The notes under the pieces are model-generated. The model did no database searches and had not been told where the DNA came from. It was given only the letters and a program-made list of their open reading frames with translations. A stretch of DNA of 32,000 nucleotides. Source: Nitrospirota bacterium (GTDB lineage Bacteria; Nitrospirota; Nitrospiria; Nitrospirales; Nitrospiraceae). Shown here piece after piece: positions 1 to 32,000 of the stretch. The DNA lies in assembly GCA_963850405.1 (NCBI GenBank), contig CAWKLH010000025.1, positions 223,554 through 255,553 of the forward strand. The letters are read 5' to 3'. The position numbers and the translations under genes are program-made. Each line of letters starts with the position of its first letter. Position 1 is the first letter of the stretch.

Positions 1-198
1 TTGCCGTTGAGCCTCTCGATAAGACGCAATTCTTCACCCCACCTGGACAGGGATCAGGCCAATTCTCAACCACAGGACGGCATCGTGATGATGCCCAAGA
101 GTCCTGGTCGAGTACCGCAAGGGTGATCTGAGGGAGACGCCTAAATATTAGAGAATTTTCAGTTGTAACGCTGTGTTTGATTCAGGGAGAGACGAGAA

Positions 199-220
199 GG
201 GGGTGGCTTGCGCCACCCCC
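199..220 (-). terminator. GC-rich hairpin downstream of the DUF1566 gene
   Basis: Perfect 9-bp stem GGGGGTGGC/GCCACCCCC with a 4-nt loop, about 35 nt past the stop at 255. There is no clean U-tract on the minus strand. Confidence 0.4.
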
Positions 221-254
221 AAAATCAGCCAATGACCAAGAGGCACTTCTGAGT

Positions 255-767
255 CTACTTGTTATCGCGCACACACCAGACATAGTTCTTGTTGATCTTA
301 AAATCGTTACCGATGATGCCATAGTCGAAGTTTACGTCCCACGCGCTAAACGAATAGTCTTCGTGCTCCGTCGACGTCCAATAGCCATGAAACTCGATGT
401 TGGAGAATGGGTGGCCAGTCGGGAGGGCCGGGGGAGGATAGATCGTGTGATCTGCCAGGGTCTCTAACTCTTTGAGTGTGGGCAAACGCCAGTCTTTCTT
501 GCCTCCGACGGTCTTTTTCGCACAGATACCGGCGGCGCTTTTCCAAACTGTCATCGCTCTCGTCGGTATCACCTCCCATACCAGCCCCGTCTCATTATCC
601 AGCGCTCCCTCATTATTCATGGACTCTAGCACGGTAAACCGTGCGCTCTGCGACTCAGCCGCTTCGGCAGGGGTGACTCCTGAGCCAAAACCAGGCAGTG
701 CCAGGCATCCGACAGCCAGCCCAACAGCCCCGATGCCGCTCACCCATTTGCTTCTTCTGCTTTTCAT
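255..767 (-). CDS. Secreted DUF1566 (Lcl C-terminal domain) family protein
   Basis: Internal ATG at 767 (MKSRRSKW...) is preceded by GGAGG. It has a signal-like N-terminus and the family motif DWRLPTLKELETL. The 5' extension to 836 in the ORF track has no RBS. Confidence 0.75.
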   Translation of the reverse strand: MKSRRSKWVSGIGAVGLAVGCLALPGFGSGVTPAEAAESQSARFTVLESMNNEGALDNETGLVWEVIPTRAMTVWKSAAGICAKKTVGGKKDWRLPTLKELETLADHTIYPPPALPTGHPFSNIEFHGYWTSTEHEDYSFSAWDVNFDYGIIGNDFKINKNYVWCVRDNK

Positions 768-1135
768 CTCGACCCTCCTGTATGTGAAGTTGTTGCACCG
801 CCGGACTGCTGCGTGACCCACGACATCAGACCACACAGCGAGGGATGCTTGTTTAGGTTTGGAGAAGTGTTTGCGCGTAAGTCGGAAACCGCTGAAATGG
901 AAATGGACGACCCTCCTGCCTGATTGCCGATGGTTGAAATTCGAGAATCGGCATAGGACATCTTCTCAGATCCGTGACGCGTTGAGCGCATGCTTAATAT
1001 CAGGAGACTCTTTGCTTTGTCAATACCTTCTGCAGAATCAATCTGTCTACCAGCTTTGATGGTGCCGGTCGTGGTGTGGATGAGCGTCTTGCCACGAAGT
1101 CGCTTGAGAAAGCCCTACGGCCACTCGGATGCCCA

Positions 1136-1186
1136 AACGTAACACGGGGAGGAAGAGGCTTAGCCTCTCCCTCCCCGTGTTACGTT
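1136..1186 (-). terminator. Long hairpin after the distal NirK-like gene
   Basis: 17-bp perfect arms AACGTAACACGGGGAGG / CCTCCCCGTGTTACGTT with an inner GAGGC/GCCTC stem, 30 nt downstream of the stop at 1217. The U-tract is weak. Confidence 0.55.
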
Positions 1187-1216
1187 ACTCTAGTACGACC
1201 CGTTCCCGGTAGATTA

Positions 1217-2221
1217 CTACAGCCCTTTGAACAGGGCAGGATTGGTTGGACCATCTATCTTCAGCAGGCCAAGGGCGCCTTTTTCTGTGCGGAAGAGCGA
1301 GTGGTCAACCGAAACAAACGTGCCGGGCATTTCGCCTTTAAATTCTCCTAGGGTTGCTTCACCAGGTGTCACCAGGGTGCTTTGGATATGCTCAAGTGGC
1401 GCTTTTGCCACGTTACCTGCAGGCCAGACCCGGTCTAACATCTCACCGATGACGTGCCACGAAGAATCAAAGTTGACTCCGGCATTGCCATAGAACCATC
1501 GAGTGGTCTCTCCTACTTTGGATCGGAGCGGAACTTTGACCAGTGCGGTCATATGGCCATTATGCACGATATAAGACGCATCCGCGTCTTTCACCTTTTG
1601 CTCTGAATAAACCAGGGTATCGTTCTTCTTGCCATCCTTCATGTAGAATTCGCTCTGCATAACATAGAATTCTTTTTCGACAGGCTTCAGCCCACCAACT
1701 GGCTCAACTACGATCAAGCCGTACATGCCACTCAAAACATGTTGTATGTTGGATGGCGCTGCAGTGGAGGACTGATAGACAAAGACGCCTTGGTTGGCGG
1801 CCTTAAATGTGATCTGAGCTTCCTTCCCGGGCTCCGCATTCACCAAGGCTGCTCCGCCACTGACCTTCGTAAAGTCAAGATTGTGGCTCTGCTTGCTGCC
1901 GCTCTTGTTCTTCAAGCGGATTTCAACCGTATCGCCCACCATGACGCGAATCATCGGCCCTGGCACCATTCCATTAATACCCCAGAACTCATAATTATTG
2001 TCGTCGCTAATCGGACCCACCCACTCGGACGCTTCCAAGTTGACCACGACGGTTGCGGGCTGGGTTCGCGTGATGGGAGCGGGGACATTGGGTGCCTTCG
2101 TGAGTTGGGCCTGGATGGTCTCCGCTGACACCACGCCTGCATTGATGGCAAGACACGGAGCCATGACTAATGCGCTGATCAATCCGGCATGACGCATGTT
2201 ATGCAACAAACTCTTGGGCAT
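1217..2221 (-). CDS. NirK-family two-cupredoxin-domain protein lacking the T1Cu Cys and two T2Cu His (NirK-like B)
   Basis: ATG at 2221 with AAAGGAG upstream and a signal peptide (...AINAGVVSA/ET). Hand alignment to A. cycloclastes NirK gives SHNLDFT (H95 and D98 kept, H100->T), VYQSS (H135->Q, C136->S) and HVLSGMYG (H145, M150 kept). WHVIGE keeps H255 and VDHSL keeps H306. Confidence 0.85.
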   Translation of the reverse strand: MPKSLLHNMRHAGLISALVMAPCLAINAGVVSAETIQAQLTKAPNVPAPITRTQPATVVVNLEASEWVGPISDDNNYEFWGINGMVPGPMIRVMVGDTVEIRLKNKSGSKQSHNLDFTKVSGGAALVNAEPGKEAQITFKAANQGVFVYQSSTAAPSNIQHVLSGMYGLIVVEPVGGLKPVEKEFYVMQSEFYMKDGKKNDTLVYSEQKVKDADASYIVHNGHMTALVKVPLRSKVGETTRWFYGNAGVNFDSSWHVIGEMLDRVWPAGNVAKAPLEHIQSTLVTPGEATLGEFKGEMPGTFVSVDHSLFRTEKGALGLLKIDGPTNPALFKGL

Positions 2222-2333
2222 GACGACTCCTTTAATTTTGTATGACTCTGCCGGCCATCATCCTGATCACCTGCCTGCAGAGTTCTTCAGGCCATTGTAA
2301 TTGGCCTAGTTGGCTGGATCCTCTCCTCTACCT

Positions 2334-3314
2334 TCAGTCTACCTTCAGCAGACCAAGGGCGCCTTGTTTCTGTCGATCCTTCACTGGGTCAACGAACGTA
2401 TAGGTGCCCGCCTTGACTTTAAACTCGACTACGACAGCGCCACCTGCAGGAACCTTGGCAACCTTAACATTCTCCGCCGGTGCTGCGTTCAAAGAACCCT
2501 CGGTGTACACCCTGTCGAACGGCTGTTCGAGGAGCTGAAAAGAGTCGACAAAGTTGGGTCCTGGGTTGGTGAAGAAAATCCGAACGGTTTCTCCGGCCTT
2601 GGCTCGAAGAGGAGTTTTGACCATCGAGCTCGCATGGCCGTTATAGACGACATGGGAGGGGCGCTCGTCTAACCCATTTTCGTACGAAAACTCCAAGGTA
2701 TCGCCCTTGGAATAGCCCTCTTTCGTGTAAAACTCGCTTTCCGTGATCTGGAATTCTTTATCGACAGGCTTCAGCCCACCCGCTGGCTCAACGATGATTG
2801 TCCCGTACATGCCATTCGCAACGTGCTCAGGAATGGATGGTGATGCGGTGGCGCAGTGATACAAAAAGATGCCAGGGATGATCATCTTAAACTTTCCCCC
2901 ACTCTCCTGCCCTGGCTCGCTATTGAGCAGGCTCGCTCCGCCGCCTGGTCCCGTGATCGCATGGAAGTCGATATTGTGAGATTCCTTGCTGTCCTTACTG
3001 TTCTTCAGGCGGATTTCAACCGTATCGCCCACCATGACGCGGATCATGGGCCCTGGCACGCTCTTATTAAAACCCCAGAACTCATAATTGTTATCGTTGC
3101 TCAGCGGACCGGCCCACTCGTCCGCTGTCAGGTTGACCACGATGTTGGCTGGCTCGGTTCGTTTGATGGGAGGGGGAACATTGGGTGCAAATCCCAGTTG
3201 GGCCTTGATGGTCTCCGCCGACACCACGCCTGCATTGATGCCGAGATATGGAGTCATGATACATGCGCCGACCAATCCGGCCGTGCGCACACAACGGGAA
3301 AAACTAATAGACAT
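2334..3314 (-). CDS. Copper-containing nitrite reductase (NirK) family protein with complete domain-1 Cu ligands but no H255/H306 equivalents (NirK-like A)
   Basis: ATG at 3314 with AAGGAGG upstream and a signal peptide. SHNIDFH (H95, D98, H100) and LYHCATASPSIPEHVANGMYG (H135, C136, H145, M150) are present. SFQLLEQ has Q at the H255 position and FVDPVKD has P at the H306 position. Confidence 0.85.
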   Translation of the reverse strand: MSISFSRCVRTAGLVGACIMTPYLGINAGVVSAETIKAQLGFAPNVPPPIKRTEPANIVVNLTADEWAGPLSNDNNYEFWGFNKSVPGPMIRVMVGDTVEIRLKNSKDSKESHNIDFHAITGPGGGASLLNSEPGQESGGKFKMIIPGIFLYHCATASPSIPEHVANGMYGTIIVEPAGGLKPVDKEFQITESEFYTKEGYSKGDTLEFSYENGLDERPSHVVYNGHASSMVKTPLRAKAGETVRIFFTNPGPNFVDSFQLLEQPFDRVYTEGSLNAAPAENVKVAKVPAGGAVVVEFKVKAGTYTFVDPVKDRQKQGALGLLKVD

Positions 3315-3422
3315 GGTGCCTCCTTTGATTTTGGACTGCCCTGATAGTTTCTTCTCTCATACGACGTGGGACGAACCGAATGGTTTCAGCCCCGGTTCAG
3401 GGCATTGTCGTTACCCGCCTGC

Positions 3423-3884
3423 TTAAGGTTTGTAACACGAGTGGTCGTGCGGCTTGCCCCCGTTCGAGAACATGTTCTCAAACGCCATCACATGCCAGAT
3501 CTGCTCTTCTGTCAGGCTGTTCTTAAAACCTTTCATTTTCGTCTTCGCGATACCTTCCGATATCCGCCAGAACCAGAAACTGTCGGACCAACGGCAGATA
3601 TTTTTAGGATCGCGCATATCCCGCGCACCTTTCTTTACCGGTTGACCGTCCTTGCCATGGCAGCTGGCACAGTTGACGTTCGGATTCACGTCGCCTTTGT
3701 AAATCTGCTCTCCCTCTTCGATAGCCTTAGGATCTGTCCAGCCTCCAGCTGGCATATGTTTGTCTGCATACTCGGCTGGAACCGGGGGCAAAGGGGGCTC
3801 ATCTTCAGCGAAAGCCATGCCTCCTGACAGAATCAGAGCGCTCCCCATCATCATGATCGCCAAACCGAAATTCCTTCCCGCCAT
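3423..3884 (-). CDS. Periplasmic monoheme class I c-type cytochrome
   Basis: ATG at 3884 with AAGGAGG upstream, a signal peptide, a single CASCH heme motif and a distal Met region (AKTKMKGF). It is the first gene of the cytochrome c / NirK-A / NirK-B co-directional string. Confidence 0.85.
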   Translation of the reverse strand: MAGRNFGLAIMMMGSALILSGGMAFAEDEPPLPPVPAEYADKHMPAGGWTDPKAIEEGEQIYKGDVNPNVNCASCHGKDGQPVKKGARDMRDPKNICRWSDSFWFWRISEGIAKTKMKGFKNSLTEEQIWHVMAFENMFSNGGKPHDHSCYKP

Positions 3885-4134
3885 TCCTGCCTCCTTATTT
3901 TTCTAATTAGTGAGTCTGGTCTACCGACGAGGTCCTATCTCATGGGGCACATCAGGTGTTGGGCCACCACATCGAAAAAATATGTCAATCCTACCACGCC
4001 GATGGCAACAGAGACCATCCAGGCACAACCACACGCCGGGAAAGTTGTCTACCATGCCACCGTTCACTCAAGCCACGCAAGGCCATGTAACATAACAAAT
4101 TACCTAGTGTCAAGCGGTCGCACTACTCTTCTGA

Positions 4135-4455
4135 GTGAACTCAATTTGGAAATGCCCTCTGATACTTCTACGGGTGACTCCGGTTGGTCTTATTGAGACG
4201 ATGCGGGCCTGCCTCGAATCCATGCCCCAGAGCCGATGGCCTGCCGGTTTCGTGTGTTCGAAGTGTTCAGGGCAGTCCGCAGGGTTCAACTCCACGCGCG
4301 ACGTGTTTGAGTGCCGACACTGTCGTCGGCAGCAAATGGTTCCTGAGCCTCACCGGTCCTGCGATCGACTGAATCGATCCGGTGCGGTTCGGCATCGCTG
4401 GCGGGATGCGAGCACGCAAGCATGTTCTGCGGGATCACATTGCCGCGAACCGTGA
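4135..4455 (+). mobile_element. Decayed IS1595-family transposase remnant (N-terminal zinc-ribbon region only)
   Basis: The ORF contains RWPAGFVCSKCSG...FECRHCRRQQ, matching the IS1595 N-terminal pattern RWPxGFxCPxC...CxxC. The downstream sequence changes frame (SLTGPAID) and no DDE domain is recognisable. I did not identify inverted repeats. Confidence 0.45.
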
Positions 4456-4825
4456 AGCTCCCCCATCCGTTCAGTGGCGAAAATGCTATGCCAGCCATAT
4501 TAGTCTTGAGGGTGTGGACCTCGCGCAGGTGGACCAGGCCTAGCTTAGCCGGCAGGTGGACGTGGGGAGGTCCTGTGCTCCTTAGAAGCATCCTCGGACT
4601 GAGAAAGTCAGTACCGCGTGGCTTGTGTGGCATTGCAGCGGCCTGGCCCGGTAGTCCCGTTTGCGCACCGGATGCATTGACAACCTCGGCTACCTCCGTG
4701 CAAGATAAAGGACGCGGGATTGCGCCGAGTCAGCTGTGCGCCATTCTCTGTTAGCCGATCGGTGGATCGCCGTGATGATTCGTCGGGTTCACACACAGGG
4801 GCAGCAACCACGAGGGGCGCATCAG

Positions 4826-5429
4826 ATGGCGAACGGTACGATCCTGTCTCGAGTCGGTTGGTTTTCAATGATGATTGTCGTGGGCGGTTTCTTGGCCAGT
4901 TGCGACAGCACGGTACGGCAAATCGGCAAGTCGACGGAGTCGTCGCCTGTCGTCCAGACGGAGGGCCGAGAGAAGCATACTGACCACACTTATGGCTTTA
5001 CCGTCAAATATTCTCCAAAAGATTATGTGCTTCTCACGGAAGGTCCCATCCAGACCACCACGCAGCCGCCGGCGGTCCAGCGCGTACGCTTTCAACGGAA
5101 AGACATCGCGGCCGGCCAGGTTGTAGACCATGAATCTCCGGGATTGACCATCAGCGTGTTCACGCAATCGCCGGGACGCTCGCTGTACGATTGGCTCGAC
5201 TCATAGCGGACTGCTGCCTCCTGGCAGCGAGATTTCTTCGGTTCGACTGACAGGCGTGAAGGAAGGGTTGAGAGTTACCCTCAGAGAGCAACCTGCGCCT
5301 AACGAGTTCGTCTATCTCGCAACCGATCAGTATGTGTACGGTCTTGTCCCTTATGGCGCCAAGGGCGGGAAAATGCTGCGATCATTCCGCCTGCTTCCGG
5401 ATTCCACAAGGGCTCATATGCGCCATTGA
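4826..5429 (+). pseudogene. Hypothetical lipoprotein, apparently interrupted by a +1 frameshift near 5200
   Basis: ATG at 4826 with GAGGGG 8 nt upstream and a lipobox (FLASC). The frame stops at 5206. A stop-free +1 frame continues with protein-like sequence (HSGLLPPGSEISSVRLTGVKEGLRVTL...FVYLATDQYVYGLVPYG) to 5429. Removing 1 nt gives 201 codons. Confidence 0.5.
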
Positions 5430-5528
5430 TCCGAGCGTGCCTTAGCAAGGTTCCTGAGCACGATCTGAACACCACGTGGATAGCTGAGCATCGGCCAACT
5501 CTCAGGCCCTAGTCCTAGCGCACATCTT

Positions 5529-7083
5529 CTATTGAGTATTCGCCAGTTGCCAGGTAAGCGCGAGGACATACCGTGTTATGTTTCGCAAAATTTCAGGATT
5601 GATCGTGTCGGCGGTGTCGGTAGGCTGATGCATGTGCGGGTGGGCCCCGCCGCTCGCGATGCTGACGGTTGAAATTCCTGCCTCTTTGAACGGTTCGTCG
5701 TCGCCGCCGGGCAAGAATCCGTAATAGTCAAGCTTGTTGACCAAACCTACTGCGTACCCTGCTTCCTTTAACGTGGATTTCTTCAACTCTGTGACACGGA
5801 GGATTAACACTCTGTCTCCCACTCCGACATGGTCAATGTTGATCATGGCTTTCGTTGAGCCGAGGGGGATGACAGGTCTCGATGTATAGAGGCGTGACCC
5901 GAGCGAATCTCTCTCATGTCCACTGAATGATAGAAAGAGGATCGATCCGTTGAGGACGCAGGCCGATTTTCCCAAGGGCCCGTGCGACCTCCAGGACTAC
6001 GGCCGTTCCTGATGCATTGTCGTCAGCGCCAGGAAACCAGAGGCCCGCTGGACGTCCAAAATGGTCGCGATGGGCGCCGATGACGATGGTCTCCGGCCCT
6101 GTACCAGGAATCATCCCCACCACGTTCGTCAGCAAGCCGTCCGCTATCGTGGTTTTCCAATGGAGAGATGCATATCGATTGACGAGGCGCGATCGCGCTG
6201 ATGGGGCGTTATTGAGTTGTTCTTGGAGGGTGCGAAGGTGGTCAGCATTGGACTCATCGCCGCTTCCAGCGAGGAGAGTCTCGGCCAATTTCGTGCTGAT
6301 CCATGCGCCAGGGAGGGCTTGGTCAGGGGAGAGCTGCCCATACAATGCGCTGGGCTTTCCTGTGGCGCCGCGGCGAGTCTCATATGGGCTGATAATCGGC
6401 CCCGTTGCGGTCAGATAGGCTACGGCTCCTCGATCTCGCGCGAAGCGGACCTTGTCGGCGTGGCTGATGGAGCCTTGGTAGTGATCCGGTTTGCCACGCA
6501 GGAAGAGTACGATGCAGTTCTTCACATCGACGCCGGCGTAATCGTCGATTCCTTGAGCGGGATCGACAATGCCGTAACCGACGAAGACGACCTGACCCTG
6601 GAGATCGGCAGAGGGGGAGTCAAAGACCGGGAGGTAGTCTCTCCCCAACTGCGCTGTGACCAACTGGTCCGCTGCGCCGGTGCGAACAACCGGGTCGGGT
6701 TCGATGAGTGGCGTGGCGACCATCGAGGTCATGATGCCAACGGGCTCTTCCTTCCTGGCCCCGGGAGAGGGGAAGGCGATTCCCTTGTTGTCAATGAGCG
6801 GTAGTTGTATCCCTGCCACAGTCAATTCCTGTGCAATCCATTGTGCGGATCGCAGGTCATCGGCGGATCCGGCTTGCCGTCCGTTGAAAGCCGGGCTGCT
6901 TAACGTGCGCACGTCGGCGAGCATCCGTTCGCTCGACAGGCTATCGAGTGCACCAAACCATGCACGCTGGTCTTCCTCCGATTGCGCGTAACCTCGGCTC
7001 CCCAAGGGAAGCAGAGCGAGGATGATTCCCAGGAGAATGATCACAACAACGGAGGGGGAGCAGCTGCGCGTCGAGCCGTTCAT
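5529..7083 (-). pseudogene. M28-family aminopeptidase with PA domain, split by one frameshift near 5945
   Basis: The 389-aa ORF ends ...GADDNASGTAVVLEVARALGKIGLRPQR then goes out of frame. The 148-aa ORF resumes with SILFLSFSGHERDSLGS... and HPHMHQPTD. The junction is cgg-a-tcg, and removing 1 nt gives 518 codons. It carries a signal peptide. Confidence 0.8.
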
Positions 7084-7180
7084 GCAGTAAGCCTTTTAAG
7101 ATGGCACGGAACTATAACATAGACAGATTCGTTAACGCAGACTGACTCGTTGCAGAGCGGTTGCAGGCCAATCTAGTATG

Positions 7181-7228
7181 CAAAAGAATGAACCGCCTTG
7201 CATCCGGTTAGCCAGGTGCAAGGCGGTT
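7181..7228 (-). terminator. Rho-independent terminator of the MOSC gene
   Basis: 12-bp perfect stem AACCGCCTTGCA / TGCAAGGCGGTT (7191-7202 and 7217-7228), followed on the minus strand by CATTCTTTTG, 17 nt after the stop at 7245. Confidence 0.65.
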
Positions 7229-7244
7229 GTACTTTGTGCGCGTG

Positions 7245-7964
7245 TTAGAGGTTGGGTCCATACAGCCTTGCCGTGGTTGACCCGACCGTCTTCGTCTCAA
7301 CCCGCTTGTTCAGTGTCTCACGCCATCGGACTGCAAGGGCCGGACACACTGCGAGGCTCTGAGCGGCTTGAATATCATCTGTCCATCGATGCATCACGTC
7401 GTTTGCTGAGGCCACTGTCCATTCTGGGCAGGGACGTTCCACAAGTATCAGGTGTGACCCAGCCTGAACCGTTCCCTCTCTGATGACTCGGAAATACCAT
7501 CCAGTCCGTCCGCTCTCTTGTACACGGAGGGCCAGGTCCTTTCTGCGCCAGCGCCGTGCTAATTTCCAGCAGGGCTGCCGTGGCTGTGAGACCTGAACGA
7601 GCGCCGATCCCACTTCGAAAATGTCTCCGAGGCAGACCTCAGTCTCAAGCAGCCCTTCTGTGGTGAAATTTTCCCCAAACGATCCGAAAGGAAATTCGGC
7701 CGCTCCCAGCACTTGTTGCCAATAGGGGTAATGTTCGACGGGATAGACGTTCACGGCCTTTTCCGGGCCACCGTGATTCTTTAGATCCGCCTGACCATCT
7801 CCGTTCAGGTTTGTTGTGCCAAGCCAGACCGGGTCGGTGACAGGGAGCTTAAAAAACCCGGTTGTCCAAACCTCATCGAAGGGATCGGACGATTCTCTGC
7901 CCCCCACGGTCCGTGGTTGCCCAACTTGCAAGGAGATGATTGTTGCAACCGCCGGTTGTTTCAA
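7245..7964 (-). CDS. MOSC domain protein (YiiM-like)
   Basis: TTG start with GAGGAG 6 nt upstream. MOSC-like sequence: GDGQADLKNHGGPEKAV, GSFGENFT, QVSQPRQPCWKL. Confidence 0.85.
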   Translation of the reverse strand: MKQPAVATIISLQVGQPRTVGGRESSDPFDEVWTTGFFKLPVTDPVWLGTTNLNGDGQADLKNHGGPEKAVNVYPVEHYPYWQQVLGAAEFPFGSFGENFTTEGLLETEVCLGDIFEVGSALVQVSQPRQPCWKLARRWRRKDLALRVQESGRTGWYFRVIREGTVQAGSHLILVERPCPEWTVASANDVMHRWTDDIQAAQSLAVCPALAVRWRETLNKRVETKTVGSTTARLYGPNL

Positions 7965-8148
7965 GAAAGCTCCTCTACTCAGCGATCTATGCTAATCATT
8001 TAGGTCATCCACACGAAGCACGGTGCGCCTGCAATTGTTGAAACAGGTGCCGGTGATTTCCTACAGATCTGTTGCGATGTGGGCCTAGCAGACGGGTGTC
8101 TGTACCTATAGGAAATGGCGCGTATTAGGGAACGCAGGTGCATCAGTG

Positions 8149-8982
8149 TTAGGAGATCCTCGTTCGATTCAAGACTCCGCTCGACCGATACCAGGCACAG
8201 AGACGTTTGACTCCACGCAACGTTGGCCCTGCTCCTCCAATTGCGACCGCATCAACGAGGCAATACCATGCGCTGGCGCCACTGGGGGGATTTCCTTGTG
8301 CCCATCCCAGGAGCGGGTCTATAGCTGCCCATTGCCACGCACCGACGGTCGTACCGATCAATTCCAGCCATGTCGTAATGAAAAATGCAGCGAGATAGAC
8401 CAGCGGTGAACGGCCTGTCACCAGCCAGATTAAGAATATGCAAAACAACAATGCACCGACTGCATCTCCTCGCTCAGCATACCCGGTAACACCCCAGATA
8501 GCCCAGGTGCCCCACACGCCTATGACAAACAGCGCAATTGTTCTGGGATGGCGTACAAAGAGGCCGGATCGTGCGAGCGCAACTGCGGTCAGGTACACCA
8601 TGCCATGGCCCGGTGGGACGTAGGCCGGTACATTCTCGAATCGGTAGGTGTAACCCCCCATATAGATGGAGGCGAAATGCTCTCCTACCGTTGCAAAGAT
8701 AACGGCAATCAAGACCTGCACTCGTGTTTCTTTATTCTCACCCAGCAATAAGGCTCCAAGAAAAACCCATGCCAAGGCTCCTAATGCATGCTGTCGCTCG
8801 ACGCTGGCACTGATTTCAAATAAGGAACTCACGGCAACGCTTAGGAATGTAAATGCAGCAATAGCATAATCGCGTAGGCGATGCGTACTGGCCGTATCCG
8901 TGTTCGGAAAATGCCTGAGAGCGGTGCGCCTGACCCTATCGAACCAGAGTCCGGGAGAAGAAGTGGGTGAGGAAGCTTCCAT
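8149..8982 (-). CDS. Integral membrane protein of unknown function, immediately downstream of the amoB terminator
   Basis: 277-aa ORF with about 7 hydrophobic segments. I recognise no family and see no convincing RBS at 8982. Confidence 0.6.
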   Translation of the reverse strand: MEASSPTSSPGLWFDRVRRTALRHFPNTDTASTHRLRDYAIAAFTFLSVAVSSLFEISASVERQHALGALAWVFLGALLLGENKETRVQVLIAVIFATVGEHFASIYMGGYTYRFENVPAYVPPGHGMVYLTAVALARSGLFVRHPRTIALFVIGVWGTWAIWGVTGYAERGDAVGALLFCIFLIWLVTGRSPLVYLAAFFITTWLELIGTTVGAWQWAAIDPLLGWAQGNPPSGASAWYCLVDAVAIGGAGPTLRGVKRLCAWYRSSGVLNRTRIS

Positions 8983-9295
8983 ATATCAAATGTGATCTAG
9001 AGAGTGGCAACTCAGGTAGGTTTTCAGGATTGCTACATCCAAGATTGTTGAACTTGATAGTGGAAAATACAGTTGGCATCATACAGGAGCTCTATCGAAC
9101 GGGCAAGTTCCAGGCAAGTGCCCGATGATCAGGTAATCATACAAGAAGCTATTCAGAATAGCTCTCCTCGGGAGCCCCACCCAGATTCATGAACGGACAC
9201 AAGGCTGCGGAGGTAACACACCTACTGGAAAAGAAGTGAATAGATCAACGAGAAAATAGTGGAGAGAGGAGGAGGCGAATGAGTGAGGACGGGGG

Positions 9296-9350
9296 CAAAG
9301 AAAAACGCCGGTTCGCCATTCCACCGTGTGATGGAGACGAACCGGCGTTT
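9296..9350 (-). terminator. Rho-independent terminator of amoCAB
   Basis: Stem AACGCCGGTTCG / CGAACCGGCGTT with an inner TCCA/TGGA stem, followed on the minus strand by TTTTTCTTTG, 20 nt after the amoB stop. Confidence 0.75.
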
Positions 9351-9368
9351 CATTAGACCCAGACTACC

Positions 9369-10628
9369 TTATGCTCCCAACCGTGTGAAGACCGGGAGTA
9401 CTGGAGCCCAGACTGGATTGATGAGTCGCTCACCAGAATCGGTCCAGGACAGGAACAATCCTGCAAAGCGCTGATCCGGATCGTGGAGAATGTCCACCAA
9501 CCGTTGCACTTCCCACAGGACGTCCTTGGACTCGACTTTAATGTCAACTGATTGGCCAGGCTGGATTGGGGCCTCGTTATCCATCGTCAGACCGGCCGAT
9601 GCGACCAGTTCGGCTGGATAGTTTGGATCAACCCTAGATGCACCAAACTTGTTGGTAAATCTGATACCTGCTGTCGTGAACTCACCGATGGTTACCGGTT
9701 GTGTGCCGTTATTGGTCGCATGAAGAACCATGCGCAATGCGCGGCCCGGAACATCGTACTCTGCATGAATAACGTCAACCGTCAGCGGGTTGGGCTTGAT
9801 CGGCATCGGCTTGATCTTTGCCTCACCAGCCTGGAGAGGGACGCTAATCGGGTGCTTTGCTTCTGCAGCCATGTACCCGACGAGAACAACAGTTAATGTA
9901 AGGACCAATACCGCCACTCCAACTTTTCGGTCGATAGGGTCAAGCAGAATCTCGTCCCCATACGCCGCCAGGACTCGAGCGCGAATCAGGTACATTGGTC
10001 TGATGGCAAAGTATCCGACCCAGAAGATACCGAGAGCGATCCACCAGATATGCCACCCAATTCCAGTCATGCTTCCCATCGTCTCCGAGTCGAATGTTTC
10101 ATTGGTCAGGGTCTTGATCGGATTGGTGAAATCCTCATAGCGACCCGTGATGTCCATCCATCCACCTGGTCCCGCGATTGGACCGGCTTCCTTGACGGCA
10201 AACATGGGATGGATGTGATGGTGGCCGGGGAGTCTGGCCTTTAATTTGACCACGTACTCATAGTCACGGCCGATTTCCATTGGTCCCGAGACGAACATCG
10301 GCGTTCCATTGACTTTCGAGCTCAGACGCACGAAGACGGAGCTGGGGGATCCGACATTGATGAAGGTCCGGGTCGGCTTCACCACCGCACGAGGCCAATC
10401 CTCGGATAAGTGGAACTTTCCCTTCAGCTCTGTCACATCATTGACTTTGGTCGACTTTCCAACCCATTCAGTGTCATACCAATTCACAGTGCGCATCCGC
10501 AGGAATGGCTCCTGCGATCGCTCCCCGTGAGCGAATGCAGGGATAATATCGAGAGCCGGCGTGACTGCCAGCGTCGCCACCCCGCAGAGTCTAATCATCC
10601 ACAGTTTGAAGACGTGTTTGGCAGTCAT
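9369..10628 (-). CDS. amoB: Ammonia monooxygenase subunit B
   Basis: 419 aa with a signal peptide ending AFAHGE (mature N-terminal His). Also present are the HHHIHPMF region, two central TM helices and a C-terminal cupredoxin-like domain. ATGA overlap with the amoA stop. Confidence 0.95.
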
Positions 10629-11482
10629 GCTTTCCCCCCAGAAAGTTTAGCTTTGTCGCCTTGTGGTCCCAAAGTGGCGAATGCAAATACATCGTACACC
10701 TTGGTGGTCCGCTGTCTGTCATCGGTGATGTAGAAGTACGATGTGCAGAAGAACTTCCCAAACTGCCACCAGAGGATGTACGTCAACGAGGACGCGAACG
10801 CGGCGAAGAACGCGGAGATCATGGTGCTGTGACCGCCGAATGTGCGCAGCGATCCAACTTCGATCATCCGGATGTACTCAGGAGTTCCCGTACGAACATA
10901 CATGAAGCCCATATAATCTGCCCATGAGAGCAATGCGCCATCGACGACAATCGGCGTATGGCTATAGGCAAATATAGGCCAGTTGCTCGGATAGAACAGT
11001 GCCGCGAACATCCATGCTCCGATCACTGCCGTCAATGTCCAGTTCCTGGTTAACAAAAGTACGATGTCGAGAACCAAGGCACCGGGGATTGCTGTAGCAG
11101 GCATGACGAAGTTGGGTGGATAGTTAGACCACCACCACCAAGAAGTGTAGACGGCGATCCATTTTCCAGCGCCCAGCGCCAGAATGCAGAGCGTCGCACC
11201 GAATGGCTGTCGGTAGTTCACCCAGTTGTAGTACTGGATAGCGGCGCAGAAGGTGATCAAGGTAACCGGCGTCACGATCGGCCACCACTGACGGTCTTTC
11301 CAATCGAGCCAGAAGTCCCAGTCGCCACACAGCAGGGCCGTGTGCATATGGAAGGTCCCGACGATGGTGACGAACAAAATGGGAATGAAATAGATATAAT
11401 CGATTTTTCTAGACATCGCTACCCCTTCAGGGGGTAACTTCGAAGCCTTGATAATCTCATCGGTTCTAAACATAACTGACAT
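10625..11482 (-). CDS. amoA: Ammonia monooxygenase subunit A
   Basis: Typical AmoA sequence ([16 protein letters not shown]..., [34 protein letters not shown]). GGAGG abuts the ATG at 11482, so the ATG at 11473 (MFRTDE) with 9-nt spacing may be the real start. Confidence 0.95.
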
Positions 11483-11594
11483 CCTCCGTCATTTCAGTCG
11501 GCCGTGGCCAACCAGGCGTTCTGTTCCCTAAGAGTGCCTGATCAGCCGCCGATACCGACCTTATGGTTCATATAGTCTGCATCCGCCCAATTAC

Positions 11595-12413
11595 TTAGTA
11601 CCCGGCCTTGGCATTCGGGTTCACCTGGCTGGGGAACGGATCCAGAATGGCCTTGGGCGCGTTGTTCCAGACCACGTCCGCCAGATTCGACATCCGGCTC
11701 ACGATCTGCGCCGCCACGCCCCCTGCCGCTCCGAACAACCCGCACCAGCCCAACGTCACAAAGCCCCAGTGCAACGGCGCCGCAAACAGCTCATCCACAA
11801 ACCAGAACGCATGCCCCCACTCGTTGAGGCCCACGTTCGGCAGAATGAACATCGGCCCCACCACCGCCGCCACCAACGGGAACGACGTGGCTTGGCTGTA
11901 CAACGGCAACCGCGTCTGCGCATACAGATAACTCGACACGCCGCACGTGATGTACAACGGGAACGTCCCGTAGAACGCCACGATGTGGCTCGCCGTAAAG
12001 CTCGTGTCCCGGATGATCACTTGATGCCACGCCGCATCCTGCTCCAACGTGTAGCTGCCCGCGTAGTACACGCCCCAGATGTAGCACACCAACCACCCCA
12101 TAAAATAAAAGTACCGCTTCAGCTCGAGCTTCGGATCCAGGTTCGTCAGGTTCCGATCCCGCGTCACCCAGATCCACCCGATCGCCGTGGCAAAGAACAC
12201 GGCGTTGGCCAGAATGTTAAACCGCCACAGCCCCATCCACACCGAGTCGAACTCCGGGGTCATGGAGTCCAGGCCGTGCGAGTACCCGAACGTCCGCTGG
12301 TACAGCACCCAAAACACCCCGATCGACAACATCCCCAACCAGCCGAGCTTCGCCGGCTTCGAATCGTACCACTGCGAGATGTCATACCCTCGCCCTGAAC
12401 TGTCTGCAGCCAT
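11595..12413 (-). CDS. amoC: Ammonia monooxygenase subunit C
   Basis: ATG at 12413 ([20 protein letters not shown]...) with AAGGAGG upstream, giving 272 aa with the AmoC/PmoC TM pattern. The 5' extension to 12464 in the ORF track has no RBS. Confidence 0.95.
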
Positions 12414-12640
12414 ACTCCCTACCTCCTTCTGTTTGGATGAAATAGTGAAACTACCGAGCACCACGTTTCAGTGAAAGATCCTTCCCCACAACTACGTCTC
12501 ATTGCTCACGTGGAAGGACCGGTTAAAATGTGAGCAAGTATCCGACAAAAATCTGAGATGAGTCAAGGGAAATATTATGGGTTAGGCTCGCAAAACACTC
12601 GTATAAAGCCTACATGGCAAGCATGGTTCGTGCGACCCCA

Positions 12641-12669
12641 CGTATACTCTTGCGGATGGTTGAAGTCAA
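12641..12669 (-). promoter_or_regulatory. Candidate sigma70 promoter upstream of amoC
   Basis: On the minus strand, TTGACT (12669-12664), a 17-nt spacer, then TATACG (12646-12641). A second candidate is TTGACT(12566-12561)-18-GATACT(12542-12537). Pattern match only. Confidence 0.3.
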
Positions 12670-12787
12670 GTTCAGCAGGGCTGTGCCATGAGGACTGTCT
12701 CTCTTGGCGGGCCACGCGATGTGCGTTTTTGTCCGAATGGAACTCTCTCGATCAACTACCCTGGGTGGGCCTGATTTAGGGCCTGAT

Positions 12788-14803
12788 TCAATGGACGTGA
12801 TCACCGGGGGGAGGCAAGATCTCTCGCTCTTGATTGAGCTGTGTGATCTGTTGTGTCAAAAGGCTCATGTCTGTCCAGCTTGGTCCATCTCCATGAGGAA
12901 TCCATCGAGCTCGTAGGTATCCGAATCGGTCGAAGAGAAACTCCATGTGACTCTGGCGAGTGCCCTCGCCGAACAAGTCAGGAATCGAGAGTGTTCGGCG
13001 GAACAGCGCATAGCTGCGGGAGATCTCCCGTCCGCCTTGAGTGATGACGGGGAACGGCATTCCTTGCCCGATTGAGGTCAGCTCATCCGGAGGAAGGTCG
13101 GTCATTGGGACTGCCAGGATAGCCGTGCCGGTTGTGGTAATCGCGGTCGAAGCCGTACGAAGTTGATCAAGCCGAACACGCGACTCCGGCCAGGAGAATA
13201 ACACGAGCAGTAGGTTTTGTTTTCCGCGGAAGTCTTTCAAGGTTCCGCTTGAACCATCGTGCGCCGTATACGAAAAGTTCGGGGTGGCCATAAACGGCTG
13301 CTCAGGCAGAATACGAGGCGTGATGATTCTCGATTGGTACCCTCGGGAATTGGCATGGAGAAAGTTAAGGAGATCCCAGCGTTCTTCTTCTGAAAATTTC
13401 TCACCGAAGGCCGGCATGACACCGTTGAATCGTCCGTAGGTCAGCCAATGGAAGAAGTCACCTGCCGTGTGCATGGCGGTATGAGGCTCCGTCAGCAGGT
13501 CGACGGGTTGTTTCGGCAGTGTCTTAGCCAATACCCCGTTCCCTTTAGCCTGTGGGCCATGGCAGGGAATGCAATTCGCCGTGAATAGCTCGACGCCATT
13601 GGCAATCGAGATGGCATCGAACGGAACCGGGGTCTTCCGATACGTCTCCGGGTAGGATTGTACTGCGATGGGATAGAATGTCGCACCAAGTCCGAGGATC
13701 CCCAGCAGGGTTGGAACAGCGATGCGCCACGAGGTTGCCCACTGTTTTTTGCGACTGAGTACGATGGTCGTTCCAGCTATGACCAAGAATACAAGGCCGG
13801 TTAGCACAATGGCCCTTACAAGCCAGTCGTCCCATGTTGCGTCGATAGAGAAGCGGAACGGGTAGGGCCAGTTATCGATGACCTCATGCTTAGCCGGGAC
13901 CGCGTTGGCCAGTAAGGTCGCGACGATGACCAGGAGAATGGCGAGGCCAAACTCGACTGTTACCCATGTCCGAAGTTTTTGCCCACTTGTTGCGGCTTGC
14001 TCGGAGCGTTGCTGAATCGATGGTATCCAAAGAGACTTTGCTCGTGAAGCGATGGAAAGAATGACGGCAAGTAATGTGAGCTTCGTGATAAGCAGCCAAC
14101 CATAGGCTGTCGCGACCAGTCCGGCGTAATTGGTTTCAAACATGCGATTGGCCACGACGATGCCTGATATGACAACAACGATCATTGTGACGAGGGCCAA
14201 TCTCGAGAAGCGAGTCAGCACGTCACCGATATGGGATCTTTCGTCAGCTGATCCGGTCGCGATGGTGGAGGCAACAAGAATTACGCCCGGGAGACCGCCG
14301 AACCAAACGCTAGCTACGATAAGATGTAAGGCATAGATCACGGTGGCCAAGACCGCTTGCTCTTCGGCCGCCGAATGGCTCGCGAGAGAACCGAGGGCCA
14401 GGGGCAGCGCCGCCGCTGATGCACCTATGACGTAGCGCCATTTCGCAGCAAGAGCAACCTGTATGTACAGAACGATCACAAGGACAGCAAGGGCACTCGC
14501 AGCGCGCAGGGTCCAGATAAACCCGATACGAGTCTTCTGGATAAAGTCCAACCAGGCTTGCGGGTTCCAGGCATTCTCAGGGGATCCGGTAGCCTGCGCG
14601 GTCGTCGTAGCCAAGAGACCGACTAGGCCGATCAGTAGGAGGGTGGCCAACCAAGGAAAAGTCTTTTTCAGACGAGCCAGCCACGAATGCCCTGATTCGA
14701 GGCTCTTCGGCTCGGCGATTGCTAAAAAGACGCAACCCCCGATCAGCATCATGTTGGACGCGAGTTGCAGACAGCGAAGCAGCGTACCGACGGCCTCGAT
14801 CAT
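12788..14803 (-). CDS. copD: CopD-family membrane protein fused to a cytochrome c domain and a Cys-less redoxin-like domain
   Basis: 671 aa. The N-terminal part is a multi-TM CopD-like region, followed by a CIPCH heme motif with a downstream GVMPAF Met. The C-terminal part is Prx/Trx-like (GTLKDFRGKQNLLLVLFSWPESR, HMEFLFDRFGYLRARW) with no redox Cys. ATGA overlap with the copC stop. Confidence 0.85.
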   Translation of the reverse strand: MIEAVGTLLRCLQLASNMMLIGGCVFLAIAEPKSLESGHSWLARLKKTFPWLATLLLIGLVGLLATTTAQATGSPENAWNPQAWLDFIQKTRIGFIWTLRAASALAVLVIVLYIQVALAAKWRYVIGASAAALPLALGSLASHSAAEEQAVLATVIYALHLIVASVWFGGLPGVILVASTIATGSADERSHIGDVLTRFSRLALVTMIVVVISGIVVANRMFETNYAGLVATAYGWLLITKLTLLAVILSIASRAKSLWIPSIQQRSEQAATSGQKLRTWVTVEFGLAILLVIVATLLANAVPAKHEVIDNWPYPFRFSIDATWDDWLVRAIVLTGLVFLVIAGTTIVLSRKKQWATSWRIAVPTLLGILGLGATFYPIAVQSYPETYRKTPVPFDAISIANGVELFTANCIPCHGPQAKGNGVLAKTLPKQPVDLLTEPHTAMHTAGDFFHWLTYGRFNGVMPAFGEKFSEEERWDLLNFLHANSRGYQSRIITPRILPEQPFMATPNFSYTAHDGSSGTLKDFRGKQNLLLVLFSWPESRVRLDQLRTASTAITTTGTAILAVPMTDLPPDELTSIGQGMPFPVITQGGREISRSYALFRRTLSIPDLFGEGTRQSHMEFLFDRFGYLRARWIPHGDGPSWTDMSLLTQQITQLNQEREILPPPGDHVH

Positions 14804-15201
14804 TTCCTTTGAGTGTCGCCCTTTACAGTGAAGTCGAAGGTAGACTCAACCACATGGCCGTCGACCGAGAGGACACGGAACTTGACGGAGTACTTACCGG
14901 GAGCCAGCACGGGAATGGGCAACACGATCGATTTCTGGTCATCCGGTGCAAGGGTGGGCTTGGCATCGGTGATTGGCTGTTTTTGGGCATCGAGGACCAC
15001 GAGCGAGGCGTAGTCTCCTTCAATTTTCTCGTTGAACCACAGTCGCACTTGTGTCGGCGACTTGGTAAGCACGGCTCGGCGTGGAGGCTCGGCCTTGACT
15101 AACATGGAATGCGCCAAAGCTGAGGTTACGGGTGCTGCCACGATGAACATGATGACCAAGATGAAGCGCGTGAACATATTCATGCCTGCTGGGACGACCA
15201 T
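14800..15201 (-). CDS. copC: CopC copper-binding periplasmic protein
   Basis: ATG at 15201 with GAGGGAG upstream. Signal peptide cleavage at ALA/HS gives a mature N-terminal His. A DGH motif lies near the C-terminus and there is no Met-rich Cu(I) loop. Confidence 0.85.
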   Translation of the reverse strand: MVVPAGMNMFTRFILVIMFIVAAPVTSALAHSMLVKAEPPRRAVLTKSPTQVRLWFNEKIEGDYASLVVLDAQKQPITDAKPTLAPDDQKSIVLPIPVLAPGKYSVKFRVLSVDGHVVESTFDFTVKGDTQRK

Positions 15202-15282
15202 AAGCTCCCTCTGCGCCCGATTGCTACACCTGCGGTGATGCATCGGGTGGTCTAGTCTGGCGTTCCCTTGAGAAGTCGCTTC

Positions 15283-15867
15283 CTACGATACCCGGACCCG
15301 TGATGGCTTGCGAGGATCTCGGAAGGCGAAGAACACGGCAACGACAATGCCTACGAAGACCGGCACAATAACCATCATGTAGTGTGAGAGATGAGAGATA
15401 ACACCTTGTTCACCGACCGAAAAAGAAAATCGTGCGACATGTTCGCGACTTTGACCTATTGAAACCAATCCGACGAACTTCCCAGGTTGGTCGAAGTTGT
15501 ATTTCACGTCGATTGATCCAGTGGGGTAGACCTTGGACGGGAGGTGTGCAATTGTGACTGCTTCGAGATTATCCTCCGAGCCGGTATCTTTGATGATCCT
15601 CACTTCTACCGGGATAGCACGGAGCTCCTGTTCGACATAATCGAGCACCAAAACGGTGTTCCCCACCGCCGGAAGCTCCTGGCAGAATTTCCGATCGTAG
15701 TACATGTCAGGCAGGTAGCTTGCAAAAAGCATCTTATAGGGTCCAGCGTGGAGGACGCATGTATCCGCTGCCAATTCATGCCCATGTTGGGCCATCGCCG
15801 AAAAAGGCGCGACGACCAAAAGGAATACACAACACACCCAAGCACGGAAGAGAAGATGACCGAACAT
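15283..15867 (-). CDS. PmoD/AmoD-AmoE family protein, paralog 3 (copC-proximal)
   Basis: ATG at 15867 with GAGGG upstream. Signal peptide (AMA/QHGH), the motif CVLHAGPYKMLF, the shared block VLDYVEQELRxxPxEVRIIKDTG and a C-terminal TM helix. Confidence 0.75.
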   Translation of the reverse strand: MFGHLLFRAWVCCVFLLVVAPFSAMAQHGHELAADTCVLHAGPYKMLFASYLPDMYYDRKFCQELPAVGNTVLVLDYVEQELRAIPVEVRIIKDTGSEDNLEAVTIAHLPSKVYPTGSIDVKYNFDQPGKFVGLVSIGQSREHVARFSFSVGEQGVISHLSHYMMVIVPVFVGIVVAVFFAFRDPRKPSRVRVS

Positions 15868-15929
15868 GTTCAACCCTCGTCTTTCTCTAATCCTCAGCAT
15901 TCAAAACGGTTTCGCTATAGTCTAAATCA

Positions 15930-16514
15930 TTAGGACGCTACGGGTTGCGATGGCTTGCGGTCTCTCATGAAAAACACAATCCCTAGGACAATGAGCACCG
16001 CAGCCACAGGAAACATGTAGATATTTAAGAACTTGGTATAGAACTTCGGCTCTCCCACCGAAAATGGAAACTTGGAGACATGCTCTTTCTTGTCGCCCAC
16101 GGTGACGATGCCGACAAATTTTCCTGGCTTGTCAAAGGTATAGGCAAAGTCGATAGAACCATTGGGATACACTTTGGCCGGAAGGTTAAACACGGTGTTG
16201 GTCTCAAGATTCTCTTCTGTGCCGGTGTCTTTGATGATCCGAACTTCGGTAGGGAGGGTGCGAAGCTCTTGCTCGATGTAATCCAGCACGACAATTGTTT
16301 GGCCGACCGCTGGGATATCCTCACAGAATTGTTTTTGTTGAGTGTTTTCAGGCTGATATCCACTGAAGTGCATCGTGTAGGGGCCGATCGTGAGCTTGCA
16401 CATGTCCTCGGCCATGGAGAGCCCACCGTGAGCATGGACCTGCGAGGACAGGAGAGCACTCAGAATAACTACTGCACATCCAACTGTCAGTTTCAGTGAT
16501 ACGAAAGACTTCAT
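15930..16514 (-). CDS. PmoD/AmoD-AmoE family protein, paralog 2
   Basis: ATG at 16514 (MKSFVSLK...) with AGAGGA upstream. Signal peptide (VHA/HGG), the motif CKLTIGPYTMHF and a C-terminal TM helix. The ORF-track extension to 16697 overlaps the upstream gene. Confidence 0.75.
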   Translation of the reverse strand: MKSFVSLKLTVGCAVVILSALLSSQVHAHGGLSMAEDMCKLTIGPYTMHFSGYQPENTQQKQFCEDIPAVGQTIVVLDYIEQELRTLPTEVRIIKDTGTEENLETNTVFNLPAKVYPNGSIDFAYTFDKPGKFVGIVTVGDKKEHVSKFPFSVGEPKFYTKFLNIYMFPVAAVLIVLGIVFFMRDRKPSQPVAS

Positions 16515-16581
16515 GAACGTGTCCTCTTTTTTGCAATGGTGAAGAGTAATGCTCAGATACTGACATGCGTCGTCCGGTTGC

Positions 16582-17169
16582 TCATGAGCGACGGCGTGAT
16601 GCAAACCACCCCCGCACTCGACCCGATTTCGAGAGCTCATATCCGACAACCCCGAGTACCAGCAGCAATGCCAATGGTCCAAGAGCTGCGCGTCCAAGCT
16701 TTGAATAGTCAGCCTGCTGCACGCGCAGCAGGTAGGTGGAAGGGCTGAGCCCTTCCGCTGTGATGATCAATTTGTAGAGCCCCTTTTCCAGCGTGGCTTC
16801 ACCCCTCACGATCCCATCTGGGTGAGAAACCGGTTTCCAATAGGCCACGGTCTTGGACTCGTCCTGCTCGTTTTCATTGACTCCTTGAATGATCTTGACC
16901 CCTACCGGCATATTGCGCAGGCTCGGGTCGACAAGGTCCACGACAAGGAACGTATCCCCCACATCTGGGATCTCTGTACAGTACTGAGCCTTCGGCTCAA
17001 TTTGTGGCTGGTAGGCACTGAAATGCACCATATTCCCACCGATTTTGCGCACACAAATGTCCTCTTCCATCGCCACATTCCCATGTGCGACGGCGGCAGT
17101 AGGGCTGATTACGGTTACGAGGACCAAGACCAGGAGGGGGAGGCTTATTCGGACCGCACACTTAATCAT
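16582..17169 (-). CDS. PmoD/AmoD-AmoE family protein, paralog 1 (distal)
   Basis: Signal peptide (AVA/HGN), the motif CVRKIGGNMVHF (C-x7-M-x-H) and a C-terminal TM helix. It is more diverged from the other two. Confidence 0.75.
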   Translation of the reverse strand: MIKCAVRISLPLLVLVLVTVISPTAAVAHGNVAMEEDICVRKIGGNMVHFSAYQPQIEPKAQYCTEIPDVGDTFLVVDLVDPSLRNMPVGVKIIQGVNENEQDESKTVAYWKPVSHPDGIVRGEATLEKGLYKLIITAEGLSPSTYLLRVQQADYSKLGRAALGPLALLLVLGVVGYELSKSGRVRGWFASRRRS

Positions 17170-17192
17170 GACGTCATCCGTTGAATGAATTG

Positions 17193-17207
17193 TCTAGGCA
17201 GCCTAGA
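17193..17207. promoter_or_regulatory. Perfect 15-bp palindrome, candidate operator in the amoD-like/bfr divergent region
   Basis: TCTAGGC-A-GCCTAGA, 24-38 nt upstream of the ATG at 17169 and just downstream of the candidate promoter at 17216-17245. Confidence 0.3.
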
Positions 17208-17215
17208 TTCCGAGG

Positions 17216-17245
17216 AATTTACCATCCTGCAGACTGTTGTTTCAA
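17216..17245 (-). promoter_or_regulatory. Candidate sigma70 promoter for the PmoD-like/cop string
   Basis: On the minus strand, TTGAAA (17245-17240), an 18-nt spacer, then TAAATT (17221-17216). Pattern match only. Confidence 0.3.
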
Positions 17246-17375
17246 GTGCTCGAACCATGCGCCTGGATCTGGTCCGATGGTCTATTCACCCCGCGCATGG
17301 ATGTGGCTCAAATAATACTGAGAATCCATTTCGCCGAATTTGAGAGACGAAATCAGAATACATCTATTTATCGAG

Positions 17376-17405
17376 TTGACGACGAGCGCGATACGTGATG
17401 ATAAT
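17376..17405 (+). promoter_or_regulatory. Candidate sigma70 promoter for the bfr pair
   Basis: TTGACG (17376-17381), an 18-nt spacer, then GATAAT (17400-17405), about 40 nt upstream of the bfr ATG. Confidence 0.45.
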
Positions 17406-17444
17406 GAGAGCGACGGTGATGATTTATTCGGAAGGAGGCCAAAG

Positions 17445-17921
17445 ATGAAAGCGAAAGAAGGGGTAATCAACATTCTTAACAAAATCCTGACGGCTGATTT
17501 GACTGCCATCAACCAGTATTTTGTCCATGCCAAGATGTGTGAGAACTGGGGGTATGACCGGCTCTATCATAAAATACGGGAGCGGAGCATCGATGAGATG
17601 AAGGATGCCGACGAACTGATCGGCCATATTCTCTATTTGGAAGGTGTGCCCAATGTGCAGCGAATGAATGCCGTTCAGGTCGGCGAGACGGTAGCTGAAC
17701 AGCTAAAGTTGGACTTGAAGGCGGAGCAGGAGATGCTGGCCTTGTTGAACGAGGGAGTCGTGCATTGCACGAAGATCACCGATTTTACGACCCGGCACAT
17801 GCTTGAAGATATGGCGAAGGATGTTGATGCTCATATCGATTGGATCGAGACTCAGCAGGAAACGATCAAGCAAGTCGGCCTGGAGAACTATTTGGCTGAA
17901 CAGATCAAGAAAGAATCCTGA
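17445..17921 (+). CDS. bfr: Bacterioferritin subunit, heme-ligand type (Met52 present, ferroxidase ligands degenerate)
   Basis: ATG at 17445 with GGAGG upstream. The 158 aa align without gaps to E. coli Bfr: D18, E51, M52, D54, E94, V127, H130. Confidence 0.9.
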   Translation: MKAKEGVINILNKILTADLTAINQYFVHAKMCENWGYDRLYHKIRERSIDEMKDADELIGHILYLEGVPNVQRMNAVQVGETVAEQLKLDLKAEQEMLALLNEGVVHCTKITDFTTRHMLEDMAKDVDAHIDWIETQQETIKQVGLENYLAEQIKKES

Positions 17922-17929
17922 GGGAATCC

Positions 17930-18400
17930 ATGAAAGCCAAAGAAGGCGTCCTTGAGTTTCTTAGTCAGGTGCTCAGATCCGAGTTGACGGCCGTTCACCA
18001 GTACTTGTTGCACGCGGCGCTGTGTAAGAATTGGGGATACGAGCGGCTGCATGAGCACTACAGTCACTTGGCGAATGAAGAAGTCCAACACTCTGCCGGG
18101 CTGATAGACCATATCTTGTACCTAAACGGTACACCAGAGGTAGGACATCTCGATACCGTGGCGCATGGGCCAAATGTGGAAGTGCTGCTTCGCGCCGATC
18201 TGGAATTTGAACGCGAAGACGTCGAATTGCTTCGAGGGGCGATCGCTCATTGCGCGAAAGTCAGTGATTTCACAACCCGTCATTTGCTCGAACATATGAT
18301 TGAAGATTCAGAAGATCACGTCGACTGGTTTGAGACTCGGCTGAGAACCATCGGTCAGGTTGGCCTCGACCGGTTCTTGTCAGAGCAGATCAAGAAGTAA
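17930..18400 (+). CDS. bfr: Bacterioferritin subunit, ferroxidase type (Met52 replaced by Val)
   Basis: It starts 8 nt after the first bfr. The 156 aa align without gaps: E18, E51, V52, H54, E94, S127/E128, H130. Confidence 0.9.
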   Translation: MKAKEGVLEFLSQVLRSELTAVHQYLLHAALCKNWGYERLHEHYSHLANEEVQHSAGLIDHILYLNGTPEVGHLDTVAHGPNVEVLLRADLEFEREDVELLRGAIAHCAKVSDFTTRHLLEHMIEDSEDHVDWFETRLRTIGQVGLDRFLSEQIKK

Positions 18401-18473
18401 GCGAAGGGGTGACTCGGTATATGAACGGCAGTGTCCCAACCCACGTCAGTCTTGGAGCTGAAGGGCAATTGCT

Positions 18474-18760
18474 CTAGTCCGCATTATTCATACACCCTTG
18501 CTGCTCAGGAGACAAGGCGATTCCAAAGAGTGCAGTAGTTGGACCACCGAAGTCGAGAAGGGCCACACCGTTGCCGTTGAGTCTCGTCGCACGTTGGCCG
18601 TCTGTTTCCCCTGTCCCACGATCAAGACACGTTGGTCCGGCAGGACTTTCAGCGTTCTGCTCCGGTCGTCTTGGCCGATAATGTCGATGACTGCCACGCC
18701 TTCGTCCCCGTAGGTCTTATCCCAGGTTCCATCTGTCAAGAATCGCGCTCATAACCCGCA
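18474..18760 (-). pseudogene. Fragment of a delta-60-repeat (beta-propeller-like) protein, frameshifted
   Basis: One frame reads DGTWDKTYGDEGVAVIDIIGQDDRSRTLKVLPDQRVLIVG. The next repeat, ATRLNGNGVALLDFGGPTTALFGIALSPEQQG, is in another frame. There is no plausible N-terminus or signal peptide. Confidence 0.45.
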
Positions 18761-19139
18761 CATCACATACGTCCTATCGGTTCCGGTCTCTTCAGCACGC
18801 ATGATCTAGCCTGTCTCCATCCACAAACAGTGGGCTGAAACCTCCACCACTTCTCGAGCGTTCAACGCGCTATGCAATACGACTCACTCACAAGCAGGAA
18901 AAAGTCTTGAGCCATGCTGTGAGCCGTCGCGTCTTGAGCGATCGTGCCAGCCCTCTGGCCTGTCCCTGTTGACGTTGAAAACATCGGCACTTGATGCACC
19001 ATAGCTGCGGATTGCGATGGCAGATCGGTTCGTGACAGCGCAGGCAGGTTGTGATGAGTGCATATGCATATGGGGCTGATTGCATGGGTTCTCTCTCGTT
19101 TCGTGATGGTGTTTGGGGTGTGGCCAGTGACCGAGGCAA

Positions 19140-20870
19140 TTACTGATAGTCCTCGTTCAATGCCTTTAGGAAAGCTGCTAGCGGGGCGACATCCTGAGCT
19201 GTGAGGCCAATCCCCCCCAGTTCACGATCGCCGTTCCGCAGACCACCTGTACGTTGGAGGTCTGATACCTCACGGTAGAAATCCACAATCTGCTCAAGTG
19301 TGTCGAATTGACCGTTGTGCATGAAGGGCTCCGAGTGTCCGAGGTCGCGAAGGCCGGGTGTCTTGAATCGCGCAATTGCACGATCGAGAAGGGTTGCATC
19401 CGGTAGTGGACAAGGCTGTTGATCGTCGCAGAGCAGCGCATGGATCTTTGGCTGCGGTTCTGGCATGTCTGGATTGGCGAACACGTTCCACGCTCCAAGA
19501 TCCGTTAAGACCGGAAGGCCGACTGTCGGGATGGCGCGGAATGGTTCACGCGCGGCTGGATGGGTCTCTGTGGCTGGAAGGAACTGGTCGTAGTTGCTAT
19601 TCCGGGTGGCCAAGTTTGGAATCGACAAGCTTGTGAATTGTCCGGCCCCGTGGATGAGATCGTATTCTTTCTGCGTCGTGCCGGTGTTATGCAGTTTAAA
19701 ATCCGTAAAGTTGGGTACCGCATGACAGGCGATACAATTCCCGATCTTACCAGCACTTCTTTCAGCTGGTGAGGCGGGCAGCGCTGAGGGTTCCGCTAGG
19801 AATATCTTCAATCCAGCGAGCTCTGTGGCTCCGAACGCGAAGGCTTGAGTATGAAATTGAAACCGTCCATCTGTTCGGTTGGGGTTGGAGGTCACGAACT
19901 GCGGAGAGAATCCTGGCGCATTCACAAGCGCTCGGAGTCGTTGGCTATAGGTGAGCGGTGACTCGTTCGGATTTGGCTGCTGGGGGAGTGCGTTGGTCTC
20001 CAGAAAGACATCGAAGGGAGAGCGGATCGGCGCGCCGCTTTCTTCGGTTTGCGAAAAGAGGAGGCCGTTGACGTACGCCGCGACCACCCGCACGACGGCA
20101 TCAAAAATTTCTTGATCGCTACCTGATCCGACAAAGGCACGAAATTTAGCAGGCAGGCTGAGCTCATCAGGAATAGAAGGGTCGGTGCCAGTAAACACAA
20201 TGCGATAAGACAAGCCGGTGTCGGTCAGGTCAAAGGAGCCATCATCTTCCCGAACCACCCTTGCAATGTGCTGAATGGCCTGGGCTCTTTCTCCTGGTAG
20301 CCAGCCGAAGTTCCGTCCGGTAAAGGTTGCCGCGATCAAGTCTTCCATGGAGTTAAACTCAGCATCGAAATGGAACAAAACGCCTCCTGGCCTCTCCAGA
20401 GTCGAATTGACTAATGGCGGAGAGTTTCGTGGAGCGTGCGTCTTACCATCGGTTCTTGCCGGAATCGGGCTTCGGCGCGCGAAGTCGGCATAGGTTCGCA
20501 TACCGCCACCAGGAGATGAGAGGACGTCATCCACTAAATGGCAGGCGCGACAGTTCATCGACATCCCTTTGAACGGTCCCGGGTCGATCGGTGCGCCCAA
20601 GGTTTCAAGTGTATTGACGACGCCATCGCCTGCCTTAGGATCGTTGATGGCGCCACCATTACCCAAGAACACCTTGAACGCTTGGGCGAATCGCGTGTCC
20701 AGAAATAACCGTTCCCCGAGAGCTTCTGCGGCTGCCGGTGTCCCAGTAGCCGTGGGCGGCGGGGGAGTATTCTCAGGTCCTGAGCAGGCGGCAAGTTCAG
20801 CGAGCAAAAGAATCATCGGGAGGAAGGTATGGGTGATCTTTGGTTGAGGTGCAGTGAGTGTCGGGCTCAT
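19140..20870 (-). CDS. Diheme cytochrome c peroxidase / MauG-family lipoprotein (large form)
   Basis: Two CxxCH motifs (CRACH, CIACH) about 275 residues apart and a lipobox (LAACSG). The start is uncertain: ATG at 20870 with AAAGGAA upstream, or GTG at 20930. Confidence 0.8.
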   Translation of the reverse strand: MSPTLTAPQPKITHTFLPMILLLAELAACSGPENTPPPPTATGTPAAAEALGERLFLDTRFAQAFKVFLGNGGAINDPKAGDGVVNTLETLGAPIDPGPFKGMSMNCRACHLVDDVLSSPGGGMRTYADFARRSPIPARTDGKTHAPRNSPPLVNSTLERPGGVLFHFDAEFNSMEDLIAATFTGRNFGWLPGERAQAIQHIARVVREDDGSFDLTDTGLSYRIVFTGTDPSIPDELSLPAKFRAFVGSGSDQEIFDAVVRVVAAYVNGLLFSQTEESGAPIRSPFDVFLETNALPQQPNPNESPLTYSQRLRALVNAPGFSPQFVTSNPNRTDGRFQFHTQAFAFGATELAGLKIFLAEPSALPASPAERSAGKIGNCIACHAVPNFTDFKLHNTGTTQKEYDLIHGAGQFTSLSIPNLATRNSNYDQFLPATETHPAAREPFRAIPTVGLPVLTDLGAWNVFANPDMPEPQPKIHALLCDDQQPCPLPDATLLDRAIARFKTPGLRDLGHSEPFMHNGQFDTLEQIVDFYREVSDLQRTGGLRNGDRELGGIGLTAQDVAPLAAFLKALNEDYQ

Positions 20871-20960
20871 GGCGTCGTGGTTCCTTTCTGCAAAATCTGT
20901 TTGGTCCTTCTGAACGCTCTCTTGGCTCACATCTACGGGAGTCCATCGTTATGAATGGGA

Positions 20961-21023
20961 GGCACGGGCCCTCGGGAGGTGAGGGCCCGTGCCCGCAAAG
21001 TGGGAGCGGTGGGGGCTCCCACT
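20961..21023 (-). terminator. Two tandem GC-rich hairpins after the HD-GYP gene
   Basis: First hairpin: GGCACGGGCCCTC / GAGGGCCCGTGCC, 13-bp stem, 20961-20993. Second hairpin: AGTGGGAGC / GCTCCCACT, 9-bp stem, 20999-21023. They lie between the HD-GYP stop (21056) and the CCP-like start. The U-tract is poor. Confidence 0.5.
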
Positions 21024-21055
21024 TCGAGGCCGGCGTCGGATGTACGCCGACTGCG

Positions 21056-21748
21056 CTACCGGTGAGGTCTGTCCCTTACACACATGGTTTCCGGCTCTCT
21101 CATGAGTTCGGCCAGGAGACCGACGACCGAGGGGTCAAATTGAGTTCCTGCAGCCACCTGGAGAATTCGAAGTGCAATGCGATCTCGAAGGGGGCGATCG
21201 TAAACTGAAGGGACCTGGATAGCTTCGAATGCATCGGCAACTGCGAGTATTCTTCCTCCCAACGGGATGAACGTTCCCCTGAGTCCATAGGGATATCCCG
21301 ATCCGTCCCATCGCTCGTGGTGATGGGCGATCATGACTGTGGCCTCACGAAGGAATGAAAAAGGTTCTAGCAGCGTGGCTCCCAGCCGCGGGTGGTTTTG
21401 AATCGCCACATAGGAGTCTGGCTCAAACCATTCGCGTTTGGTTTGCAAGCAGGGTGGAAGCATGAGAACGCCGATATCGTGAAGCAGGGAGGCCAGCTTG
21501 AGCTGATGCAACTCCTCGTCGGTGAGATGTGCGGCCCGTCCGATCTGAAGTGCGATCGCCGCTGTTCCCTGGCCATGCCCGGCCTGCCACGGTAGAAGCC
21601 GGTCCAGTTCTTTCGCCACTTGCCGAACCAGAATACTTTCCAGATCGCGCCGTGAGGCGGATGGCAGATGGAGACGATCGATCTTTGTGAGCATGCTCTG
21701 AATGGTCAAGACGGCCGGCTCGATCCGATCTGCACCATCGACATGCAT
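21056..21748 (-). CDS. HD-GYP domain protein (putative c-di-GMP phosphodiesterase)
   Basis: LLHDIGVL and HHHERWDGSGYPYGL motifs. ATG at 21748 has GGAGG 7 nt upstream; the ORF-track start at 21793 has a poor RBS. Confidence 0.85.
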   Translation of the reverse strand: MHVDGADRIEPAVLTIQSMLTKIDRLHLPSASRRDLESILVRQVAKELDRLLPWQAGHGQGTAAIALQIGRAAHLTDEELHQLKLASLLHDIGVLMLPPCLQTKREWFEPDSYVAIQNHPRLGATLLEPFSFLREATVMIAHHHERWDGSGYPYGLRGTFIPLGGRILAVADAFEAIQVPSVYDRPLRDRIALRILQVAAGTQFDPSVVGLLAELMREPETMCVRDRPHR

Positions 21749-21854
21749 GATGCTGCCTCCTGTAAAAAACGAAGAGCCCAGAATCGCTCGCATGATCCTG
21801 GGCTCTGGGCGAATAGCCGCTGGCCTCTAAATGGTGTACCGCCAACTGAGATGG

Positions 21855-22373
21855 TTAGGACCCTTTGGGGTGCTTCCCTCCCATTAAAGGCTGTCCCAGT
21901 ATCCACATTTCATACAGTGGGACCACCATCATGACTAAGAAACTGATCGTCATGAGGATATCTCCGGTCAACATTGAGATCACAAACATAGGAGACACGT
22001 AGCTAATCAGCCATGGCGATACCAGATCGAGCATCACGCCACCGAAGCCAGCCCATGTAGTGACGGCCTTGAGGGTATGGCTTGCGCTGGTCAGGTACAT
22101 CACATGAATCAGAATCATGAAGACGACCGGCATCGTAAAGAGATGAAAATGGGTAATTTCAGCCAGCTCGCGAAACGACATCGGTTCCCCGAATGTCGCG
22201 TCCGATCCTCGATAGTGCTCAGCAATGCCTTGCGGTGACAATCCCGTCATGCTGTGTGCCCAAAAAAACGAAAATGTAAATCCAGCTAGCATCAAGAGTA
22301 AGAATAATGTGTAGAGCAACCGGATATGGCGATCTGAATCACGGAGCCGGAATTTCTGGTTAAAGTTTCGCAT
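21855..22373 (-). CDS. Small 4-TM membrane protein, His-rich in and near the helices, unknown family
   Basis: 172 aa with four hydrophobic segments and His in WAHS, AEHYRG, ITHFHLF and LIHVMY. It starts 25 nt downstream of the FMN-binding gene. Confidence 0.7.
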   Translation of the reverse strand: MRNFNQKFRLRDSDRHIRLLYTLFLLLMLAGFTFSFFWAHSMTGLSPQGIAEHYRGSDATFGEPMSFRELAEITHFHLFTMPVVFMILIHVMYLTSASHTLKAVTTWAGFGGVMLDLVSPWLISYVSPMFVISMLTGDILMTISFLVMMVVPLYEMWILGQPLMGGKHPKGS

Positions 22374-22398
22374 GTCTGGGACGCTGGGTCCGCTTCAG

Positions 22399-23067
22399 CT
22401 AGTTTCCGAAGATGGACGGGAACAACCCTCTGTCTTTTTTTGCGGCCAGCGTGTCGCTGCCGATCCCGGATGGTTTTAAATAGAACTCATCAACCAACAC
22501 AAGCACACGCTTAATACCGGCACTCATGGAGCGTACAGACATGGTCGCCCCGCTGATGTTAATGATGTCTTTGTTGATCCGAACCGGATCGAGGACGGAC
22601 TTGCCCTCATACTGGGCGTTAAACCGTTTTTGCCGAACCTCGCTCCCACGCGCTTCGCGGAACACCAGAAGCTCGATATCTGATACAAAACCCTTGTTGT
22701 CGATGCCGACCATGTAGGTCATCGGCTTATGCTTGCCGATGGTGCTCTGAACGATCGCGTAACCGTCAATCTGGGACCCGGTTTCCCCAATATAGACTTC
22801 GAAAGACTCTTCGGGGAACTTCCAGCCGATACGCTCTTCAATGAGGGCCTTTTTCTCAGGGCTGAGCTTGATGAGCTCTTTACGAACTCGTTCGGACTTC
22901 GGAAGTATGACCTTAAGGCCGTCTTCTTCTCGCAGATAGACCTCGGCCATGTTCATTTCTTGCTCAGTCAAATAGCGTTTGAGATCGTTGTCCCAAACAC
23001 GCTCTGCGCCCATTGATACGATCGGCGTCATGAACAGGGCGATGAGCACCGAGAGAAGTCTCATCAT
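22399..23067 (-). CDS. Periplasmic FMN-binding domain protein (NosR/RnfG-type FMN_bind, ApbE substrate-like)
   Basis: Signal peptide; FMN_bind-like core (GKHKPMTYMVGIDNKGFVSDIELLVFREARG) and the flavinylation motif DIINISGATMSVRS. ATGA overlap with the upstream lipoprotein gene. Confidence 0.8.
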   Translation of the reverse strand: MMRLLSVLIALFMTPIVSMGAERVWDNDLKRYLTEQEMNMAEVYLREEDGLKVILPKSERVRKELIKLSPEKKALIEERIGWKFPEESFEVYIGETGSQIDGYAIVQSTIGKHKPMTYMVGIDNKGFVSDIELLVFREARGSEVRQKRFNAQYEGKSVLDPVRINKDIINISGATMSVRSMSAGIKRVLVLVDEFYLKPSGIGSDTLAAKKDRGLFPSIFGN

Positions 23068-23519
23068 CGTGATGCCTCACACCCCTTGTCTTTGAGTCGT
23101 GCGGTGAGCTTTCCCGTGATCTCGTCCATCACTTCATCAGACGGTTCAATTGGCCACCACCTGGTCGCCTGTTGGGTCGCTCCGCCTCTGGCATGCCAGC
23201 GTTGTCTGGTTTCGAGTACATTTACCGAGGACTGGTCATTGTTGCTCTTGACGACAACCGTTAAGCGGGCTCGTTCACGGTTGCCGAATCCCTCTCGTCC
23301 CAAGATTCCGTAAGGCCGGGTTTTCCCTTCCATTTCCACCCAGGCCGTCTCGATGGTGCCAGCACTTTTGTCTTCCGCTGTGACTGAGTAGCCTTTCATG
23401 GTGTCTAGCGTTGCTTCCCAGGCGGCATCATAGGGGCAGACAAATGCGTGGTCATGGCCACCACTCAACGATGCACAGGCTGTTAACGCTAAAAACGGAA
23501 GGAGAAGAATTACGCGCAT
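23064..23519 (-). CDS. Lipoprotein of unknown function
   Basis: Lipobox LTAC/AS, 151 aa, translationally coupled to the FMN-binding gene. Confidence 0.7.
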   Translation of the reverse strand: MRVILLLPFLALTACASLSGGHDHAFVCPYDAAWEATLDTMKGYSVTAEDKSAGTIETAWVEMEGKTRPYGILGREGFGNRERARLTVVVKSNNDQSSVNVLETRQRWHARGGATQQATRWWPIEPSDEVMDEITGKLTARLKDKGCEASR

Positions 23520-23579
23520 AGGTTGGTTCCTATCCTGTCATGGTGAGGGAGGCCGGCATTCGCCAGCCTCCCCTTGCTC

Positions 23580-25058
23580 CTAAAAATACGTGGCTGCTGA
23601 AATGACAAACGCACTGTCATGAATACGCTGGTCGTTGTTCGGATTGAGAGATTTCGGCATGTACTGATAGCTCATCTTGAGGACGGCATCTTCGACGGGG
23701 CGGTAGTTCAACCCGAACGAAATCTGTTCGAGCTCGCCCCCATTCTCTCCTTTGTTGCCTAAATTCAAATTCACTCGATCATAGCGAATGACCGCGGTGA
23801 AGGTTGAGCCTTCCCCGAACCGTTTGGGGGAGAGCTTTGTTAAGAAGGACGGCATGAAGTGATAGTTGCCTTGAATGTAAAACCCCTGCATTCTTTCAGG
23901 GGGCAAGCCGAGGGGATTCAGTGTGCCGATGCCGGTCAGTAATGAGCCTGGCGAAATCCCTTGGAAGGTATTGCCGGTGATTGCCCGTGAGTTTCCTCGC
24001 GCATGGGCCCAGGCTGCTTCACCGATAAGTTCAAACGGCCCTTTTTGAATCGTCCAATCAATCGCGAAGATGCTGAGTGGATTGTAACTCGTCGCTGATT
24101 GGTTGCCGAAGTAGCCTGATCCTGCCACTTCCACACCGAGTATGGGACTGAAGGCCAGACGGCCGGACACCGCTTTGCCGTTATTGATGTCCAGCCCATC
24201 TGCGGAGCCACATTTCCGCTGACGGGCTTCTTTTGTGCCTCCCGTTTCTGTGACGCGTGGTTCGCCATCGCCGTTATAGCCGCAGGGGCCGGTCGTAAAG
24301 TACACTTCGTAATCGAGTTTGCCGGTTCGGCCTGGGTAAAACGTGCCATACAAGCCGGCGCCTGTTTCGGACATGGTCGAGGGAATGATCAGTCGGCTGA
24401 CAATAGGTCGATCAGTCAGGTCGTTTAATGGAGAATCGTGCAGAAGGTTAAACTTCCCGAGGGGGATGAGGACAATTCCTCCTCGCAGGTTGACCTTTTC
24501 ATTAACAAGATAGTCAACATGAGCAAATTCCAGGCTGATCTCCACGTCGTTGGTTGCCCTGATGCCATGTTCGATCTCGATTTCTGAGGCAAACTTGAGA
24601 TGTTCAGTGATGTCAGCGTAAATAAAGGGGACGAATCGTTGCTGGTCGAATCCATTGGTGGTTCCACCATCCCGCCCTGATTCAAGCACAGAGTTTCGGT
24701 GTGCGCGATATTGAATGTCGAAATATCCACCGACGATCGCCTTGGGGAATGACACAAACGGCTTCGCATAGATCAGCCTGCCGGATCCGCTTGAACCGAA
24801 CGAGAGAGGGGCTTGCTGCTCTACCCGCCGCTCCTTACCGACTTCTGGAAGTGAGCCGATTCCAGGCTCTGCTGCAGGTGTGGCGGAACCTTCACGCCGC
24901 TCCGTGGTGCCCTCGCGGCGTTCGCGCTCTTGCAGACGTTTTTCTACTGCCTCATCCACCAATTTCTTAATGTCCTCTGGGGTCAAGTTTTCTGCTAGCG
25001 CCGGCATGACCGGCAAGCTCATGATCACGAGAGCCCCGAGGATTGACCGTAACTTCAT
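23580..25058 (-). CDS. Outer-membrane porin-like beta-barrel with N-terminal coiled-coil
   Basis: GGAGG RBS, signal peptide (PALA/EN) and a charged helical segment (EDIKKLVDEAVEKRLQERERRE). The rest shows an alternating beta-strand pattern ending in a C-terminal aromatic residue (...SAATYF). Confidence 0.75.
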   Translation of the reverse strand: MKLRSILGALVIMSLPVMPALAENLTPEDIKKLVDEAVEKRLQERERREGTTERREGSATPAAEPGIGSLPEVGKERRVEQQAPLSFGSSGSGRLIYAKPFVSFPKAIVGGYFDIQYRAHRNSVLESGRDGGTTNGFDQQRFVPFIYADITEHLKFASEIEIEHGIRATNDVEISLEFAHVDYLVNEKVNLRGGIVLIPLGKFNLLHDSPLNDLTDRPIVSRLIIPSTMSETGAGLYGTFYPGRTGKLDYEVYFTTGPCGYNGDGEPRVTETGGTKEARQRKCGSADGLDINNGKAVSGRLAFSPILGVEVAGSGYFGNQSATSYNPLSIFAIDWTIQKGPFELIGEAAWAHARGNSRAITGNTFQGISPGSLLTGIGTLNPLGLPPERMQGFYIQGNYHFMPSFLTKLSPKRFGEGSTFTAVIRYDRVNLNLGNKGENGGELEQISFGLNYRPVEDAVLKMSYQYMPKSLNPNNDQRIHDSAFVISAATYF

Positions 25059-25394
25059 TGATATCCTCCGTCATAGAATAAGTGTTATGGCCTGACTCGG
25101 GACTCGATGGTCTCTGGTCGCGTCAATCGAAATATGGGGTATATCAAACGGATAGTGGCGCCTCCTTTTTTAATCACGTGATGCTATGGTGAAACCGCTC
25201 CCCAGCCTTCGATCATGAAGAAAAAGGGATCACAACAATACGCTTACACCGTTTACATTTGAGTTCCAGCCCTTGTCCGCATACCTTGGCGATCAATTGT
25301 CCACACTCACAGCGCGTTTCATGAGTCGGATCGTATTCCAGCGATGGTGCCTTGATGCGTAGTCATGATATGCGATGATTGATAGATTGAAATT

Positions 25395-25413
25395 GAGAAC
25401 GATTATTAATATC
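25395..25413. promoter_or_regulatory. Candidate Fur box
   Basis: GAGAACGATTATTAATATC matches the 19-bp consensus GATAATGATAATCATTATC at 14/19 positions (hand count). It overlaps the -10 element of the promoter at 25406-25434. Confidence 0.5.
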
Positions 25414-25434
25414 CGATCAGTGTTCCGCTGTCAA
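25406..25434 (-). promoter_or_regulatory. Candidate sigma70 promoter of the porin/FMN-binding operon
   Basis: On the minus strand, perfect TTGACA (25434-25429), a 17-nt spacer, then TATTAA (25411-25406). This would give a leader of about 340 nt before the porin ATG. Confidence 0.55.
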
Positions 25435-25683
25435 GTCGGAAGTTCTTCCTGGTAAGGTGGATGTCTGTGTGCGTTTCCAGAGTCGCTTGTCTTACAATTT
25501 CCACATGAGGATATGCGCTGTTGCCAAGAACTTCTGTTAATAAATATCCAACCCTTGGTGGGCGCTCCATGGTTGAGATCCTTCCTCATCCGGTGCAGAG
25601 AGAAGAGCAGTTTACGAAGTGATGTGTATTCTGCGATGTTCCGGAATAGTTCATCGGCACTTGGGGGTGAGAATAATCTGGCG

Positions 25684-26713
25684 ATGAAGTCTCTCCTTCT
25701 AAACGCTAGGTCCATAGCGATAGCCGGTCTTGCACTGGCATCCTTCGCGAGTTGCGCCGAGGTGTCACCCTCCCCCCTGCCCGTCGTCGTAAAGCGAACT
25801 CAAATGCATATGGGGACCCTGGTTACGATCACGGCTGTGTCGCCCGACCAAGATGTGGGCAACCGGGCGATGCAGGCCGCATTCGATGAGATCAAGCGAC
25901 TCGAACAGTTACTGAGCACCTGGCGTTCTGACAGCGAACTGTCACGGGTGAATCAAGCAGGCCGGCCGTCAGCCTGTCCAGGTGAGTTCTGAGACGCTTG
26001 AGCTGGTCACTCGATCTCTGGAGCTAGGGCGCCTGACTCATGGGTGGGTTCAATATTGCACTCGGTCCTGCCATCGAAGCCTGGAGTGTAATCGAACGGC
26101 AGCGCATTCCTGATGAGAGGGAGTTGCAACGATTGAAGCCTCTCGTCGATTGGACACGCATTCAAGTCAATAAAGAAGCGCGGACTATTTATCTGCCGCA
26201 TACGGGAATGCGTATTGATGTTGGTGGGATTGGGAAGGGATACGCAGCCGATCGGGCGGTGGAGGAGATGAAACGAGTGGGAGTGAGGGCGGGCGTGGTT
26301 GCGCTATCAGGAGACATCAAAACTTTCGGTGTCCTGCCGGACCGAAAGGGGTTTCCGGTCGGTATCAGGCATCCACGTCGAGGAAGGAGGATTGATTGCC
26401 ATGATCGACCTGAACGATGAAGCCGATTTCAACAGCGGGTGATTACGAACGGTTTTTCGAACGAGATGGCGTCCGGTATCATCACATCTTGGACCCGCAA
26501 ACATTACAGCCGGCACGAGCTTGTCAGAGCGTCACGGTGATTGCCAAAGAAGGCACGATGGCTGACGGATTGGATACAGGGATTTTCGTGTTAGGACCCG
26601 AACAGGGGATGGCGTTGGTGGAGCGCTTGCCGGGGGTTGAGGCGATCATCATCGACCAGGAGGGCACGATCACTGTCTCATCCGGACTCCGTGGTCGGCT
26701 GCACGCGCCATGA
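25684..26713 (+). pseudogene. apbE: ApbE-family FAD:protein FMN transferase lipoprotein, broken by four +1 frameshifts
   Basis: ApbE-like sequence runs through frames 1>2>0>1>2. The segments read ...SELSRVNQAG | GRQPVQVSSETLELV...LTHG | GFNIALGPAIEAW...IDVGGIGKGYAAD...GIRHPR | EEGGLIAMIDLNDEA | ISTAGDYERFFERDGVRYHHILDP... Extra nucleotides sit at about 25963, 26045, 26379 and 26425. Removing them gives 342 codons. Lipobox FASC. Confidence 0.8.
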
Positions 26714-26727
26714 GGTGCCGAGGAGGA

Positions 26728-27604
26728 CTACCGCGCCATCTTGAGATCGTAGCTAATCGAAAACTTTACTGGCATTTGGCGCCGTTCCAGTGGGCGAGAG
26801 AGCTTGATCGGGGGGCCGCTTCTCACATCCTCCAAGGCAACTTGATCAAGCGCAGGATTGCCTGAGCTCTTCGCGATACGCACATCACTCAAGAGTCCGT
26901 CTTCATGCAGCATCGCAGTCAGCGTCACTTTCCCCTGAATACCCTCCGTTCGTAATGTTACCGGGTATCGTTTGTCGAGATCTTCGATCCACCGTGCCAT
27001 GAGCTCCGCCAGCCATCCGTAGTCGGCTTTGGTTGGCGTGAGTTGGTTGGAAGGTGCCGAGGAGACAATCACGGAAGACGAAGAGTCGAGTGGAGAATCC
27101 TTGGCCACCTGGGATTCAGGTGGAGCTGTCGAACTTTCTGTGCAGACATCACGAGGTCAGCCGATGGACCCGACAGGTCCTGCCGCGCAACTTGAGGTGA
27201 TGGGAGAGGCGCAGAAGGTACCGAATCAGGGGGAGCCTGCTCCTGATGGGATTCTGGACTGATTTCAGCGATAGGTACTGGCGCAGGTGGAGTTACCGGT
27301 ATCGTTCTTTGTTGAATCTGTTTCCCTGCTGGGAGACGCATCGTTCACTGACGGAGCGTGTGGCTGAAGTGTCGGACTTGGCGGCGCCATTGCTCCAGAC
27401 CTCAACGTGGCTCCCGGTAAGGATGAGAGCGGAGCAACCATTGCCACATCCCACTGGAACGGGTCAGCCTGCGGCGCCAATTGCATACGCTGGACAAAGA
27501 GAGATCGCTGCCACGGCTAGGCCTCCGTGTAGTAGGCAGGATACCAGCCAACTAGCCGCCATAGGGCCAGTCTGACCGCGTGAACGCGTCATGGATTTCC
27601 CCAT
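26728..27604 (-). pseudogene. tonB: TonB, apparently disrupted by about three frameshifts in the linker region
   Basis: ATG at 27604 overlaps the exbD stop (ATGA). The N-terminal TM has the SxxxH motif (SCLLH) and that frame stops at 27464. Pro-rich segments continue in two other frames (PVTPPAPVPIAEISPE...). An intact TonB C-terminal domain (YPVTLRTEGIQGKVTL...) lies in the 26728..27108 ORF. Confidence 0.65.
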
Positions 27605-27978
27605 CACAGGCGGATGACCTCCAGACTGACTTGCTGAAATCCTAAGCCGCGAATCTCGTCGACGAGGGCCACGAATTTCTCGAGCAGCGTGACTTTGTCG
27701 GCTCGCACGACCACAGCCGATTCACGCGGCTGCGAGCTGAGAACAGAGGGAAGGCCTCCATCGGGGACCGGAGAGTCATTGAAGAATAGACTTCCATCAG
27801 CCGTCAAGGAAATCACGATGGGAACATCCTTCCGATCGCTCACCTCCTTGGCCTTGGCCAGGTTGACGGGAATTTGTCCCGTGCTGATGAAGGTGGCGGT
27901 CGTCAAGACAATGACGAGCAAGACCAACATCACGTCCACGAGCGGGATCACGTTGATCTGATCAATGTTCCGTTCCAT
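27604..27978 (-). CDS. exbD: ExbD/TolR family biopolymer transport protein
   Basis: 124 aa with an N-terminal TM (INVIPLVDVMLVLLVIVL) and a typical ExbD periplasmic domain. Confidence 0.85.
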   Translation of the reverse strand: MERNIDQINVIPLVDVMLVLLVIVLTTATFISTGQIPVNLAKAKEVSDRKDVPIVISLTADGSLFFNDSPVPDGGLPSVLSSQPRESAVVVRADKVTLLEKFVALVDEIRGLGFQQVSLEVIRL

Positions 27979-28393
27979 GTTGTGTCCTATACTCGGTCAG
28001 GATCTCACTCACACGACGACGCAGCACGTTATTCATCACGACACAGGGTATAGCGACCAGAAGACCGATGGCGGTCGCTTTCAATGCCAAGCTCAAGCCG
28101 ATCATGATGGTGCTCACGGCCATCGTCCCCGACGTTCCCATCGTATGGAATGTCAACATTATACCAAGGACGGTTCCCAGGAGGCCGATATATGGGGCGT
28201 TAGCAGCCACCGTACCAATAATCACGAGGCGTTTAGTCAGAGTGATTTCCAGCAGTTGCGCGTTTGAAAACTGAGAGAGATTGATGCGTCGGTAAAAGAG
28301 CCAGCGCTCGATGGCGATAGCCACGGACCACACGCTCAGGGCCAGTAACAGGCCGATGACTCCGAAATCAATGATGTCTTTCAACGCGTCCAT
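27962..28393 (-). CDS. exbB: ExbB (MotA/TolQ/ExbB proton channel, short form)
   Basis: 143 aa with 3 TM and the motif APYIGLLGTVLGIM. AAGGAG RBS. Confidence 0.85.
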   Translation of the reverse strand: MDALKDIIDFGVIGLLLALSVWSVAIAIERWLFYRRINLSQFSNAQLLEITLTKRLVIIGTVAANAPYIGLLGTVLGIMLTFHTMGTSGTMAVSTIMIGLSLALKATAIGLLVAIPCVVMNNVLRRRVSEILTEYRTQHGTEH

Positions 28394-28518
28394 CGAGGCT
28401 CCTTACATGGGAGACGTGGGTTGAGTCCGGTGGGGTTGGAAGCCGGAGTATCGATCCATCCATGCCAGATCGCTGAGCAGCTGTCAATTTGCACATACAT
28501 GAGGCGGTCTCTATTCCT

Positions 28519-29616
28519 CTAGGAGTGAGGAGATGGTTCGGCAGGAAAGAGAACCGTGTGGGTGGCAGAGACACGGAGTTCGACGGCGGTACCTTCCTGG
28601 TAGACGCAGGTTGAGCTTTCACTGCTGTGGATGATCTGCCCGGATGGGAGCTGGATCGTGTAGAGATTTTCAGACCCTCTGAACTGGCGGGCCACAACCC
28701 GAGGTTCGGCTGATTTATTGGGCATGAGCTGGATGTCGTCCGGGCGGATCATGACAACGACCGTGCTTCCCTCAGGACTGTTGAGCGTATCGGGGAACTC
28801 TCCCAGTTCGGTATGCACCATGCCTTGTCGAATCTGTCCGGTGACAAAGTCGGCTTGGCCCACAAAATCGGCCACGAACCGCGTGGCGGGGAGATGATAA
28901 ATCAGCTCTGGGGAATCCATCTGCTCGAGCACTCCCTGATTCAGAACGGCGATACGGTCCGCCATGGCGAAGGCTTCGTCATGATCATGCGTCACTAGAA
29001 TGGTCGTGGTTTTCATCCGGCGTAACAAGGCGTGGACTTCCTGCCGCATACGGCCTGCCATATCGGGGTCAAGGTTGCTGAACGGCTCATCGAGGAGGAG
29101 CAAGACAGGATTCTGCACCAGCGCTCGGGAGAGCGCCACTCGCTGCTGCTGTCCTCCCGACAACTCATGCGGGTAGCGTCGGTCGAGCCCTTCGAGGCCG
29201 GTCAGCCGCAGCATTTCTTGAACCCGACATGTCCGTTCCGCCCGTGACAGATGATGAAGCCCGAAGGCGATGTTATCGGCGACGCGCAGGTGTGGAAAGA
29301 GGGCGTACTCCTGAAAGACCATGCCGACACGGCGGTCCTCCGTTGGAATCGTTCCCGAGGAAGAGGAAACCAATTGGCCCGATAAAAATATGTGTCCGGA
29401 CCGGACTGGTTCAAACCCGGCGATGGCTCGCAGGACGGTCGTCTTGCCACAGCCGGACGGTCCAAGCAAACAGAGGATTTCGCCTTCTCGCGCAGAAAAT
29501 GAAATATCGCGGATCGCCGGTCTGCTGGGATCATAGGCACAGGACACAGAACGGAGTTCCAAGATGGAAGAGGCCGGCTGTGGTGAGGGGGAGGTGACCT
29601 TCGCGCCGGTCGGCAT
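28519..29616 (-). CDS. ABC transporter ATP-binding protein, Fe(III)/polyamine importer type (FbpC/AfuC-like)
   Basis: Walker A GPSGCGKTT, signature LSGGQQQRVAL, Walker B LLLLDEP and a C-terminal TOBE-like domain. Confidence 0.85.
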   Translation of the reverse strand: MPTGAKVTSPSPQPASSILELRSVSCAYDPSRPAIRDISFSAREGEILCLLGPSGCGKTTVLRAIAGFEPVRSGHIFLSGQLVSSSSGTIPTEDRRVGMVFQEYALFPHLRVADNIAFGLHHLSRAERTCRVQEMLRLTGLEGLDRRYPHELSGGQQQRVALSRALVQNPVLLLLDEPFSNLDPDMAGRMRQEVHALLRRMKTTTILVTHDHDEAFAMADRIAVLNQGVLEQMDSPELIYHLPATRFVADFVGQADFVTGQIRQGMVHTELGEFPDTLNSPEGSTVVVMIRPDDIQLMPNKSAEPRVVARQFRGSENLYTIQLPSGQIIHSSESSTCVYQEGTAVELRVSATHTVLFPAEPSPHS

Positions 29617-29654
29617 CCACCTGTGTGATGTGTGAGGGGGCGGTCATAGTGATG

Positions 29655-31238
29655 TTACGCTGCCCGCCAATCACGGGATAGCAACAAGGCGAGCGCCGGT
29701 AGGCCAACGAGCACGATCAATAAGGCGGATGGGGCCGCCAGTTGGTAATACTCTTCACTTGCTTCCAGCCAGACACGGATGGCCAAGGTGTCAAACCCCA
29801 CCGGTCGCAACAACAACGTCGCGGGGAGCTCCTTCATCGTCTGCAAAAAGATCAAGACCCATGCCACGATGACCCCGTTGCGAATGAGGGGCAGCGTCAC
29901 GCGACGCCAGGTCTCCCGAACGGTCAGACCCAGGGTGCGGGCGACTTCTTCAAGATTCGGCGTAATTTGTTGAATGGACGGTTCAAGCGACTGGAGCCCG
30001 GCTGGGAGGTAATGCAGGACATAGGCGACGATCAACACGAAGACCGTACCATAAAAGAACGGCAGGACTTTTAGAAAGAGGACCAATACCGCGAGTGCGG
30101 CGACCGGTCCTGGCAGGACATAGCCGGCATAAGCGGCTTGCAGACAACCAGTATTGAGCCAGGTTGGTTTTCGGCTGGCGAGGTAGGCGAGAGGCAGCCC
30201 AACCAATACGCCGGCCGTGGCGGCCAGGGTTGACAGCAGGGCGCTGTTCCAGACGAAGCCGAAGAAGCGGGCGTCGAGAATCGCCTGGGCTTCCGGGGAT
30301 AGGCTCCATGTCACCAGGAGAGAGACAGGGATTCCGAAGGCCAAGCCAATCACGGTGCTCAAGCATGTCGTCAGCGCTGCCGTGTGCCACCATCCGCACT
30401 GGATGCGTTGCGGCGCTCGAAAGCGCCCGCTGGTCTGGTAAAACCGGCTCTTTCGACGAAACCATCGTTCGGTCAACAAGAATAGGAGCGCCAGGATGAC
30501 TAAGAGGATGCTCAGGATACTTGCGGCCTGGTTGTCGGACCGTCCGGTCATTTGCTGAAAGACGGCGTAGGTCAGTGTTTGGTAACGCAGCAGAGAGACG
30601 GCACCGAAGTCGGAAACGACGTACAGGATGACAAGGGCGACGCCGGCGACGATCGATGGGCGGAGCAACGGAAGGGTGACGAACAGCATTCTCCGAAGTG
30701 GTGACGCGCCACATGTGCGGGCGACTTCTTCAAACGACACGTTAAAGCTGAGGAGTGCACTGCGTGTGAGCAAGTAGACGAAGGGGAACGTGTCGAGCGC
30801 CATCACCAAGGTAACGCCCCAGAAGCTTTGGGGTGAGATGATCCTGGCTTCAGGTCCGGCGATCATCTGCCAGAGATGTTCAACCGGACCGCCGAATCCC
30901 AAGAGATAGTTGTACACATAGGCCAGGACGTAGGTCGGCATGGCGAGCGGCAGCACAAGACCGACTTCCCACAGCCGGCGGCCAGGGAATTCAAATCGTG
31001 TGACCATCCAGGCGGTCGAGACGCCGAGCACGAGTGTGAGCAAGGCCACGGCACCCGCCAAGGAAACCGTATTCCACAACAGTTCCGGGACTCGAGTGGT
31101 CCAGAGCCGATGCCACACCGAGAGATCGGCCGACAAGGCGAGGGCGGTGACATAGCCGAGAGGCAACAGGATCAAAGCCGCGCTGGCAAGGGCGGCGAGT
31201 TGGAGTGGAGAAACAGCTAATCGGCGTACGGCAATCAC
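29655..31238 (-). CDS. Fe(III)-type ABC transporter permease, duplicated two-domain form (FbpB/AfuB-like)
   Basis: 527 aa with about 12 TM and two EAA-like loops (EEVARTCGASPLRR and EEVARTLGLTVRE). GTG start. Confidence 0.85.
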   Translation of the reverse strand: MIAVRRLAVSPLQLAALASAALILLPLGYVTALALSADLSVWHRLWTTRVPELLWNTVSLAGAVALLTLVLGVSTAWMVTRFEFPGRRLWEVGLVLPLAMPTYVLAYVYNYLLGFGGPVEHLWQMIAGPEARIISPQSFWGVTLVMALDTFPFVYLLTRSALLSFNVSFEEVARTCGASPLRRMLFVTLPLLRPSIVAGVALVILYVVSDFGAVSLLRYQTLTYAVFQQMTGRSDNQAASILSILLVILALLFLLTERWFRRKSRFYQTSGRFRAPQRIQCGWWHTAALTTCLSTVIGLAFGIPVSLLVTWSLSPEAQAILDARFFGFVWNSALLSTLAATAGVLVGLPLAYLASRKPTWLNTGCLQAAYAGYVLPGPVAALAVLVLFLKVLPFFYGTVFVLIVAYVLHYLPAGLQSLEPSIQQITPNLEEVARTLGLTVRETWRRVTLPLIRNGVIVAWVLIFLQTMKELPATLLLRPVGFDTLAIRVWLEASEEYYQLAAPSALLIVLVGLPALALLLSRDWRAA

Positions 31239-31253
31239 AGGGTGCTCGCAGCG

Positions 31254-32000
31254 TTACCGCATCCCGACTTGTTCGATGAGCAGCAAGGTCGGCTCTCGGA
31301 GTTCGGCGAGCTTGGTCAACGGTACCAAGGCAGCCCGGAAGCTCTTCCGTTCGACCAGCGCTGGATCGGCTTTCACCTCCGGATGGAGCGGATACTCTTT
31401 GTCGAGGTCGGCGAACATCTTCTGGCCGGCTTGTGCCACGAGAAATTCCACGAGCAATTTGGAGTTCTCCACGCGGGGCGTGTGTTTTAGGATGCCGATG
31501 CCCGCCACGTTCATGATGGCGCCCATGCCCCCCTCGTGCTGATCAGGCATCACAACCGCCAGCGGAGCCGCTGGTTGTGTGGCGAGATGTCGATAGACGT
31601 AATAGTGATTCACGATGCCCATGGCGACCTGCCCCTTGGCGACGGCGTCAACGATCTGTGAGCTTTTTTGGTAGACCTGTGTGCCGGCGTTATCCCGAAG
31701 CCCTTCGAGGAATTTCTTGGTGTGATCGTCACCGAGACTAGCGCGAATGACTGACACTCCTGCTTGCAAATATTCACTGCCGGCGTTGGGAATGGCGATC
31801 TTGCCCTTCCACGTTGGATCCGCCAAATCCATCAAGGACTTGATCTGATCGGGCTTCACCAGTGTCGTGTTGCACACAACAATCCAAAACCGGCCTGACA
31901 AGCCGATCCAGCTGTTGTCCGCTGCGCGAAATTGAGGAGGAATGGCCCGTTCGATTTCCCGCATGTTCAATGGGCGAAAGAGTCCAGCCGTGCGAGCCAT
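31254..32000 (-). CDS. Periplasmic Fe(III)-type substrate-binding protein (FbpA/AfuA-like), 5' end outside the window
   Basis: The 248 aa at the C-terminal end resemble family-1 solute-binding proteins. There is no signal peptide because the ORF runs off the window edge. Confidence 0.8.
   Translation of the reverse strand: MARTAGLFRPLNMREIERAIPPQFRAADNSWIGLSGRFWIVVCNTTLVKPDQIKSLMDLADPTWKGKIAIPNAGSEYLQAGVSVIRASLGDDHTKKFLEGLRDNAGTQVYQKSSQIVDAVAKGQVAMGIVNHYYVYRHLATQPAAPLAVVMPDQHEGGMGAIMNVAGIGILKHTPRVENSKLLVEFLVAQAGQKMFADLDKEYPLHPEVKADPALVERKSFRAALVPLTKLAELREPTLLLIEQVGMR

What the first reader, a model, noticed from the sequence alone, without database searches (positions are those of the whole stretch)
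1217..3884. Tandem NirK-family genes with complementary loss of copper and catalytic residues: a possible obligate heteromeric nitrite reductase
In NirK trimers the T2Cu site lies between subunits. H100 and H135, with catalytic D98, come from domain 1 of one monomer. H306 and catalytic H255 come from domain 2 of its neighbour.

In my hand alignment, the upstream gene (2334..3314) keeps every domain-1 residue: H95, D98, H100, H135, C136, H145, M150. It has Q at the H255 position and P at the H306 position. The downstream gene (1217..2221) is the mirror image. It reads H100->T, H135->Q and C136->S, so it has no T1Cu Cys, yet it keeps H255 (WHVIGE) and H306 (VDHSL).

Neither protein alone can build a canonical T2Cu site. 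An A-domain-1 / B-domain-2 interface could. Both have signal peptides, and they sit in one co-directional string behind a monoheme cytochrome c that could act as electron donor. I do not know of a described heteromeric NirK.
Basis: partly seen in the sequence, partly recalled or inferred. Interest (0 to 1): 0.85.

Follow-up and report, generated by a model that had tools for sequence, protein, structure and literature searches.

The report
Split-active-site NirK pair in comammox Nitrospira
Two neighbouring copper nitrite-reductase genes in an ammonia-oxidising Nitrospira have each lost a different half of the catalytic copper site, so a working site seems possible only where one protein meets the other; no mixed-subunit form of this well-studied enzyme turned up in the papers searched.

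Summary
Gene A (2334-3314, -) keeps H95, D98, H100, H135, C136, H145 and M150. It has Q at 255, L at 257 and P at 306, and lacks the C-terminal tail. Gene B (1217-2221, -) keeps D98, H255, I257 and H306 but reads H100T, H135Q and C136S.

The window is a comammox Nitrospira amo/hao island; amoCAB lies 5.5 kb away. In about 75 independent genome and metagenome loci the order is cyt c - A - B - Lcl_C. I found no convincing solo copy of either gene.

A and B are sister clades (bootstrap 100/100/93) that arose from a single-copy canonical cyt c-linked NirK. Both are under purifying selection (dN/dS 0.24 and 0.22).

The key result concerns constraint within each clade. A's domain-1 half-site and B's domain-2 half-site are tightly constrained. 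A's domain-2 and B's domain-1 half-sites evolve faster than the rest of the protein. This repeated in a second data set.

The best reading is an obligate heterotrimer with one complete T1-to-T2 copper unit at an A(domain 1):B(domain 2) interface. It probably handles NO/nitrite next to HAO.

The tandem 'duplicated nirK' was already reported (Palomo 2022). I found no report of the complementary loss. Physical association and activity are untested.

The parts
3423..3884 (-). Monohaem class-I cytochrome c (153 aa) with a signal peptide and one CASCH motif at residue 72. It is the putative redox partner and the first gene of the string.
   Evidence: Pfam PF13442 and PF00034. Single CxxCH. AAGGAGG Shine-Dalgarno 5 nt before the ATG. 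An orthologue sits directly upstream of NirK in nearly all of the 60 Nitrospira loci, both A-B and canonical. No specific similarity to the tethered cytochrome domains of RpNiR or PhNiR.
2334..3314 (-). NirK paralogue A (326 aa). It has a complete T1Cu site and the domain-1 half of the T2Cu site (D98, H100, H135). Its domain-2 half is degenerate (H255->Q, I257->L, H306->P) and it has no C-terminal tail.
   Evidence: Model pLDDT 86 and TM about 0.9 to NirK cores. dN/dS 0.24. Domain-1 half-site entropy is 0.27x the rest of the protein; domain-2 half-site is 1.57x.
2961..2978 (-). A codons H113-N-I-D116-F-H118, equivalent to H95 (T1Cu), D98 (catalytic) and H100 (T2Cu).
   Evidence: Invariant in 31 of 31 A orthologues.
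2808..2858 (-). A codons H153-C154 ... H164 ... M169, equivalent to H135 (T2Cu), C136, H145 and M150 (T1Cu). The Cys-His bridge that links T1Cu to T2Cu is intact.
2529..2537 (-). A codons Q260-L-L262, the positions of H255 and I257. Both are lost.
   Evidence: Q in 31 of 31 species-level orthologues; one K in a metagenome contig.
2385..2387 (-). A codon P310, the position of H306, the third T2Cu ligand. It is lost.
   Evidence: P, A, V, T or S across orthologues.
1217..2221 (-). NirK paralogue B (334 aa). It has no T1Cu Cys (C136->S) and its domain-1 T2 ligands are lost (H100->T, H135->Q, with a 3-aa deletion after position 100). Its domain-2 half is intact (H255, I257, H306) and it keeps the C-terminal tail.
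   Evidence: Model pLDDT 85 and TM about 0.9. dN/dS 0.22. Domain-1 half-site entropy is 1.47x the rest of the protein; domain-2 half-site is 0.33x.
1868..1870 (-). B codon T118, the position of H100.
   Evidence: Q, G, T, S, N or H among orthologues.
1769..1774 (-). B codons Q150-S151, the positions of H135 and C136.
   Evidence: Q, R or S at 135. S at 136 in 28 of 29, with one P.
1448..1456 (-). B codons H256-V-I258, equivalent to H255 and I257. Both are retained.
   Evidence: 29 of 29.
1301..1303 (-). B codon H307, equivalent to H306. It is retained.
   Evidence: 29 of 29.
255..767 (-). Secreted or lipoprotein-like Lcl_C (PF07603) domain protein of 170 aa, starting from the internal ATG. It is the last gene of the conserved block and its function is unknown.
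   Evidence: Pfam 1.8e-25. Present downstream of B in essentially every A-B locus and absent from the 24 canonical loci. No PDB sequence match.
3979..4008 (-). Tentative sigma-70-like promoter (TTGCCA-18-CATATT with TG) about 95 nt upstream of the cytochrome ATG.
   Evidence: Consensus scan only. The number of hits in the region is not above shuffled controls.

Best explanation
A and B are the two subunits of one heteromeric NirK-type trimer (A2B or AB2).

Architecture. In NirK the catalytic T2 copper sits between neighbouring subunits. Asp98, His100 and His135 come from domain 1 of one subunit. His255, Ile257 and His306 come from domain 2 of the next. After a tandem duplication of a canonical, cytochrome-c-linked Nitrospira NirK, copy A lost the domain-2 half-site and copy B lost the domain-1 half-site together with the T1 copper Cys. 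Only an A(domain 1):B(domain 2) interface carries all three His ligands, both acid-base residues, and the Cys136-His135 wire from A's T1 copper. A ring of three therefore has exactly one complete T1-to-T2 unit, and the other two interfaces are dead.

Function. The co-encoded periplasmic monohaem cytochrome c exchanges electrons with A's T1 copper. The chemistry is the reversible NO2-/NO couple. The block lies in the amo/hao island and travels with haoAB-cycAB. I therefore infer that its main job is to handle HAO-derived NO, most likely by oxidising it to nitrite and passing the electron to the cytochrome.

What is shown and what is inferred.
- Shown: residue pattern, fold, one duplication, strict co-occurrence and order, purifying selection, complementary constraint.
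- Inferred: physical heteromer, stoichiometry, copper loading, partner cytochrome, direction of catalysis.
For: 1. Residue complementarity is confirmed. The T2Cu architecture is as published: His100, His135 and His306 between adjacent monomers, with Asp98 and His255 catalytic (PMC5571812).
2. Both proteins keep the intact two-domain NirK fold.
3. Gene order cyt c-A-B-Lcl holds in 29 of 29 informative species-level loci and about 45 metagenome loci. No contig prefix is shared between the A-B loci and the canonical-NirK loci, which suggests the pair replaces the canonical gene; this is weak because the scan was pattern-based.
4. There was one duplication. A and B are each monophyletic and are sisters inside the canonical cyt c-linked clade (bootstrap 100, 100 and 93).
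5. Neither gene is decaying: dN/dS is 0.24 for A, 0.22 for B and 0.18 for the canonical clade.
6. Changes on the stem branches are partitioned. In the domain-1 half-site there are 0 A-only and 15 B-only changes. In the domain-2 half-site there are 8 A-only and 2 B-only (Fisher p = 4e-5).
7. Present-day constraint is partitioned the same way. Entropy relative to the rest of the protein is 0.27 (A domain 1), 1.57 (A domain 2), 1.47 (B domain 1) and 0.33 (B domain 2), against 0.29 and 0.69 in canonical NirK. A segment-free sliding window recovers the same regions, and the independent metagenome set gives 0.26, 1.79, 1.52 and 0.57. B's conserved half-site has no conserved partner within B, and A's has none within A.
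8. Two independent A(domain 1)/B(domain 2) hybrid genes, L099 and P0082, carry the full canonical ligand set. The two halves are therefore still mutually compatible on paper.
9. All three genes have strong Shine-Dalgarno sites in one co-directional string.
10. Context: amoCAB is 5.5 kb away. haoAB-cycAB lies within 1-4 kb in at least 22 A-B loci and in none of the 24 canonical loci. NirK is a discussed candidate for the missing NO oxidoreductase of comammox (PMC6478695; PMC8115096).
Against: - There is no direct evidence that A and B associate. The structure tool models single chains only and returns no coordinates, so interface geometry was not examined.
- An enzyme with one active site per trimer is wasteful, and no advantage is evident. 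It may be a neutral ratchet.
- B keeps D98 and three of the four T1Cu ligands (H95, H145, M150) in 29 of 29 orthologues, although these lie in its 'dead' half (chance about 0.06).
- A's Q at 255 is nearly invariant.
- One abundant B lineage still has H100.
- Conservation of A's domain-1 segments could partly reflect the T1Cu site alone.
- My half-site segments were defined after I had seen the alignment; the sliding-window rerun mitigates this.
- Kits et al. argue that NO oxidation by NirK is kinetically unfavourable.
- I could not check whether A+B genomes hold a further canonical NirK elsewhere.
Confidence: 0.6

Rival explanations
1. The heteromeric architecture is the same, but the enzyme works in the classical direction. 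It would be a cytochrome-c-dependent nitrite reductase that makes NO, for redox balancing or signalling, and would not oxidise HAO-derived NO.
For: All characterised NirKs are nitrite reductases. The complete A:B site keeps the proton-delivery residues D98 and H255 and the gating I257. Kits et al. consider reverse NirK kinetically unfavourable, and they saw steady NO release from N. inopinata given nitrite.
Against: The pair is tied to haoAB-cycAB and amoCAB, unlike the canonical single-copy gene. It appears to have been co-transferred with hao (PMC9714041). Comammox lack NcyA and have no other NO oxidoreductase candidate.
Confidence: 0.3
2. A and B form separate homotrimers with diverged roles. 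A3 would be a T1Cu electron-transfer protein, or an enzyme with a two-His copper site. B3 would be a copper-poor protein with some other role. They are co-encoded because they act in one pathway, not in one molecule.
For: Homotrimers are the family default. A keeps a full T1Cu site. B keeps H95, H145, M150 and D98 beyond simple expectation. A's Q255 is nearly invariant.
Against: A new function at A's or B's own interface predicts constraint on the altered half-sites, yet these are the fastest-evolving parts of each protein. The 306 position in A and the 100 position in B drift freely. B's H255, I257 and H306 strands are more constrained than in canonical NirK, although in B3 they would face a variable partner. 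Strict adjacency in about 75 loci.
Confidence: 0.15
3. B is a catalytically dead 'prozyme'-type partner or assembly factor. It binds or stabilises A, for example through its C-terminal tail, but contributes no active-site residues, so no canonical T2Cu site is formed.
For: B lacks T1Cu and two T2 ligands. Only B keeps the C-terminal tail that in other NirKs reaches the neighbouring subunit; a tail-less AcNiR structure exists as 2AVF, and the tail's role is from my own knowledge.
Against: The catalytic-site strands of B's domain 2 are its most conserved segments, and H255, I257 and H306 are kept in 29 of 29 orthologues. A's D98, H100 and H135 are invariant although A has no third His of its own.
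Confidence: 0.1
4. One or both genes are decaying duplicates, or the pattern is an assembly or annotation artefact.
For: The copper ligands are lost. A few loci show frameshifted copies (L030, L077, L116).
Against: dN/dS is 0.22-0.24 in both. Full-length ORFs with Shine-Dalgarno sites occur in about 75 independent assemblies from many habitats. The frameshifted cases are scattered single contigs, with no lineage-wide loss of either gene.
Confidence: 0.03

Closest known systems
Canonical homotrimeric copper nitrite reductase (NirK/CuNiR) of the AniA / RpNiR-core / 6THE-core class
   Same: Two-cupredoxin-domain fold. Sequence identity is 43-47% (TM about 0.9, rmsd about 2 A). The T1Cu motif is present in A. 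The T2Cu site is split between domain 1 of one subunit and domain 2 of the next (PMC5571812).
   Different: No single polypeptide here has the full ligand set, and both score below the TIGR02376 cut-off. The complete site exists only across two different gene products. At most one site per trimer is possible instead of three.
Single-copy cytochrome-c-linked canonical NirK of other Nitrospira (including comammox clade B MAGs such as Rifle RCB and palsa_1310), the sister clade
   Same: 62-64% identity to A. The same upstream monohaem cytochrome c gene. The same two-residue insertion in the Cys-His loop. Some copies are also close to amoB.
   Different: One gene with all nine residues (HDHHCHMHH). 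No Lcl_C gene downstream. No hao cluster within 8 kb.
'Duplicated nirK next to the HAO cluster' of comammox clade A2 and some clade B genomes (Palomo et al. 2022, Microbiome; PMC9714041, Fig. S6)
   Same: This is the same locus: two adjacent nirK genes beside haoAB-cycAB, proposed to have been transferred horizontally with hao.
   Different: That paper treats them as two nirK copies. It does not mention ligand loss, complementarity or a heteromer. No other paper in the searched library does either.
ncgABC-nirK operon of Nitrosomonas europaea (NcgA is a two-domain multicopper oxidase, PDB 4KNS)
   Same: In a nitrifier, an operon combines two trimeric cupredoxin paralogues with c-type cytochromes. 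4KNS is a detectable homologue of both A and B (E about 1e-33 to 1e-35). The operon content is from my own knowledge.
   Different: NcgA and NirK are each complete enzymes with their own copper sites and are thought to form separate homotrimers. There is no complementary loss.
Paralogue heteromers with a shared, complementarily degenerate active site, such as trypanosomatid deoxyhypusine synthase DHSc/DHSp and AdoMetDC/prozyme (my own knowledge, an analogy only)
   Same: The logic is the same. The active site lies at a subunit interface. After duplication each paralogue is impaired alone, and activity needs the heteromer, in which some interfaces are dead.
   Different: Unrelated folds, eukaryotic, no metal centres. 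The resemblance is in mechanism of evolution, not in family membership.

Membership tests
Copper-containing nitrite reductase NirK (TIGR02376 equivalog) | Two-domain cupredoxin fold alignable over the full length | tested here: met
   A and B align over residues ~37-326 and ~35-333 to 6THE, at E 8e-82 and 3e-76. Models have TM about 0.9 and rmsd about 2 A to AniA, the RpNiR core and 6THE.
Copper-containing nitrite reductase NirK (TIGR02376 equivalog) | Score at or above the curated equivalog cut-off (296.3 bits) | tested here: not met
   A scores 236.8 bits and B 230.3 bits.
Copper-containing nitrite reductase NirK (TIGR02376 equivalog) | T1Cu ligands His95, Cys136, His145 and Met150 | tested here: inconclusive
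   A has all four. B has H, S, H, M, so it lacks the Cys. The feature is met by A and not by B.
Copper-containing nitrite reductase NirK (TIGR02376 equivalog) | T2Cu ligands His100, His135 and His306 all encoded by the one polypeptide, as a homotrimer needs | tested here: not met
   A reads H, H, P. B reads T, Q, H. No alternative His lies nearby in either sequence.
Copper-containing nitrite reductase NirK (TIGR02376 equivalog) | Catalytic Asp98 and His255, plus the gating Ile257 | tested here: inconclusive
   A reads D, Q, L. B reads D, H, I. The feature is met by B only.
Copper-containing nitrite reductase NirK (TIGR02376 equivalog) | Nitrite reduction to NO with T1-to-T2 electron transfer; homotrimeric quaternary structure | not testable with these tools
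   Needs protein biochemistry. The structure tool gives single chains only.
Obligate paralogue heteromer with a composite active site (the proposed class) | The full catalytic set is present when domain 1 of A is combined with domain 2 of B, and absent from every other pairing | tested here: met
   A(d1)+B(d2) gives three His plus D98, H255, I257 and the Cys-His wire. A+A gives two His. B+B gives one His. B(d1)+A(d2) gives none. The natural or chimeric A(d1)/B(d2) hybrid L099 reads HDHHCHMHH.
Obligate paralogue heteromer with a composite active site (the proposed class) | Strict co-occurrence and fixed gene order of the two paralogues | tested here: met
   29 of 29 informative species-level loci and about 45 metagenome loci. 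The only exceptions are A/B recombinants or collapses.
Obligate paralogue heteromer with a composite active site (the proposed class) | Purifying selection on both paralogues, with constraint kept on the complementary 'live' halves and released on the 'dead' halves | tested here: met
   dN/dS 0.24 and 0.22. Entropy ratios 0.27 and 1.57 for A, and 1.47 and 0.33 for B, replicated in a second data set and with a segment-free scan.
Obligate paralogue heteromer with a composite active site (the proposed class) | Physical A-B association, and activity only in the mixture | not testable with these tools
   No multimer modelling or coordinates were available, and there are no experimental data in the searched literature.

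The most novel reading that the evidence does not exclude
Comammox Nitrospira of clade A2, and some of clade B, use a naturally evolved heterotrimeric NirK with a single composite T1-T2 copper site. It is co-transferred with HAO and wired to its own cytochrome c, and it is the long-sought NO-to-nitrite oxidoreductase of their ammonia-oxidation pathway. It would also be the first natural heteromeric copper nitrite reductase, and a textbook case of a shared active site being split between duplicates.
Probability: 0.25. Interest if true: 0.92.

Novelty: new variant of a known kind. Interest (0 to 1): 0.78.

Why it matters
NirK is one of the best-studied metalloenzymes, with several hundred PDB chains matching these proteins, and to my knowledge it has only been described as a homotrimer. 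A natural A/B heteromer with one composite site would matter in three ways.

- It would give enzymologists a trimer with a single, addressable T1-T2 pair. That is useful for studying electron transfer without crosstalk between three sites.
- It would be a clean natural example of an active site being subfunctionalised after duplication, complete with candidate 'revertant' hybrid genes.
- It would redirect the search for the missing NO-oxidising step of complete ammonia oxidation. The pair sits in the amo/hao island of comammox lineages found here in drinking-water filter, groundwater, lake and other environmental assemblies.

There is also a practical warning. Gene-centric surveys that count 'nirK' in metagenomes score these loci as two nitrite reductases, although neither gene alone can encode one.

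Tried and rejected
- Pseudogene or decay reading: rejected by dN/dS of 0.22-0.24 and by intact ORFs in about 75 assemblies.
- Ongoing concerted evolution between A and B: a genome's own B is the best match to its A in only 1 of 28 genomes, so there is no general homogenisation. Conversion at the 5' end is lineage-specific only.
- Solo B (L098) and a 'canonical' gene next to Lcl (L099): both turned out to be A/B junction products, not independent solo genes.
- Similarity of the upstream cytochrome to the tethered cytochrome domains of RpNiR or PhNiR: none. Only weak hits to cytochrome c4 and c-552.
- Lcl_C protein against the PDB: no match.
- Rfam scan of the window: nothing.
- Promoter and terminator scan: counts were not above shuffled controls and there was no convincing terminator between A and B.
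- P0035 context look-up: not on record.
- Heterotrimer modelling: not possible.
The only evidence is that no assembly prefix is shared between A-B and canonical loci.
- Literature: six searches found no description of heteromeric NirK or of the ligand loss. The library lacks most subscription-journal papers.


Full report
**What is there.** The window holds, on the minus strand, a co-directional string of four genes. They are a monohaem cytochrome c (3423-3884), NirK-like gene A (2334-3314), NirK-like gene B (1217-2221) and a small Lcl_C-domain protein (255-767). The first three have strong Shine-Dalgarno sites 4-5 nt before their ATG. A and B are 54% identical to each other. Each aligns over its whole mature length with solved copper nitrite reductases; the best match is the 6THE core (from Bradyrhizobium sp. 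ORS 375) at E 8e-82 and 3e-76. Both fall below the curated NirK equivalog cut-off, at 237 and 230 bits against 296. AlphaFold models built on the homologue alignments are confident outside the first 31 residues (pLDDT 86 and 85). They superpose on AniA, the RpNiR core and 6THE at target-normalised TM of about 0.9. Both genes therefore encode intact two-domain NirK folds.

I used the HMMER alignments, a 122-sequence alignment in which 49 canonical homologues read H-D-H-H-C-H-M-H-H at the nine classical positions, and a codon-by-codon read-out.
- A keeps H95, D98, H100, H135, C136, H145 and M150, and has Q at 255 and P at 306.
- B keeps H95, D98, H145, M150, H255 and H306, and has T at 100, Q at 135 and S at 136.
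- A also has L at the gating Ile257, a rewritten H255 strand (SWHiIGEIFD becomes SFQLLEQPFD) and no C-terminal tail.
- B has a three-residue deletion just after position 100.
- Neither protein has a spare His near the lost positions.
- One correction: B's Thr at position 100 is not a fixed feature. That column reads Q, G, T, S, N or H in different lineages.

**Where it comes from.** The window also carries amoC-amoA-amoB (9369-12464) and a CopD-cytochrome c fusion. The closest loci are comammox Nitrospira MAGs such as RSF1, at 98% identity. In at least 22 related loci, haoA-haoB-cycA-cycB lies 1-4 kb from the pair. None of the 24 loci with a single canonical NirK has hao within 8 kb. Palomo et al. 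[quoted passage not shown] They say nothing about copper ligands. Six literature searches found no description of the complementary loss or of any heteromeric NirK.

**Co-occurrence.** A scan of species-representative genomes with A as the query returned 56 loci, essentially all Nitrospira. Together with four loci found through protein look-ups, 31 carry an A-type gene. In all 29 whose contig continues past A, the next gene is B-type, in the order cyt c-A-B-Lcl_C. The other 24 loci have the same cytochrome followed by one fully canonical NirK and no Lcl_C. No assembly prefix appears in both groups. An independent scan of metagenome contigs with B as the query gave about 45 further loci with A directly upstream of B. 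There were two exceptions.
- L098 has cyt c followed directly by B. It is 100% identical to a neighbouring population's B, and its junction lies inside the nearly identical first 90 nt of A and B.
- L099 is a clean hybrid of A's domain 1 and B's domain 2, with its crossover in the inter-domain linker.

**History.** In a neighbour-joining tree A and B are each monophyletic and are sisters to each other. Together they are sister to the single-copy canonical cyt c-linked Nitrospira NirKs, and B has the longer stem. Bootstrap support is 100, 100 and 93. This fits one tandem duplication of a canonical gene, followed by loss of different residues in each copy before the lineages diversified. No intermediate state was seen, whether one canonical copy with one degenerate copy or anything else.

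**Selection.** Pairwise dN/dS within clades is 0.24 for A, 0.22 for B and 0.18 for the canonical sister clade. Both genes are maintained. At sites that are at least 90% conserved in canonical NirK, the changes specific to A and to B are spatially partitioned. In the two domain-1 segments that carry D98/H100 and H135/C136-M150 there are 0 A-only and 15 B-only changes. In the two domain-2 strands that carry H255 and H306 there are 8 A-only and 2 B-only (Fisher p = 4e-5).

The most telling result is present-day variability within each clade. Values are Shannon entropy relative to the rest of the protein.

| Clade | Domain-1 half-site | Domain-2 half-site |
|---|---|---|
| A | 0.27 | 1.57 |
| B | 1.47 | 0.33 |
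| Canonical | 0.29 | 0.69 |

I had defined those segments myself, so I repeated the analysis with a segment-free sliding window. The windows most variable in B relative to A include 116-127 and 152-163. Those most variable in A relative to B include 257-268 and 310-321. These are the same four motifs. The independent metagenome set gives 0.26 and 1.79 for A, and 1.52 and 0.57 for B.

**What this means.** In NirK the T2 copper is bound between adjacent monomers by His100, His135 and His306, with Asp98 and His255 as the catalytic pair (PMC5571812). The assignment of the first group to domain 1 of one subunit, and of His255 and His306 to domain 2 of its neighbour, is established knowledge of the family. 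The four possible interfaces here are as follows.
- A(d1):A(d2) offers two His.
- B(d1):B(d2) offers one His.
- B(d1):A(d2) offers none.
- A(d1):B(d2) offers all three His, plus Asp98, His255, Ile257 and the Cys136-His135 bridge to A's T1 copper.

B's catalytic strands are under tighter constraint than in ordinary NirKs, yet within a B homotrimer they would face the most variable part of B. The same holds in mirror image for A. The simplest explanation is that the conserved halves face each other in a mixed trimer. A ring of three then contains exactly one live interface, whichever of A2B or AB2 forms. This step is inference. No tool here could model or measure the complex.

**Function.** The same cytochrome gene precedes both the canonical NirK and the A-B pair across Nitrospira, so it is the likely redox partner of A's T1 copper. 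It has no specific similarity to the tethered cytochrome domains of the structurally closest NirKs. The chemistry should be the reversible nitrite/NO couple. Three facts point towards handling of HAO-derived NO. The pair, unlike the ancestral single gene, is tied to hao and amo. Comammox lack nitrosocyanin. And NirK is the discussed candidate for the missing NO oxidoreductase. I therefore lean towards NO oxidation, but Kits et al. raise kinetic objections, and classical nitrite reduction remains a serious alternative.

**Loose ends.**
- B keeps H95, H145, M150 and D98 in all 29 orthologues, although they lie in its relaxed half (chance about 0.06).
- A's Gln at 255 is almost invariant.
- One abundant B lineage still has His100.
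- The Lcl_C protein is as strictly linked to the pair as the two genes are to each other, and its role is unknown.
- Two independent A(d1)/B(d2) hybrid genes, L099 and P0082, would encode a self-sufficient canonical NirK. The L099 junction lies in only 20 nt of A/B identity, which is short for an assembly artefact, but I could not settle whether they are real.

**Verdict.** The duplication was known; I found no report of the split active site. It is a new variant of a known enzyme family, of high interest to copper-enzyme and nitrification researchers, and it awaits a simple co-expression experiment.

Noticed in passing
L099 185-1237 (JGI contig Ga0209895_1000842); P0082 (ENA, partial, 243 aa): Two independent hybrid genes join A's domain 1 to B's domain 2, with the crossover in the conserved linker GGLKPV(D/E)KEF. 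L099 has the full canonical ligand set and is followed by an Lcl gene 98% identical to the window's. Its junction lies in a 20-nt stretch identical in A and B. They are either natural unequal-crossover 'revertants' or assembly chimeras.
   Followed up: partly
L098 237-2713 (Ga0134121_10017633): Here cyt c is followed directly by a B-type gene and A is missing. The gene is 100% identical to L097's B, and the junction lies in the first ~90 nt, where A and B of that lineage are 97-100% identical. This is a deletion or an assembly collapse.
   Followed up: yes
window 2221-1907 versus 3314-3000 (codons 1-105 of B and A): In the 5' third of A and B, 0.70-0.89 of the shared amino acids use the identical codon, against 0.38-0.67 in the 3' third. 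The high-identity stretch ends just before the H95-H100 motif. Some lineages (L024, L027-L029, L001/2) reach ~0.9 nucleotide identity over the first 45 codons. This suggests episodic gene conversion that never crosses the diverged active-site segments.
   Followed up: partly
window 9369-12464 (-), 12788-14803 (-): amoB, amoA and amoC, followed by a CopD-cytochrome c fusion protein (671 aa). The window is therefore a comammox Nitrospira ammonia-oxidation island, with the NirK pair 5.5 kb from amoB.
   Followed up: yes
window 255-767 (-): An Lcl_C (PF07603) domain protein with a signal peptide or possible lipobox (LAVGC). It is conserved downstream of every A-B pair and absent from loci with a single canonical NirK. 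It has no PDB sequence match. It may be a further component or an assembly or anchoring factor.
   Followed up: partly
window 1724-1885 (-) (B residues H113, D116, H161, M166): B keeps three of the four T1Cu ligands and Asp98 in 29 of 29 orthologues, even though the Cys is Ser and the surrounding segment is the most variable part of the protein. A remnant His2-Met(-Ser) site might still bind something.
   Followed up: partly
A-numbering 54-65 and 226-237 (variable in A, conserved in B); 135-146 and 206-217 (variable in B, conserved in A): The sliding-window scan found further asymmetric segments outside the copper motifs, in both data sets. They may be the rest of the live and dead subunit interfaces. 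I could not map them without coordinates.
   Followed up: no
L044, and three other canonical loci, ~2-3 kb downstream of the single NirK: amoB lies near the canonical cyt c-NirK gene in four loci. The amo-linked position therefore seems to predate the duplication.
   Followed up: partly
window 5529-7083 (-): The M28 peptidase appears split into two overlapping ORFs (5914-7083 and 5529-5975). The Pfam match covers only profile positions 1-56 of 193, at the C-terminal end of the first ORF (residues 320-379). This looks like a frameshift or a sequencing error.
   Followed up: no
window 17340-18400 (+), 19140-20930 (-): Two adjacent ferritin-like (bacterioferritin-type) genes, and a 596-aa protein with an MbnH/MauG-like dihaem peroxidase C-terminus. 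This points to iron and copper handling genes in the same island.
   Followed up: no
window 8700-8795 (-): ARAGORN reports an odd 'tRNA-???' with a two-base anticodon, inside ORF 8149-8982. It is almost certainly a false positive, and Rfam finds nothing in the window.
   Followed up: partly

What the first reader, a model, noticed from the sequence alone, without database searches (positions are those of the whole stretch)
21855..26713. Fur-box-controlled operon for an extracytoplasmic flavoprotein module (porin, lipoprotein, FMN-binding protein, 4-TM protein) with a divergent ApbE flavin transferase
On the minus strand, a perfect TTGACA-17-TATTAA promoter is overlapped at its -10 element by a 14/19 Fur-box match. 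Downstream follow:
- a coiled-coil porin
- a lipoprotein
- a periplasmic FMN_bind protein carrying the SGAT flavinylation motif, translationally coupled to the lipoprotein
- a small His-rich 4-TM protein

The enzyme that would attach FMN, ApbE, is encoded divergently. The neighbours are tonB-exbBD and an Fe(III) ABC importer. My inference is an iron-starvation-induced, envelope-spanning electron-transfer or reductive iron-acquisition system, with the 4-TM protein as membrane electron entry and the flavoprotein as periplasmic reductase. To my knowledge this gene set has not been characterised experimentally.
Basis: inference. Interest (0 to 1): 0.75.

Follow-up and report, generated by a model that had tools for sequence, protein, structure and literature searches.

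The report
Iron-regulated porin–flavoprotein membrane module
A comammox Nitrospira carries an operon, apparently iron-repressed, for an outer-membrane porin, a periplasmic protein predicted to carry a covalently attached flavin, and a small inner-membrane protein of unknown function; this trio recurs in distant bacteria, is absent from the literature I could search, and here its flavin-attaching enzyme gene reads as broken.

Summary
The genes and the promoter/Fur-like box are real. They form a conserved unit in about 80 Nitrospira species. The core trio of porin, FMN_bind protein and 4-TM protein also recurs in distant metagenomic relatives at 28-39% identity, often with ApbE. Some relatives carry 4TM::ApbE or ApbE::FMN_bind fusions.

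The 26-nt operator is identical in 50 of 69 Nitrospira loci, while the promoter spacer varies freely. Fur-consensus sites are also enriched upstream of the module in distant relatives.

- apbE in this window is split by four 1-nt insertions. tonB and an overlooked first gene, a 60-aa Zn-ribbon ORF, are also frameshifted. All three are intact in every relative, and frame-corrected apbE has pN/pS 0.13, so this is probably an assembly artefact or very recent decay.
- The 4-TM protein is not DUF4405 or cytochrome-b-like. It belongs to Pfam PF27139 (Aq_1264_TM), with no known fold relative and only three conserved histidines, all on one helix.
- The -10 hexamer matches only 4 of 6 positions.
- The operator is not shared with the neighbouring iron genes.

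Best reading: an iron-starvation-induced, flavin-based extracytosolic redox module, probably for reductive iron acquisition. It would be a new variant of the known flavinylation-associated systems. The mechanism of the 4-TM protein is unresolved.

The parts
25429..25434 (-). -35 hexamer TTGACA
   Evidence: Read from the sequence. TGAC sits at the same fixed distance from the operator in 62 of 69 Nitrospira loci.
25406..25411 (-). -10 hexamer TATTAA, 17-nt spacer, 4/6 match to TATAAT
   Evidence: It fails the scan rule because position 6 is A.
25388..25413 (-). Conserved 26-nt operator GATATTAATAATCGTTCTCAATTTCA, containing the Fur-like box 25395-25413 (15/19)
   Evidence: Best Fur-consensus match in the window; 0.07 expected by chance. 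Identical in 50 of 69 Nitrospira loci and within 1 mismatch in 60, next to 63 distinct spacers.
25184..25366 (-). First gene of the operon: small Zn-ribbon ORF (CxC...CxxC, weakly Com-like). In the window it is frameshifted by +1 near 25358 and +2 near 25214.
   Evidence: Intact 59-64-aa ORFs in L002 and L004. Indels located. tblastn match in 66 of the 85 Nitrospira loci, i.e. in nearly all whose sequence reaches that position. Pfam Zn_ribbon_Com E 0.04, below threshold.
25092..25117 (-). Invariant 5'-UTR element CCAGAGACCnnnGAGTCCCGAGTCAG, 45-60 nt upstream of the porin ATG. Role unknown.
   Evidence: Found within 5 mismatches in 71 Nitrospira loci plus the window, and within 2 in 66 of these 72. 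Only a weak 7-bp hairpin. The UTR folds no better than shuffled sequence, z +0.95.
23580..25058 (-). Outer-membrane 16-stranded porin with signal peptide, N-terminal helix (residues 27-49), a low-confidence linker and a C-terminal ...ATYF
   Evidence: Porin_O_P 18.5 bits against a cutoff of 20.9. Many homologues carry PF07396. The AF2 model has 16 strands but mean pLDDT 57.8. Foldseek matches OprP 2o4v at E 4e-11 and general porins. Homologues sit next to the module in distant loci.
23064..23519 (-). Lipoprotein (LTAC lipobox), an accessory found only in Nitrospira
   Evidence: DUF3576 22.7 bits, below the cutoff of 25. Conserved in position in Nitrospira and absent from distant loci.
22399..23067 (-). 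RnfG/NqrC-like FMN_bind protein with N-terminal signal or anchor. Predicted flavinylation at T175 (codon 22543-22545).
   Evidence: PF04205 E 2.8e-7. RnfG structures 9eri_G and 7zc6_G align across the motif. The motif is kept in 62 of 68 distant homologues.
21855..22373 (-). Inner-membrane 4-helix protein of family PF27139 (Aq_1264_TM). H75 and H77 are invariant and H90 is kept in 42 of 50; all three lie on TM2.
   Evidence: Precomputed Pfam assignment. 496 clusters at 50% identity. Conservation. AF2 pLDDT 92.5. No PDB fold match.
21763..21806 (-). Intrinsic terminator (13-bp stem plus T-run) that closes the operon. The RBS and ATG of the HD-GYP gene follow at about 21748.
   Evidence: Relatives align from about 21748.
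25686..26713 (+). apbE (lipoprotein-type flavin transferase), divergent from the operon. It is broken by four +1 insertions near 25958, 26040, 26380 and 26425.
   Evidence: ApbE Pfam hits on three ORF pieces. Frames. Alignment to four relatives and to genomes about 93% identical, which have an intact 1026-nt ORF.
26728..27590 (-). tonB, with at least three frame changes in the window
   Evidence: TonB_C domain. Frame switches. Intact 256-365-aa genes in relatives.
27604..28393 (-). exbD (27604-27978) and exbB (27962-28393), intact. Context genes, not part of the core module.
28519..32000 (-). Fe(III)-type ABC importer: ATPase, double permease and binding protein (cut by the window end). Context genes.

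Best explanation
The locus encodes a five-gene operon: Zn-ribbon ORF, porin, lipoprotein, FMN_bind protein and Aq_1264_TM protein. It is transcribed from a sigma-70-type promoter whose -10 and start region are covered by a Fur-family operator, and it ends at an intrinsic terminator.

The conserved core is an envelope-spanning module with four parts:
- a 16-stranded outer-membrane porin;
- a periplasmic RnfG-like protein that the extracytosolic lipoprotein ApbE should flavinylate on T175;
- a 4-helix inner-membrane protein of the uncharacterised family PF27139;
- ApbE itself, encoded divergently here.

Most likely the operon is derepressed under iron starvation and carries out flavin-based extracytosolic electron transfer that mobilises iron. 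In that model Fe(III) species entering through, or sitting at, the porin are reduced by the flavoprotein. The inner-membrane protein is the flavoprotein's membrane partner.

Shown here: gene content, conservation, the operator footprint, the flavinylation motif, and the fusions.

Inferred: iron responsiveness, the direction of electron flow, ferric reduction, and what the 4-TM protein does.

In this window apbE, tonB and the small ORF read as frameshifted. I judge this more likely a local assembly defect than biology.
For: - **Synteny.** The order ABC-exbB-exbD-tonB-<apbE>-small ORF-porin-lipoprotein-FMN_bind-4TM holds in essentially all of 80 Nitrospira species loci that have enough flank.
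- **Core module in distant relatives (28-39% identity).** FMN_bind is adjacent in 43 of 49 loci, a porin homologue in 21 of 26, and ApbE lies within 5 kb in 7 of 19. No other neighbour recurs.
- **Fusions.** Aq_1264_TM::ApbE occurs in P0179 and P0235. ApbE::FMN_bind occurs as single ORFs in L095, L117 and L157.
- **Operator.** 15/19 match to the Fur consensus, unique in the window. The 26-mer is identical in 50 of 69 loci beside 63 different spacers.
- **Fur sites elsewhere.** Matches of at least 13/19 occur upstream of the module in 16 of 50 distant loci against 11% of 134 control upstream regions (Fisher p 0.0016). One is 18/19.
- **Flavinylation motif.** SGAT aligns with the corresponding motif of solved RnfG chains and is conserved.
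- **ApbE location.** ApbE of relatives has a lipobox, read from the sequences, so it is extracytosolic.
- **Porin fold.**
- **Cassette behaviour.** Porin, lipoprotein and FMN_bind are replaced together as one divergent cassette between otherwise 93-99% identical genomes. This suggests they work together.
- **Precedent.** Published Fur/iron-linked flavinylated systems: PMC8238504.
Against: - No expression, Fur-binding or biochemical data exist.
- The operator sequence is not found upstream of the neighbouring iron genes in 1.26 Mb of Nitrospira loci. A shared regulon is therefore not shown, and another Fur-family regulator (Zur, Mur, PerR) cannot be excluded from sequence alone.
- The 4-TM protein has no cytoplasmic domain and no recognisable haem or quinone motif. 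Its three conserved His all sit on one helix, and it has no structural relative among known membrane cytochromes.
- Its fusion partner is ApbE rather than the flavoprotein. That fits an assembly or flavin-supply role at least as well as an electron wire.
- The adjacent importer is of the Fe(III) type, not an Fe(II) transporter.
- apbE is disrupted in the window as given.
Confidence: 0.5

Rival explanations
1. The Aq_1264_TM protein is not an electron carrier. It is an accessory of flavinylation itself, either a membrane dock for ApbE or an exporter that delivers FAD to the periplasm for ApbE. The flavoprotein would then receive electrons from an unlinked donor.
For: - The only domain fusions of the 4-TM domain are with ApbE. 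The ApbE signal or lipobox segment serves as a fifth helix, which places ApbE outside the cytoplasm.
- L088 has a free 4-TM copy plus a fused one, which suggests an oligomer working with ApbE.
- There is no haem-type His pattern and no fold match to membrane cytochromes.
- From my own knowledge, not checked here: how FAD reaches the periplasm is unknown for most Gram-negative bacteria.
Against: - ApbE lies within 5 kb in only 7 of 19 distant loci with enough flank, whereas FMN_bind is adjacent in 43 of 49. The tightest partner is therefore the flavoprotein.
- There is no similarity to any known flavin transporter.
Confidence: 0.2
2. The 4-TM protein is the inner-membrane permease for the reduced metal. 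The module would then be a self-contained uptake path: porin, then flavin reductase, then Fe(II) permease.
For: - The E72-x-x-H75-x-H77 motif sits at the periplasmic end of TM2. H90 lies deeper on the same helix and E155 sits at the cytoplasmic end of TM4. This looks like a ligand ladder.
- The distant modules have no other recurrent transporter.
- Flavinylated systems often sit next to ferrous transporters (PMC8238504).
Against: - It leaves the flavoprotein without an electron source.
- There is no similarity to any known metal transporter.
- It does not explain the ApbE fusions.
Confidence: 0.12
3. The module is not about iron. The operator would belong to another regulator (Zur, Mur, PerR or an unrelated AT-box protein). 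The porin-flavoprotein pair would serve another periplasmic redox task, such as oxidative-stress repair or reduction of an anionic substrate admitted by an OprP-like channel.
For: - The operator differs from the Fur consensus at 4 of 19 positions and is not repeated at the neighbouring iron genes.
- The closest porin relatives are anion-specific OprP and OprO.
- TonB, ExbBD and the ABC importer are not part of the module outside Nitrospira.
Against: - Near-perfect classical Fur boxes lie upstream of several distant modules, for example 18/19 in L117 and GAAAATGAAAATCGTTTTC in four loci. The enrichment over control promoters is significant.
- In Nitrospira the module is embedded among iron genes: bacterioferritins, tonB-exbBD and the Fe ABC importer.
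Confidence: 0.12
4. In this particular genome the system is decaying. On this reading apbE, tonB and the small ORF are true pseudogenes, so the flavoprotein cannot be matured from this locus.
For: - About 13 indels are specific to the window, confined to 25.2-29.6 kb, and absent from six genomes that are 93% identical there.
- All other syntenic genes that were checked are in a single frame.
Against: - Frame-corrected apbE has pN/pS 0.13, the same as its intact neighbours.
- 11 of the 13 indels are small insertions (ten +1, one +2) and there are no larger deletions within the genes.
- A 99.8% identical contig from another assembly (L001) differs by three 1-nt deletions that break its porin gene. 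This points to indel-prone assemblies of this organism, probably long-read.
- The operon genes that depend on ApbE are intact.
Confidence: 0.2

Closest known systems
Flavinylation-associated extracytosolic electron-transfer systems (Meheust et al. 2021, PMC8238504; Huang et al. 2024, PMC11334425), especially the Fur-linked PepSY-like/FMN_bind and P19/FTR1-associated iron systems
   Same: - An ApbE gene sits next to a secreted FMN_bind protein with the [S/T]GA[S/T] motif and a small membrane protein.
- There is an iron/Fur connection.
- The proposed role is extracytosolic reduction that serves iron assimilation.
   Different: - The membrane component belongs to none of the described classes (NapH-like, MsrQ-like, PepSY-like, DsbD, NQR/RNF-like, DUF4405). 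It is PF27139, with 4 helices and no four-His haem pattern.
- An outer-membrane porin is a core conserved partner, which neither paper reports (0 mentions of 'porin').
- No ferrous transporter is part of the core.
RnfG / NqrC subunits of the RNF and NQR complexes
   Same: Closest relative by sequence: RnfG structures 9eri_G at E 1.3e-6 and 7zc6_G at E 5.9e-5. The domain and the flavinylated Thr motif are the same.
   Different: - No RnfA-E or NqrA-F genes are nearby.
- NCBIfam rnfG scores of 22-27 bits are far below the cutoffs of 102-205.
- The partner is a 4-TM protein of another family, plus a porin.
Porin-cytochrome conduits (MtrCAB, fused porin-cytochrome Cyc2); comparison from my own knowledge
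   Same: An outer-membrane beta-barrel is genetically coupled to a periplasmic redox protein and an inner-membrane partner. The idea of an envelope-spanning redox path for iron is shared.
   Different: - The cofactor is a single covalent flavin, not haems.
- The barrel is a 16-strand general or OprP-type porin.
- No CxxCH motif is visible in the translated proteins.
- Insertion of the flavoprotein into the barrel is untested.
OprP/OprO phosphate-selective porins (PF07396)
   Same: Weak Pfam match. Homologues are annotated PF07396. The 16-strand model matches 2o4v and 4rjw.
   Different: - The Pfam score is below the gathering threshold.
- There is an N-terminal helical extension and a long linker.
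- The context is flavinylation and iron rather than phosphate.
- The arginine ladder was not examined.
Phage Mu Com, the Zn-ribbon translational activator of mom (function from my own knowledge)
   Same: The operon's first gene encodes a ~60-aa CxC...CxxC Zn-ribbon with a weak Zn_ribbon_Com match. It lies just upstream of an invariant element in the 5'-UTR of the next gene.
   Different: - The match (E 0.04) is below threshold.
- No stable RNA structure is predicted.
- There is no evidence of RNA binding.

Membership tests
ApbE-flavinylated FMN_bind protein (PF04205) | FMN_bind domain above the Pfam gathering score | tested here: met
   31.5 bits against a cutoff of 22, residues 111-189.
ApbE-flavinylated FMN_bind protein (PF04205) | [S/T]GA[S/T] flavinylation motif with the acceptor Thr/Ser in the right place | tested here: met
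   SGAT at 172-175 aligns with the TGST/TGAT stretch of solved RnfG chains. The motif is kept in 62 of 68 distant homologues.
ApbE-flavinylated FMN_bind protein (PF04205) | Extracytosolic location | tested here: inconclusive
   An N-terminal hydrophobic signal-like segment (MMRLLSVLIALFMTPIVSMGA) is visible in the sequence. No signal-peptide predictor was available.
ApbE-flavinylated FMN_bind protein (PF04205) | A functional cognate ApbE | tested here: inconclusive
   Intact lipoprotein-type apbE is adjacent in all Nitrospira relatives. In the window it carries four frameshifts. Artefact or recent decay cannot be decided without reads.
ApbE-flavinylated FMN_bind protein (PF04205) | Covalent FMN on the protein | not testable with these tools
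   Needs in-gel fluorescence or mass spectrometry.
Fur-repressed promoter | Match to the 19-bp Fur consensus, overlapping the core promoter | tested here: met
   15/19 at 25395-25413, overlapping the -10. Best in the window, with 0.07 expected by chance.
Fur-repressed promoter | Evolutionary conservation of the site beyond its neighbouring sequence | tested here: met
   26-mer identical in 50 of 69 loci, beside 63 distinct spacers. Fur-like sites are enriched upstream of distant modules, p 0.0016.
Fur-repressed promoter | The same operator at other iron genes of the organism (a regulon) | tested here: not met
   The 15-mer core occurs only at this promoter in 1.26 Mb of Nitrospira loci and only once in the window. 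Whole genomes were not searched.
Fur-repressed promoter | Fur binding and iron-dependent expression | not testable with these tools
   Needs EMSA or footprinting, and RNA-seq.
Known flavinylation-associated membrane electron carriers (DUF4405, MsrQ-like, PepSY-like, NapH-like, DsbD, NqrB/RnfD-like) | Sequence membership in one of these families | tested here: not met
   No Pfam or NCBIfam hit at E <= 0.01. The precomputed family is PF27139 Aq_1264_TM.
Known flavinylation-associated membrane electron carriers (DUF4405, MsrQ-like, PepSY-like, NapH-like, DsbD, NqrB/RnfD-like) | Fold and four-His bis-haem arrangement like FoxB, MsrQ or DUF4405 | tested here: not met
   The high-confidence model (pLDDT 92.5) has no PDB match at E < 1. 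Only three conserved His, all on TM2. A haem site formed by dimerisation, as reported for FezC in PMC11334425, could not be tested.
Aq_1264_TM (PF27139) | Profile match to the family | tested here: met
   The precomputed Pfam hit is unmarked, so E <= 1e-5, on the identical protein and on all homologues. The family is missing from, or unmatched in, the local Pfam copy. Its function is unknown.
OprO/OprP-type porin (PF07396) | Pfam score above the gathering threshold | tested here: inconclusive
   18.5 bits against 20.9 for the window protein. Many close homologues carry PF07396 in precomputed annotation.
OprO/OprP-type porin (PF07396) | 16-stranded porin barrel | tested here: met
   16 strands in the model (low confidence at pLDDT 57.8). 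Foldseek matches OprP at E 4e-11, OprO, and OmpF-type porins.
TonB-dependent receptor (the name NCBI gives to some homologues) | 22-strand barrel with an N-terminal plug domain | tested here: not met
   No Plug or TonB_dep_Rec Pfam hit. 492 aa and 16 strands. The best fold matches are porins. The names appear.
Mu Com-like Zn-ribbon | Zn_ribbon_Com profile match and four Cys ligands | tested here: inconclusive
   CxC...CxxC is present in relatives. Pfam E 0.04, 13.8 bits against a cutoff of 22.9.

The most novel reading that the evidence does not exclude
The module is a haem-free porin-flavoprotein electron conduit, a counterpart of MtrCAB or Cyc2. Aq_1264_TM would be a new class of inner-membrane electron-transfer protein, for example a homodimer that binds haem through H75/H77 and H90, passing quinol-derived electrons to the covalently flavinylated protein. 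That protein would dock at or in the 16-strand porin and reduce Fe(III) at or beyond the outer membrane. A Com-like Zn-ribbon protein would control porin translation through the invariant 5'-UTR element.
Probability: 0.12. Interest if true: 0.85.

Novelty: new variant of a known kind. Interest (0 to 1): 0.6.

Why it matters
Nitrospira, including the complete ammonia oxidisers represented here, rely on iron-rich enzymes, from my own knowledge. The papers I searched offered no account of how they acquire iron.

This locus is a conserved and probably iron-regulated candidate that sits next to their tonB-exbBD, Fe ABC and bacterioferritin genes.

More broadly, the survey papers on flavinylation list a handful of membrane partners. 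The trio of porin, FMN_bind and Aq_1264_TM would add a widespread class, with 496 clusters at 50% identity for the 4-TM family. That class has a new membrane protein family and, unusually, an obligatory outer-membrane component.

It also gives a first functional context to the Pfam family PF27139. The whole model is testable with simple heterologous co-expression.

Tried and rejected
- **DUF4405, cytochrome b or other known family for the 4-TM protein.** No Pfam or NCBIfam hit and no PDB fold match. Rejected.
- **Riboswitch or known RNA in the long leader.** Rfam at E <= 1 gave only a chance SorX hit inside apbE. The UTR folds no better than shuffles. RNAalifold gave only a 7-bp hairpin without real covariation.
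- **Porin as TonB-dependent receptor**, as NCBI names some homologues. Rejected on size, strand count and fold.
- **A shared operator at the neighbouring iron genes.** Not found.
- **A recurrent extra partner in distant loci**, such as a ferrous transporter or a cytochrome. Clustering the neighbours found none.
- **Searches that gave little:**
  - The profile search with A3 returned only Nitrospira proteins.
  - The first genome scan failed because no conserved stretch could be derived.
  - Cluster look-ups gave almost no taxonomy; one cluster came from Nitrospinae.
  - Literature searches for Aq_1264 and for this gene combination found nothing relevant.
- **[S/T]GA[S/T] motifs in the porin or lipoprotein** (DUF3570-like flavinylated barrel). 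None seen on reading the sequences; the closest are TGAG and GGAT.

Full report
**What is in the window.**

On the minus strand, the ORF listing gives four consecutive genes:
- a 492-aa protein at 23580-25058;
- a 151-aa lipoprotein at 23064-23519;
- a 222-aa protein at 22399-23067;
- a 172-aa protein at 21855-22373.

The 222-aa protein matches FMN_bind (PF04205) at 31.5 bits against a cutoff of 22. The 492-aa protein matches Porin_O_P just below threshold. The 172-aa protein matches nothing in the local Pfam or NCBIfam copies.

The lipoprotein stop and the FMN_bind start overlap as ATGA. A 13-bp hairpin plus T-run at 21773-21806 follows the last gene. After it comes the RBS and ATG of a separate HD-GYP gene.

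**Promoter and operator.**

TTGACA lies at 25429-25434, followed by a 17-nt spacer and TATTAA at 25406-25411. The -10 matches the consensus at only 4 of 6 positions, so 'perfect promoter' is overstated.

GATATTAATAATCGTTCTC at 25395-25413 matches the E. coli Fur consensus at 15 of 19 positions. It is the best match in the 32 kb, where 0.07 matches of this quality are expected by chance.

1. The promoter lies about 330 nt upstream of the porin gene. Relatives have a conserved 59-64-aa ORF in that gap, with the sequence ...ETRCECGQLIAKV..LELKCKRCKRI..IPFS.IEGW... It is a CxC/CxxC Zn-ribbon with a sub-threshold Com-like match. In the window it is disrupted by a +1 insertion just after the ATG and a +2 insertion near the end.
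2. apbE (25686-26713) is not an intact gene. The ApbE domain is spread over three listed ORFs. The three-frame translation and alignment with four relatives show four single-base insertions.
3. tonB changes frame at least three times.

All other syntenic genes checked against relatives are in a single frame.

**Are the frameshifts real?**

Six genomes that are about 93% identical over 25.2-32 kb have intact apbE (1026 nt) and tonB. Relative to them the window carries about 13 private indels between 25214 and 29579; eleven are small insertions (ten +1, one +2).

After the insertions are removed, apbE has pN/pS 0.13, like exbB, exbD and the ABC genes at 0.1-0.2.

L001, a 99.8% identical contig from another assembly, differs from the window by three 1-nt deletions, and its porin gene is called as two separate ORFs. 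Assemblies of this organism are therefore indel-prone.

I judge the window's frameshifts more likely a local consensus defect than biology. Very recent decay cannot be excluded without reads.

**Conservation in Nitrospira.**

A genome scan returned 80 species-level Nitrospira loci. The gene order is:

ABC importer - exbB - exbD - tonB - <apbE> - small ORF - porin - lipoprotein - FMN_bind - 4TM - (HD-GYP) - (di-haem MauG/MbnH-like protein) - two bacterioferritins.

It holds wherever the contig is long enough.

The 26-mer GATATTAATAATCGTTCTCAATTTCA is identical in 50 of 69 loci and within one mismatch in 60. TGAC of the -35 sits at a fixed distance in 62 of 69. The spacer between them has 63 different sequences. 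This is a clear phylogenetic footprint of an operator that overlaps the -10 and start region.

The same 15-mer core does not recur elsewhere in 1.26 Mb of these loci. Co-regulation with the neighbouring iron genes is therefore not shown.

**The 4-TM protein.**

Precomputed annotation places it, and all its homologues, in PF27139 (Aq_1264_TM). The family has 496 clusters at 50% identity.

In an alignment of 50 diverse members, G56, H75 and H77 are invariant, and W121 and W157 nearly so. H90 is present in 42 of 50. All three His residues lie on the second helix.

The AlphaFold model is confident, with pLDDT 92.5. It shows four TM helices plus a short helix in the first loop. It has no match in the PDB at E < 1. 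That library includes solved membrane cytochromes such as FoxB (7ABW, cited in PMC11334425). The protein is therefore not DUF4405, MsrQ or PepSY-like.

**The module outside Nitrospira.**

Two distant family members are Aq_1264_TM::ApbE fusions. The ApbE signal or lipobox segment acts as a fifth helix, which supports an N-in/C-in topology with ApbE outside the cytoplasm. Both lie directly after an FMN_bind gene. One of them also follows a porin homologue and a second, free 4-TM gene.

A metagenome scan seeded with non-Nitrospira members gave 80 loci at 28-39% identity. An iterative search of their ORFs gave these counts among loci with enough flank:

| Partner | Loci with partner | Loci with enough flank |
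|---|---|---|
| FMN_bind adjacent | 43 | 49 |
| Porin homologue adjacent | 21 | 26 |
| ApbE within 5 kb | 7 | 19 |

Several ApbE::FMN_bind fusions were also seen. The lipoprotein, small ORF, TonB, ExbBD and HD-GYP are absent from these loci, and no other neighbour recurs.

The flavinylation motif (S/T)GAT is kept in 62 of 68 of these FMN_bind proteins. In the window protein it aligns with the corresponding motif of solved RnfG chains.

**Iron link outside Nitrospira.**

Matches of at least 13/19 to the Fur consensus occur upstream of the first module gene in 16 of 50 distant loci. The figure is 11% for 134 control upstream regions from the same loci (Fisher p 0.0016). For matches of at least 14/19 the comparison is 9 of 50 against 3% (p 0.0013).

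One site is 18/19. Four loci share GAAAATGAAAATCGTTTTC-type boxes.

**The porin.**

The profile search shows two Nitrospira clades, at 70-80% and 44-50% identity. Many members carry PF07396. NCBI names some of them 'TonB-dependent receptor'.

The AF2 model is weak (pLDDT 57.8). It shows 16 strands, an N-terminal helix at residues 27-49 and a low-confidence linker. Foldseek matches OprP at E 4e-11, OprO and general porins.

It is therefore a porin, not a TonB-dependent receptor.

**Interpretation.**

Shown:
- a conserved operon with a Fur-like operator;
- a core trio of porin, flavinylatable RnfG-like protein and PF27139 membrane protein;
- a functional link of that trio to ApbE by adjacency and fusion.

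Inferred:
- derepression under iron starvation;
- flavin-based extracytosolic electron transfer serving iron mobilisation.

The published surveys establish this kind of system and its iron/Fur link for other membrane partners (PMC8238504; PMC11334425). They mention neither a porin partner nor Nitrospira. PF27139 would have been unavailable to them if, as I assume, it is a recent addition to Pfam.

What the 4-TM protein does is open. The candidates are:
- an electron carrier, perhaps binding haem as a dimer, as shown for FezC in PMC11334425;
- an ApbE or flavin-supply accessory, which its fusions favour;
- a metal permease, suggested by the ExxHxH...H ladder.

I give the overall reading 0.5 and rank the finding as a new variant of a known kind.

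**Other observations.**

- The window is from a comammox Nitrospira. It carries amoCAB and copCD at 9369-15243.
- Porin, lipoprotein and FMN_bind behave as one exchangeable cassette. Between genomes whose flanks and 4-TM gene are 97-99% identical at protein level, these three are only 44%, 37% and 70% identical.
- A second invariant non-coding element lies in the porin 5'-UTR.

Noticed in passing
window 9369-15243 (minus strand): amoB (9369-10628), amoA (10625-11482), amoC (11595-12464), a CopD/cytochrome c/thioredoxin-like fusion (12788-14803) and copC (14800-15243). The window therefore comes from a complete ammonia oxidiser (comammox Nitrospira). Relative L004 has the same genes nearby.
   Followed up: partly
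window 22400-25170; loci L007-L013: Porin, lipoprotein and FMN_bind form a hypervariable cassette. In genomes whose ExbB, ExbD, ABC and 4-TM proteins are 97-99% identical to the window's, these three are only 44-45%, 37-39% and 69-73% identical. Nucleotide identity falls from about 0.95 to about 0.5 exactly across these genes. Nitrospira has two deep porin types. This suggests allelic replacement of a surface-exposed unit and co-evolution of the three proteins.
   Followed up: partly
window 25092-25117 (minus strand): An invariant element, CCAGAGACCnnnGAGTCCCGAGTCAG, lies 45-60 nt upstream of the porin start and just downstream of the Zn-ribbon ORF. It was found in 71 Nitrospira loci plus the window. 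It contains GAG(A/T)C three times. Only a weak hairpin is predicted and there is no Rfam match. It may be a binding site for the Com-like small protein or another regulator.
   Followed up: partly
window 25214-29579: About 13 small indels (eleven of them insertions, ten +1 and one +2) are private to the window relative to six genomes 93% identical there. They break apbE, tonB and the small ORF and alter the N-terminus of the ABC ATPase near 29579. The other syntenic genes checked against relatives (17.4-25.1 and 27.6-31.2 kb, plus the amo region) are in single frames. L001, 99.8% identical to 20381-25030, has three 1-nt deletions of its own.
   Followed up: partly
window 15283-17169 (minus strand): Three tandem paralogous ORFs of 205, 255 and 195 aa have no Pfam match. 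One L004 protein hits all three at 75%, 45% and 32% identity. Each has an N-terminal signal-like segment. They lie between copCD and the bacterioferritin genes.
   Followed up: no
window 17340-18400 (plus strand) and 17314-17332: Two tandem bacterioferritin genes match TIGR00754. The first listed ORF starts too early; relatives align from about 17445. A 13/19 Fur-consensus match lies just upstream at 17314-17332.
   Followed up: no
window 19140-20930 and 21056-21793 (minus strand): A 596-aa di-haem MauG/MbnH-like protein (weak CCP_MauG and TIGR04039 matches) and an HD-GYP (HD_5) protein follow the operon in most Nitrospira loci. The true HD-GYP start is probably near 21748, after the terminator. 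A homologue of the di-haem protein also follows the module in three distant loci: L146, L149 and L155.
   Followed up: no
loci L005 and L006: In these relatives the region upstream of the porin is rearranged. The operator is followed by a 131-aa lipoprotein paralogue and a 53-aa Zn-ribbon ORF before the porin. No tonB was found next to exbD.
   Followed up: no

What the first reader, a model, noticed from the sequence alone, without database searches (positions are those of the whole stretch)
25950..27510. Dense local cluster of about seven frameshifts confined to the convergent apbE and tonB genes
apbE reads through four frames. Each switch is explained by one extra nucleotide (about 25963, 26045, 26379, 26425), none in a homopolymer run. 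Deleting the four nucleotides restores a 341-aa ApbE with no internal stops. tonB needs about three further shifts (near 27470-27510, 27300-27340 and 27090-27140).

The flanking exbD, exbB, ABC transporter, porin operon and the roughly 8 kb amo locus are all intact. Seven indels in 1.6 kb with otherwise well-preserved protein sequence could mean very recent inactivation of two iron-acquisition accessory genes, for example in an iron-replete enrichment or culture. It could also be a localised assembly or consensus problem. If real, the FMN_bind protein next door would be left without its cognate flavin transferase.
Basis: seen in the sequence. Interest (0 to 1): 0.6.

Follow-up and report, generated by a model that had tools for sequence, protein, structure and literature searches.

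The report
Assembly indel errors breaking apbE and tonB
The frameshifts that break apbE and tonB in this comammox Nitrospira draft genome are really in the sequence, but they are almost certainly consensus errors of a patchily error-prone assembly, not gene decay.

Summary
apbE (25684-26713, +) is split by four extra single bases. The convergent tonB (26728-27607, -) is split by two extra bases and one missing base. Leaving out the four apbE bases gives a 341-aa ApbE with no stops.

The biological reading does not hold.
- Six independent relatives, two of them about 95% identical over the patch and about 99% just to its right, lack every one of these indels and carry intact genes.
- The patch (25358-27495) has 10 window-only indels (8 insertions) but only about 9-19 window-only substitutions. 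That is not how pseudogenes decay.
- Three of the indels lie in intergenic DNA.
- Four of six coding insertions duplicate the neighbouring alternative allele (CG + GA gives CGA), the signature of two haplotypes merged into one consensus (P = 0.0015).
- The same assembly has similar frame breaks elsewhere, including multi-frameshift clusters in its only metG and in a ValRS-like synthetase, both essential genes.

A second, intact apbE and three other TonB_C reading frames exist in the genome.

My verdict is an assembly artefact, with probability about 0.88.

The parts
25684..26713 (+). apbE (FAD:protein FMN transferase), read in five frame segments; the conceptual read-through is 341 aa
   Evidence: Pfam ApbE on three pieces; orthologues in relatives are 341 aa and intact; read-through
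25958..25963 (+). window-only extra base 1 in apbE (CAAG[C]AGG; exact placement ambiguous within this stretch)
   Evidence: Absent from L017, L019, L055 and G013. CAG is the superstring of alleles AG and CA
26040..26045 (+). window-only extra base 2 in apbE (CTC[A]TGGG)
   Evidence: Absent from four relatives. ATG is the superstring of alleles TG and AT
26379..26381 (+). window-only extra base 3 in apbE (CGTCG[A]GG)
   Evidence: Absent from six relatives. CGA is the superstring of alleles CG and GA
26424..26426 (+). window-only extra base 4 in apbE (GCCG[A]TTT)
   Evidence: Absent from six relatives. CGA is the superstring of alleles CG and GA
26728..27607 (-). tonB, read in four frame segments; the conceptual read-through is 292 aa
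   Evidence: TonB_C on the 26728-27108 piece; intact 284-291 aa orthologues in relatives; read-through
27138..27139 (.). window-only missing base in tonB, at the join between a stretch like the L017/L019 allele type and a stretch like the G013 type
   Evidence: All six relatives have a base here
27329..27329 (.). window-only extra C in tonB
27495..27496 (.). window-only extra base in tonB
25358..25660 (.). three window-only indels in the intergenic/promoter DNA upstream of apbE: 25358 +C, 25414 -T, 25660 +C
   Evidence: Only a doubtful 83-aa ORF with no Pfam hit is called here in relatives
27604..28393 (-). exbD and exbB, both intact
   Evidence: Pfam ExbD and MotA_ExbB; the ExbD protein is identical to that of L019
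28432..28432 (.). window-only extra G (GGG to GGGG) in intergenic DNA upstream of exbB
29579..29579 (.). window-only extra T about 13 codons into the ABC ATPase ORF. It shifts the true N-terminus: the ORF is 365 aa here and 375 aa in L019

Best explanation
The frameshifts are errors in the deposited consensus, not mutations in the organism. The genome is a 27-contig Nitrospira draft in which single-base indels, mostly insertions outside homopolymers, occur in patches. The apbE-tonB patch lies where co-occurring Nitrospira haplotypes differ most. I infer that reads or contigs from at least two haplotypes were collapsed into one consensus. Where two alleles differ by adjacent substitutions, a gapped alignment writes the difference as an insertion plus a deletion, and the consensus kept the insertion but not the deletion. 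That leaves a one-base superstring of both alleles and a +1 shift. Shown here: the indels are unique to the window, the ratio of indels to substitutions is abnormal, the superstring signature is present, and essential genes are broken elsewhere. Inferred: the exact assembly step and the sequencing platform. The organism most likely has an intact 341-aa ApbE and an intact TonB of about 290 aa at this locus.
For: 1. Every indel is window-only. Six independent sequences lack all of them and encode intact genes. These are L017 (CXWL01043848.1), L019 (an ERZ25039478 contig), L055 (CXWL01033190.1), G013 (Nitrospira sp. Ga0074138, LNDU01000011.1), L054 (Hainich groundwater) and L057 (JACRQB MAG).
2. 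On the window's own branch the patch has 10 indels but only 9-19 substitutions. The substitution rate equals that of the clean right flank, about 0.4%. If indels make up 10% of mutations, P(10 or more indels) is 4e-6 to 3e-4.
3. Eight of the ten indels are insertions, against the deletion bias of bacterial mutation (own knowledge: Mira, Ochman and Moran 2001).
4. Three indels are intergenic.
5. Four of six coding insertions equal the adjacent alternative allele. The null expectation is 10.5%, P = 0.0015.
6. The exact broken protein fragments occur on no contig other than the genome's own, among about 15 billion proteins.
7. The problem is genome-wide. Against 117 kb of G013, about 12 of 98 ORFs of at least 200 aa are frame-broken in G000. 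The only metG is split over at least four frames. A ValRS-like class I synthetase is split over three frames. An RTX gene has eight events in 1.35 kb.
Against: The platform and assembler are unknown. rpoB (1330 aa) is intact, so the errors are patchy and the cause of the patchiness is inferred, not shown. Three intergenic indels and two of the six coding insertions are not explained by the known alternative alleles. The mosaic pattern of the window relative to the L017/L019 and G013 allele types also appears in another natural contig (L055), so mosaicism alone does not prove a chimeric consensus.
Confidence: 0.88

Rival explanations
1. These are real, very recent pseudogenes: apbE and tonB of the Fur-controlled flavoprotein/TonB locus were inactivated in this population, for example under iron-replete enrichment. 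Paralogues (the second apbE and other tonB copies) would cover the function.
For: The frame breaks are in the sequence. Paralogues exist that could make the genes dispensable. The locus lies next to a hypervariable, recombining region. The patch has about ten times the indel density of its flank.
Against: Ten indels with no excess of substitutions. Insertion bias. Indels in intergenic DNA as well. The superstring-of-alleles signature. Identical-looking clusters in essential metG and a ValRS-like gene in the same assembly. No other assembly carries the fragments.
Confidence: 0.08
2. There is real strain-level heterogeneity: a minority or co-dominant sub-population carries some of the indels, and the consensus mixes true variants from several strains.
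For: Several haplotypes of this 2.4-kb region coexist in one metagenome: two CXWL contigs, L017 and L055. The window's sequence behaves like a node or mosaic of the L017/L019 and G013 allele types, with almost no branch of its own.
Against: None of six sampled haplotypes has any of the indels. A mixture of intact haplotypes explains the data without any truly broken allele.
Confidence: 0.03
3. Programmed ribosomal frameshifting or another form of recoding restores the proteins.
For: All four apbE shifts are in the same direction (+1 extra base).
Against: No slippery or shifty motif at any site (contexts). Not conserved in any relative. Four recoding events in one gene are unprecedented. The same breaks occur in intergenic DNA.
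Confidence: 0.01

Closest known systems
Indel-type consensus errors in draft or metagenome-assembled genomes (unpolished long-read patches; collapsed strain haplotypes)
   Same: Single-base indels unique to one assembly and clustered in patches. They break otherwise well-conserved genes, essential ones included. There is no accompanying rise in substitutions. They concentrate where population haplotypes diverge.
   Different: The platform and pipeline are unknown here. Most of the indels are insertions outside homopolymers, which is not the classic nanopore or 454/Ion Torrent homopolymer-deletion profile. Several look like merged alleles rather than random read errors.
ApbE/Ftp FAD:protein FMN transferase (Pfam PF02424) with a neighbouring FMN_bind target
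   Same: The read-through is 341 aa, the same length as the intact orthologues in relatives; over the patch the DNA is about 95% identical to L017/L019. The Pfam profile is covered at positions 1-47, 70-180 and 192-266, with the short gaps on the bridging pieces. The N-terminus looks like a lipoprotein signal. The gene lies divergent from an operon that encodes an FMN_bind protein.
   Different: As deposited, the gene is in five frame pieces. Function was not tested.
TonB of an ExbB-ExbD-TonB energy-transducing system
   Same: The gene order is exbB-exbD-tonB. It has a TonB_C domain, a Pro-rich linker and an N-terminal anchor segment.
   Different: As deposited, the gene is in four frame pieces.
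Bacterial pseudogene decay, as in reductive genomes
   Same: Several frame disruptions in neighbouring genes.
   Different: True decay shows many more substitutions than indels and a bias toward deletions. It spares essential genes such as metG. None of these applies here.

Membership tests
Assembly or consensus indel artefact | The indels are absent from all close relatives and independent assemblies | tested here: met
   Six independent sequences lack all ten indels. The exact fragments are found only on the genome's own contig.
Assembly or consensus indel artefact | The ratio of indels to substitutions is far above the mutational expectation, with no rise in substitutions | tested here: met
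   10 indels against 9-19 substitutions on the window's branch. The substitution rate equals that of the flank. P is 4e-6 to 3e-4.
Assembly or consensus indel artefact | The same kind of break occurs in essential single-copy genes of the same assembly | tested here: met
   The sole metG is split over at least four frames, and a ValRS-like gene over three.
Assembly or consensus indel artefact | The raw reads do not support the indels | not testable with these tools
Genuine pseudogene | Relaxed constraint: excess substitutions, including nonsense and non-synonymous changes, on the lineage | tested here: not met
   The window-branch substitution count in the patch is about the same as in the intact flank. 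The read-throughs have no internal stops.
Genuine pseudogene | The disruption is reproducible in independent data from the same population | tested here: inconclusive
   No other contig carries the fragments, but it is unknown whether the same population was sampled elsewhere.
Programmed frameshift | A shift site with a slippery motif, conserved among orthologues | tested here: not met
   All orthologues are in frame at each site. The contexts show no slippery motif.
ApbE family (PF02424) | Match to the Pfam ApbE profile above the gathering score | tested here: met
   Three fragments score 37-99 bits against a cut-off of 25.6 and cover profile positions 1-47, 70-180 and 192-266.
TonB (TonB_C, PF03544) | C-terminal TonB_C domain above the cut-off, in an exbB-exbD-tonB arrangement | tested here: met
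   46.4 bits against a cut-off of 24.6. ExbD and ExbB lie next door.

The most novel reading that the evidence does not exclude
The indels are real, and this comammox Nitrospira population has just lost, by indels alone, the ApbE flavin transferase and the TonB of a Fur-controlled extracytoplasmic flavoprotein/iron-uptake module. That would imply an unusual local, insertion-biased mutational process, or relaxed selection in an iron-replete reactor.
Probability: 0.07. Interest if true: 0.35.

Novelty: not a real feature. Interest (0 to 1): 0.06.

Why it matters
The main value is as a warning. This species-representative comammox Nitrospira genome contains patches of single-base indel errors that fragment genes. 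Examples are apbE, tonB, metG, a ValRS-like synthetase, pilB, pilM/N and an RTX protein. Any claim of pseudogenes, gene loss, split genes or unusual short ORFs in this genome, including other findings from this window, needs read-level confirmation first. In particular, the genome gives no evidence that iron-uptake or flavinylation capacity has been lost.

Tried and rejected
2. I tried an ab initio genome-wide frameshift census with a dicodon scan and a 3-periodic Markov/Viterbi frame tracker. It recovered the frame switches at 5201/5202 and 5922/5923 and some of those in apbE. The gene-boundary filter was too unspecific, with 918 candidates and many known events missed, so I did not use its numbers.
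3. I tested whether the window is a simple chimera of the two haplotypes found in the CXWL metagenome (L017 and L055). It is not: 45 sites differ from both. Mosaicism is partly natural recombination among lineages, so I rely on the indel-specific superstring test instead.
4. I tried to identify the genome's publication and sequencing platform. The van Kessel 2015 paper is not held. Camejo 2017 and a 2026 ISME Communications paper gave nothing that matches a 27-contig, 4.105-Mb genome.
5. I considered programmed frameshifting and rejected it (no motif, no conservation).

Full report
**What is there.** The window is G000:C25:223554-255553 of a 4.105-Mb, 27-contig Nitrospira genome with an amo locus. 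On the plus strand, apbE runs from the ATG at 25684 to the stop at 26713, but it is read in five frame segments. Pfam ApbE profile positions 1-47, 70-180 and 192-266 fall on three separate ORFs, with two short bridging pieces. The convergent tonB (27607 down to 26728, minus strand) is in four pieces, and TonB_C lies on the last of them. exbD and exbB follow and are intact.

**Exact lesions.** I aligned the region with intact relatives:
- G013, which is Nitrospira sp. Ga0074138 (LNDU01000011.1): ApbE 341 aa, TonB 284 aa.
- L017, metagenome contig CXWL01043848.1, 2396 bp, spanning exactly window 25243-27647: ApbE 341 aa, TonB 286 aa.
- L019, an 80.9-kb contig of ERZ25039478: ApbE 341 aa, TonB 291 aa.
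- L055 (CXWL01033190.1), L054 (Hainich groundwater) and L057 (a JACRQB groundwater MAG).

In the multiple alignments the window alone has extra bases at 25358, 25660, about 25958, about 26040, 26381, 26426, 27329 and 27495. It alone lacks a base at 25414 and at 27138. That is 8 insertions and 2 deletions in 2.1 kb. Leaving out the four apbE bases gives a 341-aa product with no internal stop. The tonB read-through is 292 aa.

Three of the ten indels (25358, 25414, 25660) lie upstream of apbE in intergenic/promoter DNA. Only a doubtful 83-aa ORF with no Pfam hit is called there in relatives. Two further window-only insertions lie on the right flank. One is at 28432, in intergenic DNA. The other is at 29579, inside the N-terminus of the ABC ATPase, whose ORF is 365 aa here and 375 aa in L019. 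So the lesions are not confined to the two genes.

**Why this is not gene decay.** In three-way comparisons the window's own branch carries about 9-19 substitutions across the patch. The rate is about 0.4%, the same as on the clean right flank, yet the patch has 10 indels against 2 in 4.4 kb of flank. If indels are 10% of mutations, the probability of 10 or more indels among 19-29 changes is 4e-6 to 3e-4. Eight of the ten are insertions, whereas bacterial mutation is biased toward deletion (own knowledge). The read-throughs have no nonsense codons. The exact broken fragments are found on no contig other than the genome's own.

**A mechanistic signature.** At 26381 and 26426 one allele type (L017/L019) reads CG, the other type (G013) reads GA, and the window reads CGA. 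At 26040 the alleles are TG and AT and the window reads ATG. At 25958 the alleles are AG and CA and the window reads CAG. In each case the window holds the shortest superstring of two co-existing alleles. Formally, 4 of 6 coding insertions equal the alternative allele of the neighbouring column, against a null expectation of 10.5% (P = 0.0015). At 27138 the missing base sits exactly where a stretch like L017/L019 joins a stretch like G013. This is what a consensus built from a gapped pile-up of two haplotypes would produce.

The patch is also where the lineages differ most: 5-16% between the two allele types, against 3% or less on the right flank. One metagenome (CXWL) holds two short alternative contigs of just this region. 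The window is not a simple chimera of those two contigs, and some of the mosaicism is natural recombination. I therefore treat the haplotype-merge step as inferred.

**The rest of the genome.** I compared 237 kb of G013 (117 kb alignable, 88-93% identity) with G000. About 12 of 98 G013 ORFs of at least 200 aa with a close orthologue are frame-broken in G000. Pfam confirmed that these are real genes:
- pilB (C26:420366).
- A pilM/N fusion (C26:426152 and 426343).
- An epimerase (C4:168455).
- A SpoU methylase.
- An RNase H-like protein.
- A PP2C phosphatase.
- An RTX protein with eight events in 1.35 kb (C25:454.1-455.5 kb).

The isolated events are again mostly single inserted bases outside homopolymers.

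Most telling are the essential genes. The genome's only methionyl-tRNA synthetase gene has its catalytic domain on a 393-aa frame, its tRNA_bind domain on another frame, and the middle spread over further frames. A ValRS-like class I synthetase at C26:41.9-43.9 kb has tRNA-synt_1 profile positions 3-184, 195-250 and 294-413 on three different frames. An organism cannot live with these genes broken, so such clusters in this assembly are artefacts. rpoB is intact at 1330 aa, so the errors are patchy rather than uniform.

A second, intact apbE lies at C13:21065-21913. Three other TonB_C open frames of about 303-306 aa exist. The FMN_bind protein next door is confirmed. Earlier notes on this window reported single-base frame breaks near 5200 and 5945. 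My frame tracker also switches frame at 5201/5202 and 5922/5923, which fits a window-wide error load.

**Limits.** The sequencing platform is unknown. The genome-wide rate comes from a 117-kb sample against one relative. My ab initio census was too noisy to use.

**Verdict.** The best explanation is a local patch of consensus error in a patchily error-prone assembly, probably caused by collapsed haplotypes (probability about 0.88). Real recent pseudogenes remain possible at about 0.08. This is not a biological novelty. It is a warning about quality for everything inferred from broken or split genes in this genome.

Noticed in passing
G000:C4:295432-297523 (locus L040:1015-3106): The genome's only methionyl-tRNA synthetase gene is split. 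The catalytic domain is on a 393-aa frame, tRNA_bind is on another frame, and the middle is spread over further frames. The first break is an extra A in GCT[A]CGC. Because the gene is essential, this must be assembly error.
   Followed up: yes
G000:C26:41.9-43.9 kb (locus L044:162-2220, minus strand): A ValRS-like class I aminoacyl-tRNA synthetase has tRNA-synt_1 profile positions 3-184, 195-250 and 294-413 on three different reading frames.
   Followed up: partly
G000:C25:454103-455456: This is another dense cluster: eight net frame-changing indels in 1.35 kb of a large RTX/He_PIG repeat protein that is one open frame of more than 1360 aa in G013.
   Followed up: partly
G000:C26:420366; C26:426152 and 426343; C4:168455; C25:456733 and 457132; C17:247826, 248915, 249523: Isolated single- or double-base indels break pilB, a pilM/N fusion, an NAD-dependent epimerase, a SpoU methylase, an RNase H-like gene, a PP2C phosphatase and a SnoaL-like gene, compared with intact G013 orthologues.
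   Followed up: partly
window 29579 (ABC ATPase ORF 28519-29616, minus strand): A window-only extra T about 13 codons into the ORF means that the apparently intact 365-aa ATPase has a shifted N-terminus. The L019 orthologue is 375 aa.
   Followed up: partly
window 25450-25532 versus L006:3502-4134: G013 carries an extra 210-aa putative lipoprotein gene between the shared promoter region and apbE. It is absent from the window, L017 and L019.
   Followed up: no
window 22400-25200: The porin/lipoprotein part of the Fur-regulated operon is hypervariable. The window differs by 10-25% from both L019 and G013 there, although all three are 97-99% identical from 27.6 to 31.3 kb. This suggests recombination or diversifying selection on surface components among comammox Nitrospira.
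   Followed up: no
window 25243-25335, minus strand: Substitutions here are spaced at 3-nt intervals and fit a small Cys-rich (C-x-C ... C-x-x-C) zinc-ribbon-like ORF. It starts near 25330 in relatives. In the window no in-frame ATG was seen at the corresponding place. The ORF is not called by gene finders.
   Followed up: no
L017 (CXWL01043848.1) and L055 (CXWL01033190.1): One public metagenome holds two short contigs (2.4 and 3.0 kb) with different haplotypes of exactly this apbE-tonB region. That is the pattern expected from an assembly-graph bubble at a strain-variable locus.
   Followed up: partly
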